DNA from: Clostridia bacterium
Lineage (GTDB): Bacteria; Bacillota; Clostridia; Oscillospirales; CAG-272
Direction of reading: 5' to 3'
DNA length: 64,000 nt
Assembly (NCBI GenBank): GCA_017625755.1
Contig: JAGAKG010000041.1
Span: 65,709-129,708, forward strand
Shown: positions 1 through 64,000 of the stretch, in pieces
Layout: every line of letters starts with the position of its first letter
Position numbering within the stretch: the stretch's first letter is position 1
Made by a program: the position numbers and the translations under genes
The notes under the pieces: model-generated
What the model was told of the DNA's origin: nothing
Database searches by the model: none
The model's input: only the letters and a program-made list of their open reading frames with translations

Positions 1-853
1 AAAGGCTCTCGGCTATGGTATCAGCGGAGATACGCGCTACGAGTGTATGTTCATAATGTACGGCGCAACCACCCGTAACGGAAAAGGCACCTTGTGCGAA
101 AGCGTTCTGAAGGTTCTCGGCAATTATGGTTGTACCGCAAGACCGGAAACTTTAAGTATCAACGCCAACAGCAACAGCCAGACCCCGAGCGAAGATATCG
201 CAAGGCTTGCAGGGGTACGCTTTGCCAACATTTCCGAGCCTGGTAAGGGACTCCTTCTTAACGGAGCAAAGGTCAAAAATATGACGGGCAATGATACCAT
301 CAACGCTCGTTTCCTTCACGAAAACAGCTTTGACTTCACTCCACAATTCAAGCTCTACATCAATACCAACTACCTTCCCGTCATCAATGATATGACTCTT
401 TTCAGCAGCGGGCGTGTAGTCATTATTCCTTTTGAAAGGCACTTTGAAGAAGCCGAGCAGGACAAGACTTTGAAAACGGAATTCTCAAAACCGGAAGTTC
501 AAAGCGCAATCCTCAATTGGCTTGTAGACGGCTATCGTATGCTGACGAAAGAAGGATTGTCGCAACCGCAAGCGGTCAAGGAAGCAACCGCTTCTTACGA
601 ACACGAAAGTGATAAGATTGCTATGTTTGCCGAGGACAATCTTATTGAGGATAAACGCTCCGAGGTTCGTACCGCCGAAGTCTACAGCCGATACAAGGAG
701 TGGTGTATGGACAACGGACACCGTGCTGAAAGCATGAAGAACTTCAAGCAAGGACTTATGACGCAAGGCTCGGTTGTCCGCAAGCGACCGAGGGGCGGTG
801 GTAGCGAAACCACAATGCTCATCGGTTTCAAACTCGTCAGCGACTTCCTTTAA
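1..853 (+). CDS. P4-family primase / D5-like NTPase, C-terminal part (5' end cut by window edge)
   Basis: Frame 2 is open from the window edge. P-loop-like YGATTRNGKGT, then the conserved block NISEPGKG...GNDTINARFLHENSFDFTPQFKLYINTNYLP typical of phage/plasmid primase C-terminal domains. Basic DNA-binding-like tail. Confidence 0.7.
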   Translation, partial: KALGYGISGDTRYECMFIMYGATTRNGKGTLCESVLKVLGNYGCTARPETLSINANSNSQTPSEDIARLAGVRFANISEPGKGLLLNGAKVKNMTGNDTINARFLHENSFDFTPQFKLYINTNYLPVINDMTLFSSGRVVIIPFERHFEEAEQDKTLKTEFSKPEVQSAILNWLVDGYRMLTKEGLSQPQAVKEATASYEHESDKIAMFAEDNLIEDKRSEVRTAEVYSRYKEWCMDNGHRAESMKNFKQGLMTQGSVVRKRPRGGGSETTMLIGFKLVSDFL

Positions 854-858
854 CACAA

Positions 859-947
859 TGTCGCAACTTGTCGCAGGTTCTATAGGTTGTTTTGAAAAAA
901 CGCTCTTTTATAGAAATGACATATTTTACTTGCGACAATCTGCGACA
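859..947. repeat. Iteron-like array: TGTCGCA at 859-865 and 869-875, inverted copies TGCGACA at 931-937 and 941-947, AT-rich spacer between
   Basis: Read directly. Each pair has 10-bp phasing, the two pairs are in inverted orientation, and the array lies immediately 3' of the primase gene. Confidence 0.6.
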
Positions 948-1102
948 GACGTCTTTTACAAGACAATTGTGACCTAAGGGGCGGGTCAAATCTGCGGGCA
1001 CAAAATAGTGTCCAACGGGTGGGCAGCCCCGCGTACAAAAAGAAATATTCAAAGGGGGTATTACCCCTAAAAACAAACAAATCAAAAATTGGAGGATTTT
1101 CT

Positions 1103-1384
1103 ATGAAATTTAAGCCTGTTTACAACAAAAAATTCCGTGTTACCGCATCTGACAGAGATGCATTCTCGACCAAGGACTATACCTGTATGTTTATTCTGCA
1201 GACTATGAAGGGACAGCCCGTAGCGGTTTCCGTGTGCAACGATCTTGATTGCCACATTTGGAGGGTGCAGTACGGCTTCTCCACTGTCTACTTTGGTGAG
1301 TATGCCGAAGCGATGAATTTTTGCCGTGAGCATTTCTGCGACCTTACCGGAAACAAGCTGAAGAAGGCAAAGGAGAGAAAATAA
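1103..1384 (+). CDS. hypothetical protein
   Basis: ATG 6 nt after GGAGG. Tightly packed with the following ORFs. Confidence 0.5.
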   Translation: MKFKPVYNKKFRVTASDRDAFSTKDYTCMFILQTMKGQPVAVSVCNDLDCHIWRVQYGFSTVYFGEYAEAMNFCREHFCDLTGNKLKKAKERK

Positions 1385-1674
1385 TGTTTCGGCTCTCAAA
1401 TTATCTTCAGAAGCATTTGAGAGGTCATATCGATTTCGATACATTCGTGCTGATCGCTGTTATCCCTCGCAAAAAGAAGGATGCCGTGGTTCTCTTGGCA
1501 CCGAAGTATGAAACCGAATACACCTATTTCGCACTTCAAAACGGCAAAAATTACACGTATCATTCTTGCCTCGACACCCTGCTGACGGCAGCACATAAAT
1601 GCGGTATCAGCCGTTTCAAGCTGTGGCGTTGTCGCAAACGCTATGAACATTTCAAAAGGAGTGGACGCATATGA
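1384..1674 (+). CDS. hypothetical protein
   Basis: ATGA-type start/stop overlap with the preceding ORF. Same-strand operon packing. Confidence 0.45.
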   Translation: MFRLSNYLQKHLRGHIDFDTFVLIAVIPRKKKDAVVLLAPKYETEYTYFALQNGKNYTYHSCLDTLLTAAHKCGISRFKLWRCRKRYEHFKRSGRI

Positions 1675-1952
1675 AAAGATATTACCCGCTCATTGATATG
1701 GACACAACCGGGACGATAAAGGTACCGATGTTTCCTGCCAATGACTACAAAAAAGCATTACGGAGAAGCAATTTTGCTCTCGGAGAGGTAGCACATAACC
1801 GTTACCGCCTGATTGCCGTGACTCCTCACGCTATGAGAGATTATCTCTCTTATGACATCCGTTGTCCCAAGTGCGGTATGACAATGGATGTAACCGAACC
1901 GCACGAAGGCAAGTATGTTCTTGCAGAGTATACTTGCGAAAACTGTCAATAA
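1671..1952 (+). CDS. hypothetical protein with CxxC...CxxC zinc-ribbon-like C-terminus
   Basis: Overlapping start with the preceding ORF. CPKCG ... CENC near the C-terminus. Confidence 0.45.
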   Translation: MKRYYPLIDMDTTGTIKVPMFPANDYKKALRRSNFALGEVAHNRYRLIAVTPHAMRDYLSYDIRCPKCGMTMDVTEPHEGKYVLAEYTCENCQ

Positions 1953-1971
1953 ATTTTGGAGGTATAAAACT

Positions 1972-2907
1972 ATGACTATTGACGCTATTAAAGAAAGAGA
2001 TTACGCCGTGGCTATGCCCGAATACGATTATGCATTTTGGAATGCTGTTAAGCGCAAGCCCCACAATGCAAAGGAACTGCAAAAGGGTTCTGCGAAAGAA
2101 GGAAGATATCTTCCGTTGCAAGCAAATTCCAAGATGACCGCAGCCCTCAAAAAAGAAAGCGTGTTCCGCTCCCTTGCTACCATTGCTTATATGAGAGAAC
2201 CTTCTGGCATTGTTCTTGCAAAGCATTGTGCTGCGGAAAGCTGTTGGACTTACGAGGACGGAATGTATACCTTTGGTCAGAACGAGGGAGAATTCACCGA
2301 TTACAACATTAAAGCTCACAAGCTCGGAACGCTCCTCAAATATGATGAGGCATTTATGGTAGATGTCGGTCTTAATATGGAAAACCACCTGATTGACAAC
2401 ATTGCCAAGAGCTTCGGTGCTATGGAAGATGCTGCCTACGTTAACGGCAAGGGTGATATTCAGCCTACCGGAATTCTCCATAATACTCGCGGAGCACAGG
2501 TCGGCACAACCACCGCGGCTCTTACCTATGAGGACGTGGTCAAGCTCTACTTCTCGGTCAAACCCGAATACCGCAAGAGAGGCGTATGGATGATGAACGA
2601 CGAGACCGCATACTATCTCCGCACCATCAAGGACGAAGGTGGTAACTACATTTGGAATCACGCCAACGATACCATCCTCGGCAAGCGTGTATACATCTGC
2701 AACGATATGCCGAGCATCGGTCCCGGTAACAAGCCTATCGCCTTCGGTGACTTCTCCTACTATTGGATTATCATCCGCGATGAGGTTACCGTTAAGGTTC
2801 TCAGTGAGCTTTATTACAATGACGGACAGATCGGCTACATTGCCCGTGAATATCTCGATGCAAAGCTCATCCGCCCCGAGGCAATCAAGGTCATTCAGAT
2901 GAGCTAA
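1972..2907 (+). CDS. HK97-family major capsid protein homolog (orphan; no protease/portal seen nearby)
   Basis: RBS TGGAGG upstream of the ATG at 1972. C-terminal two thirds read like HK97-type MCPs (AYVNGKGDIQPTGIL..., KPIAFGDFSYYWIIIRDEVTVKVLSELYYNDGQIGY...). Confidence 0.7.
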   Translation: MTIDAIKERDYAVAMPEYDYAFWNAVKRKPHNAKELQKGSAKEGRYLPLQANSKMTAALKKESVFRSLATIAYMREPSGIVLAKHCAAESCWTYEDGMYTFGQNEGEFTDYNIKAHKLGTLLKYDEAFMVDVGLNMENHLIDNIAKSFGAMEDAAYVNGKGDIQPTGILHNTRGAQVGTTTAALTYEDVVKLYFSVKPEYRKRGVWMMNDETAYYLRTIKDEGGNYIWNHANDTILGKRVYICNDMPSIGPGNKPIAFGDFSYYWIIIRDEVTVKVLSELYYNDGQIGYIAREYLDAKLIRPEAIKVIQMS

Positions 2908-3081
2908 AAAACACATCACCGCAAGGGTATATATCCCCTGTATGCTCTTGCGGTGACATTGTCATAACCCTAAAATTGATACAAAATATAGGCGCAATCT
3001 TTGTGTACTATATAATCGCAATAACCGTTGCAATTTAAGGGATATAGAGGTAATATGTATGCTACCAAAGGAGGTGAATAT

Positions 3082-4386
3082 ATGGAACGAATCATACGGC
3101 AAGTGCAATTCCCGATGCAATCGCAGCCGAAGGCAAAAAGGGTTGTAGCTTATGCCCGTGTGTCCACGGGAAAGGATGCAATGCTACATTCGCTTTCCGC
3201 ACAAGTCAGCTACTACAGTGAGTTGATTCAAAAGCATAGCGGTTGGCAATATCGCGGAGTATATTCCGATGAGGCTACCACGGGAACAAAAGGTAACCGA
3301 AAAGGCTTTCAGGATATGCTAAAGCAATGCCAAGCCGGAAACATCGACCTCATTATTACAAAGTCGATATCGCGCTTTGCCCGTAATACAGTTACGCTTT
3401 TGCAAACTGTGAGAGAGTTGAAAGAACTCGGCGTTGACGTTTATTTTGAAGAGCAGAACATCCATACGATGAGCGCAGACGGCGAATTGATGATGACCAT
3501 CCTTGCATCCTATGCGCAAGAAGAAAGCCTATCCGCAAGCGAAAATCAAAAATGGCGTGTACGGAAAGCGTTTGAAAACGGAGAGCTTATGAACCTCCGC
3601 ACGATGTTCGGCTATTCCATTTCCAAGGGTAGTGTAACGATACACCCTGAAAACGCAGAAATCGTAAGAGAAATATTCCGCAGGTTCATAGAAGGCGATA
3701 GTATGGGCGGTATTGCTAACAGCCTTAACGAGAGAGGCGTACAAGGTGCTCTGGGTGGTGTTTGGGATGCTCAACGCATACGACAGATACTCTCCAACGA
3801 AAAGTATACCGGAAATGCTCTCCTTCAGAAGCATTACCGAAATAATCACCTTGAAAAGAAGAAAACCAAGAACCAAGGAGAATTGCCTTTATATTATGCA
3901 GAAGGTACTCACGAAGCCATCATCGACCAAGCAACATTCGACCGAGCCGGAGAAAGGCTGCGAGAATTGGAATGCGCAAACTCAAAGCGAAAAAGACCGC
4001 AAAGCTCACCTTTTACAAGCCGTATTCGGTGTGGCATATGCGGTGCGAATTATAAGCATTGTGTGAACCTCGGCAAGCATTTTTGGCAGTGCTCCACCTA
4101 TATGAAAAAAGGTAAGCAATTCTGCCACGCCAAGCGTATACCGGATGAAGTTATACATAAGCTTACGGCAGAGATACTTGGTACGGAAGAATACGATGCG
4201 GATGTGCTTGACAGCCGTATAACGCTTATACAAGCAGAGGAAGACCACACCATAGTTTTCCACACTACCGATGGCAAAGAAATCGTTAAACAATGGGAAT
4301 TGCCCTCTCGATCTGAAAGTTGGACAGCGGAGATGAGAGTGGCGGCAAGCGAAAGAATGAAGAAAGCGAGGAAAAGCAATGGCTAG
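3082..4386 (+). CDS. large serine recombinase (resolvase/invertase N-domain + recombinase + zinc-ribbon)
   Basis: GGAGGTG RBS. VVAYARVSTGKD catalytic-Ser motif, ITKSISRFARN, cysteine pairs CGICG...CSTY...C in the C-terminal half. Confidence 0.85.
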   Translation: MERIIRQVQFPMQSQPKAKRVVAYARVSTGKDAMLHSLSAQVSYYSELIQKHSGWQYRGVYSDEATTGTKGNRKGFQDMLKQCQAGNIDLIITKSISRFARNTVTLLQTVRELKELGVDVYFEEQNIHTMSADGELMMTILASYAQEESLSASENQKWRVRKAFENGELMNLRTMFGYSISKGSVTIHPENAEIVREIFRRFIEGDSMGGIANSLNERGVQGALGGVWDAQRIRQILSNEKYTGNALLQKHYRNNHLEKKKTKNQGELPLYYAEGTHEAIIDQATFDRAGERLRELECANSKRKRPQSSPFTSRIRCGICGANYKHCVNLGKHFWQCSTYMKKGKQFCHAKRIPDEVIHKLTAEILGTEEYDADVLDSRITLIQAEEDHTIVFHTTDGKEIVKQWELPSRSESWTAEMRVAASERMKKARKSNG

Positions 4387-5959
4387 AGCGGTTACGATCA
4401 TACCACCTACGATAAATTCATTAACAAAGATGCCTACCGCCACAGTAAGCAAACGGCGTGTGGCAGGGTATGCTCGTGTGTCGACCGATAGTGACGAGCA
4501 GTTTACCTCTTATGAAGCACAAATCGATTATTACACTCAATTTATAATGCGCCACAGCGATTGGGAGTTCGTAAAGGTATATACGGACGAAGGCATCTCC
4601 GGTACGAACACCAAGCGCAGAGAGGGATTCAATCAAATGATTGCCGATGCCCTCGACGGAAAAATAGATCTTATCGTTACAAAGTCGGTCAGCAGATTCG
4701 CACGAAACACAGTGGACAGCCTTGTGACCGTAAGAAAGCTCAAAGATAAAGGCGTGGAGGTTTTCTTTGAAAAGGAGAATATTTACACGCTCGATAGTAA
4801 GGGGGAGCTTCTCATTACGATTATGTCCTCGCTTGCCCAGGAAGAAAGCCGTTCTATTTCCGAGAATGTAACTTGGGGACAGCGCAAACGCTTTGCAGAC
4901 GGCAAGGTGATGCTTCCGTATAAGCGATTCCTTGGCTACCGAAAAGGCGCAGACGGATTTCCCGAAATAGTTCCCGAAGAAGCCGAAATTGTAAGGCGGA
5001 TTTACCGCCGTTATATGAGCGGACAGACCACTTGTGCCATTGCTGCGGAATTGACAGCTGACGGAATACCCACGCCTGGAGGCAAGGCAACCTGGCAAGC
5101 GAGTACGGTTGAGAGCATTCTTACGAACGAGAAGTACAAGGGGGATGCACTTCTGCAGAAATGTTTCACTACGGATTTCCTTACAAAAAAGAAGAAGGTC
5201 AACGAGGGCGAAGTTCCGCAATACTATGTTGAGCATAGCCACGAAGCTATTATTCCGCCGAACGAGTGGGAGGATGTGCAGACCGAGATACAACGCAGAA
5301 AGCGAATAGGTCGCAAGTATAGCGGAAACGGCATATTTGCTTCTCGCATCGTATGTGCCGAGTGTGGTTCGTTCTTCGGTGCCAAGGTATGGCATTCCAA
5401 CAACGAAAAATACCGCAAAACCATATGGCGGTGCAATCATAAATTCGATGGTGAGCATCGTTGCCAAACGCCGTTTGTGGAAGAAACTACGCTCAAAGAT
5501 AAATTCGTTACGGCGTTTAATACCTTATGGGATACGAGAGCGGAGATAATTGAGAGCCTCCATTTTGCTCAAATGTTACTCACGGATAGCACCGCTATTG
5601 ATACGGAACTTGAAGAATTGAGTGCCGAGCTTGAAATCATCGTGGAACTAACTCGCAAGTGTATCGAAGAGAACTCCACCTTGGCGCAAGATCAGAACGA
5701 ATACACTGCTCGGTACAACGGCTATGTAGAGCGGTACGAAAGTACGCAAGCGAGGATTCAAGAGCTTCAAAAGCAGAGAGCCGAACGGCAAGAAAAGTAC
5801 GATGGCATTGAATCCTTTATCACCACTTTTGCAAGCCAAAACAAGTCATTGACGGAATTTGATGAAGGAATATGGTGTCTGCTCTTGGAGACGGTAACGG
5901 TGCATACAAGTGGCGATTTGGAGTTTCGGTTCAAGGATGGTTCGGTGTTGAAAATATAA
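4379..5959 (+). CDS. large serine recombinase, second tandem copy
   Basis: Overlaps the stop of the previous gene. VAGYARVSTDSDEQ, VTKSVSRFARN, CAECG...CNH...C zinc-ribbon, coiled-coil C-terminus. Confidence 0.85.
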   Translation: MARAVTIIPPTINSLTKMPTATVSKRRVAGYARVSTDSDEQFTSYEAQIDYYTQFIMRHSDWEFVKVYTDEGISGTNTKRREGFNQMIADALDGKIDLIVTKSVSRFARNTVDSLVTVRKLKDKGVEVFFEKENIYTLDSKGELLITIMSSLAQEESRSISENVTWGQRKRFADGKVMLPYKRFLGYRKGADGFPEIVPEEAEIVRRIYRRYMSGQTTCAIAAELTADGIPTPGGKATWQASTVESILTNEKYKGDALLQKCFTTDFLTKKKKVNEGEVPQYYVEHSHEAIIPPNEWEDVQTEIQRRKRIGRKYSGNGIFASRIVCAECGSFFGAKVWHSNNEKYRKTIWRCNHKFDGEHRCQTPFVEETTLKDKFVTAFNTLWDTRAEIIESLHFAQMLLTDSTAIDTELEELSAELEIIVELTRKCIEENSTLAQDQNEYTARYNGYVERYESTQARIQELQKQRAERQEKYDGIESFITTFASQNKSLTEFDEGIWCLLLETVTVHTSGDLEFRFKDGSVLKI

Positions 5960-5982
5960 GCGAAATTATTTACATTTTCGAC

Positions 5983-6011
5983 TTTACATCATGATAAAAA
6001 TATGATATAAT
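5983..6011 (+). promoter_or_regulatory. Sigma-70-type promoter for the R-M operon (TTTACA - 17 nt - TATAAT) overlapped by ATCAT/ATGAT palindromes
   Basis: -35 at 5983-5988, -10 at 6006-6011. Palindromes ATCATGAT (5988-5995) and ATGATATAATCAT (6002-6014). Confidence 0.5.
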
Positions 6012-6039
6012 CATTATAATCGATTTGCGGAGGTTAGAT

Positions 6040-6240
6040 ATGAAAGAGACTACGCTATGCGGTCGTCCGGCAGGAAGAAAGAAGACCGCTAAAATAGAGG
6101 TTCTAATAGAACCAGAAATAAAAGAAGAATTTATGAAAATAGTATCCGAAGAAGGGACCACCGCCTCGGCGGAATTGGGACGTTGGATAAGACAGTATAT
6201 TAAAACTTATCAAGAAGACAAAAAAGGAACAATAGAATGA
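6040..6240 (+). CDS. small ribbon-helix-helix-like protein, putative R-M controller
   Basis: GGAGG RBS. KIEVLIEPEIKEEFMKI (beta-strand then helix pattern). Its stop overlaps the methyltransferase ATG (ATGA). Confidence 0.5.
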   Translation: MKETTLCGRPAGRKKTAKIEVLIEPEIKEEFMKIVSEEGTTASAELGRWIRQYIKTYQEDKKGTIE

Positions 6241-8000
6241 GCAAGCAAATTAAGACCGTAAAATGCCTGAGCCTATTTGCGGGGATCGGTGGCTTTGAGG
6301 TTGGAATGGCTCCAGTTGGTTTTAGGTTTACCAATACGCTAGAGTGGGATGAGAATTGTTGTGTAACTTTAAACACAAACAAGAATTTCACAGGAGCATT
6401 AGAGGACGATATTAAGCCTATAGATATTATGAAAACCGCCCCCGAAGATTTTTCTAGCGAGAGTGTTGATTACATAGTCGGAGGACCTCCTTGTCAGAGT
6501 TTTTCTGCTGCAGGAAGGCGCGCCGGGGGAGTGGCTGGCACAAGTGATACACGAGGCACGCTGTTTTGGTATTACTGTCAGTATGTTAAACACTTTCAGC
6601 CAAAAGCGTTTGTTTTTGAGAATGTTAGAGGTATTTTGTCCTCAAAACAAGGTGATGATTTCAAAATTATATGTGCTTCGTTTGAAGAAGTAGGATACAA
6701 TTTGTTTTGGCGTGTATTAAACGCTGCCGATTACGGAGTTCCACAACAGAGAGAAAGAGTTTTTTTAGTAGGCATTCGTAAGGATTTGAATATTGAATTC
6801 AAGTTTCCTCGTCCTACTCACGGACAAGACTCGCCAGATAAAACACCCTATGTAACCATTAGAGAGGCAATAGCCGATATAACGGATGAAAATGAGGTAG
6901 TTCCTCCTTATGGGGGAAAATATGGACATTTGATTCCTGATATTCCGGTTGGCGAAAACTATAGGTTTTATACGGAAGAAATGGGACATCCACAGCCGTT
7001 ATTTGCTTGGCGTTCCAAGTTCTCAAATTTCCTCTATAAGATGGACCCCGATGATATTTGTAAGACAATTATTGCTTACCAAGGACGGTATGACGGTCCT
7101 TTTCATTGGCACAACCGTAAATGTACAGTAGATGAATTAAAAAGGATGCAAGGCTTCCCTCGGGATTACATCATTCCGCAAACATATGTAGAAGGTGTAA
7201 AACAAGTTGGAAACTCTGTTTGTCCTCCTGTTGCACATCAAATTGGATTAGCTTTGAGATATCAAGTTGAAGGGCTTGAGGAGTATGCTGTTCCGCTTAT
7301 TGATGCTGACGAAGCTCTTAGCTTTGATAAATTAAAAGGTAAACGAGCGAAAAAAACTCGCGAAAAGAAGACAGCAAAAGCGGACACTTCTCAGATATCA
7401 ATGTTTGATGAGATGCCGGAAACAAAATTTCCTGAAGAACACAAGCACAGAATGTTTAAAGGGCATTCGATCACCTGGGATTTCAAGGATGGTGAACTCA
7501 ATGTCTCGATAGACAATAAGGTTGATTCTGCTCAAGTTGGAATTGACTTGCAATTCTTCGGTGGTGTAACAGCTATATTAAAAAGAATAAGGGTAAATTG
7601 CTTCTCTGAATCTATAGACGATTCAACAATAACATTGTTGTGGAATGAGGTACACAGGGCGGTAAGTGAGTATACAACCTATTCCTCGCTTATGCCGTTG
7701 TACGGTCATTTTACCGAACCATATCCAAAGTTTGTAATAAGCTTCCACCATAGTGCATCAAATGACACTTTGGCGTTCCAAGAGATAGCTTTGCAAGACA
7801 AATATAGAACAAAAATTTTAAAATTCAGTGATTTTCCATTGCCGCAAGACAAGTATGAAGAGTACTTTGAAAGAATGAGAATTTGCGGATTTGATGTAAG
7901 AACTAATACTACAAACAGAACCGTTCCGCTAGGTCATTTTAGAATATGTTACCCATTTACATTGCCTAGTGATTGGAAGGATGCAACCCCTTGGGACTAA
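6237..8000 (+). CDS. DNA (cytosine-5)-methyltransferase with ~230-aa C-terminal extension
   Basis: Motif I FAGIGGF, motif IV GGPPCQSFSAAGRR, motif VI ENV, motif VIII QQRERVF, motif X GNSVCPPV. A long unassigned tail follows motif X. Confidence 0.9.
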   Translation: MSKQIKTVKCLSLFAGIGGFEVGMAPVGFRFTNTLEWDENCCVTLNTNKNFTGALEDDIKPIDIMKTAPEDFSSESVDYIVGGPPCQSFSAAGRRAGGVAGTSDTRGTLFWYYCQYVKHFQPKAFVFENVRGILSSKQGDDFKIICASFEEVGYNLFWRVLNAADYGVPQQRERVFLVGIRKDLNIEFKFPRPTHGQDSPDKTPYVTIREAIADITDENEVVPPYGGKYGHLIPDIPVGENYRFYTEEMGHPQPLFAWRSKFSNFLYKMDPDDICKTIIAYQGRYDGPFHWHNRKCTVDELKRMQGFPRDYIIPQTYVEGVKQVGNSVCPPVAHQIGLALRYQVEGLEEYAVPLIDADEALSFDKLKGKRAKKTREKKTAKADTSQISMFDEMPETKFPEEHKHRMFKGHSITWDFKDGELNVSIDNKVDSAQVGIDLQFFGGVTAILKRIRVNCFSESIDDSTITLLWNEVHRAVSEYTTYSSLMPLYGHFTEPYPKFVISFHHSASNDTLAFQEIALQDKYRTKILKFSDFPLPQDKYEEYFERMRICGFDVRTNTTNRTVPLGHFRICYPFTLPSDWKDATPWD

Positions 8001-8042
8001 AACAAAAGGAGTTACGGATGAAACCGTAGCTCCTTAATTTTA

Positions 8043-9158
8043 TCATTTATAGCTTTTAACTGCTTTTAACCAAGCTGCTTTTGTTTCCGGTTTAACAGCT
8101 GGAGCGGTTGCAAGATATTTCGCTGTTAAATTTATCAAGTCTGTTTCCGTGGTGGTTGCAATGGCAAGCTGGTATAATGCATGCAATGACATTATTGATA
8201 TTATTTTTCCGTCCGGTGTTGACAACTGTGGGGATCTCACCATCTCGTTAATAAGAGAACACGTTGCAGAATCTCTGCTTTCCAACACAAATATAAAACC
8301 GCTTAATGATGTGTGGAGATTAATAATTCGCTTTGCTCTTTCTATGTTGTTCCAATCAATATGCTGTGTCTTATCTTTAACTTCAACGGCAATTCTAAAC
8401 GAACCGTCTTTTTCTAAGGTTAAGTCGCCAGGCTTTCTTGCACGTGCATCAGCGGCGGTTTTGAAGTCTTCGATTCCTGTTACAACAAATCCATTTTTGC
8501 TATATAAGAAACTGAGACACGCTGCGGTGACACATTTTGTAAACTCAGGGTCTGGAACCGTGCTTAAAAATCGAAGTAAATCAAAAGATGCTTCTGTTCG
8601 TGTTTGTAATGCCTCGTTTTCAGCAGTGCGCTTTGAACGTATTTGTTTCGCCGTGCAAATAAACCATTTTATCAATTCCAATAGCTGTTCGGATTTTAAA
8701 TCGTTTATTTGATTCAGTATTGAGGCAAACAATTTTAAGTCAAAGACAGTTCTTTGAGCGGTATCAAAATCTTTATTTAAGCGTTTTAAGGTGCGCATTT
8801 TTTCAATTGCTCGACTACCTTGCATACCTGAATTAGGAGAGCAAAAACCTTCACACAAATCATACTTAGCTAAAAGGGGAATGCTTACGCCCTCATCTTC
8901 GGAACGAATGCTGTATCCACCGGGAATGGAGTTTCCATTTTCATCTGCAGCCCAAATTTTACAGCAATCAATGGAGGGATAATAATACTTGTGCCACGCT
9001 GCAGTAAACATAAGACTCGCCGGGGAGACCCAACCATAACTACCCCATTTCCACTTTTTCAAGTCTGCCAAAATTTTTGCAGGAATTTTGCCGGCATCAA
9101 AAGAAGTTGTATCTTTAATTAGTTTGTCTAATTCAGTACGAATTTTCGGTGTACTCAT
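8043..9158 (-). CDS. putative type II restriction endonuclease (PD-ExK)
   Basis: Convergent with and adjacent to the C5-MTase. PGDLTLEKDGSFRIAVEVKDK fits PD...ExK. AT-rich like the MTase gene. Confidence 0.55.
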   Translation of the reverse strand: MSTPKIRTELDKLIKDTTSFDAGKIPAKILADLKKWKWGSYGWVSPASLMFTAAWHKYYYPSIDCCKIWAADENGNSIPGGYSIRSEDEGVSIPLLAKYDLCEGFCSPNSGMQGSRAIEKMRTLKRLNKDFDTAQRTVFDLKLFASILNQINDLKSEQLLELIKWFICTAKQIRSKRTAENEALQTRTEASFDLLRFLSTVPDPEFTKCVTAACLSFLYSKNGFVVTGIEDFKTAADARARKPGDLTLEKDGSFRIAVEVKDKTQHIDWNNIERAKRIINLHTSLSGFIFVLESRDSATCSLINEMVRSPQLSTPDGKIISIMSLHALYQLAIATTTETDLINLTAKYLATAPAVKPETKAAWLKAVKSYK

Positions 9159-9327
9159 ATAACATACCTCCAGAAAATAAAGAGATAATTAATTATATCA
9201 CATTTTCATGAACTTTTCTACCCCTTGCGACAAAAAAACGATTTCAACCGTGATTTTGTTCACAAAATGTTATCTGGACTATCTCCGTGACCTATGGTAT
9301 AGTGTTGTGCTACAAGGAGGTGCGCTT

Positions 9328-9603
9328 ATGAGAAGTATACTTGAAGAACTATGGTACGGCAATGTTTGCCCCAACACCGGATGCCGAGAAACAACGAAAG
9401 AGGCAAAGGAACTGATGGGGTATATTGCCGATCACCACGATAACCTACAAGCAACGCTCACGGACAAGCAAAAAGAGATACTTGAAAAGTTCGATGATTG
9501 CTATGCCGAGCTGACGGACATCAACGAGCGTGAGATATTTGTGTATGCGTTTCGGCTCGGAGCGAGGATTGCTATAGAGGTTATGAGTCTCGACATTGAA
9601 TAA
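9328..9603 (+). CDS. small conserved hypothetical protein (Cys-containing N-terminus, helical)
   Basis: AGGAGG RBS before the ATG at 9328. Followed directly by a strong hairpin terminator. Confidence 0.55.
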   Translation: MRSILEELWYGNVCPNTGCRETTKEAKELMGYIADHHDNLQATLTDKQKEILEKFDDCYAELTDINEREIFVYAFRLGARIAIEVMSLDIE

Positions 9604-11195
9604 GCAAAAAAGGGGTGCAGCGGATGCACCTCTTTTGCTCTCTTATGATAAAAAACAAGAACCATAACTCGATACATTGTATCAAAATTATGGTTCTTAT
9701 TTGGCGGAGTGAGTTGTGTCAAATCCGAACCAAATGCGGACTCTATCTCGTCGATTCCGAGTTCCGTCCGGTTGTCTCCGTCGTGGTTGTAGATTATAAT
9801 AACCTTGTCGTCGTAGAGGATAATCTTATTCACGAAGTAGGTTATAAGATATTGACGAGCGCCCTCGTCCTCGATATTGAAGGCGGCGAATTGCTCGAAC
9901 CAAAACTCTATACGCTCTCTTGTGAGGTAGGCGTTTGTATCGTATTCCGCCTTGACGATTTTCTCTTCGAGAACCTTCTTTTCTTCTTCGAGTTTGTGGA
10001 GTTCCTCTTGGGTGGAATCCGTGATAATCCCTCGTTTGATAGCGGTCAAAAGGTTCTTGATATAAGACTCAACCTGGGCGAGTTCCTTGTGAAGAAGCGT
10101 GAGTTCGGCGGTGTCTCGCTGCTCGTTTTGAATTTTAAGAAGTTGTTCTACAATGCCGTCAATAACCTCGGAGTTGAGGATATGTTTTATCGTGGCATTG
10201 ATAACGATGTCCTCCAAAGCCTTCTTTTGAATGGTCTTTTTCTCACAACCGTTTTTCTTCTTTCGTCCGAAACATTTATAGTAGTGATGAATCGTTCCGG
10301 TCTTGGAAGTTCCGGTCTCGCCGGTCATAAGAGACTTGCAATATCCACAATACAATTTGCCACTCAAAATATAGTTTTCCTTCGCCTTCAAACGAGCCGG
10401 ACTACGCTTGTTTGCGGCGATTTTTTCTTGCACGATGTCGAATACATACCTATCGACTATCGGAGGATAGTAGTTCTCTATAATGTGGTCTCCGTACTCC
10501 AAGCGTCCGATGTACTTCGGATTTTTGAGCATATTCATTATGGTATTAGGAACGAAGTGTCGACCGTTCTGGTTCGTGATTCCTTTTTCCTTCAAGACCT
10601 CGGCGATGTCGAAGGCGGACTTGCCTTTCGAGTACATCTCAAACATAGTACGAACTATCTCGGCTTGCTCCTCGTTTATTCCGATAACCTTGTTTTCTAC
10701 CTTATATCCATAGAGAAGGTTGCCTCCGAGGAATGTTCCTTTTTGGAGAGTCTCGTATTGTCCTCTTTTGACCTTCTTCGAGAGTTCCCTCGAATAATAC
10801 TTGGCGAGCGCAACGAGGATTCCTTCGGTAAGGATTCCTCCAAGATTCTCCGTTCCGTCCGCATTTACGCCGATAGTCTCGGTCGCCGAGAGGAGTTTTA
10901 CTCCGTTGAGGCGGAGGATTTTCTTATCCGCTCCGTAGTCTCCGTCGTCTCTCGCAAATCGGTCGACGGCGTACACGATAACATAATCGAATTGTCGCTG
11001 GGCGGAATCGGCGAGCATTTTTTGAAACGCCGGGCGTAAGTCGTTTTGCGCCGTTTTTGCTCGGTCGATGTATTCCTTTAAGATTATAAAGTCTTGCTCC
11101 TGGGCGAACTTGTGGCAGACTCGAAGTTGACCTTCGATAGATTGCTCGGTTTGCCCTCGGCTCGAATATCTTGCATATATAACGGCTTTTTTCAT
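9501..11195 (-). CDS. phage large serine integrase; ORF reads through attL into host DNA
   Basis: MKKAVIYARYSSRGQ catalytic-Ser motif, VYAVDRFARD, CGYCK...YYKC zinc-ribbon, coiled-coil. The last ~68 codons lie left of the attL core. Confidence 0.85.
   Translation of the reverse strand: MKKAVIYARYSSRGQTEQSIEGQLRVCHKFAQEQDFIILKEYIDRAKTAQNDLRPAFQKMLADSAQRQFDYVIVYAVDRFARDDGDYGADKKILRLNGVKLLSATETIGVNADGTENLGGILTEGILVALAKYYSRELSKKVKRGQYETLQKGTFLGGNLLYGYKVENKVIGINEEQAEIVRTMFEMYSKGKSAFDIAEVLKEKGITNQNGRHFVPNTIMNMLKNPKYIGRLEYGDHIIENYYPPIVDRYVFDIVQEKIAANKRSPARLKAKENYILSGKLYCGYCKSLMTGETGTSKTGTIHHYYKCFGRKKKNGCEKKTIQKKALEDIVINATIKHILNSEVIDGIVEQLLKIQNEQRDTAELTLLHKELAQVESYIKNLLTAIKRGIITDSTQEELHKLEEEKKVLEEKIVKAEYDTNAYLTRERIEFWFEQFAAFNIEDEGARQYLITYFVNKIILYDDKVIIIYNHDGDNRTELGIDEIESAFGSDLTQLTPPNKNHNFDTMYRVMVLVFYHKRAKEVHPLHPFFAYSMSRLITSIAILAPSRNAYTNISRSLMSVSSA
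9606..9636. terminator. bidirectional rho-independent terminator
   Basis: A-run, stem AGGGGTGCA / TGCACCTCT (9611-9619 / 9625-9633), T-run. Confidence 0.7.
9648..9698 (-). terminator. displaced terminator of tRNA-Ser (now separated from the tRNA by the prophage)
   Basis: Perfect 11-bp inverted repeat AAGAACCATAA / TTATGGTTCTT (9657-9667 / 9688-9698). On the minus strand it is followed by GTTTTTTAT. It starts 4 nt after the CCA-like end of the attL core. Confidence 0.65.
9700..9709. repeat. attL core TTTGGCGGAG (direct repeat of 49848-49857)
   Basis: The identical 10-mer occurs at both prophage ends. It equals the complement of the tRNA-Ser 3' end (CTCCGCCA+AA). Confidence 0.65.
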
Positions 11196-11674
11196 CACTT
11201 CTCCTTCGGCGCAATAACGAAGCCTTCGATAGAATGAACGATATTATTGGTAGAGGTCAACACGGAGGTCGAAATGTCGATAGAGGGAGAGTTCGCTTTG
11301 GTAGCGGCGTATGAGATATGAGATTCGCCTTCAAGGTTTAGAGTTGTGTCCGGGAGCGAGGAGACCGTATAGGTGTATTGCCACAACGCCGTGTTGAAGG
11401 GAGAGTATGTTATAGATACGCCCTCGAAGGTGCAATCAGCCTTCTTTGAGGTTTCTATATGAACTACGACCGAAATATCATATCTTTTTGAGAGGTCGGT
11501 TTGCTCCGAGACTACGAACGAGTAGTCGTCAACATAAACATTTATATTTATATAATCGGAATAGTTGTCTTTTGTGAGTTGGATTCTTTCGTATTCCGTC
11601 TCTTTGTCCGCTCCGCAAGCCGAAAGCGATAATATAGATACAATACATAATACAATGGATATTAACTTCTTCAT
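11195..11674 (-). CDS. prophage lipoprotein (candidate superinfection-exclusion/moron)
   Basis: Signal peptide plus lipobox LSLSAC. Sits between the repressor and integrase on the lysogeny strand. Confidence 0.6.
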   Translation of the reverse strand: MKKLISIVLCIVSILSLSACGADKETEYERIQLTKDNYSDYININVYVDDYSFVVSEQTDLSKRYDISVVVHIETSKKADCTFEGVSITYSPFNTALWQYTYTVSSLPDTTLNLEGESHISYAATKANSPSIDISTSVLTSTNNIVHSIEGFVIAPKEK

Positions 11675-11676
11675 TA

Positions 11677-12060
11677 TTATTCCTCCTCAATAAGTTCGTA
11701 AGCGAGCGTGAGAAGTTTAGCCTTTTGTTGAATCGACATCTTCTTGCAAAGAGCGAGTAACTCTGCCTCTATCTCCCCAGACGCAGCACAACCGACAACA
11801 TTGTTAGAATTGTGATTGCCTATAATCCCATTGTTGACTCCGTGGTTGGCGTTGATAGTCTCGTCCTCGAATATGAGATATGTAGGCTCTACACGAAGCA
11901 CCTTTGCGAGTGCGACTATCTTTGATTGTCTCATACTTGCAATTTGACCGCTCTCCCACTTCTTAACGGTAGACTTTGCTACACCTACGGCGGAAGCGAC
12001 CTCTTCGAGTGTGAGACCGAGTTCCAAGCGTCTTTCTCTTATTTTGTCCTTGATTGTCAT
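11677..12060 (-). CDS. XRE-family HTH repressor (CI-like)
   Basis: LGLTLEEVASAVGVAKSTVKKWESGQ HTH. Divergent from the early operon. Confidence 0.8.
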   Translation of the reverse strand: MTIKDKIRERRLELGLTLEEVASAVGVAKSTVKKWESGQIASMRQSKIVALAKVLRVEPTYLIFEDETINANHGVNNGIIGNHNSNNVVGCAASGEIEAELLALCKKMSIQQKAKLLTLAYELIEEE

Positions 12061-12126
12061 AGTTGAAAACCTTCCTTTAATATAGTTGCACCTATATTAT
12101 AGCACCAAAGTTGCGTAAAAGCAATA

Positions 12127-12142
12127 ATTTTTTGCAAAAAAT
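12127..12142. promoter_or_regulatory. 16-bp perfect palindrome ATTTTTTGCAAAAAAT in the divergent switch region (candidate operator)
   Basis: Read directly. Lies between the repressor start (12060) and the early promoter. Confidence 0.4.
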
Positions 12143-12164
12143 CAAAAAAAGTTTCCAAAAAGCC

Positions 12165-12193
12165 TTGACAAACGGTTTTGAATGGTGTATTAT
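12165..12193 (+). promoter_or_regulatory. early rightward promoter TTGACA - 17 nt - TATTAT
   Basis: -35 at 12165-12170, -10 at 12188-12193, upstream of the cro-like gene. Confidence 0.55.
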
Positions 12194-12204
12194 ATAATCA
12201 CGAA

Positions 12205-12220
12205 GTTTCCTAAACGAAAC
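12205..12220 (+). promoter_or_regulatory. GTTTCCTAAACGAAAC motif copy 1 (inverted repeat GTTTC/GAAAC) just upstream of RBS
   Basis: An exact 16-mer repeat occurs at 12440-12455, also just upstream of an RBS. Confidence 0.5.
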
Positions 12221-12238
12221 AAAAAAGGAGGTGTAAAT

Positions 12239-12448
12239 ATGTTCGATAAGAAGCAATTAGAAGCGGAATTGGTTCTCGCCGGTATCACTCGTTCTAACTT
12301 CGCAAAAGACCTCGGAATGAATACGAGTACCCTTTATAAGAAGATGAACGGCAAAACCGAATGGACTCTCTCGGAAATTCATCGAACCGGAGAGATTCTT
12401 GGCGAAGATAAGATTCCTCGTATTTTTTTTGCGAAGAAAGTTTCCTAA
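12239..12448 (+). CDS. Cro-like small HTH protein
   Basis: AGGAGG RBS. ITRSNFAKDLGMNTSTLYKKMNG HTH. First gene of the rightward operon. Confidence 0.7.
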   Translation: MFDKKQLEAELVLAGITRSNFAKDLGMNTSTLYKKMNGKTEWTLSEIHRTGEILGEDKIPRIFFAKKVS

Positions 12449-12455
12449 ACGAAAC
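12440..12455 (+). promoter_or_regulatory. GTTTCCTAAACGAAAC motif copy 2
   Basis: Identical to 12205-12220. Confidence 0.5.
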
Positions 12456-12467
12456 AAAGGAGCAACT

Positions 12468-12656
12468 ATGGAAGTATCAACTAACACTCTAAAACCGAAT
12501 CCTACACAACTCTACCTCATAGCAAGGGCGCTTGACGGAGACATCAAGAACTTCTTCAAAGACCCAGCAAACGAGGCGGCGTTCGAGGAGTGGAAATCTA
12601 AAAAGGAGGTAAAAGCAAATGCCGAAGTTAAGACAAGTCAGAATCGCCAAGGGTAG
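12468..12656 (+). CDS. hypothetical early protein
   Basis: AAGGAG RBS before the ATG at 12468. Confidence 0.45.
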   Translation: MEVSTNTLKPNPTQLYLIARALDGDIKNFFKDPANEAAFEEWKSKKEVKANAEVKTSQNRQG

Positions 12657-13059
12657 ACAACAAAAAGAACTCGCCCAGAAGATAGGAACGGACGAGCCTA
12701 TGATGAGTCGTTTTGAGAACTTCAAGTGCCTTCCGATACCGTCGATGTTAGCAAAACTCACGGAAGAGTTGGATTGCACGGTCGACGACATCTACGAACC
12801 GCACGAAATCTATCTTCAAGGCGTAACGACAAAAGTCTCCGCTCCGAAGGCGAAGAAGAACACCGAAGTATACCACTTGACGGTAAACCTTCCCCCGGAA
12901 GCGAGAGAGTTCTTCAAGACGGCGCTCAAAAAGTGCGGTTATAAAGATATAACCGATTGGGCGAATCGTTGCTTCGAGAGAACTCGTAGGCAATACGAGG
13001 AGATTCTCGCAAAAGAAAAAGACTCCGCTCGTGCCGGCAAGCAAGAGAGCGAAGTCTAA
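12619..13059 (+). CDS. HTH (XRE-like) DNA-binding protein
   Basis: AGGAGG RBS. RIAKGRQQKELAQKIGTDEPMMSRFEN HTH. Confidence 0.65.
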   Translation: MPKLRQVRIAKGRQQKELAQKIGTDEPMMSRFENFKCLPIPSMLAKLTEELDCTVDDIYEPHEIYLQGVTTKVSAPKAKKNTEVYHLTVNLPPEAREFFKTALKKCGYKDITDWANRCFERTRRQYEEILAKEKDSARAGKQESEV

Positions 13060-13135
13060 AAGTTCAAGGGTTAGGTATATACCCTTTTCAATAATATACC
13101 ACAAAAAATTATTATTGTCAAGGAGAATTATTGAA

Positions 13136-13390
13136 ATGAAAGATTATTATTTGGAGCAAGCCAACCGACTCGAAACGCAGATTGCTTTCGCAAAGGTCGG
13201 TTATGAGCAAGAAGTAAAGGCTATCGCAAAGGAACTCGCCGAGTGTCCTATTACGGAAGTCGAGAAGGTAACAAAGAGGCTCGTTAGAGCAAACGAGGCT
13301 ATCAAGGCTCTCGAAAACGACCACAAAAAAACCGTAGAATACTACCGCAACGAAGCGTTGAAACACGAAGGAGGAAACAACAATGGCTGA
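13136..13390 (+). CDS. hypothetical coiled-coil protein
   Basis: AGGAGA RBS. Helical heptad-like sequence. Confidence 0.45.
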   Translation: MKDYYLEQANRLETQIAFAKVGYEQEVKAIAKELAECPITEVEKVTKRLVRANEAIKALENDHKKTVEYYRNEALKHEGGNNNG

Positions 13391-14045
13391 TAAGTTAAAG
13401 AAGGTCTCGAAGGCTCATACAAGATATTACCTCGCCGACGGAACGCTCGTTCCTGGCGCTACTACCGTAACCGGACTTCTCAATAAGCCGGCGCTCGTAA
13501 AATGGGCGAACAACCTCGGACTTCAAGGAATCGACTCTACGACCTATGTCGACAAAGCGGCGAGAGTTGGAACTCTTATTCACACCCTCGTTGAGTGTCA
13601 TATTACCGGGAAGGAAGTTGACTACTCCGACTATACCCCTCTCGAAATTGAGTTAGCGCAGAACGGATTCTATAAATACCTCGATTGGGAGAAGCAGCAC
13701 AAGGTCGAGCCTATCTTCAACGAGGCAAAGTTTGTCTCGGAGAAGTACAAGTACGGCGGAACGCTTGACTTCTATTGCAAGGTTGACGGCAAATACACCT
13801 TGGTCGACTTCAAGAGCGGAAAAGGAATCTTTAACGAACACTTCCTTCAAACCTCTGGTTATGCGAATCTCCTTCGTGAGCAGAAGCACAAGGTCGAGCA
13901 AATTATGATTCTCAACATCGGAAGAAACGAGGACGAACCGTTCCAGACGGAGACGATTCTCCCCACCACCGAGAAAAAATACTTCAATATGTTCAAGGCT
14001 CTCTTAAAGGTCTACTACATCAAGAAAGAGTTAGGTTGGAGGTAA
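13383..14045 (+). CDS. PD-(D/E)XK-family exonuclease (recombination partner of ERF)
   Basis: GGTLDFYCKVDGKYTLVDFKSGK fits D...(D/E)xK. Positioned upstream of the annealase. Confidence 0.6.
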   Translation: MADKLKKVSKAHTRYYLADGTLVPGATTVTGLLNKPALVKWANNLGLQGIDSTTYVDKAARVGTLIHTLVECHITGKEVDYSDYTPLEIELAQNGFYKYLDWEKQHKVEPIFNEAKFVSEKYKYGGTLDFYCKVDGKYTLVDFKSGKGIFNEHFLQTSGYANLLREQKHKVEQIMILNIGRNEDEPFQTETILPTTEKKYFNMFKALLKVYYIKKELGWR

Positions 14046-14049
14046 CGGT

Positions 14050-14742
14050 ATGAATGTATATCAAAAGATTATCGAGGTCAAGAAGGTCGTTAAGAACTTC
14101 TTGAAGGACGCAGAGACCTCCGGGAAAGGCTCATACACCTACACTTCCGGTTCTCAAATCCTCTCTGCTATCAAAGAGAAAATGGAGGAAATCGGACTTC
14201 TTTTTCTCCCGGTCGAAACGGTACATCGTGGTTGGACGACCTTCAACTACAAGAACTCCTATGGAGATGATAAAACGGACTTCATCGTGGAGGGCGAACT
14301 CTTCTACGAATGGATTAACGCCGACGAGCCTACCGACCGCCAAAGAGTTTCTTTTGAATACTACGGTCAGCAGAACGACATCTCGAAGGCGTTCGGAAGC
14401 GCTCTCACTTACTCGGAGAGATACCTTCTCTTGAAGAGCCTCGGTGCGCCGACCGACGAGGACGACCCGGACAAACATACGGACGACAAGAAGCAGAGAC
14501 AAACCACAACTCCGCCCCCTACGCAGAGACCTCAAAATGCACCCCAGGAGCGCCGAGAGAAGAGCAAGTGGGCGCAAGTCAACGACCTCATCAAAAACTC
14601 GGAAATCACACTTGCAAGTGTCAATGAGTGGATTGCGAAGTCGTTCGGCAAGGCTATCAAGATTAACAACCTCACGGACGAGCAATTCAACAAACTTATG
14701 ACGGCTCTCCGAAAAAAAATCGAAGGAGAAATGAATGAGTAA
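14050..14742 (+). CDS. ERF-family single-strand annealing protein
   Basis: SYTYTSGSQILSAIKEKMEEIGL and GSALTYSERYLLLKSLG...DEDD blocks typical of ERF proteins. Confidence 0.75.
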   Translation: MNVYQKIIEVKKVVKNFLKDAETSGKGSYTYTSGSQILSAIKEKMEEIGLLFLPVETVHRGWTTFNYKNSYGDDKTDFIVEGELFYEWINADEPTDRQRVSFEYYGQQNDISKAFGSALTYSERYLLLKSLGAPTDEDDPDKHTDDKKQRQTTTPPPTQRPQNAPQERREKSKWAQVNDLIKNSEITLASVNEWIAKSFGKAIKINNLTDEQFNKLMTALRKKIEGEMNE

Positions 14743-15280
14743 GTTTATTGCGGAAAAGTGTTATCGAATGATAAACGAAAACAACGACCTCGTGGTGTGT
14801 TATGTCGTTCACGGAGATAACAAGCGCTCCGCCTTGCTCGCTCTCGAAGAAACGCAAAACACCGAGAAGAAGTTGGAGGTCGATGTGAAGCCTCACAAGT
14901 CGCAACGCAGCCTCGAACAGAATCGCCTCTTGTGGGCGCTTCTCGGAAAAATGGCGTTCGCTATGTCCGGGAACAAGCGGAAGGTTACAACCGAAGAGTG
15001 TTATTGCATAATGCTCGAAGAAGCGAATGTCGCCTACGACTACCTTCTCGCCCTCCCGGAAGCCGAGCCTATGCTCAAAAAGACCTTCCGAGTCGTTCGT
15101 AAGATTGACGAGAGGGAGGTCAACGGCAAGACGCTCAATATGTATCAATACTTCATCGGCTCGTCGAAGTTCAATACGCAAGAAATGACGGAACTCATTG
15201 AGGCGACGCTCGATAAACTCGCCGAACTTGGAATCGTGGATTCCGAAATTGAGATTGCAAGAAAGGAGTACGGACGATGA
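14735..15280 (+). CDS. NinB/Orf-family recombination mediator
   Basis: RSLEQNRLLWALLGKMA parallels lambda NinB RSLDQNRKLWACLGDVS. Confidence 0.7.
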   Translation: MSKFIAEKCYRMINENNDLVVCYVVHGDNKRSALLALEETQNTEKKLEVDVKPHKSQRSLEQNRLLWALLGKMAFAMSGNKRKVTTEECYCIMLEEANVAYDYLLALPEAEPMLKKTFRVVRKIDEREVNGKTLNMYQYFIGSSKFNTQEMTELIEATLDKLAELGIVDSEIEIARKEYGR

Positions 15281-15603
15281 AATCTAAAAGAACGAAAGCG
15301 ACGGATATACCTCAAAAGGTCAAACAAGCCGTGTGGGAACGAGACGGCGGTCGATGTGTTGTTTGTGGGTGTTGTCGGAATGTAATGCCGAACGCTCACT
15401 TCATACCTCGCTCCAAGGGCGGTCTCGGAATTGAGGAGAACATCGTTACCCTCTGCACGAACCTCACGGAAAATCAATGCCACTACAAGTTCGACTTCGG
15501 AACTCGCCAAGAGAAAGAAGAAATCGAGGCGAAAATCGAAGCCTATCTAAAATCAAAATATCCCGGCTGGGATAGAAAAAATTTAATTTATAGGAGATAT
15601 TAA
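15277..15603 (+). CDS. HNH endonuclease
   Basis: CVVCG...NAHFIPRSKGGLGIEENIVTLC...CH. Confidence 0.75.
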   Translation: MKSKRTKATDIPQKVKQAVWERDGGRCVVCGCCRNVMPNAHFIPRSKGGLGIEENIVTLCTNLTENQCHYKFDFGTRQEKEEIEAKIEAYLKSKYPGWDRKNLIYRRY

Positions 15604-15604
15604 A

Positions 15605-15982
15605 ATGAAAAAGCGTAACAACTGTAACGAAAAAGATTGCAAGGTTAGAAATATGGCGGAAGAGACTCTTGACGAGAGCCGCCGTGTAGAAGGAAACAAA
15701 AAAGGCTTCCGTCTTGTCATTACAAGCCTTGACACCGGAGAGACCCTTGTCGACGAAAAGACACGAGCGATTGTGGGCGCTATGGCGACCAACGCCGGGG
15801 AAAATTCGGTAAATTGTCGAGGTATTATCGTCTCGTCTTGCTCCACCAAGACCCTCATCGGCGCTATTGAGTCCGCCGAAAAAACTATCGCCCAGGCGAA
15901 GAAGAAAGTAGTTGAAGGTTTCGACGCAAAAGATATTATGGGCGCTTTGCTCGCCTCTCTCTTTGGAGGCGACGATGAATAA
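15605..15982 (+). CDS. hypothetical protein
   Basis: Operon packing only. Confidence 0.4.
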   Translation: MKKRNNCNEKDCKVRNMAEETLDESRRVEGNKKGFRLVITSLDTGETLVDEKTRAIVGAMATNAGENSVNCRGIIVSSCSTKTLIGAIESAEKTIAQAKKKVVEGFDAKDIMGALLASLFGGDDE

Positions 15983-16367
15983 AGTTATCCTTATAGGCAA
16001 CCTCACGAAAGACCCAGAGGTAAGCCAAACCAACGACGGAAAGATGTATGCTCGTATGACAATCGCCGTATCAAGAGACTACACGAACCAGGACGGTTCG
16101 AGAGACACCGACTTCTTCGATTTTACGGTATGGGAAAAGAGAGCCGAGATTTGCGATAAATATCTCAAAAAAGGCTCGAAGGTTGCTATCGTCGGAAGCA
16201 TACAGAACCACAACTACACCGACAACAACGGCGAGAAGCGCTACACGCAAGAGGTCAAGTGCAAAGAGATTGAGTTCCTCTCTTCCAAGAAATCCGATGA
16301 TACACCGGGAGAAAGAACGAGACCGGAACTTACTCCGATAAACGACGACGAACCTCTTCCGTTTTAA
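15975..16367 (+). CDS. ssb: single-stranded DNA-binding protein
   Basis: MNKVILIGNLTKDPE OB-fold start. Acidic tail ending DDEPLPF. Confidence 0.9.
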   Translation: MNKVILIGNLTKDPEVSQTNDGKMYARMTIAVSRDYTNQDGSRDTDFFDFTVWEKRAEICDKYLKKGSKVAIVGSIQNHNYTDNNGEKRYTQEVKCKEIEFLSSKKSDDTPGERTRPELTPINDDEPLPF

Positions 16368-16376
16368 GGAGGACTT

Positions 16377-17117
16377 ATGGCAGACAAAAAATACTATTGG
16401 CTCAAACTCAAAAAAGACTTCTTCAAGAGGCACGATATAAAGATTATTGAGTCAATGGAGAACGGAAAAGACTATGTTCTTTTTTATCTCAAACTCCTAT
16501 GCGAGAGCGTAGACCACGACGGAAGCCTTCGTTTTAGCGAGACAATCCCCTACGACGAGAAAATGCTTGCCACAATAACCGGCACGAATATCGACATCGT
16601 AAGAAGCGCTATGAAGGTGTTTACGAGCCTTCAAATGGTAGAGATTCTCGACGACCAAACAATCTTTATGAACGAAGTCGAAAAGATGATAGGCGGAGAG
16701 TCCGAAAGCGCCGAGAGGGTTCGTAGACATCGAGCGTTAAAGGCTCAACCGTTACAATGTAACGCCCTTGTAACGAGCGGTAACACAGAGATAGAAAGAG
16801 ATATAGAAGAAGAAATAGACTTACATACAGATAAAAAGCGAGAGAAAGAAGGAGTAAGCGCCGAAGGCGGCGCAACACCGACCGCTCCGAAGCGTTTTAA
16901 GAAGCCGACGCTTGAAGAGATTATCGCTTATTGTAAGGAACGCAACAACAATGTAGACCCTCAAAGATTCTACGACTTCTATGAGTCGAAGGGTTGGAGA
17001 GTTGGCAACCAACCTATGAAGGATTGGAAGGCTTGTGTGCGAACCTGGGAAGGAAGAGACAATCCTCCGAAGGGTTCAAAGGTTGCTACGGCTTCCAAGT
17101 ACGACCGGGAGGATTAA
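16377..17117 (+). CDS. phage replisome organizer / DnaD-like replication initiator
   Basis: N-terminus YYWLKLKKDFFKRHDIKIIE...GKDYVLFYLKL is the typical replisome-organizer N-domain. C-terminus is DnaD-like (FYDFYESKGW). Confidence 0.7.
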   Translation: MADKKYYWLKLKKDFFKRHDIKIIESMENGKDYVLFYLKLLCESVDHDGSLRFSETIPYDEKMLATITGTNIDIVRSAMKVFTSLQMVEILDDQTIFMNEVEKMIGGESESAERVRRHRALKAQPLQCNALVTSGNTEIERDIEEEIDLHTDKKREKEGVSAEGGATPTAPKRFKKPTLEEIIAYCKERNNNVDPQRFYDFYESKGWRVGNQPMKDWKACVRTWEGRDNPPKGSKVATASKYDRED

Positions 17118-17120
17118 CCT

Positions 17121-18008
17121 ATGGAGAAATTCAAATTCGGAAGAAGCCTTGAAGAGTTGAAGTTAGCCTTCGCCTCCGGTGAGGAAGTTCTAAAAGAGGA
17201 CGAATACCTCGGAGACGACGGTCTCCCTTATTGCAATAAGTGTAAGACGAGACGCTGCTTCGTATCGGAGGACGAGAAGTTCGCTATGCGTGGTATGTGT
17301 CAATGCCAAGAGGCGGAGATGAAACGCCAAGAGGAAGAAAAGAAACGCCAGCAAAGGATAACTCGTTTTAATATGAGTATTGAAAACGCTCTCATCGGAG
17401 AACGCTATCGAAAGTGTCGCTTTGATACGGCGGTTATAACGAAGGCGAATCACTCCGCTTTCGAGAAGTGTAGAAACTACGCTACGAACTACCGAGAGGT
17501 ATTAAGGCAAAATATAGGTCTTTATATCTACGGCGACAACTCCTCCGGCAAGACCTATCTCACGGCTTGCTTGTGTAACGAGTTGTTGTGGAACGGAGCG
17601 GAATGTATCTACACGAACCTCGCCTCTATCCTGGCGGAAATCCGAAGTTCCTACGACGGAAACGGTATGGGAGAATGTCGATTGCTTCGACAACTCCAAA
17701 GATACGACTTCGCCTTCATCGACGACCTTGGGAAAGAGTTCCTTGGAAGAGAGTTCAACGCAGCGTCCTCAAAATGGGCGGAAGAAAAACTCTTCGAGGT
17801 TCTCAATGCAAGATACAACTCGCAGAAGCCGACGATATTCTCGTCGAACTACTCTATCGGCGAACTTGCAAGCCTTCTCAATCTCGATAAGGCTATCGTG
17901 GAAAGAATCAACGAAATGTCTACGAGGGTTATCAAACTCGAAGGAGACGATTTTAGAAAATTAGTCCGAGAAGAAAAGAGCGACATCGCCAAGTCTCTCG
18001 GAATATAA
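17121..18008 (+). CDS. DnaC/IstB-like helicase-loader ATPase
   Basis: Walker A GDNSSGKT, Walker B FAFIDDLG. N-terminal Cys cluster. Confidence 0.75.
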   Translation: MEKFKFGRSLEELKLAFASGEEVLKEDEYLGDDGLPYCNKCKTRRCFVSEDEKFAMRGMCQCQEAEMKRQEEEKKRQQRITRFNMSIENALIGERYRKCRFDTAVITKANHSAFEKCRNYATNYREVLRQNIGLYIYGDNSSGKTYLTACLCNELLWNGAECIYTNLASILAEIRSSYDGNGMGECRLLRQLQRYDFAFIDDLGKEFLGREFNAASSKWAEEKLFEVLNARYNSQKPTIFSSNYSIGELASLLNLDKAIVERINEMSTRVIKLEGDDFRKLVREEKSDIAKSLGI

Positions 18009-18018
18009 GGAGAAAAAA

Positions 18019-18603
18019 ATGAAAATAGTTATCCAAGAAACGATGTTTGACACGCTTCTCAAAGGTGTAGCGAAGTCGGTGGCGGCGGACGACTACCGAA
18101 GAGAATTAAAATTTATCAAAATCGTAGTAAAGAAGGATTCGCTTGCGGCTTATTCGTGTAGCGGATATACGGCGGCGAGAGTTATCTACGACCTCGAAAG
18201 TAACGAGGCGGAGTTCACTTGCTATATAAAGCCTATACCATTTAAGGCGAGCAAAAGCGGAGCAAACTCGGTAACAATAGAATTGACGGAAGGCGTAGCC
18301 TCCGTAGAAGTTCCTACCGAATACGGAACGCTCCGATATTCCTTCGACCAGCCGAAGGAATGGACGGTAGACATTGAAAAAGTGTTTGCGGACGCAAAAC
18401 AACACGACCGAGAGGTTGGCGTAAATGCCGTTTATGTTGCGAGGGCATTGAAGATGTTGGCGTCGACAAGTCTCGACAGAAACAAACTCGCTATCATCGA
18501 GAGTAAGGATAGCAAAACCGGCGCTTTTTGCATAAGAGCGAGCCGAAAAGGTTTTGCTTGCGACCAACTTATCTTACCGATCAGAATCATCGAGGAGGGT
18601 TAA
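18019..18603 (+). CDS. hypothetical replication-module protein
   Basis: Position only; no motif recognised. Confidence 0.4.
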   Translation: MKIVIQETMFDTLLKGVAKSVAADDYRRELKFIKIVVKKDSLAAYSCSGYTAARVIYDLESNEAEFTCYIKPIPFKASKSGANSVTIELTEGVASVEVPTEYGTLRYSFDQPKEWTVDIEKVFADAKQHDREVGVNAVYVARALKMLASTSLDRNKLAIIESKDSKTGAFCIRASRKGFACDQLILPIRIIEEG

Positions 18604-18605
18604 AA

Positions 18606-18809
18606 ATGCCGAAATGCAAAGGCTGCCAAGCCGAGATAATATGGATAAAGACGGTAAACGGAAAGAATATGCCGTGTAACGCCGAAAAGACGACTATCGT
18701 AACCGAGAGCGGCGAGACTATTGTAGGACATATCCCTCATTGGTCTACTTGCCCTCAATTCAAAAACTTTAAGAGAGGGAGCGATTTAGTTCCGAAGGAG
18801 GGAAAATGA
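18606..18809 (+). CDS. small zinc-ribbon-like protein
   Basis: CKGC ... C ... H..C pattern. ATG at 18606 after GAGGAGGG. Confidence 0.45.
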   Translation: MPKCKGCQAEIIWIKTVNGKNMPCNAEKTTIVTESGETIVGHIPHWSTCPQFKNFKRGSDLVPKEGK

Positions 18810-19366
18810 GAGTTGATATATTTTCGGAGACCGAAAAAGAAAAATACAACATCATTTACGCCGACCCTCCTTGGAGGTTTAATGTGTGGTCGAGAGACAC
18901 CGGTTTAGAGCGATGCGCGGATAGGCATTATCCGACGATGACAAAAGAGGAAATCGAAAATCTTCCGGTCAAAGAAATTGCTTGCAAAAACGCCGTTTTG
19001 TTTTTATGGGTAACCTATCCTTGTCTTGAACAAGGTTTAGAACTTATAAAGAAATGGGGTTTTACATACAAAACCTGTGCCTTCTCTTGGGTAAAACTCA
19101 ATAAAAAATCAAATACCGATTTTGTTGGTATGGGGTACTACACGAGGGCGAATAACGAAATCTGCCTTCTCGCAACAAGAGGAAAACCTCTCGAAAGAAA
19201 AAACAAGTCGGTTAGACAAATTGTTATGACACCTATCGAGAGACATAGCAAAAAACCAGACGAAGTAAGAGATAGGATAGTTTCTCTCTTCGGCGACTTA
19301 CCAAGGATAGAGTTGTTTGCACGAGAACACTCGGAAGGTTGGTTCTGCTGGGGAAATGAGGTATAG
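18806..19366 (+). CDS. MT-A70-family N6-adenine DNA methyltransferase
   Basis: IIYADPPWRF (DPPW catalytic motif). Size and layout typical of phage orphan MTases. Confidence 0.8.
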   Translation: MRVDIFSETEKEKYNIIYADPPWRFNVWSRDTGLERCADRHYPTMTKEEIENLPVKEIACKNAVLFLWVTYPCLEQGLELIKKWGFTYKTCAFSWVKLNKKSNTDFVGMGYYTRANNEICLLATRGKPLERKNKSVRQIVMTPIERHSKKPDEVRDRIVSLFGDLPRIELFAREHSEGWFCWGNEV

Positions 19367-19376
19367 GAGGTAAAAT

Positions 19377-19862
19377 ATGAATTATAAAAACGAAGCAACG
19401 GAAATCCTCGAAGAGTTTGCGAGTTCGTATAGCGAGGTCGATAGAAATCGACTTGCAAAAAAACTTGAAGATATTGCAAAGGTGGCGCAAACGCCTCCTC
19501 CTAACGCAAAGTACGGAGAGTTGTTGAGGCTCGTAGCCGAGAATCCCTCTCTCCCGGTCGTTCCTATGGTATATTCCGAGGTTGTGCAAGACGACGGCTA
19601 TGCTTGGTGGCTTGGTTCGTTCGGAGGAGTCTCCGTCGATGAGTATGTAATTTTCAAGTCAAGCAAGTACGACGACGGAAAGTATTATACCAAGGACGAC
19701 GAGGACGAAATCGAAGAAATTATAGCCGAGTGGGTCTCGGAAGAAAATCCTCAAATGTCCGAGTCGGAGATTTTTGCGGAGGCGCATAGACAAGCCGAGG
19801 CTCTTCCTTGGAAGAAGGCAATTCTTGTGTATATAGGTCTCCCGGAGGTTGACGATGAATAA
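19377..19862 (+). CDS. hypothetical acidic protein
   Basis: GGAGG RBS. Acid-rich C-terminal half. Confidence 0.4.
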   Translation: MNYKNEATEILEEFASSYSEVDRNRLAKKLEDIAKVAQTPPPNAKYGELLRLVAENPSLPVVPMVYSEVVQDDGYAWWLGSFGGVSVDEYVIFKSSKYDDGKYYTKDDEDEIEEIIAEWVSEENPQMSESEIFAEAHRQAEALPWKKAILVYIGLPEVDDE

Positions 19863-20685
19863 GCGTAAGCACATCGTTTTTATATCTTGGGGCAAGGATA
19901 GCCTCGCTCAACTTATCTTGATGATTTTGCAAGGGATTCACTTCGACGAGGTTGTGTATGTCGATATACGCTTCAATAAGAAGCGAAGCGGCGAACACCG
20001 CAAAATGGAGGCGTGGATTCCGATAGCAAAGCGGATTCTTTGGGAGAAGTTCGGTATCAAGGTTAAGGTCTTGAAAGCAAAGTACACCTTCCAAGAATAC
20101 TTTTACAAGCAAAAAGAGAAAGGCGAAAAAGCCGGCGAGATATACGGATTCCCCTACACGATAGGCGCTTGGTGTAATTCGAGGCTCAAAGTCCAGGTTA
20201 TAAACGAGTACATAAACTCTCTTGATTGCCCGGTTACGGAATATGTCGGAATCGCCTACGACGAGCCTTGGAGATATGTCGACCTCGTTGCAAAGAACAA
20301 CGAAAAAATCGAATACCGTTCAATCCTCTTCGAGCAGAAGATAACCGAGGAGCAAGCCTTCGAGATATGCCGACCTTATGACCTTATAAGTCCGAAGTAT
20401 AAATGCGGCGGATTCCGAGGCGGTTGTTGGTTCTGTGTCAAACAATGCTACGCCGACCTCTACGAACTGTGGCGAGAATACCCGGAGGACTTTCAAGAAC
20501 TCGTGGATATGGAGCAAGAAAGTCCAAACCGATTCAATCGGAATATTCCCCTCTCGGAAATTAAGAAGAGGTTCGAGCAAGGGTATGTACCGAAGCGAAT
20601 CACAAAACGAAAAAAGATATTCGACTACGATAGACTTGACGAGTATATCGCAGCGAGAAAAAACAAGAAGGAGATACCGGAATGA
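19855..20685 (+). CDS. PAPS-reductase-like PP-loop ATPase family protein
   Basis: HIVFISWGKDS PP-loop. C-terminal GGCWFC. ATG at 19855 preferred over TTG at 19849 (GGAGG 6 nt upstream). Confidence 0.65.
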   Translation: MNKRKHIVFISWGKDSLAQLILMILQGIHFDEVVYVDIRFNKKRSGEHRKMEAWIPIAKRILWEKFGIKVKVLKAKYTFQEYFYKQKEKGEKAGEIYGFPYTIGAWCNSRLKVQVINEYINSLDCPVTEYVGIAYDEPWRYVDLVAKNNEKIEYRSILFEQKITEEQAFEICRPYDLISPKYKCGGFRGGCWFCVKQCYADLYELWREYPEDFQELVDMEQESPNRFNRNIPLSEIKKRFEQGYVPKRITKRKKIFDYDRLDEYIAARKNKKEIPE

Positions 20686-21137
20686 AAATCAATAAACCAA
20701 AAAGACTCAAAACACTTCCTCAATACTTCGAGGAAATCATCAAAGGTAATAAGCGAGCCGAGTTGAGGTTCAATGACCGAGACTTCAAGGTCGGAGACAT
20801 CTACGAACTCGAAGAGTACGACGGAAAGACCTACACCGGGCGCTCTGTTACGGTGCGAATCACGCATATTCTCGAAGCCTTCGAGGGTCTTGCGAAAGGC
20901 TGGTGTATGTTCTCGTTCGTAACGCTCGGAGAGGCGAAAGAGAGTTGCCTCAACAAAATCGAAGAGATTCGACTCATCGGAAGCGCCGATTGCAACCAAA
21001 CAATGAACGCTCTCAAAGAGTGCGTCGAGAACTACCAAAACAAAGGCTTGTCTTGCGAAATAAACTACAAGCCGACCGTCGAACACGACGAGACCGACTA
21101 TACGGTTCATAATATCATCGTTATTGGGAGGAAATAA
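20682..21137 (+). CDS. DUF3850/ASCH-like small beta-barrel protein
   Basis: LKTLPQYFEEIIKGNKRAELRFNDRDFKVGDIYELEEYD is a typical DUF3850 N-terminus. Confidence 0.6.
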   Translation: MKINKPKRLKTLPQYFEEIIKGNKRAELRFNDRDFKVGDIYELEEYDGKTYTGRSVTVRITHILEAFEGLAKGWCMFSFVTLGEAKESCLNKIEEIRLIGSADCNQTMNALKECVENYQNKGLSCEINYKPTVEHDETDYTVHNIIVIGRK

Positions 21138-21139
21138 CA

Positions 21140-21517
21140 ATGGCAAAGAAAAGAACAATCGACATCTTCGACCTTCTGCCTCCGGAAGCCTTCGTCCAGA
21201 TAGACGAACTCGGATATAACTTCTTGAAGGAACACGGCTACGATGTAGAAGGCGCAATCGAATCCGAAGAGAAACGGAAGGAAATCAAGAAGGCGCTCAA
21301 AGAGAACGGCGAAGAACTCCGCTATTCCGGCGCTTTCAACGACGAAACTCGTGCGATTCTTATATGGTACGAGTTATATAGAGGCAAAGAAAAGGTAGCA
21401 ACGAGCCTCGGCTTGAAGTTCTTGCCGAAGCCTTCGGAAGGAGGAGAAAATGGAGAAGGACGAGAAGATAGCGAAAATCAAGAAAGACCTTCGCCGGTTA
21501 CGGAAGATAACGCATAG
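21140..21517 (+). CDS. hypothetical protein
   Basis: Operon packing. Overlaps the next gene by 68 nt. Confidence 0.4.
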   Translation: MAKKRTIDIFDLLPPEAFVQIDELGYNFLKEHGYDVEGAIESEEKRKEIKKALKENGEELRYSGAFNDETRAILIWYELYRGKEKVATSLGLKFLPKPSEGGENGEGREDSENQERPSPVTEDNA

Positions 21518-21854
21518 CGTCGAGGTCGCCTTGCAAGTCAAGGAAAGGCACGAGAGACGGCTTTCCTACCTTGAACGAGAGAAGCCTTCCAAGGAGAACA
21601 TCGAGGAGGCGCAAAAGATTCGCAAGAATCTCGCCTCCCTCCGAATCGACGATATTATCAAGGAGGCGACGACGCTCGAATCGCTCTATATGGAAGCAAT
21701 AAGCAAGTTAGAGCCTCTCGATAGGACGATAATCCTGGACGGCTACATAAACGGCAAGGCGTATTGGAAAATCGGTCGAGACATCGGCTACACCGAGGTC
21801 GGAATACAAAAGAGAGTCAATAAGATTATAGAAATCTTGGCGAATCTCATATAA
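21450..21854 (+). CDS. late-gene transcriptional regulator (sigma-70 region-4-like HTH)
   Basis: GGAGGAG RBS. C-terminus AYWKIGRDIGYTEVGIQKRVNKIIE is HTH-like. Last gene before the terminator, tRNAs and packaging module. Confidence 0.55.
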   Translation: MEKDEKIAKIKKDLRRLRKITHSVEVALQVKERHERRLSYLEREKPSKENIEEAQKIRKNLASLRIDDIIKEATTLESLYMEAISKLEPLDRTIILDGYINGKAYWKIGRDIGYTEVGIQKRVNKIIEILANLI

Positions 21855-21859
21855 AAACC

Positions 21860-21900
21860 ACTATACGAGGCAAAGAGTATTGTCTCGTATAGTTTTATTT
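21860..21900 (+). terminator. rho-independent terminator ending the early/middle operon
   Basis: 10-bp stem ACTATACGAG / CTCGTATAGT followed by TTTTATTT. Confidence 0.75.
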
Positions 21901-21937
21901 GTGCGATAATGTATCGTGAAGAGGAGAAATCCTTTAT

Positions 21938-22013
21938 AGCAGCGTGGTGTAACGGCAACATTCCCGGCTCATAACCGTGGAGATTAGCGGTTCAAATCCG
22001 CTCGCTGCAACCA
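21938..22013 (+). tRNA. phage tRNA, anticodon CAT (Met/fMet/Ile2 not resolvable)
   Basis: Hand-folded cloverleaf. Acceptor AGCAGCG/CGCTGCA (A1.A72 mismatch), D arm GTGT/ACAT, anticodon loop CTCATAA. T arm AGCGG-TTCAAAT-CCGCT, encoded A-CCA. One C.U mismatch in the anticodon stem. Confidence 0.7.
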
Positions 22014-22016
22014 TAT

Positions 22017-22091
22017 TGGGGAGTCGCCAAGCGGTAAGGCACGAGACTTTGACCCTCGTATACGAATGTCCGACTCATTCCTCCCCAGCCA
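22017..22091 (+). tRNA. phage tRNA-Gln(TTG)
   Basis: Acceptor TGGGGAG/CTCCCCA with U1-A72. The 5' third (TCGCCAAGCGGTAAGGCA) matches my recollection of E. coli tRNA-Gln. Anticodon loop CTTTGAC. T arm GAATG-TCCGACT-CATTC (non-canonical T-loop), G-CCA end. Confidence 0.85.
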
Positions 22092-22184
22092 AAACCGATG
22101 TGTTTCCTCGAAAGAGGTTGCGAGAGTTGTGGGTGCGGTAGTGTAAAAGCAGATAACCCTCAAAAACTTCAAAGGAGACGATAT

Positions 22185-22667
22185 ATGAACTTCAAGCAAG
22201 CGTTAGAAGCGATGAAGAAAGGACACAAAGTAAAACTCCCTTCTTGGGGAGGTTATTGGGAGTACGACGCTTCCATTGACGGAATTGTGATTCATTGTAA
22301 AGAAGGCAACATTCTTTATAATTGCACCGAGAGACTTCTTTACACGGCGGAAAACATCATCTCGGACGAGTGGATTATCGCCGACGAGAACAATACAACC
22401 ATTCTCGGAGGAGAGGCGACCTTCAACTTCGGAGAGGCTATCAAGTACCTCAAAAGAGGATTCAAGGTTGCAAGAAAAGGTTGGAACGGAAAAGGCATTT
22501 ATCTTGAAATGCAAAAACCGGACGAAAACTCCAAAATGACCTTGCCTTATATCTACATCGTTACAAATACTCTCGTATCGGATAATCCTCACGCTCCTCG
22601 TGGTATCGTTCCGTGGTTGGCTTCACAGACCGATATGCTTTGCGAGGATTGGGTGTTCGTGGATTAA
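22185..22667 (+). CDS. tandem DUF2829 (Tad2-like) protein
   Basis: Two repeats. Repeat 1: FKQALEAMKKGHKVKLPSW...ISDEWIIA. Repeat 2: FNFGEAIKYLKRGFKVARKGWNGKGIYL...IVPWLASQTDMLCEDWVFV, a classic DUF2829 signature. AAGGAGA RBS. Confidence 0.7.
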   Translation: MNFKQALEAMKKGHKVKLPSWGGYWEYDASIDGIVIHCKEGNILYNCTERLLYTAENIISDEWIIADENNTTILGGEATFNFGEAIKYLKRGFKVARKGWNGKGIYLEMQKPDENSKMTLPYIYIVTNTLVSDNPHAPRGIVPWLASQTDMLCEDWVFVD

Positions 22668-22676
22668 GGAGGCAAT

Positions 22677-23246
22677 ATGGCACAAGGCAAGAAGTACAAT
22701 GACGACTTGAAAGAACGAGCCTTCGCCCTTCTTGCTTGTAACAATAGCGTCGCCTATGTCGCAAAGGAACTCGACCTCCCTTATTCGACGGTCAAGACCT
22801 GGGAGAAGAAGTTCCTTGCTCAAAGCGAAGAGTTGGCAAGGCAAGAGAAGGAACGAGACGACGGCTCTCCGAATGACGAAGTTACGAAGTCAAATGATGA
22901 ATTAGACCTCGCAAAACTTCGCAAAAAGAAAAAAGAAGAGTTTGTCGAGAGCGCTTGGGGTCTCATCTCCAAGTGCGAAACTCTTATAGAGAGACGGCTC
23001 AATCGTGCAATCGGAAGCGAAGATGTGATTGACGAACTTCTCGGCGAAATCCTCCAACTCGACCACAAAGAGTTGACCGAACCTCAAAGGAAGGCGCTCT
23101 ATTCGAGAATCGCTGCTATCAAGATTGAGAATGTCAAGGAACTTGCGGTCGTTCTCGGAACGCTTTACGATAAGCAAGCGCTCGCCAACAAGGAGGCGAC
23201 CTCTATCGTCGATAACAATGTAACGATAAAGTTCGAGGACTTGTGA
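22677..23246 (+). CDS. terS: terminase small subunit
   Basis: N-terminal HTH (NNSVAYVAKELDLPYSTVKTW). Immediately upstream of terL. Confidence 0.6.
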   Translation: MAQGKKYNDDLKERAFALLACNNSVAYVAKELDLPYSTVKTWEKKFLAQSEELARQEKERDDGSPNDEVTKSNDELDLAKLRKKKKEEFVESAWGLISKCETLIERRLNRAIGSEDVIDELLGEILQLDHKELTEPQRKALYSRIAAIKIENVKELAVVLGTLYDKQALANKEATSIVDNNVTIKFEDL

Positions 23247-23247
23247 T

Positions 23248-25062
23248 ATGGATATAACGATTCAAGACATCATCGACAAACGCAAGAAGCGTTGGGAGGA
23301 ACGCCACGACATCGAGTTCGACAAGGTTCTCGTTCGTGCGTCGGTCGTGAAGATTCTGCAAACGCCCTCTCTCCGAGACGAGATTGTTGCGAGACCGTAT
23401 CTCTTGATACCTATTGCGTTCTACATAGTCGACAAGAAAAGAAACACCGTTCCGTTCTTCTTCAATGAGGTTCAAGAGGACTTCATAAACAAGTTGGAGA
23501 CGCTCGGAACGAATAAGCCGTTCTTCGTCCTTAAAGGCAGACAACAAGGCTTTACGAGCGTTATAACGGCGATTCAGTTGTCATTCGCTATCGTTCGTAA
23601 GAACTTCTCCGGCTTTACTATGGCGGATAGAACGGATAACACAATGGCGATATTCAACGACAAGGCGAGAGTCGTCTACGATAGACTCCCGGAGGAACTC
23701 AAACCTTCCGAGAAGTTCAACTCTCGAAACGAGATGTTCTTCGACAAACTCAATTCGTCTTGGCGTATTGCTACGGCTACCGACCAGGTAGGTCGTTCGA
23801 GAACGCTTAACTTCGTTCACTTCTCCGAGGTTGCTTTCTATGAGTGTAACCTCTCCGACCTTCAAGCCGGTATCGGCGAAGCAATAACCGCCGGAGCGAT
23901 TCAAGTCTACGAGACTACGGCAAACGGATTCAACCAAGCGAAAGACCTCTGGGATTCCGAGAGTTGTCATAACCTCTTCTATGAGTGGTGGCGCTCCCCG
24001 GAATATAGGTCTACCGAGTACGAATACCTCGAAACACAAGACCCTTGGCTCATCGAGAGAAAGAAGGTTCTTGAAGCGAAAGGTTGCGATAAGGAACAAA
24101 TCACTTGGTATTGTAAGAAGTACGACTCTTATCTCGATAAGAACACTATCAAGCAAGAATATCCGATAACACCGACAGAAGCCTTCGTATCGAGTGGCGA
24201 TTGCGTATTCGATAAAGAGGCTATCAATAACCAAATCGCTCGTTGTGTGTCCTTGCAAGCGCCTCGTAGAGGCTATTTTACCTACAAGAAGGAAGCAATA
24301 CCGATTCCGAACTCCGAAGGCGTTATGGTAGATGTCGAATGGAAGATAAAAGACATCGAGTTCGTAGAGAGCCGAGACGGATATATCTTCCTCCACGAAG
24401 AGCCGAGAGTCAAGGTCAAGGACGGAGAAATCACTCACAAAGCGCCTTACTCCCTCGGAGGAGATACGGCTGGAACCGGCAAGGACTATTTTACCGGGAA
24501 GGTTATATGCAACCTCGACGACAAGACGGTTGCAACACTACACAAGCAATATATCGACGAGGACTTATACGCCGAGCAAATGTATTGTCTCGGAAAGTAT
24601 TACCACGACGCTCTCATCGGTATCGAAATCAACTATTCGAGACAACCGACGAGAATCCTTCAAAAGAAGTACAATTATCCAAACCTCTATATGCGAGAGA
24701 GGCTTGACGGTGCTTCGGATAGGTCGGTTATGGACTACGGCTTCGAGACAACCTCTCGAACGAAGCCTATAATCATCGGAGAACTCGTCGAACTTATGAG
24801 GAATAATCCCTACATTGAAGAGGATATTCCGACCCTAAAAGAAATGACGACCTTCGTCAAGAAAGAAAACGGCAAGTTGGAGGCAATCGACGGTTGCCAC
24901 GACGACCTCGTTATGGCGAAGGCTATCGCTCACTTCATATCAAAGAAACAGACACGAACCTGGATTGAGGTCATTCCGACCGATAACGAGTTTATCTCGG
25001 AGAACTTCAATCTCGGAGAAGCCGGAGGCAACGAAGGCTTTATGAGTTGGGAGGACTTCTAA
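23248..25062 (+). CDS. terL: terminase large subunit
   Basis: Walker A-like VLKGRQQGFTS, Walker B-like LNFVHFSEVAF. C-terminal nuclease block GGDTAGTGKDY...HDDLVMAKAIA. Confidence 0.85.
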   Translation: MDITIQDIIDKRKKRWEERHDIEFDKVLVRASVVKILQTPSLRDEIVARPYLLIPIAFYIVDKKRNTVPFFFNEVQEDFINKLETLGTNKPFFVLKGRQQGFTSVITAIQLSFAIVRKNFSGFTMADRTDNTMAIFNDKARVVYDRLPEELKPSEKFNSRNEMFFDKLNSSWRIATATDQVGRSRTLNFVHFSEVAFYECNLSDLQAGIGEAITAGAIQVYETTANGFNQAKDLWDSESCHNLFYEWWRSPEYRSTEYEYLETQDPWLIERKKVLEAKGCDKEQITWYCKKYDSYLDKNTIKQEYPITPTEAFVSSGDCVFDKEAINNQIARCVSLQAPRRGYFTYKKEAIPIPNSEGVMVDVEWKIKDIEFVESRDGYIFLHEEPRVKVKDGEITHKAPYSLGGDTAGTGKDYFTGKVICNLDDKTVATLHKQYIDEDLYAEQMYCLGKYYHDALIGIEINYSRQPTRILQKKYNYPNLYMRERLDGASDRSVMDYGFETTSRTKPIIIGELVELMRNNPYIEEDIPTLKEMTTFVKKENGKLEAIDGCHDDLVMAKAIAHFISKKQTRTWIEVIPTDNEFISENFNLGEAGGNEGFMSWEDF

Positions 25063-25244
25063 TGAGCATTTTCAAGAAAATCTTCAAGCGACCTTCTTTA
25101 AGAGAGCGTGTAGCGACGCTCGAAAAGGCGGTTGCGGAGTTAAGCAAAAAGACAATATCAAAAACCACCACGGAGCAAGACGAGCCTCCTACGCCTACGC
25201 AGATTTTGGACGAGTGGTTCAACGGTAAGGAGGACGACGAATAA
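25062..25244 (+). CDS. small hypothetical protein between terL and portal
   Basis: ATG overlaps the terL stop (TAATG). Confidence 0.4.
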   Translation: MSIFKKIFKRPSLRERVATLEKAVAELSKKTISKTTTEQDEPPTPTQILDEWFNGKEDDE

Positions 25245-27253
25245 TGGATTCTATCGAAAGAGTAGAGACCACTACCGAGGTAACGAGCCTCTGGGAAGAT
25301 TATCAAAACGGTCTCTCGTATCAACAAAGTTCCGGTCTCGCCAAGAACCTTCCGAAGTTCGTCAAGTTCTACGAGGGCGACCAATGGGCAGCACCCACCA
25401 AGAACACGAAGAACCTTCCTCGCCCGGTGGTAAACATAATCAAAATGATATGCCGAAACAAGAAGAGCGCTATCCTCTCCGTTCCGGTTAAAATCATTTA
25501 TCGAGCCGAGGACGATATGGCAGATGTCGAGAAGTTTAACCGCTTCGCCGATTATATTCAAAAGGAACTCGGTCAAGAGGCTCTCGATAAGAAGGCTATC
25601 GACGACGGCGTGAAGAAGGGTTCGTACTTCTACCACTATTATTGGGATTCCGAAGCCAAAGGCAAGGACGGAATCGAGGAAGGCGGTCTCCGTTGTGAGA
25701 TTATAGACCCTCTCAACATCTTCTTCTCCGACCCTACACAAATCGACGAGCAAAAGCAAGAGTGGATTCTTATTGCTTCTCGTGAAAATGTCAAGTCGGT
25801 CAAGGCGAAGTGCGACAACGATGTCGACCAGGAGGCTATCGTCTCCGATGAGAACGATAGCAAATACGGAACTATCGAGCAAGAAGGCGACAAACTTTGT
25901 ACCGTCCTCACGAGATACTTCCGAAAGAACGGCGAGGTCTATTGCGAGAAAGCGACGAAGAATGTCGTAGTAAACAAGCCTTTCGCTATCACTCCGAATC
26001 TTGCCGAGGCTGGCAAGGTTCTCGGCTTTGAGGAGGACGCTCCGAACAACTCTCTCCCGGACAATCACGACACGGGGAGCCTTGTGCCTACGAGCGTTAA
26101 GGCGTACCTCTATCCTATCGTCGTAGGAAACTACGAGATAAGAGAGCGTTCTATTTACGGTCTCGGAGAGGTCGAAGGTCTCATTCCGAATCAAAAGGCA
26201 ATCAACTTCAACCTCGCTATGTCTCTCTTGAACAATCAAGAGTTGGCTTGGGGCAAGTATGTCGTTCTTCCTAACGCCCTCAAAGGTCAATCTATCACTA
26301 ACGAACCGGGTCAAGTCCTTATCGACTACTCCGGAAGCGGTCAAGGTATTCGTAAGATGTCGGAGCAAGCGATTCAATCGCAACCTCTTCAACTCATCGA
26401 CACCTTGACGCAACTCACGAGAGTCGTTACCGGCTCTACGGAGGTTATGACCGGCGAGACGCTCGGCGCTGGTATGTCCGGCGCTGCTATCGCTCAACTT
26501 CAATCGCAAGCGCAACAACCGGTTGAAGAGTTGAAGGACGCCTTCTGGCTCGTTAAAGAGAAGCAAGGCAAGGTTCTCGCTCAATTCTTCAAACTCTACT
26601 ACACCGAGAAGGAGTTTACCTTCGTCGAGGAGCAAGTGCCTACGGACGAAAACGGCGTTCCTATGCAAGGCGCTCAATCCGAAGAGGTACAAATGACCGA
26701 TGTGTTCAGTAGCCAAGACTACGAACACACCGAGTTCTCCGTTGTTGTAGAGGCAACCGCCGGAACGAAGGCTTCCGCCGCCGGCGACATCAACGCTCTC
26801 GATGTGCTTCTTGCCAAGGGAGCAATCTCTATGAAAACCTATTTACGAGCATATCCGAAGGACGCTCTCTCGAATAGGTCGGAGATTCTCAAAGGTATCG
26901 AAGCGGACGAGCAAGACCAAATCAAGCAACTCACTCAACAACTTCAACAAGCGCAAGCGCAGAATATCGAACTTACAAAGGTTGTTGAGCAACAAAAGGC
27001 GACGGTAGACCAGGTTATAGCCGTTATTAAAGAGAATAACACGCTCAAAACCTACATCGCAAATATGTATACGGAGGCTTCCTTGAAGATTCGAGAAGGC
27101 AACCGTCAAATTCAAATGGGTAACGCCAAGATTGCGGAGACGACCAAGGACGCTTCCGATATGGCGCAACACATTTACAACAATATGGGAGGTCAAGCGA
27201 ATGTTATGCCCCAAGTGCAAAACGGAGGCAACGGTCAAGCGAATCAAGGGTAA
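25244..27253 (+). CDS. portal protein
   Basis: 669 aa, directly after terL. Q-rich coiled C-terminus. Position-based call. Confidence 0.7.
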   Translation: MDSIERVETTTEVTSLWEDYQNGLSYQQSSGLAKNLPKFVKFYEGDQWAAPTKNTKNLPRPVVNIIKMICRNKKSAILSVPVKIIYRAEDDMADVEKFNRFADYIQKELGQEALDKKAIDDGVKKGSYFYHYYWDSEAKGKDGIEEGGLRCEIIDPLNIFFSDPTQIDEQKQEWILIASRENVKSVKAKCDNDVDQEAIVSDENDSKYGTIEQEGDKLCTVLTRYFRKNGEVYCEKATKNVVVNKPFAITPNLAEAGKVLGFEEDAPNNSLPDNHDTGSLVPTSVKAYLYPIVVGNYEIRERSIYGLGEVEGLIPNQKAINFNLAMSLLNNQELAWGKYVVLPNALKGQSITNEPGQVLIDYSGSGQGIRKMSEQAIQSQPLQLIDTLTQLTRVVTGSTEVMTGETLGAGMSGAAIAQLQSQAQQPVEELKDAFWLVKEKQGKVLAQFFKLYYTEKEFTFVEEQVPTDENGVPMQGAQSEEVQMTDVFSSQDYEHTEFSVVVEATAGTKASAAGDINALDVLLAKGAISMKTYLRAYPKDALSNRSEILKGIEADEQDQIKQLTQQLQQAQAQNIELTKVVEQQKATVDQVIAVIKENNTLKTYIANMYTEASLKIREGNRQIQMGNAKIAETTKDASDMAQHIYNNMGGQANVMPQVQNGGNGQANQG

Positions 27254-27326
27254 AACCGTATATGTTTGTCGTAAGCCGACTTGCCCCTTTTATAAAAAGC
27301 CTATCAAGGCTCAATCCAACCGATAG
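27201..27326 (+). CDS. 41-aa zinc-ribbon peptide overlapping the portal 3' end
   Basis: GGGAGG RBS. CPKC...CRKPTC. Confidence 0.35.
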   Translation: MLCPKCKTEATVKRIKGKTVYVCRKPTCPFYKKPIKAQSNR

Positions 27327-27399
27327 TCAATAGGTCGCTCCTATAACTATACAAAAATCTTACGCAGCAATAGCGGAAAAATGCAAAGGAGAACTTCTT

Positions 27400-28203
27400 A
27401 TGCCAGAAGAAATTAAAACAGCGCAAACAACCGTAGACACGGAGGTCGATAGCCACGCTGATGTCGACACCACCAAGGACGATGTAAACGATGTTGAGTT
27501 CACGGACACTCCGGGAGAACCGCAAGGCGGAACTACCGCTACGAAGGAAACCGGAACTACTCAAACAAAGGAACAGAACTCCGAAAACGCTCGCCGTAGG
27601 CGTGAGGCAGAACGCCAAGCCGAACTCGAAAGAGCGAAGGCGGCGGTAAGAGAACAAACCATTATCGAGACTCTCGGAGGCAAGAACCCCTACACCAACG
27701 AGGAAATGAAAGACCACGCCGATGTTGAGGAATACCTCGCTATGAGAGAAATCGCCAAGAACGGCGGAGACCCCCTCTCGGACTACTCGAAGTTCCAAAA
27801 GCAGAAGGAACGAGAAAGAGTCGAGCAAGCCGACAAAGCAGCGAAGGAAAAGGAATGGTATCGCAAAGACCAAGAGGATTTTGCAACCAAGCACCCGGAG
27901 GTCAATCTCCAAACGCTTATCCAAGACCCTCAATTCCAAAAGTTCGCAAGCGGTAAGGTCGGTGTACTCCCCCTCTCGGAAATCTACGAAGGCTTCATCG
28001 AGGTAGTTACCGAGTATGAAAAGAAGGCGAAGGCTATGGCGAAGCAAATGCTCGCAAACCAAAAGGCTTCTCCCGGCTCTCTGTCAAGCACGAATCCGAC
28101 CGATAGTGGCTATTTTACGAAAGAGCAAGTTCAAAAGATGACCCAAGCGGAAGTCCACGAGAACTATGACAAGATTCGTGCAAGTATGCGTAAGTGGAAA
28201 TAA
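27400..28203 (+). CDS. scaffolding protein
   Basis: Charged and helical, lies between portal and capsid genes. Confidence 0.6.
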   Translation: MPEEIKTAQTTVDTEVDSHADVDTTKDDVNDVEFTDTPGEPQGGTTATKETGTTQTKEQNSENARRRREAERQAELERAKAAVREQTIIETLGGKNPYTNEEMKDHADVEEYLAMREIAKNGGDPLSDYSKFQKQKERERVEQADKAAKEKEWYRKDQEDFATKHPEVNLQTLIQDPQFQKFASGKVGVLPLSEIYEGFIEVVTEYEKKAKAMAKQMLANQKASPGSLSSTNPTDSGYFTKEQVQKMTQAEVHENYDKIRASMRKWK

Positions 28204-28231
28204 AAAATAATTAACAAGGAGGAAATACATT

Positions 28232-29101
28232 ATGGCATACCAAAACTTTATCCCTACCGTGTGGAACGAAGGGATTGAAAGAGAACTCGAAAGAATTTGC
28301 GTGTTCGCCGAAGATTGCAACCGCAAGTACGAAGGTTCTGTCAAAGAAAAAGGCGAGTCCGTCAAGATTCTTGGCGTAGGCAAGCCTACTATCAAGAGCC
28401 TTGCAAAGGCTAACAAGAACAACGACATCGACGCTCCGGAGGAAATCGAAGATACTTCCGTTATTATGTACATCAACCAGATTCGCTACTTCAACTATAT
28501 GGTAGGCGACATCGACAAGGCGCAAGCGGTTGGTGGCATTATGGACGCTCTCGAACAAGAGACTTCCGAAGGTCTTGCAAACGAGGTAGATACCTACATC
28601 GCAAGCAAGGCGGTAGACGAGTCTGTTAAGGCTCTCTACGGCAACACTCCGGTTAAGGTTGTTGCAAACGAGAACGCCGGCACCGGCGAGAAGTATGTTC
28701 TCGATATTCTCGACGAAGCGCTTCAAAAACTCTACGAGAACGATGTTAAGTCGACCACCAAGATTGTCGTTACTATCTCTCCTCGTTTCTTCACTCTCTT
28801 CAAGAGAGCGTACATCAACAAGGACACCGATAATAGCGAAATGCTCAAAAACGGTAGAGTTGCGAAGTACGGCAACATCATCGTTAAGATGTCGAACAAT
28901 GTTCACAGAACGAGCAACGGTGCGGTCGATAACATTATGATTCGTACCCAGAGAGCAATCGCTTTTGCGAAGCCTCTCACTCACACCGAGCCTTATCGCC
29001 CGGAAAAGAAATTCGCTGACGCCGTTAAAGGCTTCATTCTCTTCGACGCAAAAGTCGTTCGTCCGAAGGAAGTCATTAACATCAATGTCAAGTACGCATA
29101 A
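28232..29101 (+). CDS. major capsid protein (P22-coat-like N-terminus)
   Basis: AGGAGG RBS. NFIPTVWNEGIERELERICVFAEDCNRKYEG...G.SVKI resembles P22-coat-family starts. Followed by a small gene and a strong terminator. Confidence 0.7.
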   Translation: MAYQNFIPTVWNEGIERELERICVFAEDCNRKYEGSVKEKGESVKILGVGKPTIKSLAKANKNNDIDAPEEIEDTSVIMYINQIRYFNYMVGDIDKAQAVGGIMDALEQETSEGLANEVDTYIASKAVDESVKALYGNTPVKVVANENAGTGEKYVLDILDEALQKLYENDVKSTTKIVVTISPRFFTLFKRAYINKDTDNSEMLKNGRVAKYGNIIVKMSNNVHRTSNGAVDNIMIRTQRAIAFAKPLTHTEPYRPEKKFADAVKGFILFDAKVVRPKEVININVKYA

Positions 29102-29115
29102 GGAGGTAAAGAACT

Positions 29116-29433
29116 ATGGCTTTGACTATGAGAAATACTATTGCGGAGGTTACGCTTGAAGCGCTTACCGCAAACACCGCAAAGGCTATTGCTTGGAACG
29201 AGAAGGACGAACACACCGTTCTCGTTATCAATGCGGCTGCTCAAACCGACCTTACCGTTAAGGCTGGCAACGGAATCCAGGGTGTAACCGACCTCGTGCT
29301 TACCGTTCCCAAGGGCGTGAGCCTTGTAAAACTCGAAAGCGGTAGATTCAAGAATGTGTCTGGCGCAAACAAGGGCAAGGTTATCGTCGTTTCGACCGGT
29401 ACGCCCAGCGTTGGCGTTGTAGCGCTCGTTTAA
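29116..29433 (+). CDS. small virion protein (possible decoration protein)
   Basis: Position after the capsid gene; beta-rich sequence. Confidence 0.4.
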   Translation: MALTMRNTIAEVTLEALTANTAKAIAWNEKDEHTVLVINAAAQTDLTVKAGNGIQGVTDLVLTVPKGVSLVKLESGRFKNVSGANKGKVIVVSTGTPSVGVVALV

Positions 29434-29444
29434 GAAGCAAACAA

Positions 29445-29477
29445 AGAGCCTATCTATTGGTTAGGTAGGCTCTTTTA
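29445..29477 (+). terminator. rho-independent terminator after the capsid operon
   Basis: Stem AGAGCCTA / TAGGCTCT followed by TTTT. Confidence 0.7.
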
Positions 29478-29518
29478 TGCAATTAAAGGGCGAAAATTGC
29501 TCACAAGGAGATGATTTT

Positions 29519-30157
29519 ATGAAATTAGGAGACATCAAAATTGAGGCGTTAAAGTTGATGTTCGTCAATATGGGAGACGACATCGACATCGAGAGCCTCG
29601 AAACCTACGCCCAAGATGAAATCTACAAAAGTTATCTCGTGAATATGCCTGGGGCGATAAATCGTTGTTTTGCGAGCATTGAAGAGAAGAGAGTCCTTCC
29701 GTCCAAGTCAAGGACTTTGCAACGCTCCGAGGCGCTTGCAAGTGGCGGATTCGTGCGCTTTGACCTCGCTTCCCTTATCTCCGACTTCTTCGACATTGAT
29801 AGAATCGTGAGGGAAACCTCCGACGGAGACTACGAGGGCGATTGCGACTACACGACCGAAGGCGACACGCTTGTTCTTGACCGATACGAGGAAGAGGACG
29901 GTGTAACCTACACGGTTCTTTATAAGCCGACTATCGAGAGGATAACCTCTTCGACCGACGACAACACGGAAATCGCTATTCCCAACAATATCGCTGCATA
30001 TATCCCCTACTTCTTGAAGGGAGACCTTTATCGAGACGACGAGCCGAACGAGGCGAGCGAGGCTCGAAATTGGTACGAGCAAGCGATGAACGAGATATAC
30101 CTCAAAAAAGAACACAAGACGAATAGAATCAAGTCGGTCTATTCGCAAACGGAGTAA
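29519..30157 (+). CDS. head-tail adaptor/connector-like protein
   Basis: AAGGAGA RBS. Position-based call. Confidence 0.4.
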   Translation: MKLGDIKIEALKLMFVNMGDDIDIESLETYAQDEIYKSYLVNMPGAINRCFASIEEKRVLPSKSRTLQRSEALASGGFVRFDLASLISDFFDIDRIVRETSDGDYEGDCDYTTEGDTLVLDRYEEEDGVTYTVLYKPTIERITSSTDDNTEIAIPNNIAAYIPYFLKGDLYRDDEPNEASEARNWYEQAMNEIYLKKEHKTNRIKSVYSQTE

Positions 30158-30162
30158 AGCCT

Positions 30163-32733
30163 ATGAAAGCGAATACCAACATCACTCTCAAAAATAGGCG
30201 AACTCTCACGCTCGGAAACTTCAAGGGCGTAGACTTTTCCTCTTCTCCGTTGAGCGTTCGTAGCGATAGAGCCTCAAATATGAGGAACTTCATCAACGAG
30301 TACGGCGTCAACAAGAAGAGAAATGGTTGGAACGAACTTCTCAAAATCAAACACGGCGGAGTGGCGCAGCGCATAAACGGTATATTCGAGTATGTGAACG
30401 GCGACCGCCGAGAGATGTTAGTTCACGCCGGAAAGAGATTTTATCGTCTTACGAAATCCGACGGAAAGTATTCGTACCAAGACATCACGCTTTCCTCTAC
30501 CTACGCTCCGGCGAAGTGCGATGTAGGACTTCTTAAAGACCAAAGAAGCCAAGCCTTCTTTAATAAAGGCAAGGCGTATATTATCGGTTGCGGAGACTAC
30601 CTCGTATACGGAACTTGGAACGACGGAGGCTCTTACGAACTCCGAAGGGTGGCAAACAACGAGGACACTTATATTCCGACGACTACAATCTCTATCGACC
30701 CGGACGATGTTATGGACGATACGAGAGGAAGCCTCGACGATATAAATTGTCTATCGAGGAAGCGTATCAACCAACTTCTCGGAAGTGCCGAAGCGAACAA
30801 AACCTGGACGCTCGACGCCGGGGAAATTGACGACGGAACGGCGGTAGAGATTAAACTCGAAACCGTCGAAGGCTCGGAGGAAAACGAGGTCGCCGTCGAA
30901 TACCTCATCAAGAACAACCAAACCGACAAGACAAAACTCTATAAGGTAGCCAAGAACGGAACGGCTATGACGGCGGAAGAGTGCGGTTCGCTCGTTTATG
31001 CAACCGGTAAAATAACGCTCTCTATCTCCTCCGCTCCTCAAATCGAGAACAGAGATAACATTTATGTTACCTACGAACACTCGAACGAAGGCTATCTTGA
31101 AAGGATTATGAATTGCAACTTCGGAATCCTTTTCGGCGTAGACGGTAACACCGACCGACTCTTTTTGAGTGGCAACTCGGATTATCCGAATATCGACTTT
31201 CACTCGGAAATGGACGACTACACCTACTTTGGAGACCTCAACACCGCTTCAATGGGAAGCGACTCGGTTGCGGTCAACGGCTACGCTCGACTTTCCGATA
31301 GTACGCTCGTAATCTACAAGGCGGAAACCGGGCAAGAGGCAAGTATCTTCTACCGCACCGGCTCTTATAGAGAATCCTACGATTCGAGCGGAAACCTTGA
31401 ATCTATCCGAGGCGTATTCCCAACCTCCGCCGGAAGTATAGGCGAAGGCGTTGTGAGTCGTTACGCTTGCGTAAACTTCGCCGGCGATAACATCATTCTC
31501 TCGAAGAATGGCGTTTTCGGAATCGTACTTGCGGAGAATGTCGCAACGACCGAGAGATACACAAGAGAACGCTCTCGTTCTATCAACGAAAGGCTCAAAA
31601 GACACGAGAACCTCTCCGAGGCGGTCGGAATCGTTTATAAGAACCGCTACTACCTCGCCGTTGACAATGTATGCTATATCGCCGATTCGAGATATAAGTA
31701 TACCTCCGAGGATAGCGTAGACGGCTCGTACAACTACGAGTGGTGGTTCTGGGATAATGTTCCGGTTCGTGTGTGGGCGAATATCGGAAACGAATTATAC
31801 TTCGGAAGCGCCGACGGTCAAGTCTGTGTGTTTGACGATGAATACACCGATAGAACCTACCAACAAAGCGCAGCCGGAGACCTCGCTCTCGACATCTCGG
31901 ACAACAAGATAACCTACAACCAAAATATCGACATCGCCCTCTCGGAAGGCGATAGAATAACCTTCTCGACTAACGGAATCTACGCTCTCGCTTCGGATAG
32001 CGTCGTCGTAGAAAACGGTCGAATCAAAACCACCGAGGACAAGATATTCTCCTTCCACGACGGAATGGAGGTATACGCCGACAATGTAGGCGATAGCGGA
32101 CTTTCAATAAACACGAAATACTATGTTCGTGAAATCGACGCCGGCGAATGTACTTACTCGCTCGAAGATAGGAGCGGTAACGAAATCGCCCTTGCAAGCG
32201 GAGGCTTCCGCCTCTACCGTTCAATCTCAAACACCGAACTTTACATAACGAATATAACCGAGGACTCGTTCCAGGTTAAAAGTTATAAGGCGGCGGACGA
32301 GTTGATTCTTGCAAGTTATAACGGCGTAGTTCCTACGACACCGCTTGCCACTTTCGCTCATATCCAAAATGTTGTGGCGGAGTTCTATACGCCGGTATTT
32401 GACCTCGGAACGAACGAGTCGAGCAAGACTCTCTTAAAAATGACAATCTCTACCGAACCGGAAGTCAACGGAAAACTCTCCTTTGGTTACGAGACGAGGA
32501 ATGTAAATAAACTCATCAACGCCAAGGGAATCAATGTGTTCTCCTTCGATAACTTCTCCTTCGAGAACTTCTCGTTCGATACCGGATTCGCCAACAGTTA
32601 TTCGGTTAGAAGCAACGAAAGGAACTTTAACTTCATTATCTTCCGCTTCGTCTCCGATAACGATAGTAATTGCATAGTGAACACCTTCACTATCATTTAC
32701 AAAATCAACAAAGCAAACAAAGGAGTGAAGTAG
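30163..32733 (+). CDS. large virion structural protein (tail/adsorption apparatus)
   Basis: 856 aa, lies between the adaptor and fibre genes. No motif recognised. Confidence 0.4.
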   Translation: MKANTNITLKNRRTLTLGNFKGVDFSSSPLSVRSDRASNMRNFINEYGVNKKRNGWNELLKIKHGGVAQRINGIFEYVNGDRREMLVHAGKRFYRLTKSDGKYSYQDITLSSTYAPAKCDVGLLKDQRSQAFFNKGKAYIIGCGDYLVYGTWNDGGSYELRRVANNEDTYIPTTTISIDPDDVMDDTRGSLDDINCLSRKRINQLLGSAEANKTWTLDAGEIDDGTAVEIKLETVEGSEENEVAVEYLIKNNQTDKTKLYKVAKNGTAMTAEECGSLVYATGKITLSISSAPQIENRDNIYVTYEHSNEGYLERIMNCNFGILFGVDGNTDRLFLSGNSDYPNIDFHSEMDDYTYFGDLNTASMGSDSVAVNGYARLSDSTLVIYKAETGQEASIFYRTGSYRESYDSSGNLESIRGVFPTSAGSIGEGVVSRYACVNFAGDNIILSKNGVFGIVLAENVATTERYTRERSRSINERLKRHENLSEAVGIVYKNRYYLAVDNVCYIADSRYKYTSEDSVDGSYNYEWWFWDNVPVRVWANIGNELYFGSADGQVCVFDDEYTDRTYQQSAAGDLALDISDNKITYNQNIDIALSEGDRITFSTNGIYALASDSVVVENGRIKTTEDKIFSFHDGMEVYADNVGDSGLSINTKYYVREIDAGECTYSLEDRSGNEIALASGGFRLYRSISNTELYITNITEDSFQVKSYKAADELILASYNGVVPTTPLATFAHIQNVVAEFYTPVFDLGTNESSKTLLKMTISTEPEVNGKLSFGYETRNVNKLINAKGINVFSFDNFSFENFSFDTGFANSYSVRSNERNFNFIIFRFVSDNDSNCIVNTFTIIYKINKANKGVK

Positions 32734-32734
32734 T

Positions 32735-34561
32735 ATGGCAAAAGTACATAAAACAAGCGCCGAAGTCAAATCGGCGATACAAAGAAAATCCGCTTACTCG
32801 CTCCCCAACAACCCCACGGATTCCGGCTTTAAGGCAAGCGATATTCGTAACGCCTTCTATAAGCCTATTATCGACATCACGAACTCCGCCTTAACGGAAA
32901 TCGACCGAATCGTCGAGGAACTCAACGGCGTGTTGGGTCTCGCTACGAAAGATGTGGACGCTATCGAGAATGTTGCCGGCTTGAACTATCACGGCTCGGA
33001 CGGCTTGATTTATTCCTTCAACGGAAGCGCCTTCACGGTTAGCGGAAACGACGAACTCGAAGGCGAGGTTTCCATTCCTTCCTCCGTGTTCTATCAAGAC
33101 AAATACTACCCGGTGGTCGCTATTGCGGCGAACGCTTTTAGTGGTAGCAAAATCACGAAGGCGGAGATTGCTTCGTCTGTGGAGACCGTCGGAGAAAAGG
33201 CGTTTTACGCCTCCACTCTTACCTCGGTTAAGTTCTACGGAAGCGCTTCAATCGGAGCGAACGCTTTCTACGCTGGGCGTGTTGCGTTTAGCGTACCGAA
33301 GGAATACCTCTCCGCTTACGAATCGTCGCTTGCAAGTTATAAAAAGACGCTTGTAGGCTTCGATACGATAGCCAACAACGCTCTCAATATCGCAGCGCTC
33401 TTCCGAGATAAAGTCGATAAGATTATCGGAGAATCCGCAAACGAGAGGGCGTACATCATCTCCAAGACCGGAGCGCAAATCACGAGAAAGTTGGTTACAA
33501 CTCCGACCGACGGAGAAATCCCGGTATACTTAACCGGCGGAAGAATCCCGGTCAAGACTCCTCAAACGGACGACGACGCAACGCCGAAGGGATATGTAGA
33601 AGATAGGCTCGAATCTATGGGCGCATACATCGCCTTCTCGATAGACCCTACAAACTACAAAATGACGATTCAGTTGAAGAACGAGGACGGAACGGTTTTG
33701 AGTTCCGGCTCGGTCGACCTTCCTCTCGAAAGTATGATTCTCGGAGCGAAGTACGCAAACGGAATCCTCTCTCTCAACATCAAGACCGCCGACGGCTCGA
33801 TGAACAACACCGTTATTGATGTCAACATCTCCGACCTTATCTCCGGTCTCGTTAGCGACGACACCTTCGAGGCGGAGGTTGGAAGGCTTGACGGAAGAAT
33901 CAATCAAGCCAACAACGCCCACCAGGCGCTCGTTGCGGAGGTAGACCAAAAGGAAATCTATGCTCACGCCGCCTTCCACTCGGAAGAGGCGGAGACCGCA
34001 AGGAACTATACCAAGGGAGGCAAGACGGATAAAAAATTCCGTGAAATTGAGGCTATCGGCGCAACGAACCTCTCCCTCTCGCTCGACAAGGATTATAAGT
34101 TGACCGTAAAACTCTTGAACAAGAAGGGCGTGGTTATTGCCGACGGTATGGTTGACCTTCCTATCGAGAGCCTCATCACAAAGGCTTCGTATAGCAATAA
34201 AATCCTTACGCTTACCTTCCAGAGCGGAGACACCTTGAAGGTAGACATCTCCTCGATTATAAGCGGTCTCGTACCGGACGCAAGAACTATCAACGGAAAG
34301 AACCTCAAAGCGGACATCACGCTCACGGCTTCCGATGTAGGCGCTTATGCAAAAGACGAGACTTTCAACAAGTCGGAGGTAACGAACCTTCTCGGAAATC
34401 AAAAACAAGAACTCCTCGTCGGAATCGAGGAACACCAGGTTGTCGGTTACGCTTACTCTTCCACCGAGGCGGAGAAAGCGAGCGGTTACATCAAAGGCGG
34501 CGGAATCGACAAAGCGCTCAAAGCACTCGACAAGAGACTCTCTACTCTTGAAGATAAATAA
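32735..34561 (+). CDS. tail fibre-like protein with BspA-type leucine-rich repeats and two ~75-aa internal repeats
   Basis: LRR block VAIAANAFSGSKITKAEIASSVETVGEKAFYASTLTSVKFYGSASIGANAFY. Repeats: ...VDLPLESMILGAKYANGILSLNIK... and ...VDLPIESLITKASYSNKILTLTFQ.... Confidence 0.55.
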   Translation: MAKVHKTSAEVKSAIQRKSAYSLPNNPTDSGFKASDIRNAFYKPIIDITNSALTEIDRIVEELNGVLGLATKDVDAIENVAGLNYHGSDGLIYSFNGSAFTVSGNDELEGEVSIPSSVFYQDKYYPVVAIAANAFSGSKITKAEIASSVETVGEKAFYASTLTSVKFYGSASIGANAFYAGRVAFSVPKEYLSAYESSLASYKKTLVGFDTIANNALNIAALFRDKVDKIIGESANERAYIISKTGAQITRKLVTTPTDGEIPVYLTGGRIPVKTPQTDDDATPKGYVEDRLESMGAYIAFSIDPTNYKMTIQLKNEDGTVLSSGSVDLPLESMILGAKYANGILSLNIKTADGSMNNTVIDVNISDLISGLVSDDTFEAEVGRLDGRINQANNAHQALVAEVDQKEIYAHAAFHSEEAETARNYTKGGKTDKKFREIEAIGATNLSLSLDKDYKLTVKLLNKKGVVIADGMVDLPIESLITKASYSNKILTLTFQSGDTLKVDISSIISGLVPDARTINGKNLKADITLTASDVGAYAKDETFNKSEVTNLLGNQKQELLVGIEEHQVVGYAYSSTEAEKASGYIKGGGIDKALKALDKRLSTLEDK

Positions 34562-34579
34562 TTTTAGGAGGACAAAACA

Positions 34580-35677
34580 ATGCTTTTAGAGAAAACGAAA
34601 ATCTATGGCGTGGATAATGTAGGACAATCGAGTCCTACTTTAACCAGAACGGACGCAGCCGTAGGACTCGGCTACACTATCGGAACGAGCGAAATTCAAA
34701 GCGACTTCGATAGATGTTTTCCGTGGTGTGAGATGAAGGAGGTTACGGACGAGTTCGGAAATGTCTTTATCCGTGTTCCCAAGTTCTACACCAAAATCAC
34801 GAAAAATGCAAACGGCACTTATAAGCACCAAATCTCTGGTTGTCGCTACGACGGCTTCGGCACTCTCTTTGTAGACGGCAAGGGTAACGAACTTGACTAT
34901 ATCCTCATCGGTAAGTACGAAGGTTCTTACGACTCCGAACATTCGAGAATGATGTCGAAGAGCGGTCAAACGGTAAAGGTAAGTATCACGCTTCCGAACT
35001 ACCGCAAGGCTTGTATGGCGGTCGGCGAAGGCTACCAGCAATACGACTTCCTTATCGACGCTATCATCAAGGAACTCTTTATGATTGAGTTTGCGACTAC
35101 GAACTGTCAATCCATTATGAAGGGATTTACTCACGGCGACAACACCGCCGCCCTCATTACCGGTCATACCGACAATGTAAAGACGGCTTCTGGCTCGTAC
35201 AACAACAATCACGACCTCGAAGTAGACCCTTGGGTCGATACTACTTGCAACACCGACGCTCTTCACGCTTGCAAGTACAGAGGAATCGAGAACCCTTGGG
35301 GTAACACCTGGACTTGGTGCGACGGTATCAACTTCAAGAAGGAGAAGATTTATATTTGCGAATCTCCTACCGATTACGCTTCGGATAAGTACGACGCTCC
35401 GTACACCTATGTCGGCGATAGACCCGGCGAAGGCTATGTAAAGGCGGTAACTCCTTTTGCGAAGAATCCCCTTCTCGGCTATGTGTCGGAGGTTGGCGGC
35501 GGAAGTACCACTTACTACTCCGACTACTCCTATTATGCAGACGGTGGAACCGTGCTGTTTTGCGGTGGGTCTTGGAGCAGCGGCGTCTACGCCGGTTTGT
35601 GGTATTGGGGTGGTTACTCCTCCTCGTCCAACGCTTACGGTTCCTTTGGCGGTCGCCTTTGCTATAAACCTCTTTAA
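34580..35677 (+). CDS. DGR target protein (receptor-binding protein with C-terminal variable region)
   Basis: The C-terminal 40 codons constitute the VR. GGSW..G..AG...W...... pattern ending GGRLCYKPL, as in C-type-lectin-fold DGR targets. Confidence 0.85.
   Translation: MLLEKTKIYGVDNVGQSSPTLTRTDAAVGLGYTIGTSEIQSDFDRCFPWCEMKEVTDEFGNVFIRVPKFYTKITKNANGTYKHQISGCRYDGFGTLFVDGKGNELDYILIGKYEGSYDSEHSRMMSKSGQTVKVSITLPNYRKACMAVGEGYQQYDFLIDAIIKELFMIEFATTNCQSIMKGFTHGDNTAALITGHTDNVKTASGSYNNNHDLEVDPWVDTTCNTDALHACKYRGIENPWGNTWTWCDGINFKKEKIYICESPTDYASDKYDAPYTYVGDRPGEGYVKAVTPFAKNPLLGYVSEVGGGSTTYYSDYSYYADGGTVLFCGGSWSSGVYAGLWYWGGYSSSSNAYGSFGGRLCYKPL
35550..35660 (+). repeat. DGR variable repeat (VR)
   Basis: 111 bp aligned to TR at a +200 bp offset. 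19 mismatches, all opposite TR adenines. Confidence 0.9.
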
Positions 35678-35689
35678 GAGAGGGATTAT

Positions 35690-35709
35690 AAGGGAGACAC
35701 ATCTCCCTT
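35690..35709 (+). promoter_or_regulatory. 8-bp stem / 4-nt loop hairpin 30 nt downstream of VR (DGR target-recognition hairpin candidate)
   Basis: AAGGGAGA-CACA-TCTCCCTT. Not followed by a T-run. Confidence 0.55.
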
Positions 35710-35749
35710 GGAAATAAAACAAAAAACTTTATAGGGTCGTGTGTGCAGC

Positions 35750-35860
35750 CCGTGCTGAATTGCGGTGGGAATTGGAACAACGGCGACAACGCCGGTTTGT
35801 GGAATTGGAATGGTAACAACTCCTCGTCCAACGCTAACGGTAACATTGGCGGTCGCATTT
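35750..35860 (+). repeat. DGR template repeat (TR)
   Basis: Adenine-rich copy of VR (AAC/AAT codon-like triplets), non-coding, upstream of the RT. Confidence 0.9.
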
Positions 35861-35976
35861 TAATCGAAAATTATTATGTAGCACACACAATCCTTGCCCC
35901 TTGGCAAAAAACACTTCGCAAAGAGGACGGTTTAGTAGGTTTATTCTCGAAAGACCGTGAGGAGATTAAAAGGATT

Positions 35977-37068
35977 ATGAAGAGAGTTGGTTTCTTATAC
36001 GAAAAGGCTTGCGATATAGACCTTATCCGCTACGCTATACGCCAGGCGGCGAAGGGCAAGACCAACAAACACTATATAGCGAAGGTTCTTGCGAACGAGG
36101 AATCTTACGCTTTGAAAATCAAGGAAATGCTCGAAAGCAACACCTTAAAGTTGAGTCCGAATCGACAAATCGTTTTGTTCGACCACTCTTGTATGAAGGA
36201 GAGACTCATTACCGTTCCGAAGTTCTTCCCAGACCAAATAATCCATTGGGTAGTCGTTCTCGTTTTAGAGCCTATCTTCAAGAAGGGAATGTATCGTTTT
36301 AATTGCGGTAGCGTTCCGAGTCGAGGAGGCTTGGAGGCGAAGAAATATGTAGAGCGTGTTCTCAAAGATGAGAAGGTTCGTTATGTTGCAAAGTTGGATA
36401 TATCGAAGTTCTTCAATAGCGTTCGCCCTCACTACTTAATGGCTATGTTTCGGAGGAAAATCAAGGACGAGAAGTTCTTGCGCCTCATAGAGGCGATTCT
36501 TGAAAACGGAGGCGATTGTCTCCCTATCGGATATTATACTTCTCAATGGTTCTCTAACTTCTTTCTTGAAGGTTTCGACCACTTCGTAAAGGAAGAGTTG
36601 AAAATCAAATACTATGTACGATATGTCGACGATATGGTTCTACTCGATACGAACAAGCGAAAACTCCGCAAGGCTATCGAGGAAATCGAGAAGTATCTCG
36701 GCAACATCGGATTGAAACTCAAAGCGAACTATCAAGTATGGAAGGTGCATAGCCGACCGATAGACTTCGTTGGGTTTAGGTTCTACAAAGACAAAACACT
36801 TTTGAGGAAGAAAATCTTCTTTCGATTGTGTCGCCGAGTGAGGAGAATTAGGAAAACCGGGTATATCACGGTTCGCCAAGCGCAAGGGATATTATCTTTA
36901 CTCGGCTGGCTATGTCATATCAACGGTTGGAAGTTCTATAAGGAGCGGATATATCCCTATGCTCCGAAATGGAAACTCAAACTCATCGTGAGCAATCACG
37001 CTAAAAAATTAAATTCGGAGGTACGAAGAAATGAAATTCAGCAAAGCAAAGTGGTTAGAGTCTGCTAA
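35977..37068 (+). CDS. DGR reverse transcriptase
   Basis: GAGGAG RBS before the ATG at 35977. LDISKFFNSV (motif 3-like), IGYYTSQWFSNFFL (DGR-type motif 4), YVRYVDDMVLL (YxDD), IDFVGFRF. Confidence 0.9.
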   Translation: MKRVGFLYEKACDIDLIRYAIRQAAKGKTNKHYIAKVLANEESYALKIKEMLESNTLKLSPNRQIVLFDHSCMKERLITVPKFFPDQIIHWVVVLVLEPIFKKGMYRFNCGSVPSRGGLEAKKYVERVLKDEKVRYVAKLDISKFFNSVRPHYLMAMFRRKIKDEKFLRLIEAILENGGDCLPIGYYTSQWFSNFFLEGFDHFVKEELKIKYYVRYVDDMVLLDTNKRKLRKAIEEIEKYLGNIGLKLKANYQVWKVHSRPIDFVGFRFYKDKTLLRKKIFFRLCRRVRRIRKTGYITVRQAQGILSLLGWLCHINGWKFYKERIYPYAPKWKLKLIVSNHAKKLNSEVRRNEIQQSKVVRVC

Positions 37069-37207
37069 CGCTCAAATCGAGCAAGGTATTCTTTCCCAAA
37101 GAGAGGTCGACGACGCTCTCGACATCTGGGTCAACGAAATGGACGGCAAGACCGAGGAGGAAATCAAAGCCTCCGGCGGCGAAGTCAATCCTATGTGGCT
37201 CGTATGA
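37031..37207 (+). CDS. 58-aa hypothetical protein overlapping the RT 3' end
   Basis: GGAGG RBS. Below the ORF-track cutoff; translated by hand. Confidence 0.35.
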   Translation: MKFSKAKWLESANAQIEQGILSQREVDDALDIWVNEMDGKTEEEIKASGGEVNPMWLV

Positions 37208-37353
37208 AAATAACAATCGAAAACATCTGCTCTATCTGTGAGACCGGAGGAGGTTGCGACGAACCTTGTGAAAAATGGTACGATTGCCTCGAAGGTAAGC
37301 CGGTCGACTTCGGTCTCGTAGATGAGGAAGGAGAAAACAATGAAAAAAAGTAA
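37204..37353 (+). CDS. 49-aa Cys-rich hypothetical peptide
   Basis: ATGA overlap with the previous ORF. CSIC...C..C...C. Confidence 0.3.
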   Translation: MKITIENICSICETGGGCDEPCEKWYDCLEGKPVDFGLVDEEGENNEKK

Positions 37354-37843
37354 GATAGTAGTTTTATTTATTCTTGGTTTTGTTCTCGGAGCGCTCGCCG
37401 CCGTCGGCGTGTACTTTTTGACCGTCGGAGAAGTGGCTTGGCAAGAGTATGTCGAGACCAAGTTGATTCCGAATGTCGTTCTCGCCCTCTCGGCTATCTC
37501 GGCGTTATGCGTTGCGGCGCTTCCTATTATAAGCAAAATCCAAGTCTCTGTCGCCAAATTCAACCAGGCTACGAGCGATGTAAACGCTACGGTAGAAAAC
37601 GGCAAAAAGACCGACGAGAAACTCGCCGAGCAAGACCAAAAAATTGAAGCCTTCTCGGAGCGCTTCGATAAAATGGAAGAGATGTTTAACGCCGGTATCG
37701 CTTCGGTAAAATCCGCCGCCGAGAACTCGGAAAAGATATTGAGGCTTGGCTTCTGTAACACCGAGGAACTCGTGAAGAAAGGCTATGCGACGGAAATCGA
37801 AAAGGTAGGTGCGAAAAATGAGCAAGACGAAGAAGAAGCCTAA
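37340..37843 (+). CDS. membrane protein (N-terminal TM + coiled coil)
   Basis: MKKSKIVVLFILGFVLGALAAVGVYFL TM segment, followed by a second hydrophobic segment. Confidence 0.55.
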   Translation: MKKSKIVVLFILGFVLGALAAVGVYFLTVGEVAWQEYVETKLIPNVVLALSAISALCVAALPIISKIQVSVAKFNQATSDVNATVENGKKTDEKLAEQDQKIEAFSERFDKMEEMFNAGIASVKSAAENSEKILRLGFCNTEELVKKGYATEIEKVGAKNEQDEEEA

Positions 37844-38264
37844 CCTCCGATTGAGGCTCGTTCTCCTCTATATCGGAAGTTTTATCACTTGTATCGCCCC
37901 TCTTCTCGTGTGTTTCATCGTAAATTGGGATAAATATACCAAGACACCAAGCGACACCGTGAAGTTGTGTATCGGCGGTATGCTTGCCGTGTTCTTCCTT
38001 TTCTTGAAGGTTATCGGCAAACTCAAAATGCCTCGAAGAATTGTATTGTTCGGTATAGTCTTTATTATGGCATACTTATTACAAGCAATACTCGACGACC
38101 TCATTTTGTTAAGCAGTATGGCTCTCGCCGGGGAGTTCCTCGATTTTGTATGCTTCCAAAGAGCAATCCGAATCACGAAAGAGAATATCCTCATCGGCAA
38201 GACCGCAGACACGACCACGGCGCAAGTCGAGGAAGTTCTCAAAAAATACATAGGGAGGGTTTAA
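37818..38264 (+). CDS. multi-pass membrane protein
   Basis: Four hydrophobic segments. ATG at 37818 preferred over GTG at 37809. Confidence 0.5.
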   Translation: MSKTKKKPNLRLRLVLLYIGSFITCIAPLLVCFIVNWDKYTKTPSDTVKLCIGGMLAVFFLFLKVIGKLKMPRRIVLFGIVFIMAYLLQAILDDLILLSSMALAGEFLDFVCFQRAIRITKENILIGKTADTTTAQVEEVLKKYIGRV

Positions 38265-38267
38265 TGT

Positions 38268-39185
38268 ATGAACGAGAAAATTAGAGATTTTTTTCGGAAT
38301 AATCTTGGCTATTTTATAGTCGGATTCGCTTCCGTTGTTTACATCTTGACCGCCTTCCTTACGATAGACCAGACCGGGAAGTCTCCGGCGCAGATTATCG
38401 CCGACGGCGCTATTGCGTTCTTTCTCGGTCTTTTTATAAACCGTATCTTCGACCTTCAAGGTATGATGAGCGGCGACCGTGAGGAAAGAGTTCAAGCGAC
38501 CAAGGAGGAACACGGAACTATCGTTCTTCGTATCTCTCCCCATATCGACAAACTTGACGATTGGTGCGAGGAAGAAAACAAGCGCAACTACAAGATTCAA
38601 AGAACGAAGATTCTCGCTCGTGTAGGTCTCAAATACGACGATTGCTTCGACGAGGACGGCGTTGCGAAAGATTGGCGACCAAACGAGGCAAGCCTCCAAG
38701 TCAAAGGTCTCAAACGAATCGAGCAACGAAAGGTTCGTGGTTTCCTTAAAGCCGTAAACTTGAAGTTGACCCCTCTCTCCGCCGGCGAACTTACAAGCGA
38801 AGGCGGAAAGCAGCAAGACCCCTTCTACTTCGGACGAACCAAGGCTCAATACGAGGCTCAACATAGTCTCGGAGACCTTATCTCGAAATTCGGTACGGCG
38901 ATTATATTCGGCTACTACGGCGTTTCTCTTATAGAGAACTTCGACTATGCGAGACTCATCTGGACGACCTTGCAAGTGGCTTTATTCCTTGTTATGGGCG
39001 TGATTAAGATGTATCAAGCGTACAACTTCGTCGTAGACGAGTTCCGTGGGAGAATCGTCAAGAAAATCGACAACTTGCAAAAGTTCGATAACTATATCAA
39101 GTCTCTACCTCCTCCCTCGGTAGAGCCGGTTATTCCGACCGAAACGGAAGAAGAAAAACCTACGGAGGTAAACGAAGATGAGTAA
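38268..39185 (+). CDS. membrane protein (TM pairs at both ends)
   Basis: Hydrophobic segments at aa ~15-70 and ~215-260. Confidence 0.5.
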   Translation: MNEKIRDFFRNNLGYFIVGFASVVYILTAFLTIDQTGKSPAQIIADGAIAFFLGLFINRIFDLQGMMSGDREERVQATKEEHGTIVLRISPHIDKLDDWCEEENKRNYKIQRTKILARVGLKYDDCFDEDGVAKDWRPNEASLQVKGLKRIEQRKVRGFLKAVNLKLTPLSAGELTSEGGKQQDPFYFGRTKAQYEAQHSLGDLISKFGTAIIFGYYGVSLIENFDYARLIWTTLQVALFLVMGVIKMYQAYNFVVDEFRGRIVKKIDNLQKFDNYIKSLPPPSVEPVIPTETEEEKPTEVNEDE

Positions 39186-41382
39186 ATACGGAAACTCGTA
39201 TTCCGGCAACGACTTCCTTGAATGGTGGAAAACTCACTACGGAACGGACTACGACGGCAAGAGCGGAATCGTAAAAACCGAAGGAATGACCGACGAAGAT
39301 GTTGCAATCGGTAAGAGCCTTCTCAACTCGTATAACGAGCAACAGTTGCTCACGCAGCAATATAACGAGAATGTGGCGACCGAGACCGACAAGTACAACT
39401 CTTTGATTGAAAGTTCCGACAAGGCGTATGATTCTCAACTCGCCGGAGCGCAAGCGGAGTACGACACGAGCGCAAAACTTCTTCTTGATAACTACAACAA
39501 GAATAGCGCTACCGCAAAGGATATATACGACCGCAACACGGCGGAACTTCTTGCGAACTACGGCACGGCGCAAGACGCTCTTGATAAGAGCAAGCGTCAA
39601 TCCCAACAGAACGCAAGTATCACGCTTGACAAGTTAAAGAAGTATCTTCCTTCGCAAATCAAGGCGCAAGGTCTCGGAGGTCTCGGCGTGAGCGAGTCCT
39701 CTATGCTTCAAGCCTATAACAACTACAATAGCGAAATGGGTTCTATCGAAAGTGGCTACCAAGAGAGCAAGACCAACCTCGACACGAACTACAATACCAA
39801 CAAGAACGCCTACGATACCGCCTATCAAGAGACCCAAGGAAGTCTCGACGAAATGTACGGTCAAAGCAAGGCGAACCTTGATAATTCCTTCAACACAACG
39901 AAGGTAAATCTCGAATCGGCGAAATCCCAAGCAAGTGATACCTTCAAGGCGCAACTTGCGGACTCTCTCGCAAAGTTAAAGCAAGGCTACGACGCCGGTA
40001 TTTTTGCTTCCGATAAGGACGCTAACGGCAATCTTCTCGTAGACAATGTTCTCCAAGAGTACGCTAAAATGCTCTCCGAGGAGCAAGGCGTGAACTATGC
40101 AACCGCCCTCGAAGCGATTCGCAACGCCGTCTTTACAACCGGCGACGAGATGAACGCCTTTGTAGAGCAATATAGAGGCAAGGTCAACGACCAACAACTC
40201 GCAGCGCTCTTCCAGGAGGGAACGAATGTAGCGAATGTAAACGCCGAAAATGCTCGCCAAGAAGGAATCAAAAAGACCGAGCAAGAACAAGCGCTTGCTT
40301 TCAGCAGCGCCCAGGAAGCAATCATCAATAGCGGTCTCTCCTCGCAAGAAGAAATGAACACCTTTGTAGAACAGTTTAGAGGAAAGGTTAGCGATTCTCA
40401 ATTTGCTTCGCTCCAAGCAACGGCACAAGCAACCGTATCGTCGAACATCTCCGGTAAGTATACGACTCAAATGGGTGTTGTTCAAGACGGACTCGCACAA
40501 ATGCTCGCCGAACCGAGCAACTACACAACCGACGGCACGAAACTTACGGAACAAGGTAGACAAAAAATGCTCGACTATATCGAGCAAAACAAGGCGTCTA
40601 TCGGCGACGCAAACTACACGGCTCTCAAAACGCAAATTGAGGGAATGGCGTTCTATTCAAACAGCGAGAGAAATTCGAGTATTGCGACCGCTATCAACGC
40701 CTTTACGAACAACTCGAACTTCAACTCGCAACTTTCTCAATACTACGACGCCCTCAATATTCTCGAATCCCACAAAGGAACTCTTACCAATGAAGAGTAT
40801 AACTCTTTCTTGGCTCAAATCAATAGCGGCACGAGGGTTGATTATAGCAACTACTATGTTCAAGGTTTGGGTAGCGGTAGGAATAACGATGATATTGATA
40901 TTACTATCGGTTCTACGAGTAGAAACAGAGACACCGAGTACGACCTCCTTTGCGGAGATGAGGTAACGAACGATTCCGCAAAGAAACTTTTGAATAAGTT
41001 GACTACCGGAACGGAGAGCGTAACTCCGAGCGAAGGAAAGTTGTGTGTCGTGGCAAATAGAATGTACATTTACACATCAAAGGGTTGGAGAAATGTCAAG
41101 CCGGATAATAGCACGAGCGCCTTGTCTAATGCAATATCCGCCTTTCTTACCACCGGGAAGAGTTCCGGAAACACTAAATCGAGTGAACCGGTTACATACC
41201 CTTCCGATAGTGAAATTTCCAACAAGGCTCAAAGCGGTACGCTTACCTATAACGATGTCGCAAAGTACAACCCCGGCATAAGAACGCAAAGTGAGTTCGC
41301 TCGTGGAAACAACGCAGATAAGCAAAAGTACGGCACTTATCAAAATTATCTTAAAGCGATGTACGAGAAATATAAACCATAA
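39178..41382 (+). CDS. N/Q-rich coiled-coil virion protein
   Basis: 734 aa. Repetitive (N/D)xYN..K.. pattern. Position before the giant gene. Confidence 0.45.
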   Translation: MSKYGNSYSGNDFLEWWKTHYGTDYDGKSGIVKTEGMTDEDVAIGKSLLNSYNEQQLLTQQYNENVATETDKYNSLIESSDKAYDSQLAGAQAEYDTSAKLLLDNYNKNSATAKDIYDRNTAELLANYGTAQDALDKSKRQSQQNASITLDKLKKYLPSQIKAQGLGGLGVSESSMLQAYNNYNSEMGSIESGYQESKTNLDTNYNTNKNAYDTAYQETQGSLDEMYGQSKANLDNSFNTTKVNLESAKSQASDTFKAQLADSLAKLKQGYDAGIFASDKDANGNLLVDNVLQEYAKMLSEEQGVNYATALEAIRNAVFTTGDEMNAFVEQYRGKVNDQQLAALFQEGTNVANVNAENARQEGIKKTEQEQALAFSSAQEAIINSGLSSQEEMNTFVEQFRGKVSDSQFASLQATAQATVSSNISGKYTTQMGVVQDGLAQMLAEPSNYTTDGTKLTEQGRQKMLDYIEQNKASIGDANYTALKTQIEGMAFYSNSERNSSIATAINAFTNNSNFNSQLSQYYDALNILESHKGTLTNEEYNSFLAQINSGTRVDYSNYYVQGLGSGRNNDDIDITIGSTSRNRDTEYDLLCGDEVTNDSAKKLLNKLTTGTESVTPSEGKLCVVANRMYIYTSKGWRNVKPDNSTSALSNAISAFLTTGKSSGNTKSSEPVTYPSDSEISNKAQSGTLTYNDVAKYNPGIRTQSEFARGNNADKQKYGTYQNYLKAMYEKYKP

Positions 41383-41394
41383 TAGGAGAAAAGA

Positions 41395-44300
41395 ATGGCT
41401 ACATATAATCTAACTCCTGCTGAAAGAAGAGCAAGAGCGCAAGCGATAGTACAAGCGCGCGAAAACCGCATTTCTTATTCCAACTATTTAAGAGATAAGA
41501 AGGCGTTAGAGGAAATGCAAGAAGCCGAAAGACAAAGGCAACTCGAAGAGGAAAGTCGAAACAATAGCGCAAACTTCCTCGTTCGTGGCTTATCCACTAT
41601 CGGAGATGTCGTCGGAAATGTACTTACCGGAGCGGTTAAAGGTCTCGAAGGTATCGTAGACCTTGGAATCGCCGCCGTTGGTGCGGTCGGTGGAATCTTC
41701 TCCGATGATTTTCAAGACACAATGAGGCAAGCGGTATCATACGACTTCGCCGGAGAGATTGTTGGCAATCCTCTCCAAGAGGCTATGAAATACTCCTACC
41801 TCGAAAACGGCGGAATCGTCGAGCAAGTATCGAGTGGTATCGGTCAAATGCTCCCGGCGGTTATCGCTACCATAGCAACATACGGAGCATACGGCGGCTT
41901 TGCCGCCGGTGCTTCTGCTGCACAAGTGGCGGCGGCACAAGCGGCGGCACAAACCGCTTCGCTCGTTACCTTGGGCGTGAGCGCCGCCGGTACATCTACC
42001 GAAGAAGCCTTCAACGAAGGTGCAAACTACTACGCCGGTCTTGGATATGGCGTAGCCTCCGGTCTTGTAGAAGTAGGAACGGAAAAACTCTTCGGTGGCG
42101 CAACGAAGGCTCTTACCGGCGCTGGCGTGTTTGACGGTATTACAAAGTCCGTAGCGGAAACCGGCTGGAAGAGAGTTGCAAGAAACGCTCTCGAAGAAGG
42201 TGCAGAAGAAGTTATCGCCGAACTCGCTCGTCCGGCGCTCAAAACTATTTACAAGGGAACGGACGCTCTTTCCGAATACGGCGAAGGAGAATATTGGAAA
42301 GGCGTTGGAACGGCTGGTCTCGTAGGCTCTATGACCGCTCTTGCTTATAGTGGCTCTATCGGCTACGGATTGTCGAAGGCTGGTATCGGTTACTCTGGCA
42401 AAGAAGCCGACATCTCCGACTCCCTCACGGAAATCGGCTCTCTTCGTGAAAGAGCAATCAATTTCCAAGCGGAAGATACGCTCGACGAAACCAACGAGCG
42501 CAAGATTGCCGACGCAACGAAGAAGAACTATCAAAATATCGAAGGCGTTCTCAAATCCGTCTCCGAAACTCGTAGAGCGAAACTTATCGAGAAGTTTAGT
42601 CTCTCGAAGGCTTTTAACGCCGACGGAACTATGAGCGAGCAATTAAGCGCTTGGTTCAACGGAGATGTAACGGAGGCACGAGTGAACGGTTCTACCGAGA
42701 ACGACGATTATACGCCACTTGCAAGTCCTAAAAAGACCTCCTATTCCTTCTCTTTGCGTGGCAACGAAGCGACGATTCAATCCGACCTCGATAGGCTCTC
42801 CGAGAATAGAGCGCAAGCCTACCTCGAAGAACATCAAGCGCTCGGAGAAAACATCACTATCGAGCAAGCAAGAGAAGCGGTTGGAAAGTTCTCTGTACTT
42901 ACTTCCGAGATGTCGGACAAGGCGAAGGCGGCTCGTCGCAAGTTTAACAAGGCTCTCAATGCCCTCAATAGAATCTCCGGTCTCAATACCTCCTTCGTTA
43001 TCACGGAGGCGAACGAGACCTTCGACGGCTCTCTCGTGGATAACGAGAGAATGTATATAAGCGCCGACGCTTTCGAGAATGACACCTGGGCGGAGACTAT
43101 CGTACACGAAGTTACCCACCTTGAAGAAGGTTCGGAAGAATACGCAAAAATGGTAGACTTCCTTCAATCCGACGATATTCTTGTCGATGTTCAAACCGAA
43201 AGTGGAGAGGTCAAGAGGATTCCTCTTTGGCAAAAAGCACAAAGCGCCGTTCTCGGAAAAGACTACGGATTCGATGAGAACAAAATCAAGGTTATCTCCG
43301 AAAAGGTCAACGCTCAAATGGGTCTTACCCCGGAAGAGGTAAAACTTTATAGAGAGTTTATGACCGAAGTCGCAGCGCACGAGACTCAATACCTTCTCGG
43401 AACGGAAGCCTTCATCGACAAGATTGTTGCTTCCGACCGCTCCCTCGCTCGTAAACTCGTCGATAAAATCCTCAATCTTAAAGAGGCTTTCTCGAAGGTT
43501 GGAGACAAGGCAACAAGAGGTCAACTCAAAATGCTTCGCCAGGCGGAGAAACTCTACCTCGACGCCGCTCGCAAAGCCGGCGATATGCGTCTTGTAAAAT
43601 ATATTCTTTCTCGCTCCCCGGAGACCGAAGAAGAGGTTGACTCCGACGCTCAAATCGTGTATAATAGAAAAGGACTATACAAACAGATTCCGAAGCAAGA
43701 GTATGCTATTATAAGTAGCCGTATTATGGAAGATAATTCGAGGTTTATGGCTCGTGAGGAAGAACTTCCGAGATACGGTGCGGCGAGAAGCGCTAACTAC
43801 TTCTATGTGTACGAAAACTTTGCTCCTGGCAACTTCGGAGTTTTGAAGCAAATCAAAATCACGGACGCAAATAGAGAATATATTGCTTCTATTGAAGCAA
43901 AAATAGGAGAAAACAATGGCGAATCAATTATCGGAAGCACAAGCGAACTTAATCGAGTGCTTGAAGTTCTTAAAAGTCAAGCAAGACGCAATCGTCGCAA
44001 TAATGCTCTTGATTCCGAAGGACGAGCAAATAGCGACAATGGCGGAATACCTCTTGGAGAATCCGAAGGCAAACGAACCGGAGATTCTCAAAAAGGCAAC
44101 GGAAATAAGCAAGGCGTAAGATTCGCCTTAAAAGATACCGTCGAGCAAGATGTTCTCGCAAAGTATGGCAAGACTTATCGTTGGACGGAGGCTGGTTATA
44201 TCCTCAAAGACGGAACGAGGCTTGACCTCTCCGGGCGTAACGAAGGCGCTTCCGGCGGTTATAGAACCGTAGACCATAGAGACATCTTCGATATTTACGA

Positions 44301-47300
44301 GGATTCCGATGACTACGGAACGGACGCTATGAATCAATTTATGGCTCGTGGCAATATCCGTGTTATGCCAGAGTCTCCCGGTATCAACTTGCAAGTCGAA
44401 CCTACCGAAGAGCAATATCGCCAAATCCAAGACCTTGTTGAGAGGCTTGGTTGGAAAGAGCGCTACTTCTCGGTAGACTTTGACGACGCAAACGGAGACA
44501 CTATCGACAACATAACCTACGAAGGAGCGGTCTCTGCTCGCAAGGTTGTAGCCGATATAAAATACTTCTTCAAAGAAGGTTCTATCCCTCATCAAAGCGA
44601 ACTCTCGAAGTTTAGGTTCTCTCTCAAAGAAACAAAACCTCTTCCTTTGCAAGACTCCGAAGGAAGCGAACTTTCTCCTCAACAAAGAGCGTTCTTCGAG
44701 GGAAGCCAAGTTAGAGACGATGAAGGTCGCCTTCGTGTTGTGTATCACGGAACAATGTCTGGCGCTTTCACGGTCTTTGACGCAAGCAAGGCAAATCCGG
44801 AGAGCGATATGGGTGCCGGCTTCTACTTCTCATCTTCCTATGATGATGTCGGAAGCAATTACGAGGACGGCGGTCAAGACCTCGACAACAAGATTGATAT
44901 TCTCGCCGATAGAATCGAAGCCGAGGAAGGTATCGACCACGACGAGGCTTATAAAATAGCCTACGATAGACTCGTAAAAGAATCTCATCTTTTCGAGGTT
45001 TACCTTGATATGAAGAATCCGGCGTATGTTGGAGGCTTTTACGACGAGGCTACAATTCTATTCCGAGATTTTTACGAATCGGAGTTAGATATAGAGGACT
45101 TCGAGAACGAGGACGACTACTACGAGGCGCAATATGAAGAGCAAGACGAGGCTCTTGCGGAGATTGTAGACGAAGTTGATTCTATACTTTCGGCACAAGG
45201 CATAAGCGGCTATGAAGATTGGGTTTCTATCCTTTCCGAAAACGGTGCTTTTGAGGGCGGAATTACGCTTGCCGAAATGAAAGAAATACTCAACAATAAC
45301 CTCTACGATGTTTATGACGAGAACGGAAACAACGCAACAAACGAGTTGGTTCGTGCAATCGTCGAGGCTCTCGGTTACGACGGCATTATTGATAATAGCG
45401 TCGTCGATAAATGGGGTTATAATTCCGGTAGAACTTCATATATGCAAGGTCTCGAAGAGGACACTCGCCACTATATCGTTTTCAAGCCGGAACAAATCAA
45501 ACTCACAAGCAACCTCAATCCTACCAAAAACCAAGATATTCGCTTCCTTCTCTCGGACGACCCTACGGCAAAGCCGTACTTCTACGAACTTACGGACGGT
45601 CAAGTCAAGAAACTTCTTGCTAACTCGACGAAGATGAAGGTCTACTCGAAGGTAGAATCCGAAGGCATTATCAACGATATTCTCGGAAACTATATGTCCT
45701 TCGGAGATGTTTATGGCGTTCTCTCCGGCAAGTCCAAGGCAGAAGTTATAGATATGCTTTGGAGAGGTCTTAACACCGCCGAGCCTGGTAGAAGAGCGAA
45801 GGTCGCTCTCGATGTTGCGGAATACATAATCCAGCACTCTGTTGTTGAAAGTATGTACGACGACGCAAGCACCGAGGTCTATATGGACACTATCGCCCTC
45901 TTAAAGCCTTATCTTCATAAGATAAACCTCAACGGAATTAAAGGCGAAATCAAACATCGCTACGATAGAGACAATAGTCCTTATCTCCTCTGGGGCAAGC
46001 GCAAGGGCGATTCCGGTCTTGGCGCAGATGTTATCGCTATGGAACTCGACGAACTCGGATTCCATATTGACGCTATCAACGAGGCGGATATATTCTTCCA
46101 AATCGACGAAGCATATAGAAGCGCCGTTGCCGGATTAAAGAAAGAAGCAAAGAGTATGCTCGATTCCGCTCTCAATGCGGAAGAGCGCAAGCAACTCAAA
46201 CAAGAAATCGCTCGTCAAGTCCTTATCGCTTTTGACGAAAAAGGAAAACCTTCCAAACTCTCGGCGTTCCTTGAAGAGTACGCAAAGAAAGCAAAGGTAT
46301 GGCGAGAAAAATACTACGAGGAGCGCAGCAAGAACAAACTCCTCAATAGAGTTCTTGACAAGATTCAAAAACTCAAAGACATCAAACTCGGAACATTCCT
46401 CAACGCTTCGCAATTCAAGAACGATGTGTTCAAGGGTTCAATCGAGCGCTTGGCGAATATCAAGTATCGAGGCAACCTTAACGAAAGCGGAACGAGAGGG
46501 ATTCTCGACGGTCTCGCCGAATGGTATGTCAAGGAGAATCCTATGCTCCAAGGCGTATTCGACGAGGACATCGCTTCCGCCCTCTTAACCTTGGCGAGAG
46601 GCGAAGGCAAACTCACGGTCAACGAACTCAAAGCGCTCGAAAATGTTGTTGACTACTTCAAGCACTTTGTCGAGACCTATAACAAGGTATGGCGTGGCGG
46701 TCAATATGTAGAGGCGCAGCCTATCGCCGAAAAGTATGTATCAATCGTTCGTAGAAACAAGCCGGCGAAAGTCGGTTGGTTGAGAAAGTTCTTCGAGAAA
46801 TACGAAACTTCTTTCGCTGACCCTATGACGCTCGTGCGTTATATGGATAGATACGACGACGGATTCTATACCGAAATCCTTCAAGAACTCCGCAAGGGTG
46901 CGGTCGGTGCTTCCGTTATGGAAATGGAAATGAGAGAGCCTCTCGAAGCCTTCTATAAGAAGCACAAGAAATTCCTCAAAGAGATGTCTACCAAGACTAT
47001 CGAATACCAAGGAACGCAAATCCCCCTCGCCCAAGCGATGTTGCTCTATATGTCGCTCAATAGAGACCAGGCTATCCTCGGTCTTGCCAAGTCCGGCTTT
47101 ACCTTCAATGACGGAAAGGAAACGATTCGTCTCGCCGGTTTTGCGCTCGAAGAGGACTTGGAAATCGAAGAGATTCGTGTTAGGGCGAAGGAAGTTCAAT
47201 CGGCGCTTGCAAGTCAATTTACGGAGGTCGAGAAGGAATATATCTCGATTGCCGAGAAGTTATTCAATGAGACTTGTAAGGAAGCGAAGAAAAAGACCGA

Positions 47301-49482
47301 CATTTTACGCCGTGGCTACACGAACGCTCTTGAAGATTATTATGTACCTATCCGTCGTGCGAATATCGCTCACAATGTAGACACAAGCACCTTCTTCGAC
47401 GAGATGAGCAGAGTTAGCAACGCTTCCTTTAACCGTGATACGGTCAAGGGTGCAAAGAACGAACTCTTTATCGAATCCCTCGACGCCGTACTCGATAGAC
47501 ATATCCGAGCGGTTGCTCAATATGCAAACCTCGCTCTTGCTATCGACCAATACAACCTCCTCTACAATCTTGACATCGGCGACAATCCGAACAAGCCTAC
47601 GAGCGTTAAAACGGAAAGTGTCGATATGTGGAGTGAAGGCGACGCATACTTCAAGAAACTCATTAGCGATATTCAAGGAATCCCGGCTTCAAAGGGAGAC
47701 GGCGTTCGCTTTATGGGTTGGCTTCGTGGTAGTTATGCAAAATACCAACTCGGCGCAAATCCGAAGGTATGGATAACACAGTTATCTTCGTTCGCCGCCG
47801 CCGGCAATATCCTCGATATTGATTGCATTATCAAGGGAATTGGCGTGAAGGCTTCCGATGTAGACGAGTATTGCGGACTTGCAAAGGTTCGTAACACGGA
47901 GAACGCCGCAGCGCTCGCCCAGGGCGTTGTTGAAAAGACCGGCAAGGTAGGCGATATTCTTATGAAGCCTATCGGAATGGTTGATAGGTTCGTTATCGTA
48001 AGACTCTTCGGCGCTTGCCAACTTCAAATCGAAAAGAATGAAGGTCTCAAAGTAGGCACGAAGGAAAACAAGGTAAAAGCCGGCGAACTTCTCGAAAAGG
48101 TTATTCTCGAAACACAACAGAACGCTTTGGCTACGGAAAAATCTTCGGCTATGCGCTCCGGAAGTGAATTGATGAAAACCTTAACGATGTTCTCCGCCGA
48201 CTCTATGAAGGTTATCGGTCGTGTGGTTGACGCTATCGGAGAAGTCTCCGTCTTGAAGGCGAAGAGAAAACTCGCAACCGACCCGGACGAAATCGCTTCT
48301 CTCGATAAGAAAATCAAAGCAGCAAACAAGAAGGCTCGTAGAGCCGTAGGCTCTCTTGTATCTTCCGCCGTGTTTATGGCGCTCGTTGCTCAACTCTTCC
48401 GTTGGCTTTACAACAAAGACGACGAGGACGACAATGTGGCGGTCAATATGACGGTCGACGCTATCGGAAATCTTCTCGGAGGTCTCCCTCTTATAAGAGA
48501 CATCTATTCTCGCTTTGCGGAAGGCTACGACTTCGACAACTACGCTTACTCGGCTATTAACGATATGTTTGATAGCGCAGAAAGACTCTTTACCACCGCC
48601 GGAAACATCTTTGAGGGCGATATGGATTCGAGAGAGGTTGCATTGACTATCAAGAATCTCCTCTACGCCGGAGGTCAAATGTTCGGTATTCCTACAAGGA
48701 ATGTCTATAACATTATCTACGGACTCACGAAGAGAATCTCGCCTTCTACGGCGTACTCAATCGACGATATGTTCTATAAGCAGAATTATCGTTCCGACCT
48801 TGCGAAAGCAATCGAACAAGAGGACGAGGCTATGATAGCAACTATCACAAGCCTTATGCTTGATGAGAACATCGGCGGTATCACGGATTCCGAGGCTCGC
48901 AAAGAACTTGATTCTTTGGTACAAAAGGGATTCGATGTTATTCCGAGAAGCGTTAGCAAAAAAATCACTTATGACGGCGTAGAATACGAACTAACGCCTA
49001 ACCAGGTTAAACAGTTCGAGAAGGTCTACTTCGTCGCAAACGAGGCGCTTGCAAGTCTTGTCAAGATGTCTCAATACAAGGGCGCAACCGATGAAGTAAA
49101 GGCGAAGGCGGTAAACTTTATTTATAATGTCTACTACAACCTCGCTCTCCAAGACTTCCTCGGCGTAGACCTTGAAACGAAGTCGGTTCTCTTTGCGGAA
49201 GCAATCGACATCGAGAAACTCGCTATCATCGTCGCTACGGCGAACTCGCTTAAAGCCGACCTTGACAAAAAAGGCGTGGCAATAAGCGGAACGAGAAAAG
49301 CCAAGATTCAATCGTATGTGAACTCGCTGCAACTCAAAGCGGTCGAAAAATATATGATTATGGGTTATCTCGGCTACAAGAACACGAAGGGCGAGATTCA
49401 AGTAAAAGCCTATATCAATCGCTTATCCCTCACAAAAACCGAAAAAGCAAAACTCCTCGAATATAGCGGATATGCTTCGTAA
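41395..49482 (+). CDS. 2,695-aa polyvalent giant virion protein (Gly/Ala-rich N-region, HExxH metallopeptidase motif, ART-like motif, TM-containing C-region)
   Basis: AGGAGA RBS and a single open frame of 8.1 kb. IVHEVTHLEEG (HExxH+E). RVVYHGTMSGAFTVFD...GAGFYFSS (H-Y-type ART-like). Hydrophobic segment LVSSAVFMALVAQLF. Confidence 0.7.
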   Translation: MATYNLTPAERRARAQAIVQARENRISYSNYLRDKKALEEMQEAERQRQLEEESRNNSANFLVRGLSTIGDVVGNVLTGAVKGLEGIVDLGIAAVGAVGGIFSDDFQDTMRQAVSYDFAGEIVGNPLQEAMKYSYLENGGIVEQVSSGIGQMLPAVIATIATYGAYGGFAAGASAAQVAAAQAAAQTASLVTLGVSAAGTSTEEAFNEGANYYAGLGYGVASGLVEVGTEKLFGGATKALTGAGVFDGITKSVAETGWKRVARNALEEGAEEVIAELARPALKTIYKGTDALSEYGEGEYWKGVGTAGLVGSMTALAYSGSIGYGLSKAGIGYSGKEADISDSLTEIGSLRERAINFQAEDTLDETNERKIADATKKNYQNIEGVLKSVSETRRAKLIEKFSLSKAFNADGTMSEQLSAWFNGDVTEARVNGSTENDDYTPLASPKKTSYSFSLRGNEATIQSDLDRLSENRAQAYLEEHQALGENITIEQAREAVGKFSVLTSEMSDKAKAARRKFNKALNALNRISGLNTSFVITEANETFDGSLVDNERMYISADAFENDTWAETIVHEVTHLEEGSEEYAKMVDFLQSDDILVDVQTESGEVKRIPLWQKAQSAVLGKDYGFDENKIKVISEKVNAQMGLTPEEVKLYREFMTEVAAHETQYLLGTEAFIDKIVASDRSLARKLVDKILNLKEAFSKVGDKATRGQLKMLRQAEKLYLDAARKAGDMRLVKYILSRSPETEEEVDSDAQIVYNRKGLYKQIPKQEYAIISSRIMEDNSRFMAREEELPRYGAARSANYFYVYENFAPGNFGVLKQIKITDANREYIASIEAKIGENNGESIIGSTSELNRVLEVLKSQARRNRRNNALDSEGRANSDNGGIPLGESEGKRTGDSQKGNGNKQGVRFALKDTVEQDVLAKYGKTYRWTEAGYILKDGTRLDLSGRNEGASGGYRTVDHRDIFDIYEDSDDYGTDAMNQFMARGNIRVMPESPGINLQVEPTEEQYRQIQDLVERLGWKERYFSVDFDDANGDTIDNITYEGAVSARKVVADIKYFFKEGSIPHQSELSKFRFSLKETKPLPLQDSEGSELSPQQRAFFEGSQVRDDEGRLRVVYHGTMSGAFTVFDASKANPESDMGAGFYFSSSYDDVGSNYEDGGQDLDNKIDILADRIEAEEGIDHDEAYKIAYDRLVKESHLFEVYLDMKNPAYVGGFYDEATILFRDFYESELDIEDFENEDDYYEAQYEEQDEALAEIVDEVDSILSAQGISGYEDWVSILSENGAFEGGITLAEMKEILNNNLYDVYDENGNNATNELVRAIVEALGYDGIIDNSVVDKWGYNSGRTSYMQGLEEDTRHYIVFKPEQIKLTSNLNPTKNQDIRFLLSDDPTAKPYFYELTDGQVKKLLANSTKMKVYSKVESEGIINDILGNYMSFGDVYGVLSGKSKAEVIDMLWRGLNTAEPGRRAKVALDVAEYIIQHSVVESMYDDASTEVYMDTIALLKPYLHKINLNGIKGEIKHRYDRDNSPYLLWGKRKGDSGLGADVIAMELDELGFHIDAINEADIFFQIDEAYRSAVAGLKKEAKSMLDSALNAEERKQLKQEIARQVLIAFDEKGKPSKLSAFLEEYAKKAKVWREKYYEERSKNKLLNRVLDKIQKLKDIKLGTFLNASQFKNDVFKGSIERLANIKYRGNLNESGTRGILDGLAEWYVKENPMLQGVFDEDIASALLTLARGEGKLTVNELKALENVVDYFKHFVETYNKVWRGGQYVEAQPIAEKYVSIVRRNKPAKVGWLRKFFEKYETSFADPMTLVRYMDRYDDGFYTEILQELRKGAVGASVMEMEMREPLEAFYKKHKKFLKEMSTKTIEYQGTQIPLAQAMLLYMSLNRDQAILGLAKSGFTFNDGKETIRLAGFALEEDLEIEEIRVRAKEVQSALASQFTEVEKEYISIAEKLFNETCKEAKKKTDILRRGYTNALEDYYVPIRRANIAHNVDTSTFFDEMSRVSNASFNRDTVKGAKNELFIESLDAVLDRHIRAVAQYANLALAIDQYNLLYNLDIGDNPNKPTSVKTESVDMWSEGDAYFKKLISDIQGIPASKGDGVRFMGWLRGSYAKYQLGANPKVWITQLSSFAAAGNILDIDCIIKGIGVKASDVDEYCGLAKVRNTENAAALAQGVVEKTGKVGDILMKPIGMVDRFVIVRLFGACQLQIEKNEGLKVGTKENKVKAGELLEKVILETQQNALATEKSSAMRSGSELMKTLTMFSADSMKVIGRVVDAIGEVSVLKAKRKLATDPDEIASLDKKIKAANKKARRAVGSLVSSAVFMALVAQLFRWLYNKDDEDDNVAVNMTVDAIGNLLGGLPLIRDIYSRFAEGYDFDNYAYSAINDMFDSAERLFTTAGNIFEGDMDSREVALTIKNLLYAGGQMFGIPTRNVYNIIYGLTKRISPSTAYSIDDMFYKQNYRSDLAKAIEQEDEAMIATITSLMLDENIGGITDSEARKELDSLVQKGFDVIPRSVSKKITYDGVEYELTPNQVKQFEKVYFVANEALASLVKMSQYKGATDEVKAKAVNFIYNVYYNLALQDFLGVDLETKSVLFAEAIDIEKLAIIVATANSLKADLDKKGVAISGTRKAKIQSYVNSLQLKAVEKYMIMGYLGYKNTKGEIQVKAYINRLSLTKTEKAKLLEYSGYAS
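43916..44119 (+). CDS. 67-aa ORF overprinted in an alternative frame of the giant gene (candidate)
   Basis: AGGAGA 6 nt upstream of the ATG. The product is amphipathic-helical and protein-like (…DAIVAIMLLIPKDEQIATMAEYLLENP…). The giant-gene frame is low-complexity R/N/G-rich here. Confidence 0.35.
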   Translation: MANQLSEAQANLIECLKFLKVKQDAIVAIMLLIPKDEQIATMAEYLLENPKANEPEILKKATEISKA

Positions 49483-49768
49483 GTTGTGGGGAAGGTTAAA
49501 AGCCTTCTTCGTATGGTTGTTTAGGCAATTAAGGGATAAGACAAACATCGTGATATTTTTCTCCGTATTTTTGGTGTTATCGTGCGAGGTATGGATTCCA
49601 TACCTCATAGCGATAATAACCGGGATAGAATGGTGGTGGGCGGTCGGCTCGGCTTGCTGGGCGTTCTGGCTCGCTCCATTCACTCCCTTTGTGCCGTTGT
49701 GTTTGGCTTTGACGGCGGCGGTTCGGAAGATATACGATAAAATTAAAAACAAAAAAGACAAGGAGTAA
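49472..49768 (+). CDS. small membrane protein (holin-like size/topology)
   Basis: Two to three hydrophobic segments and a basic C-terminus. Last prophage gene. Confidence 0.45.
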   Translation: MLRKLWGRLKAFFVWLFRQLRDKTNIVIFFSVFLVLSCEVWIPYLIAIITGIEWWWAVGSACWAFWLAPFTPFVPLCLALTAAVRKIYDKIKNKKDKE

Positions 49769-49847
49769 AATCCTTGTCTTTTTCTGTTATAATCCGATAA
49801 CCAACGCAACGAACTTTCTCGTTACATAAGGGTTCGGATTATGTGAT

Positions 49848-49857
49848 TTTGGCGGAG
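49848..49857. repeat. attR core TTTGGCGGAG
   Basis: Identical to 9700-9709. Overlaps the tRNA-Ser 3' end. Confidence 0.65.
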
Positions 49858-49940
49858 AAGGAGAGATTCGAACTCTCGAACCGTGTTACCGGTTACACGA
49901 TTTCCAATCGTGCGCCCTCGACCAGCTAGGCGACTTCTCC
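49850..49940 (-). tRNA. tRNA-Ser(GGA)
   Basis: Minus strand. GGAGAAG acceptor, anticodon loop TTGGAAA, long variable arm, T arm GAGAG-TTCGAAT-CTCTC, CTTCTCC-G-CCA. Confidence 0.9.
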
Positions 49941-50065
49941 ATATTCTTTTTTAGTCGTGCATTATTATATCACACATTTTTTGAAAAATCAATACCTTTT
50001 TTGCATTTTATTTATTTGTTTTCAAGCTTCTAAATGTTAATTATTTTTTAAAATTATTAATATCC

Positions 50066-50094
50066 TTGACAAATATAGAATATTATAGTAAAAT
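50066..50094 (+). promoter_or_regulatory. candidate promoter TTGACA - 17 nt - TAAAAT
   Basis: Lies in the AT-rich intergenic region upstream of the lipoprotein gene. Confidence 0.4.
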
Positions 50095-50148
50095 AACTGT
50101 GTATACGCATTTATATTAATGCAAAAATATTTGATTTGGAGAAAAGAC

Positions 50149-53052
50149 ATGAAAAAAATTTTAGCATTTGTTTTGACCTTGCTCACTGTTTTTGTGTTTG
50201 CTTCCTGTTCGGGTGGCGGCTCGGATTCATCAAGCGACGACAAGCTCAGCGTTGATAAGGTTACCGGCAATCTTTCGGATGCCGGCTATGAGCTTGAGGA
50301 GATGGACAAAGAGGAGCTCAATGAATTGGTTGATCAAATGAACTCCGTTCTTGAAAATCTCGGCGAGGATCTTCTTACCGGAAACATCGTATCCGCTGTT
50401 GTTGGATATGACGAGGAGAAGAAGAATACAGTAAGCATTTATGAATTTGAGAGCAGTGCTGATGCTAAGAAGATCGTTGAGATCCTCGAAAAGCAGGGCT
50501 TTATTTGTGACCGCGACGGCAAGGTGGTTATCGTTACAAATAACGAGGACGCTCTTAAAGACGCAACCGGCGGCAGCGGAAACGGTGGCAGTGGAAACGG
50601 TGGCAGCGGAAGCATTGGTGGCGGAGGTATCGGAGATAGACCTTCTGTAGGAATGAAGGAAACAACTACCGTATATTTTGATGCTAACGGAGGAAATGGC
50701 ACCGGCAACGTTGAGGTTTCCTTCTATAGTGGCTTTAGTATTCCCAATATGGGATTCTACAGAGACGGCTACAAGCTTCTTGGTTGGTCCAAGGATCCCT
50801 ATGCGACAGAAGCTGACTATTCAGTAAACGGCTGGTATTATAACAATACCGAGGACGAAAGCGCAACGCTTTACGCGGTTTGGGGCGTAGATGAATTCCT
50901 TATGTGGTTCCAGCCTAACGGTGCAGATGCAAGCGCGGTTGTTATCACGGTAGGCTCTGACGGCTTCTATCTTCCCTACAATAACTTTGTAAGAGACGGA
51001 TATATCTTTGTGGGATGGTCTCTCTATTCCGATTCAGCAGTAGGAGAATATTCCGAGGATTATTATTTTGATTCATATGACGGCTCTATTAACTTCTACG
51101 CTATATGGCAAAAGGAAGAGGCTGAGATCGTATTCAATTCAAATGACGGAAAGGGAAATGTATCTACGCTTCCGCTTTCAAATGGCGCGATCCTTACAAT
51201 GCCGGGTTCTTATTTTGACAGAGCCGGATATAAATTCTTAGGCTGGTCAACAGACAGCTCTGCAACAGAGCCCGAATATACAGAGGGTGAAAGCTTCTAT
51301 AACACTCCATTTGCTGAAAAAATAGAATTCTATGCGGTATGGGAAAAGAATGAAACACCCGTTATTGATGTTGAAGGTCTTTACGAGCGCGACGGTTACA
51401 CTATCTATTTCGGCAGCTATCCTCAAACACAGGTTACAGATCTTGATATAGCATATGCGCTTGAGACTATGGCAGGCTCACTCCCCTCAAGCTACGATAG
51501 CTACAATTGGACATCCTACGGCTATTACGCTAACGGATATTCGCAGGATTATATGTGGTACATCGACCTTGAATATAACGGCGAAATGTATCGCGGAGTA
51601 TATTTTACATCATACAGACCTATGTGGAATACCGAATCCAACAGCTCGAGCGATTCCGATCAAGACGATAACGGATATTACACAGGCGCGACATATTGGT
51701 TCAAGTACGAGCCTATCGCTTGGGAGATACTTTCCGAAAACGACGGAGTGGCATTTATAGCAGCCAACCTTGTAATCGATGCTCAGCCTTATAATAATGA
51801 AACCGACGTTGCGGGATATTCGGCGGCTTCGGTAAGAGATTGGCTCAATGAAACCTTCTATGAAACTGCATTCAATGAGCTTCAAAGAAAGATAATTCTT
51901 ACAACGTCAGTTGATAACAGTGATAGCGGATACGATACTGCAACAACTGAGGATAAGATATTCTTGCTCAGCCAAAGCGAGGTAATAAACTACAACTATG
52001 AATTAAGAAAGAACGCAACCGATTACGCATTTTGCCAAGGACTTCTTAAAGAATACGATAGAGAAGCGTGCTATTGGTTCTTGCGTACAAGTGAAAACCG
52101 AGAAGATGTTAAAACGGTACTAAACGGCTCGCTTTCAAACGGTGCTCAGGTTGCATTCTCGCGCGGCGGTATGCTTCCGGCTATGAGAATTATGACATCA
52201 GGTCAGATTGAGGACGGAGATGTTGGCGGAGATGTTCCTTCTATCGATATCGACGGTCTTTATGAGCGAGACGGAAATACAATTTACTTTGGTAGCTATC
52301 CTCAATCGCAGGTTACGGATTCTGATATAACTTATCAGCTTGACAGCTTGGCAGGAAGCCTTCCTTCAAGCTACGACAGCTATAATTGGACGTCATACCG
52401 TTATTATTACAATGGAGATGAAAGCGACTTTATGTGGTATATCGACCTTGAATATAACGGCGAATACTACAGAGGCGTATACTTTGATCAGTATCGTTCA
52501 TGCTGGACACATTCCTATAATACAGCTCAACAGGGCGACTATAAAACGTATACGGTTTATTGGTTCAAGTACGAGCCTATTTCGTGGACCATACTTTCCG
52601 AAAACGGTGACAGAGCAGTTATTCTTGCAGATCTTATCCTTGATTCAAAGGAATATACAACATACGACGGAGATCAAACATACGAATATACAACCATCAG
52701 AGCTTGGCTCAACGAAGTATTCTATGAAACCGCATTTAATGAGCTTCAAAAGCAGCTTATTCTCCAAACAAGCGTAGACGGATATCTTAACGATAAAATA
52801 TTTATTCTCAGCTCGGATGAGGTGCAGACATATTTTTCTTACTATGAGAAGAATAGCACGGCGTATGCAAAATGTCAGGGCCTTGAGCAAAGTAATTATT
52901 GGAGACTCCGCGGAGTTACGGGCAGATGGGATTACTCAATGGCTTGTAGCAGAGGAGATATCAACGAAATCTATAAATATTACACTCCTGCAGGTGTTGT
53001 ACCGGCTCTCACAATATATTTAGGAGTCCGAGCAGCAAAAGCCTTCTGTTGA
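50149..53052 (+). CDS. surface lipoprotein with three Listeria-Bacteroides-type (InlB B-repeat-like) units and two ~270-aa repeat domains
   Basis: Lipobox VFVFASC. GYKLLGWS / GYIFVGWS / GYKFLGWS units. Duplicated blocks YFGSYPQ.QVTD...YWFKYEPI.W.ILSENG...WLNE.FYETAFNELQ. Confidence 0.7.
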   Translation: MKKILAFVLTLLTVFVFASCSGGGSDSSSDDKLSVDKVTGNLSDAGYELEEMDKEELNELVDQMNSVLENLGEDLLTGNIVSAVVGYDEEKKNTVSIYEFESSADAKKIVEILEKQGFICDRDGKVVIVTNNEDALKDATGGSGNGGSGNGGSGSIGGGGIGDRPSVGMKETTTVYFDANGGNGTGNVEVSFYSGFSIPNMGFYRDGYKLLGWSKDPYATEADYSVNGWYYNNTEDESATLYAVWGVDEFLMWFQPNGADASAVVITVGSDGFYLPYNNFVRDGYIFVGWSLYSDSAVGEYSEDYYFDSYDGSINFYAIWQKEEAEIVFNSNDGKGNVSTLPLSNGAILTMPGSYFDRAGYKFLGWSTDSSATEPEYTEGESFYNTPFAEKIEFYAVWEKNETPVIDVEGLYERDGYTIYFGSYPQTQVTDLDIAYALETMAGSLPSSYDSYNWTSYGYYANGYSQDYMWYIDLEYNGEMYRGVYFTSYRPMWNTESNSSSDSDQDDNGYYTGATYWFKYEPIAWEILSENDGVAFIAANLVIDAQPYNNETDVAGYSAASVRDWLNETFYETAFNELQRKIILTTSVDNSDSGYDTATTEDKIFLLSQSEVINYNYELRKNATDYAFCQGLLKEYDREACYWFLRTSENREDVKTVLNGSLSNGAQVAFSRGGMLPAMRIMTSGQIEDGDVGGDVPSIDIDGLYERDGNTIYFGSYPQSQVTDSDITYQLDSLAGSLPSSYDSYNWTSYRYYYNGDESDFMWYIDLEYNGEYYRGVYFDQYRSCWTHSYNTAQQGDYKTYTVYWFKYEPISWTILSENGDRAVILADLILDSKEYTTYDGDQTYEYTTIRAWLNEVFYETAFNELQKQLILQTSVDGYLNDKIFILSSDEVQTYFSYYEKNSTAYAKCQGLEQSNYWRLRGVTGRWDYSMACSRGDINEIYKYYTPAGVVPALTIYLGVRAAKAFC

Positions 53053-53833
53053 TATAGACGGTCTTTACGAGCGTGAAGGAGATACCTTCTATTATGGATA
53101 CTATCCTCAAACACAGGTTACGGATTCCAATATAGCTTATCAGCTTGATAGCTTGGCAGGAGATCTTCCCTCATCGGGCTATAACTACAAATGGACATCC
53201 TACAATTACTATCGTTACGGAAACAAGAGCGATTATATGTGGTATATCGACGTTGAGCTTGACGGTGAATACTACAGAGGCGTATATTTCAACGAATACC
53301 GTTCATCTTATACGGATGAAGGCTCGGGAAGACAAGAAGATAACGGCTATTATACCTATACGACGTATTGGTTCAAGTATGAGCCTATTTCGTGGACTGT
53401 TATAGAAGAAAATGACGGATACGCAACGCTTTTATGCGATATGATCATTGATTCTCAGGAATACGACGATTCACACAGCAATACTAATTATTACGAAAGC
53501 ACAGTCAGAGCTTGGCTTCTCGGTACATTCTACGAAACAGCCTTCAATACAGATCAAAAGCAAATTCTTTGCACAAGAGGAGATTACATTGATTACGTAA
53601 CTCTTCTTGATTACGACGACACATATCTCGCTACATCATCACTTCTTTCAAAGTACGCAACTGATTACTCAATGTGTCAGGGCTTGTATAACGAAAACTC
53701 CGATTGGTGGTTGGATATTGACGGTAAGGCTAATAATTATTGCATGGGAAGCGATGGATATGTTTCATCAGGCGCGCAACTTAACTATACATCTTGGGGT
53801 GTAGTTCCCGTAGTAACCATTTATATAGGCTAA
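53024..53833 (+). pseudogene. third copy of the ~270-aa repeat domain, separated from the lipoprotein ORF by a +1 frame change
   Basis: Frame-2 translation from 53024 gives ...PSVDIDGLYEREGDTFYYGYYPQTQVTD..., colinear with the starts of repeats 1 and 2, and ends ...VVPVVTIYIG like repeat 2. There is no RBS or ATG at the homology start. Confidence 0.6.
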
Positions 53834-53842
53834 TAAAAAACA

Positions 53843-53874
53843 AAAAATCCGACCCTGTGTCGGATTTTTGTTTT
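53843..53874. terminator. bidirectional terminator
   Basis: AAAAATCCGAC-CCTGT-GTCGGATTTTT, flanked by A- and T-runs. Confidence 0.75.
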
Positions 53875-53947
53875 CAAAAGAAAAGGGACAGAGCGAGAAT
53901 TGTCTGTTCCTTTTTTGATTTTTGCTTGATATGTGTCGATTATTTGA

Positions 53948-55387
53948 TCATTTATAGGGCTTTGTAGCCTCAAGTATTGATGATTTTCCCTCGCGCGCGG
54001 CAAGCTCAACGTTCTCCGAGCTTATTTGTCCTCCGTGAACAAGACAACCCGCTCCGCCGACACATCCGTCGACGCAAGCCATACCCTCAATGAAGTTAGC
54101 CTCTATTTTTCCGTACGAAAGCTTTGCAAGCGTGCTTCTGCACTGATCTATACCGTTACAGGACACGCTGCGGACCTTAAAGCTCTTGCCCTGCTCGGAA
54201 ATACCTTGCTTGATAGCGTCGGAAAGACCGCCGCAACGCGCAAAAATACGTCCGAAGTAGGATGCTGTGTCCATTTTTTCCTCATCAAGTGTCGTTATAT
54301 CGATGCTTTTGCTATCGAAAAGCGCTTGAAGCTCCTCAAAGGTTATTACGCAATCAACATACGGCGCAACCTCTTTGTTTTTGAATTCGCGCTTCTTTGA
54401 TGTACACGGACCGATGAAAATAACCTTTGCCTCGGGATCGCGCTCCTTTATGTATTTAGAGATACGCGCCATAGGCGAAAGACTTGATGAAATATCGGGA
54501 ATATATTGCTGAAAGTGCTTTTTAACGTAATCCACAAAAGCAGGACAGCAGGAGCTTATAAGAAAGCCTCTTTCAGCAAGCTCGGCACTTTCGCTCTCCG
54601 CAACCATATCAGCACCGAGAGCAGCCTCCCAAACCTCATAAAAGCCAAGAGCCTTTATGCCCGAGATGACCTGCCCCTGCTTTGCGTAGGTGAACTGAGA
54701 AGATACCGCAGGCGCTAAAACCGCGTAGACGTGATAGTCTTTGTTCTCGTTTGAGCCTTTTATAATATCTATTGCGTTGCAGATATATGATTTATCGGAA
54801 ATAGCTCCCCAGGGACAGTGATAAACGCACGCGCCACAGGCTATGCATTTTGAATTGTCTATCTCCGCCTCCTGCGTTTTTTCGTTCATAGAGATCGCTT
54901 TTATCTTGCACGCAACCTCACAGGGACGCTTTCTGTTTGTTATAGCGGCGTAAGGACAAACGCGAGCGCACTTTCCGCACTCTCTGCACTTTGATTTATC
55001 TATATGAGCAACGTGGTTTCGGTCAAAGGAAATAGCGCCGAATTCACACACATCCTCGCACCTGTGGGCAAGACATCCGCGGCAGGCAGTACCGACCTCG
55101 TATCCGCCGGCAGGACATTCGTCGCAGGCTATACCGATAACCTGAATAACATTGTCGTTTTCAGACACGTCCTCACTCATAGCGAGCTTTATTCTATCGG
55201 AAACGATAGCGCGCTCCTTGTATACGCAGCAGCGTACGGTAGGAGATTTTCCCGGAGCTATGATCTTCGGAATATCAAGCACAGATGTATTAAGAGTATC
55301 GTCCCATTTGCGCTTTGCCACCTCGCGCAAAACTCTGTATTTAAGATGCTGAACCTTGGTGTCAAACTTTCGCGTGATCTTAGCCAT
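53948..55387 (-). CDS. [FeFe]-hydrogenase-like protein with N-terminal 4Fe-4S ferredoxin domains
   Basis: CxxCxxCxxxCP motifs (CRECGKCARVCP, CIACGACVYHCP). H-cluster motifs SSCCPAFV, FIGPCTSKK, EGMACVDGCVGGAG. Confidence 0.8.
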   Translation of the reverse strand: MAKITRKFDTKVQHLKYRVLREVAKRKWDDTLNTSVLDIPKIIAPGKSPTVRCCVYKERAIVSDRIKLAMSEDVSENDNVIQVIGIACDECPAGGYEVGTACRGCLAHRCEDVCEFGAISFDRNHVAHIDKSKCRECGKCARVCPYAAITNRKRPCEVACKIKAISMNEKTQEAEIDNSKCIACGACVYHCPWGAISDKSYICNAIDIIKGSNENKDYHVYAVLAPAVSSQFTYAKQGQVISGIKALGFYEVWEAALGADMVAESESAELAERGFLISSCCPAFVDYVKKHFQQYIPDISSSLSPMARISKYIKERDPEAKVIFIGPCTSKKREFKNKEVAPYVDCVITFEELQALFDSKSIDITTLDEEKMDTASYFGRIFARCGGLSDAIKQGISEQGKSFKVRSVSCNGIDQCRSTLAKLSYGKIEANFIEGMACVDGCVGGAGCLVHGGQISSENVELAAREGKSSILEATKPYK

Positions 55388-55614
55388 AAGAAATCCTCCT
55401 TTTAAGTCTTTTATAAAATTTTAACATATTTTTTCTCTCAAATCAATATGAATTTTTCGATTATTATATGAAAGTTGTTATTATACTCAATAAATTTTCC
55501 TAAAGTATTGAAAAAACGGTAATACTATTGTATAATATATATACGCGTATTTAATAATATATGAATTTTTTGTGAAAATAAAGACATTTTTGGTAAATAT
55601 AAGGAGAAAAAATT

Positions 55615-56292
55615 ATGGTTGTCGGAATTATATTAATGATAGCGAGCGTATTCTTGTTCATTATGGCAATGACGGTATTTTTACCTAAGGCTATGTTAAA
55701 GCCAAAATGCAGGATCAAGGCTCCCGAGGGCAGAGGGATAAAGAGGGTGCTTCTCAACGGAAACCGCTGTATAGTTTATAAGGCATCAAGCGAGGTTGGA
55801 AAGTATATCGATCAGTATCTTATATATGACGACAACGGTACGAAAATACTAAGATGCAAGACAAACGGCAGAGTAAGATATCTTGATTATGACATTGTAA
55901 TATTTGATTGCTCGGACAGAGCAGTGGACGTTGTAAACGTAAAAGAGGATATAATAAAGGGCGATCTTACAAGACGAGTAGAGCTTCCTAAGGAAACCTC
56001 GTATGTAAGCATAGTTATCCGTCAGGCGGATAACGTAAACTATAAAAAGCCACCGCTTATGAATGTTTCGGGGAAAAGCATCTTTTTCTATTCGGTGCTT
56101 GCGTTTATATTTACATTTCTCGAAACCTTCGTTTTGAAGATAAGCTGCGCTTACGCATTTGGTGGGGTATTCAGAGAATCCTTCATTCAGTCGACAAGCT
56201 CCTTGGCTATAAGCATAGCGCTTTCGGTAGTGACGGCGTTTATAGGAGTGTTTACGGTAGTATACAGTATAAAGATCCGCGGAAAGCGCTGA
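55615..56292 (+). CDS. membrane protein (N-terminal TM, soluble beta-rich domain, C-terminal TMs)
   Basis: AAGGAGA RBS; hydrophobic segments. Confidence 0.5.
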   Translation: MVVGIILMIASVFLFIMAMTVFLPKAMLKPKCRIKAPEGRGIKRVLLNGNRCIVYKASSEVGKYIDQYLIYDDNGTKILRCKTNGRVRYLDYDIVIFDCSDRAVDVVNVKEDIIKGDLTRRVELPKETSYVSIVIRQADNVNYKKPPLMNVSGKSIFFYSVLAFIFTFLETFVLKISCAYAFGGVFRESFIQSTSSLAISIALSVVTAFIGVFTVVYSIKIRGKR

Positions 56293-56322
56293 TCAAAAAG
56301 AGTTAAAGGATAGGACTTTATA

Positions 56323-59300
56323 ATGCGAAAAGAAGATATAATTTCAAAGGGAAAATATTCATATGCTCAGCCTGAGCGTCTCATTTCCGTAAAGAATTAC
56401 CTCTTTGTGCGAAACGAGGATGGGAAAAAGGCTGTTTTGCTCCGTATGTCTAATGACAGAGATGAGGCTTGTACAAGGTTCGGCTTTGCTCTTTATCAGA
56501 TAGATTCAAAGGGAAGGGTAATTGGTGAGGAGCGCTTTGACAGCTCTGAAAAGGCGAATATAAAGCCAAATTCCGCATTTGCATTCGACAGACAGGTGAT
56601 CGTTTCGGAAAAATGTACGGGCTTTAAGATAAAGCTGCTTTACGCTACATACGGAGATTATTCCTATAAGATGGAGAACGACGATATTACGGTTGATTAT
56701 ACCGAGAAGATAAATTCACCTGTTGGCGCGCGCTCCGAGGAAAGGAAAATAAGACCGAGAAAAATAACTCACAGAGCAATAGAGCTACCGAAGATATACG
56801 CGATACTTGCGTTTTTCGTTTTGGCGGCGGCGCTTCTTATAATCGGAGTGCAGCTTAATTCCTTTAAAGAGGAGAATTACGAATTTACGCTCGAGGGCGT
56901 TGAATACGAGTTTATCGACAAGGAAGAAAACGAGGTAATAATCGTTGGCTGTACCGCAAAATACGAAAACATACTTATTCCGTCCGAGATTGAGGGCTGT
57001 AAGGTTGTCGGCGTTGAGGATGGCGCTTTCAGAAACGATTCTGTGATACGCAGAGTCAGAATAGAGGGCGTTGACGTAGGTGACGAGGCTTTTGCCGGCT
57101 GTGAAAATCTTGAGGAGGTTTTCCTTGTTGACGTAAGAAACGTTGGCGAAAGAGCCTTTTTCGGATGTGAATCATTAGAAAGCGTTACGTCAAGCGGATT
57201 AAGAAGCATAGATGACGAGGCGTTCGCGGAATGCGAAAGACTTGAAAGCGTTGACATCACCGGCGACGAGGAGAATGAGCTCATTCTTAGTATGGGCGAG
57301 CTTGTTTTTGCAGATTGCTCAAGGCTTAAAAGCGTTTCTATTTCTCAAGTTATAAAATACTCTGATGAAAAGGATATTTTCAGCGGATCTTATGCTATCG
57401 AAAAGCTCCATTTGGGAAGCTTCTGTTATACGATTCCCAACAAAAACGGATATGTTGCGGGCGAAAGCGCGATAATGGCGCTCTTTGGATATCCGTCGAA
57501 TACATCTAAGGTAAAGCTTAACGTTCTTTCGATTGACAATATAGACAAGATAGGAAACGAGTTCTGCTCGGGACTTGAAAATCTTAAAACCGTAAAAATA
57601 AATTCATCTGTAATAAGCTCGATAGGAAACGAGGCGTTTATGGATTGCCACAGTCTTAAAAACGTAGCTCTCAAGGGCTCTGTGGAATCGATAGGAAAAT
57701 ACGCGTTTGCGAATTCGGGCATAGTGAGCTTTGATGCAAGCGATGCGGTAGTAATAGGAGAAAGCGCGTTTGCAGGATGTGAAAATCTCAAGAACGTAAT
57801 GATAGATTCTCAATCTCCGCTTGAGGAGATAGGCAGCGAGGCGTTTGCGGGCTGTTCATCACTTGAAGGCATAGCTTGCCCTATCAGTCTTGTTATGATA
57901 GGCGATCACGCATTCGCGCGCAGCGGAATAAAGAGCCTTGCTCTTTCCGAAAATGTATACGTAATAGGCGACAGTATCCTTGAGGGATGTACTCAAATAG
58001 AAAATATGACGATCCCCTATCTTCCCGATATAGGAATGAGCTATTTCTTCGGTGAGGAGAAGGAAGGATATTTCGGATCTGTATCATCCGTTCCCGAATC
58101 GCTTTCATTCATAAAGATATGGGAATGTGCCGAGATCTCCGAGGGCGCGTTTAAAAATCTCAAGGGACTCAAAAAGGTAGAATTTCCGGAAGGACTTTTG
58201 GCTATCGGTGCTTATGCGTTTGACGGATGTCTTGCGCTTGAGGAATTTGAAATCCCCGAAACGGTTGTTTCAATAGGAAATTACGCATTCAGAAATTCCG
58301 GACTTTTAAGAGCTCACCTTCCTGAAACCGTAGAGAGCATAGGTCTTGGGGCTTACGAGGGCTGTGAGCATCTTACAGCGATAACCATTCCGTTCCTTGG
58401 TGAGGCTAAGGATTCCGAAAACAGACATTTCGGATATATATTCGGCGCGGAGCTTGTAACGGATGAGGATAAGATACCCCTCTCGCTTACAAACGTAACT
58501 CTTACCGATGATATAACCGAGATAGAGCCTTACGCATTCTACGACTGTGTGGGAGTTGTTAAATTTAATCTTCCCGCAGGAATAAAGACTGTTGGCGAAT
58601 ACGCATTTGCCGGCTGTGAAAAGCTTGCTTCAATAAACCTTACAGACGTAGTATCGATCGGTAAATACGCATTTTCAAATACGGCGCTTGTGTCGGTAAC
58701 GCTTCCCGAATATATAACTGAGATTCCCGAGGGACTTTTCAAGGACAGTGCTCAGCTTAAGGAAATAACTCTTTCGGAAAAGCTTACCTCGATAGGAAAG
58801 GACGCATTCTACGGATGTAAGTCGCTTGAATATATAATTCTTCCCGATACGCTCAATACGTTAAGCACGGGAGCGTTTGCAGAGAGCGGACTCAAAAGGA
58901 TTACTCTTTCGGAAAACGTTAAATCAATAGGACTCGGCGCACTTGCGGGATGCAGATCCTTGACTGAGCTTTCCGTATACTTTAATGAGGATTGCTCAAC
59001 GCTCGGATACATATTCGGCGGACTCGGAATAGTAGTTCCCGAAAGCTTGCGTACGGTTACTGTCGGCGGAGCTACAATTCTTAATTCAGGCTCGTTCAAT
59101 TCCTGCACGTATATAGAAGAGGTTTATGTGCTTGACGGAGTTATAAGCGTTGAGGCGAACGCATTCAAGGATTGCAAAAATTTAAGATACGTTGAGCTTC
59201 CCGAATCGCTTAGTCAGCTCCATTCAACTGCGTTTGCGGGAACATATAAGCTTATGGAGGTATTTTGCCCTAACTCCGATATGCAGGACGAAATTCAAAA

Positions 59301-61530
59301 CGCCTGCGAGCATATTCTTTCTCTCGGTACGGCGGAAAAAGCTCCTACCGTAACAACAACGGACGGATATAAATTCGCACAATACGCTGACGGCTGGTAT
59401 CTCGTAGGATATCCAAGGAGCGAGGTAATAACAGTTCCGACAACGTTCTCATACGGTATGGAAAAGATAAGCTCGTTTGCGATACCGAACAACCTTTTCC
59501 GCGACGATACCAAGATAAAAACAGTAATATTGCCTTCGTCCGTAACGTCGATAGGCTCAAGAGCCTTCTACAATTGTAAGGCGCTTGAAAGCGTAGATAT
59601 AAACGCTTCATCAACAATAACCGAAATAAGAAACGAAACCTTTGGTGCATCCTCGTCTCTTAAGTCGGTAAAATTCCCGAATACAGTAAAATCGATAGGA
59701 AACTACGCGTTTATAGGCTGCTCAAATCTTAAAACCGTAACCTCACCGACATCACTTGAGGCTATCGGAGAGGGCGCGTTCCAAAGCTGCTCATCTCTTG
59801 AGAGAATAGAGCTTCATTCAAAGCTTGGCTCAATAGGCACTAACGCATTCTATAAATGCACAAGACTTTACGATGTTTATAACTATTCGTCAATAGATCT
59901 CGTTGCAGGAGATGCAGCAAACGGATATGCCGCAAGATATGCGGTAAAGGTACATTCGTCCTCGTCTTCAAGCGCATCTAAAGAGATCGAAATATCCGGC
60001 ATCGGTATCTTCCGTAACGCAGGAACGGATTGGTTGCTTGTAAAGGGAATTGCAACAGGCGAACGAATAGAGCTTAAGGCGTTTAAGAACGGAAGTGTTC
60101 CGGTTTCGTCCTACCGCATAGCAGAAAATGCCTTTGCCGATAACCAAACAATCAAGGAGCTTGTAATAGGCTCGCAGGTTAAGCAGATACAAGCAGGCGC
60201 ATTTGCCAACTGCACATCGCTTGCAACGGCAGATCTTTCAACTGCATCGGCAAGAGAGATCGAGAGCGAAACGTTTGTCGGCTGTACAAATCTTCGTACC
60301 GTATCGCTTTCATCATCAGTAAAAAGCATTGGAGAAAATGCATTTGCTCAATGCGCTATGCTCCATACCGTAAATCTTCCCGCATATCTTGAAACAATAG
60401 GTAAGGGAGCATTTTTCGGATGTCAAAAACTCGTATCTATAGAGCTCGGTGAGAGTCTTGTATCTATAGGCAACGATGCGTTTGCAGGCTGTAATATGCT
60501 TTACGAGGTAATAGATCTTTCAAAGAAGATAGACGTTATAGCAGGTGATACCTCGTTCGGTAAGGTAGCGCTTAACGCAAAATATATATCTACCTCAAAA
60601 TACGATGCCTGTGACAAGATATACGAAAACGGAGTTTATCTTATAAAGCTCGGCGGCGAGTGGCTTGTTTATGCATCCGATTATAATCTTGATAAGAATT
60701 ATCTTGAGCTTCCCGACGGAGACGGAGCTCCCATAACGATAGGAAGCAACGCATTTATCGGAGCATCCTTTGTAGGAGTTATAGTGCCGGTTGAGGTATC
60801 GACCGTAGAGGAAGGCGCATTTAACGGAGTAAACGGACTTTCCACTGTTTACTATAAGGGCGACAGCGAGGAGTTTTCTAAGGTTATCGGAGGAGGCTTG
60901 CTCCCGTCCGAAAGATATTACTACGATATTTGCGTACACAATTGGGATCAATGGACTTATAAAAACGGCTCTCCGTCTATTCAGCCGTGTGAAACCGTTA
61001 CTGATTATCTTGCTCCTACCTGCTTTGCAGACGGACACGAGATAACGACCTGTACCTGCGACGGCTGCGATTACCGCGTTGAATTGATAGCGGATCAGCT
61101 TGAGCATAACTTTGTAAATTCAGTATGTACACACTGCGGCAAGGAGCAGATATTCCTTGACTCAACTAACGTACAGAGCTACGTAACAAGCGGACTTATC
61201 ACGCTTGATCAGTTTACGGTAGCAGACGGAGAGAATATTTTCGTATCCGAAAACAAAACGAACTCAAGCACAGCAACATTTACAATAACTGCTCAGGACA
61301 GCTTTATGATAATAAGCTTTACCTACGGCGTATCGTCCGAGCAGGGCGCTGATAAGCTTGCTATAAAGCATAACGGAGAAAGACTTGTTACAGTATCCGG
61401 AGAAAAATCGGAAACAATGACCGTAAAGCTTGAGGCAGGCGATACTCTCGTATTTGAATATTCAAAGGATTTTGCAAATTCCGAGGGTGAAGATATGGCG
61501 TACATTGAAAACATAGAAATCATCAAATAA
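56323..61530 (+). CDS. giant BspA-type leucine-rich-repeat protein with internal TM anchor
   Basis: ~150-aa N-domain, TM IYAILAFFVLAAALLIIGV. Dozens of IG..AF..C..L units. Cys-rich block CVHNW...CFADGHEITTCTCDGCDY...C.HCG. Confidence 0.75.
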   Translation: MRKEDIISKGKYSYAQPERLISVKNYLFVRNEDGKKAVLLRMSNDRDEACTRFGFALYQIDSKGRVIGEERFDSSEKANIKPNSAFAFDRQVIVSEKCTGFKIKLLYATYGDYSYKMENDDITVDYTEKINSPVGARSEERKIRPRKITHRAIELPKIYAILAFFVLAAALLIIGVQLNSFKEENYEFTLEGVEYEFIDKEENEVIIVGCTAKYENILIPSEIEGCKVVGVEDGAFRNDSVIRRVRIEGVDVGDEAFAGCENLEEVFLVDVRNVGERAFFGCESLESVTSSGLRSIDDEAFAECERLESVDITGDEENELILSMGELVFADCSRLKSVSISQVIKYSDEKDIFSGSYAIEKLHLGSFCYTIPNKNGYVAGESAIMALFGYPSNTSKVKLNVLSIDNIDKIGNEFCSGLENLKTVKINSSVISSIGNEAFMDCHSLKNVALKGSVESIGKYAFANSGIVSFDASDAVVIGESAFAGCENLKNVMIDSQSPLEEIGSEAFAGCSSLEGIACPISLVMIGDHAFARSGIKSLALSENVYVIGDSILEGCTQIENMTIPYLPDIGMSYFFGEEKEGYFGSVSSVPESLSFIKIWECAEISEGAFKNLKGLKKVEFPEGLLAIGAYAFDGCLALEEFEIPETVVSIGNYAFRNSGLLRAHLPETVESIGLGAYEGCEHLTAITIPFLGEAKDSENRHFGYIFGAELVTDEDKIPLSLTNVTLTDDITEIEPYAFYDCVGVVKFNLPAGIKTVGEYAFAGCEKLASINLTDVVSIGKYAFSNTALVSVTLPEYITEIPEGLFKDSAQLKEITLSEKLTSIGKDAFYGCKSLEYIILPDTLNTLSTGAFAESGLKRITLSENVKSIGLGALAGCRSLTELSVYFNEDCSTLGYIFGGLGIVVPESLRTVTVGGATILNSGSFNSCTYIEEVYVLDGVISVEANAFKDCKNLRYVELPESLSQLHSTAFAGTYKLMEVFCPNSDMQDEIQNACEHILSLGTAEKAPTVTTTDGYKFAQYADGWYLVGYPRSEVITVPTTFSYGMEKISSFAIPNNLFRDDTKIKTVILPSSVTSIGSRAFYNCKALESVDINASSTITEIRNETFGASSSLKSVKFPNTVKSIGNYAFIGCSNLKTVTSPTSLEAIGEGAFQSCSSLERIELHSKLGSIGTNAFYKCTRLYDVYNYSSIDLVAGDAANGYAARYAVKVHSSSSSSASKEIEISGIGIFRNAGTDWLLVKGIATGERIELKAFKNGSVPVSSYRIAENAFADNQTIKELVIGSQVKQIQAGAFANCTSLATADLSTASAREIESETFVGCTNLRTVSLSSSVKSIGENAFAQCAMLHTVNLPAYLETIGKGAFFGCQKLVSIELGESLVSIGNDAFAGCNMLYEVIDLSKKIDVIAGDTSFGKVALNAKYISTSKYDACDKIYENGVYLIKLGGEWLVYASDYNLDKNYLELPDGDGAPITIGSNAFIGASFVGVIVPVEVSTVEEGAFNGVNGLSTVYYKGDSEEFSKVIGGGLLPSERYYYDICVHNWDQWTYKNGSPSIQPCETVTDYLAPTCFADGHEITTCTCDGCDYRVELIADQLEHNFVNSVCTHCGKEQIFLDSTNVQSYVTSGLITLDQFTVADGENIFVSENKTNSSTATFTITAQDSFMIISFTYGVSSEQGADKLAIKHNGERLVTVSGEKSETMTVKLEAGDTLVFEYSKDFANSEGEDMAYIENIEIIK

Positions 61531-61553
61531 CTATTCTGATAGTGGAGCGAAAA

Positions 61554-64000
61554 ATGCTGAAATATAATGACATAATAGAAAAATTAACGGTAAAGCAAAA
61601 GATCGCATTACTTACAGATTCCCACGAGCTGATATCCGAGGATCTCAGCTCGCTCGGGATACCGTCGGTTTCGGTTTCGGGACTTTGGGATCACAACATA
61701 GGAGCTGATTCAGAGCCGATATTCCCGTCGGCGATCTCGCTTGCTAACTCGTGGAACGATGCGCTTTTCGGAGATGTTTGCGTAAAGCTTGCGTGGCTTT
61801 GCGCGCAAAACGGCTCAAACCTTTTCGTGCTTCCGAAAGCAAACGCAGCCAGCAGCTTTTACGGCACGCAGCTATCCGAGGACCCTTGTCTTAGCGGCAG
61901 GCTTATCTCCGGAGCTGTTAAGGCTATGAGCGCAAAGGGAATACCCGTATGTATGCAAGCTCCCGTATTTACTGACGAGGATGCCGATATGCTTGATAAG
62001 GAGCCTGATATTTCGACTCTTTACGCAAGAGGCGTAAGCCCGTTTAAAAAGGCGATAAATGCAGGAGCTGTAAACGCGGTGCTGTTTAACGAAAAATGCG
62101 AGGATAAAAAATATTCTCGCGCAAATAGCATTCTTCTTGATAAGGCCATTCCCACAGGCTTTACTAAAATAAGCAAAATAGATCAGGGAGAGGACACGTC
62201 CTCAGAGCTTTCAAAGGGCAATTTGCTCCTTGGCGGTTCATCCTCTGCTATTGAGATAGCATATGAGAACTATGTTCGTATACACCGTTCTATGCAGGAG
62301 GGCGGAGCTACCGTTCAGGAGCTTCAGATGACTCTTAAGGACGGCGCGGCAATAAGCGAGGAAATGATAGATGAGGCTCTTGATAAAAAGCTTGAGCTTG
62401 CGTTTTATTGCAAATCACACGTTCCTGCAGGCGAGGGTGACGGAATAGAGGCTCTTGCTTACGAGGCGGCGAAGGAGAGCATAGTTATGCTCAAGAACAG
62501 GCAAGGCAACCGTCAAAGCGCGCTTCCTCTTAAAAAGAACGAAAAGATCTGCATTATAGGCGATATAATCTCCGACGGAGAGGAAAAGACCTTCAAGGGC
62601 TTCAAAAATAAGCTCACCGATGCTCTTGAAGCGGTAAACGTTATCGGCTATGCACGCGGATACGATATAAATACCGACAGAAGCGAGGAGCTTTTAAATG
62701 AAGCTGCCAAAATGGCAGAGGGCGCGGATACTGTAATACTTTTCTTAGGTCTTGGCAGAGAAAGAGAGGAATCGTTAAGAGATACCTACCGCTTATCCTT
62801 GCCGGCAAATCAGCAGGCATTGGTGCATACCATTTCTCTTATGAAAAAGAAGATAATCGCTGTTATTTGCGGTGAGCATTTGCCGTCTATGGAATTTGAC
62901 AGACGCGCGGCAGCAACGCTGTTTGCTCCGCTTCAGGGAAGTATGGTGGCAAAGGCACTCGGCGAGATACTCATAGGCAAAAGCAATCCGTCGGGAAAGC
63001 TTGCGTATGCGGGCTACAATGATCCCGACGCAGACTTCCGTGAGATGCAAAAGACCAAAAAGGACGGAAAGAGAAAAATAGGTCCGTTCGTATGCTACAG
63101 ATACTTTGATTCAAGCATGCAAAAATCGAAATATCCGTTCGGATACGGAATATCATATTCGCAGGTATCGTATACATCGCTTTCGGTATCGCAAAAGAAA
63201 ATAACTCTTTCTATACAGAACACGAGCAACAGAGAGTGCAGTGAGGCGGTTCAAATATACGTTGGCAAGGACAAGAGCGCGGTTTTGCGTCCTATAAAGG
63301 AGCTTAAGGCGTGCGCTAAGGTTAAGCTTCGTCCCCGTCAAAGAATGCAGATAACTCTTAACCTCACCGATATGGAGGTTTACGATATCAAAAAGGGCGA
63401 GGCGCTTTGCGAAAGCGGCGGATATGTTATATACGCAGCGTCCTCGGCGTCAAGCGCGAGAATGTCGAAAAGAGCAATCATTTCGGGAGATATTCTTGGA
63501 AAAACACAATACAGACTATCCGATTACATCTATACGGTATCGAATATTCGCTCGGAAAACTATACAATGGAGGCATACTGTAAACCTATGAATAAAAAAT
63601 CAAAACTTAAAATGGCGGGCATATGGCTCATAGCCCTTATGATATTTGCCGATGTTATATACGGCGTTGGCGGACTTCTTATGGGAATCCCGTTTGAGCA
63701 GCATATTCTTTCGTTTGTTATAATAAATGCGATATGTCTTGCACTCGGTATGCTTATGACTATTATAGGCGCGGCAAGCAATAGCAGAAGACGCGCTGAG
63801 GCGGAAATGAAGGAAATTCAGGCGACAAAGGAGCTGTTCCGCGATGTTGAGCGCATAAACGCAAACGCGGTTGAGGATCTTTTCGTTCGTGAATTTGATA
63901 TGCTTTATGAGAAGGAATCGTCCGTTGAGGAGCAGATAATGCAAAAGGATGAGTCGACATACACCTATATGGCAGTAGATACCGACCTTCCTACAGTGGC
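61554..64000 (+). CDS. glycoside hydrolase family 3-like protein with C-terminal TM/coiled extension (3' end beyond window)
   Basis: Absent from the ORF track because no stop occurs before the window end; translated by hand. GH3-type start LTVKQKIALLT. C-domain and Fn3-like block KLAYAGYN...YPFGYGISY...EAVQIYVG. Confidence 0.65.
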   Translation, partial: MLKYNDIIEKLTVKQKIALLTDSHELISEDLSSLGIPSVSVSGLWDHNIGADSEPIFPSAISLANSWNDALFGDVCVKLAWLCAQNGSNLFVLPKANAASSFYGTQLSEDPCLSGRLISGAVKAMSAKGIPVCMQAPVFTDEDADMLDKEPDISTLYARGVSPFKKAINAGAVNAVLFNEKCEDKKYSRANSILLDKAIPTGFTKISKIDQGEDTSSELSKGNLLLGGSSSAIEIAYENYVRIHRSMQEGGATVQELQMTLKDGAAISEEMIDEALDKKLELAFYCKSHVPAGEGDGIEALAYEAAKESIVMLKNRQGNRQSALPLKKNEKICIIGDIISDGEEKTFKGFKNKLTDALEAVNVIGYARGYDINTDRSEELLNEAAKMAEGADTVILFLGLGREREESLRDTYRLSLPANQQALVHTISLMKKKIIAVICGEHLPSMEFDRRAAATLFAPLQGSMVAKALGEILIGKSNPSGKLAYAGYNDPDADFREMQKTKKDGKRKIGPFVCYRYFDSSMQKSKYPFGYGISYSQVSYTSLSVSQKKITLSIQNTSNRECSEAVQIYVGKDKSAVLRPIKELKACAKVKLRPRQRMQITLNLTDMEVYDIKKGEALCESGGYVIYAASSASSARMSKRAIISGDILGKTQYRLSDYIYTVSNIRSENYTMEAYCKPMNKKSKLKMAGIWLIALMIFADVIYGVGGLLMGIPFEQHILSFVIINAICLALGMLMTIIGAASNSRRRAEAEMKEIQATKELFRDVERINANAVEDLFVREFDMLYEKESSVEEQIMQKDESTYTYMAVDTDLPTV

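Follow-up and report, generated by a model that had tools for sequence, protein, structure and literature searches.

Within the 64,000-nt stretch of DNA analysed (the window), a compact cassette of ~2.5 kb on the plus strand carries the features of a diversity-generating retroelement (DGR). Its target gene (34580-35677) encodes a 365-aa distal tail-fibre or putative receptor-binding protein and ends in a sequence, the VR (35550-35660), of which a second and non-coding copy, the TR, follows at 35750-35860. The gene for a 363-aa reverse transcriptase (RT) comes next (35977-37068), with an AGGAG ribosome-binding site upstream.

The cassette is part of a prophage of ~40.8 kb, the approximate extent of which (9192-49964) is marked at both bounds by the 11-nt direct repeat ATTATATCACA, a putative att site; related viral contigs are 40-42 kb. 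Genes for a serine integrase (9501-11198, minus strand; phrog_95, 6e-112, with Resolvase, Recombinase and Zn-ribbon domains), a CI-like repressor, terminase, portal and major head protein are present, and the right flank has a [FeFe]-hydrogenase and other bacterial genes. The integrase, the repressor and the bacterial flanks agree with the original prediction that the phage is temperate. Its further statement, that genes for a tail tube or sheath are not recognizable, is consistent with the PHROG and Pfam scans, in which the structural ORFs scanned gave no match to tail tube, sheath or tape-measure proteins. The best BFVD match is from a ‘Podoviridae sp.’ genome and a match to SU10_adaptor is sub-threshold (21.5 against a cut-off of 27 bits); as judged from gene content the prophage is probably short-tailed and podovirus-like. 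The host is a gut Clostridia (Christensenellaceae-like) bacterium. An ‘Alistipes sp.’ host, to MAGs of which short contigs with 99-100% identical RTs had been binned, was rejected as probable mis-binning, the long integrated copies being in Christensenellaceae and Clostridia contigs.

A repeat that differs at adenines

VR and TR form a 111-nt direct repeat that aligns without gaps at an offset of 200, just as had been predicted, and the gap between them is 89 nt. A base-by-base recount gives 19 mismatches, each opposite a TR adenine, with 19 of the 27 TR adenines changed (A to T in 11 cases, A to C in four and A to G in four); the TR has in addition 33 G, 25 C and 26 T, and the hypergeometric probability that 19 of 19 mismatches fall on A is 1.9e-15. 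The earlier claim that no position other than an adenine differs is upheld by the recount, but one of the 19 is fixed and not mutagenic. The 3′-most mismatch, C at VR 35657 and A at TR 35857, is the same C/A at every related locus, and the codon involved (360, Leu) is unchanged in 15 members of the target's protein cluster. Because it is fixed in all relatives, this mismatch is to be seen as a difference at the boundary of IMH and IMH* rather than as a mutagenesis event, and the count is best read as 18 mutagenic differences, within 35558-35645, plus one fixed boundary difference.

The VR takes up codons 324-360 of 365, essentially the final ~40 codons of the gene. Template codons of the Asn-like AAC/AAT type, to which the original prediction drew attention, do prevail: the TR has 12 AAY codons, AAY or GAC accounts for 13 of its 15 A-containing codons, and the residues found in the VR at the 15 are F, S, S, S, V, Y, Y, G, Y, S, N, Y, S, F and L. 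With N allowed at the A sites, the VR/TR pattern is present in the window in two copies only, where none is expected, and a search of either strand of the window revealed no second VR or remote target. The exact pattern, again with N at A sites, found nothing in IMG/VR, and relatives were reached via the RT protein instead. A 441-aa ORF from a GTG at 35743, in which the RT would gain an N-terminal extension encoded by the TR, was rejected; the upstream frame is closed in nine of nine relatives examined, in keeping with the TR having been described as non-coding.

The 3′ end of the VR is IMH-like (35648-35677), with GC-rich GGCGGTCGC (35648-35656) followed by CTTTGCTATAAACCTCTTTAA, which diverges from the ATTTTAATCG of the TR IMH*. 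The same order, namely GGCGGTCGC, then the fixed C (VR) or A (TR), then divergence, is seen in all relatives, with locus L025 left out of the comparison, and in all of them TR/VR homology ends after 35660/35860. An inverted repeat downstream of the IMH is a feature of about one-third of DGRs. Here AAGGGAGA-CACA-TCTCCCTT (35690-35709), 13 nt past the target stop codon, has an 8-bp stem and 4-nt loop; folded as DNA it has a free energy of -7.5 kcal/mol (z = -3.5, with none of 200 shuffles as good) and it is kept in the related loci compared. By analogy it corresponds to the hairpin/cruciform that BPP-1 has downstream of its IMH.

Adenine-biased repeats are present at 45 of the 78 genomic loci encoding relatives of the RT. 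Across 14 distinct TR/VR pairs of the lineage, 224 of 225 mismatches are at a TR A, and where loci have an identical TR but different VRs, the variable columns are at TR A in 2 of 2, 15 of 15 and 15 of 16 cases. In 15 members of an 86-member cluster at 90% identity, 14 of the 15 A-containing codons have an entropy of 1.7-2.7 bits, while that for other VR codons is 0.08. The residues at the GAC codon (V, D, G and A) and at the ATT codon (F, I, L and V) are exactly the set that can be reached by changing A to any base. Changes between lineages at TR positions other than A, GGT to TCG for example, are matched in the VR, and so copying of TR to VR is likely ongoing. The cluster and related-locus data reveal, at the level of the lineage, the anticipated confinement of variation to TR-adenine codons.

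Reverse transcriptase and the RNA around the TR

The motifs on which the RT had been considered DGR-like, PIGYYTSQWFSNFF and YVRYVDDMVLL, are indeed in ORF 35977-37068, which matches Pfam RVT_1 (6.3e-16) and phrog_1423 (4.8e-94). Among solved structures its best match is the bRT of BPP-1 (8ub7; 3e-28, 102 bits), with the best group II RT at 54 bits and a retron RT at 26, and this margin of 48 bits, along with the A-biased repeats at its relatives' loci, puts it nearest to DGR RTs. Its catalytic Asp (LDISKFF) aligns with bRT D138 and its YVDD with D215/216, while the IG...SQ of IGYYTSQ aligns with I181/G182 and Q187, and the fingertip Arg and Ile with R74 and I76. By these alignments the RT is of DGR type with the catalytic and mutagenesis-linked residues kept.

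Inverted repeats at 35733-35746, ending 3 nt ahead of the TR, and at 35881-35894, 20 nt beyond it, have the potential to form a duplex that closes off the TR, and both strands have compensatory changes in relatives. The 5′ strand is, by analogy, the counterpart of the avd strand in the ‘cPRT Stop’ duplex of BPP-1. Just ahead of the 3′ strand, the putative primer strand AUUAUUAUGUA (35870-35880) can pair with the TR 3′ end (35856-35864), as read from the sequence. This pairing, and a position like that of Sp47-56/A56 of BPP-1, suggests that priming may be from a nucleotide close to G35878, with 2 nt between it and the duplex; no convincing equivalent of the 35856-35864/35870-35878 pairing was found in the distant RT-18 loci L015-L018. 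A35857 is never copied, which fits with priming near G35878.

Adjacent to the duplex, and directly upstream of the RT gene, is a full-length match (model positions 1-84) to the Rfam RNA RT-18 (RF03021; 35895-35972), at 54.4 bits against a gathering score of 41.3. It opens with a short stem-loop at 35895-35906 (UGCC-CCUU-GGCA) and an A-run that extends to 35911; single-stranded sequence then leads to a long stem (35927-35933/35952-35958), with UAGUAG...CGAAA conserved. Eleven of 12 related loci have the motif immediately ahead of the RT gene, and these extend to RTs of just 37-41% identity. When RT-18 was published (Weinberg et al. 2017, PMC5737381) it was an orphan, labelled an ‘RT-associated’ RNA, and RT-10 alone was tied to a DGR. 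On the present comparison the RT-18 element is taken to be the spacer (Sp) RNA of the DGR, which would give this orphan Rfam motif a functional assignment as the spacer RNA of a DGR lineage.

In the alignment of relatives, from which the structure scored for covariation was itself derived, 92.9% of the cells for duplex, hairpin and stem are paired, compared with 31-52% for slid controls, 15 of 24 pairs have compensatory changes, and none of 500 shuffles reaches the observed value on four of five measures, with seven of 500 doing so for ‘further pair types’. The transcript ends would be at ~35733 and ~35972; a promoter scan gave no plus-strand sigma-70-like site ahead of the TR.

The anatomy of the RNA follows that determined for BPP-1 (Handa et al.): a duplex of the TR flanks, then a short stem-loop, adenosines, a single strand and a long RT-binding stem, with the layout of the cPRT-Stop, thumb-ring and bRT-binding elements matched. 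Apart from the Avd-binding stem-loop, what is present in this clean Avd-less case maps element by element on the BPP-1 cryo-EM model. From TR to duplex BPP-1 has ~58 nt that include that stem-loop, whereas here there are the 20 nt without it, and the spacer RNA here matches RT-18, not RT-10.

The diversified protein

With no Pfam, NCBIfam or PDB sequence match for the target, PHROGs and fold comparison alone are informative. It matches phrog_5302, ‘tail protein’, at 2.4e-61, and its AlphaFold model has a pLDDT of 84.5. Foldseek comparison of the model with PDB has as top match TaqVP of Thermus aquaticus (5vf4; E = 1e-8, TM 0.5), followed by weak matches to Mtd (E > 0.1). TaqVP, too, is a DGR variable protein that has the C-type-lectin fold and bears its VR at the C-terminus, but the identity is only 15-16% and it belongs to a cell rather than to a phage tail fibre. 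The C-type-lectin fold that had been expected for the C-terminus, the fold of DGR variable proteins, is accordingly what the model predicts for the target. GGRLCYKPL is unchanged across the target protein cluster.

The top BFVD matches are gut-phage ‘tail collar fiber’ proteins, among them one of 961 aa whose C-terminus shares 58% identity with the target, and other phages have the homologous module at the C-terminal end of tail fibres of 450-1060 aa; crAss-like tail fibres are among the matches. A tail-fibre-like gene of 608 aa, within the tail module, directly precedes the target gene. That the target is the split-off end of this gene, with which it shares frame, was considered and rejected; two in-frame stops and an AGGAGG ribosome-binding site are between them, and most homologues are ~360 aa.

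The role of receptor-binding protein in the original prediction gains from position, from the PHROG match and from the structural matches to annotated tail fibres, and it is from these, with the role itself only inferred, that the target can be suggested to bind a host receptor. Alternatively, the diversified protein may be some other surface-exposed protein of the virion or lysogen with a different ligand. Its function is deduced from the annotations of metagenomic homologues, the sequence databases gave the blanks mentioned, and its 365 aa are encoded by an ORF of their own, not by the end of the 608-aa fibre gene. Against this are its place immediately after the tail-fibre-like gene, the ‘tail protein’ match, the C-terminal location of the homologous module in long fibres elsewhere, and the predominance of tail proteins among the targets of phage DGRs (Roux et al. 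2021). A non-receptor role is improbable, and if host receptor binding is correct then a likely host-range determinant has been marked for an uncultured family of Clostridia prophages that is common in animal guts.

Proposed operation without Avd, and the alternatives

Avd is present in 74% of DGRs and is essential in BPP-1. Here target, TR and RT follow in this order on one strand, the intervals between VR, TR and RT are too short for an ORF, and no avd, HRDC, MSL or CH1 gene was detected; Avd-type Pfam families are matched by none of the 26 small ORFs of the prophage and by none of 131 small ORFs around the RT in nine related loci. Avd proteins are poorly conserved (Wu et al. 2018, PMC5758913), and so a negative HMM search is no proof that one is lacking. 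The same authors found that Avd is not a universal DGR feature, inferred Avd-independent retrohoming for DGRs that lack it, and placed 29% of 372 catalogued DGRs in Architecture A, target-TR-RT (NAR 46:11). The target-TR-RT core and lack of a detected accessory gene mark the cassette, on present sequence comparison, as of Architecture A1. The description of the DGR as ‘complete’ accordingly holds in the sense of Architecture A, but not in that of having an Avd accessory gene. The Avd-less Lineage 3a of Wu et al. is from Bacteroides, whereas the present cassette is of Clostridia and Melainabacteria phages, and neither the RNA anatomy nor the link to RT-18 is described there. Overall, there is very probably a bona fide Avd-less DGR of this architecture in a ~40.8-kb temperate, probably short-tailed, prophage of gut Clostridia.

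Its operation can be envisaged as follows. An RNA spanning ~35733-35972 would be made, in which the sequences just outside the TR pair (35733-35746 with 35881-35894) and loop out the 111-nt TR, and the RT-18 element, with its short hairpin, A-run, single strand and long stem, would bind the RT. Priming on its own RNA near 35878, the RT would start copying at about G35855, be faithful except opposite adenines, where any base may be inserted, and stop when it meets the duplex that lies 3 nt upstream of the TR. VR 35550-35656 of the tail-fibre gene would then be replaced by the cDNA, with the GC-rich IMH and the hairpin at 35690-35709 guiding the targeting. From the 12 AAY codons, the GAC and the ATT, ~2e15 protein variants could be generated on the ligand-binding face of the C-type-lectin fold, with no stop codon possible.

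Could the repeats be an ordinary duplication that diverged by chance or selection, beside an unrelated RT of retron, group II intron or defence type? The RT does have sub-threshold NCBIfam matches to group II RT/maturase, Drt3a and retron RT models, but all are far below cut-offs, bRT is its best structural-database relative by the 48 bits given above, the same pattern is present at every related locus, and the p value for A-only mismatches is that already cited. Given the recount and the comparative data this reading can be regarded as refuted, with a probability close to nil. Quite improbable, but of a different order, is a fossil DGR, formerly active and responsible for the adenine signature though silent or dead in this prophage now. 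Within one project, 3-4 assemblies share the 365-aa target protein in exactly the same form, down to the VR, and the scan for a promoter upstream of the TR was negative. Yet a prophage is clonal with its host and so the same consensus VR is to be expected in related samples; moreover, the RT gene is untruncated and its catalytic motifs are intact, the TR has lost neither the AAY design of its codons nor any of its 27 adenines, the RNA elements and IMH hairpin are conserved, with covariation, and close relatives with identical TRs have different VRs. These features suggest that the DGR may still be active in this lysogen.

Whether it acts with RT and RNA alone is more finely balanced. A somewhat better than even chance can be given to a minimal two-component DGR, RT plus TR RNA with RT-18, that mutagenizes without Avd, with RT-18 being the spacer RNA of a whole Avd-less lineage in phages of gut Clostridia and Melainabacteria, and with the BPP-1 cPRT-Stop and RT-binding elements kept but the Avd-binding stem-loop lost. 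The alternative is a divergent helper, either a host protein or the product of one or both of two acidic ORFs (58 and 52 aa; pI 4.3) directly downstream of the RT at 37031-37353. The two are kept in relatives of 62-100% identity, they share their acidity with the CH1 proteins that Wu et al. describe as accessory in Avd-less DGRs, and avd genes are poorly conserved. However, CH1 proteins are 160-169 aa rather than 50-60 aa, the small ORFs are absent at more distant RT-18 DGR loci and their conservation may reflect phage synteny only, no Avd family was matched in the 26 and 131 small ORFs, and the 20 nt from TR to duplex leave no room for the 11-bp Avd-binding stem-loop of BPP-1. A hidden helper is somewhat unlikely, and we infer that the DGR works independently of Avd. 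If so, targeted mutagenesis in vivo would have a smaller chassis to build on, and the contribution of Avd could be judged from a natural test; the cassette, given its compactness and single protein gene besides the target, is a candidate Avd-free mutagenesis tool.

The likeness to the BPP-1 DGR (mtd-avd-TR-brt) extends to a tail-fibre gene whose product has a C-type-lectin fold and whose 3′ end contains the VR, to adenine-only TR/VR mismatches and AAY codons, to a GC-rich IMH with non-identical IMH* and a hairpin downstream, and to a homologous RT. BPP-1 differs in having avd, in its RNA as described, in the VR-TR gap, only 89 nt here, in the weak similarity of the present target to Mtd, and in the host, here a Gram-positive gut anaerobe. 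DGRs of gut phages are well catalogued and tail-fibre targets are usual, so that this is a solid annotation, not a discovery. Diversification of tail-fibre C-termini by a DGR is likewise described for other temperate or gut phages, namely Hankyphage, Faecalibacterium prophages and crAss-like phages. From such DGR-bearing gut prophages the present one differs in that blastn with 34000-38000 matched none of 50,697 deposited phage genomes, and in its backbone, with a serine integrase, a candidate SU10-like adaptor and a 2695-aa polyvalent protein.

Template-directed variation

The element in this gut prophage is a genuine diversity-generating retroelement (DGR), apparently intact and of a documented architecture, and both the observation and the interpretation of the original prediction are upheld. 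Its variable region (VR, 35550-35660), in frame at the end of CDS 34580-35677, and its template region (TR, 35750-35860) form a direct repeat of 111 nt without gaps at an offset of exactly 200 in a base-by-base comparison for which the sequence read covered 34400-37300; the repeat, in agreement with the alignment first proposed, is also the top family of an independent repeat finder. All 19 mismatches lie opposite an adenine of the downstream copy and none elsewhere, an outcome with a probability of 1.9e-15 given a TR of 27 A, 33 G, 25 C and 26 T, and the codons holding the TR adenines are 12 AAY, one GAC and two ATT. A pattern with N at each TR adenine matches VR and TR alone in the 64-kb window, with 0 matches expected, and a looser scan of both its strands found no further VR.

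While the placement of the 19 mismatches stands on recounting, their reading as 19 mutagenic changes does not. At the 3'-most one, C at 35657 of VR stands against A at 35857 of TR both here and in all the related elements examined, and the residue encoded at that codon, Leu360, is invariant among 15 members of the target protein cluster. Because of this constancy the mismatch is the first fixed difference between the 3' boundary sequences, IMH of VR (GGCGGTCGC-CTTTGC...) and IMH* of TR (GGCGGTCGC-ATTTTA...), and not a mutagenesis event, leaving 18 mutagenised adenines of 26 plus one boundary difference.

In the close lineage, 14 distinct TR/VR pairs have 224 of 225 mismatches at TR adenines. 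DGRs make occasional non-A substitutions, and the one exception here, in the VR of locus L027, is a T>G beside a mutated A. Among loci with identical TR and different VR, 2/2, 15/15 and 15/16 variable columns are at TR adenines. Where TRs differ between lineages at other bases (for instance GGT versus TCG at 35839-35841), each TR's own VR shows the same change, as is expected only if TR repeatedly overwrites VR. The 90%-identity cluster of the target has 86 distinct sequences, with 135 and 626 in neighboring clusters. Among the 15 aligned members, entropy is 1.7-2.7 bits at 14 of 15 adenine-containing codons, with means of 0.08 bits for the other VR codons and 0.15 bits for the remainder of the protein, so that population variation is confined as had been anticipated. 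A-to-N change can give four residues at the GAC codon and four at the ATT codon, and precisely these are seen (V, D, G, A and F, I, L, V, respectively); K, E, Q, M and W are absent from every AAY position. These comparisons argue that the DGR works in this lineage. As the exact target protein recurs in 3-4 assemblies, all from one project, the evidence stays at lineage level, coming from variation among relatives and not from turnover within the window's own lysogen.

Two other arrangements among the relatives merit mention. Loci L012, L013 and L014 have identical VRs and TRs that differ at one codon, which is AAT in the latter two and GCT, the mutated VR codon, in L012 (TR about 5777-5887); this has the look of back-conversion from VR to TR, or of a chimeric assembly. 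In the Melainabacteria-associated loci L015 and L016 (about 5315-5750) the detected VR is 455 nt from TR and a second VR-like 3' end (…GTCGCTCGCATACTAA) adjoins TR; the variable repeat of their target may be present twice in tandem.

The reverse transcriptase and its RNA

The reverse transcriptase (RT) gene at 35977-37068 starts with the ATG at 35977, preceded by an AGGAG ribosome-binding site, and matches Pfam RVT_1 and PHROG 1423 ‘reverse transcriptase’ (4.8e-94). A mechanical ORF would start it at a GTG (35743) and run through TR, but the extension is not conserved and was rejected, in keeping with the proposal that TR is non-coding. Among all PDB sequences the closest is the Bordetella phage DGR RT, bRT, in the bRT-Avd-RNA complex 8ub7 (3e-28, 102 bits), against 54 bits for the best group II intron RT and 26 bits for a retron RT, and NCBIfam group II, retron and DRT RT models all score far under their cut-offs. 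The alignment to bRT retains the catalytic aspartates, the IGxxTSQ motif (bRT I181/G182/Q187) and the fingertip Arg/Ile (bRT R74/I76). Relatives of the RT were taken from 22 loci on viral contigs, where every locus with a detectable repeat has adenine-only mismatches, and from 78 in species-representative genomes, where a crude detector found adenine-biased repeats on the RT strand in 45, at RT identities as low as 25-30%. By nearest solved relative, motif and the repeats of its relatives, the ORF is assigned as the DGR-type RT that was predicted.

In the cryo-EM structure of the DGR RNA of Bordetella phage BPP-1 (Handa et al., bioRxiv 10.1101/2023.10.23.563531), sequences up- and downstream of TR pair into a duplex, the ‘cPRT Stop’. 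Beyond it come a short stem-loop, adenosines left unpaired, the single-stranded ‘thumb ring’ and finally a long stem that binds the RT. The RNA here is alike in having an inverted repeat bracketing TR, located by repeat search (35733-35746 with 35881-35894), and directly after its 3' strand the Rfam motif RT-18 (RF03021; 35895-35972; 54.4 bits, gathering score 41.3), in which a short stem-loop is followed by an A-run, then by single-stranded sequence and then by a long stem bearing a conserved UAGUAG...CGAAA. RT-18 is immediately 5' of the RT in all but one of 12 related loci, at RT identities as low as 37-41%. A conserved hairpin (35690-35709; 8-bp stem, 4-nt loop, z=-3.5), 13 nt past the target stop codon, is the counterpart of the BPP-1 inverted repeat that boosts retrohoming. 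For the TR-bracketing duplex and the short hairpin and long stem of RT-18 together, 92.9% of cells in an alignment of ten elements are paired (31-52% in slid controls), with compensatory changes at 15 of 24 pairs, support that is somewhat inflated as the structure was derived from the same alignment. None of 500 shuffles reaches the observed value on four of five measures, with 7/500 doing so for ‘further pair types’.

The sole BPP-1 element absent is the 11-bp stem-loop after TR that binds the accessory protein Avd; here there are 20 nt from TR to duplex, terminating in AUUAUUAUGUA. Within them 35870-35878 could pair with the TR 3' end, 35856-35864, by seven canonical pairs and two U-U mismatches, though this could not be generalised to distant relatives. 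Such pairing would put the priming nucleotide near G35878, two nt ahead of the duplex, a spacing equal to that of A56 of the downstream spacer RNA (Sp) in BPP-1. Templating would in that case begin at G35855, and copying from there would account for A35857 never being copied and for the fixed C kept in VR.

Accessory genes

The VR-TR-RT interval has no space for a further gene, and no Avd-type family was detected among 26 small ORFs of the prophage or, in nine related loci, among 131 lying no more than about 3 kb from the RT. Two small acidic ORFs of 58 and 52 aa (pI about 4.3; 37031-37353, plus strand) lie directly downstream of the RT, the first overlapping its 3' end; they are 57-100% identical in close relatives, absent from distant RT-18 DGR loci and much shorter than published CH1 accessory proteins. 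It is possible that they are DGR helpers, or merely syntenic phage genes. Accessory-less DGRs are already documented, so the architecture is a known one: Architecture A, a TR-RT core, accounts for 29% of 372 DGRs, and an Avd-independent mechanism was inferred for it (Wu et al. 2018). A full-text literature search found no later mechanistic study of them. Two results are worth keeping: the RNA matches that of BPP-1 element by element except for the Avd-binding arm, and RT-18 is assigned to a DGR lineage. Together they recommend the cassette for tests of Avd-independent mutagenic reverse transcription.

Target protein and host prophage

The 365-aa target has no sequence match in Pfam, NCBIfam or PDB but matches PHROG 5302 ‘tail protein’ (2.4e-61), and upstream of it are an 856-aa virion structural gene and a 608-aa tail-fibre-like gene. 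Its AlphaFold model (mean pLDDT 84.5, from 61 homologues) has as top PDB fold match TaqVP, the Thermus aquaticus DGR variable protein (E=1e-8), followed by weak matches to BPP-1 Mtd; among predicted viral structures the top matches are gut-phage proteins annotated tail collar fibre, and crAss-like phage tail fibres also appear. The tail assignment of the original prediction is thus supported by family, neighbors and fold, and from these the target is, on good grounds, a putative receptor-binding protein. DGRs targeting tail fibres are described as common in gut prophages. The 608-aa gene and the target share a reading frame (32735-35677), with two stop codons and a ribosome-binding site between them, and the C-terminus of a single 961-aa protein of another gut phage, one of the top tail collar fibre matches, is 58% identical to the whole target, which suggests modular fusion or fission of fibre genes.

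The prophage, about 40.8 kb, is bounded by an 11-nt direct repeat, ATTATATCACA, at 9192 and 49964. A large serine integrase (9501-11198, minus strand), a CI-like repressor, the flanking repeat and bacterial genes to the right, including an [FeFe]-hydrogenase beyond a tRNA-Ser at the right end, fit the temperate phage proposed. A DnaC-like helicase loader, terminase, portal and major head protein are also encoded, with a weak match to an SU10-type adaptor, and the tail genes precede the DGR. As noted originally, no tail tube or sheath gene is recognised in the prophage, and likewise no tape measure. Phage tRNAs Met and Gln (21938-22091) are just ahead of a gene (22098-22667, plus strand) for one protein with two Tad2-like (Thoeris anti-defence 2) domains (Pfam PF11195, E=2.9e-27). 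At the right end a 2695-aa ‘polyvalent’ protein (41395-49482, plus strand) with an ART-PolyVal ADP-ribosyltransferase domain (PF18760, 2.7e-14) is perhaps a virion protein, either internal or ejected.

The window lies on a metagenome scaffold of 174 kb, and no nucleotide similarity to deposited phage genomes was found. Related viral contigs cluster in size at 40-42 kb. Short contigs with RTs 99-100% identical (L023, L024) are binned into ‘Alistipes sp.’ MAGs; as long integrated relatives are in animal-gut MAGs of Christensenellaceae and Clostridia, these are probably mis-binned phage contigs. Left of the prophage, window positions 1-9158 look like another mobile element, in which two large serine recombinases (3028-5959) lie between a D5-type primase fragment (47-853) and a C-5 cytosine DNA methyltransferase (6237-8000).
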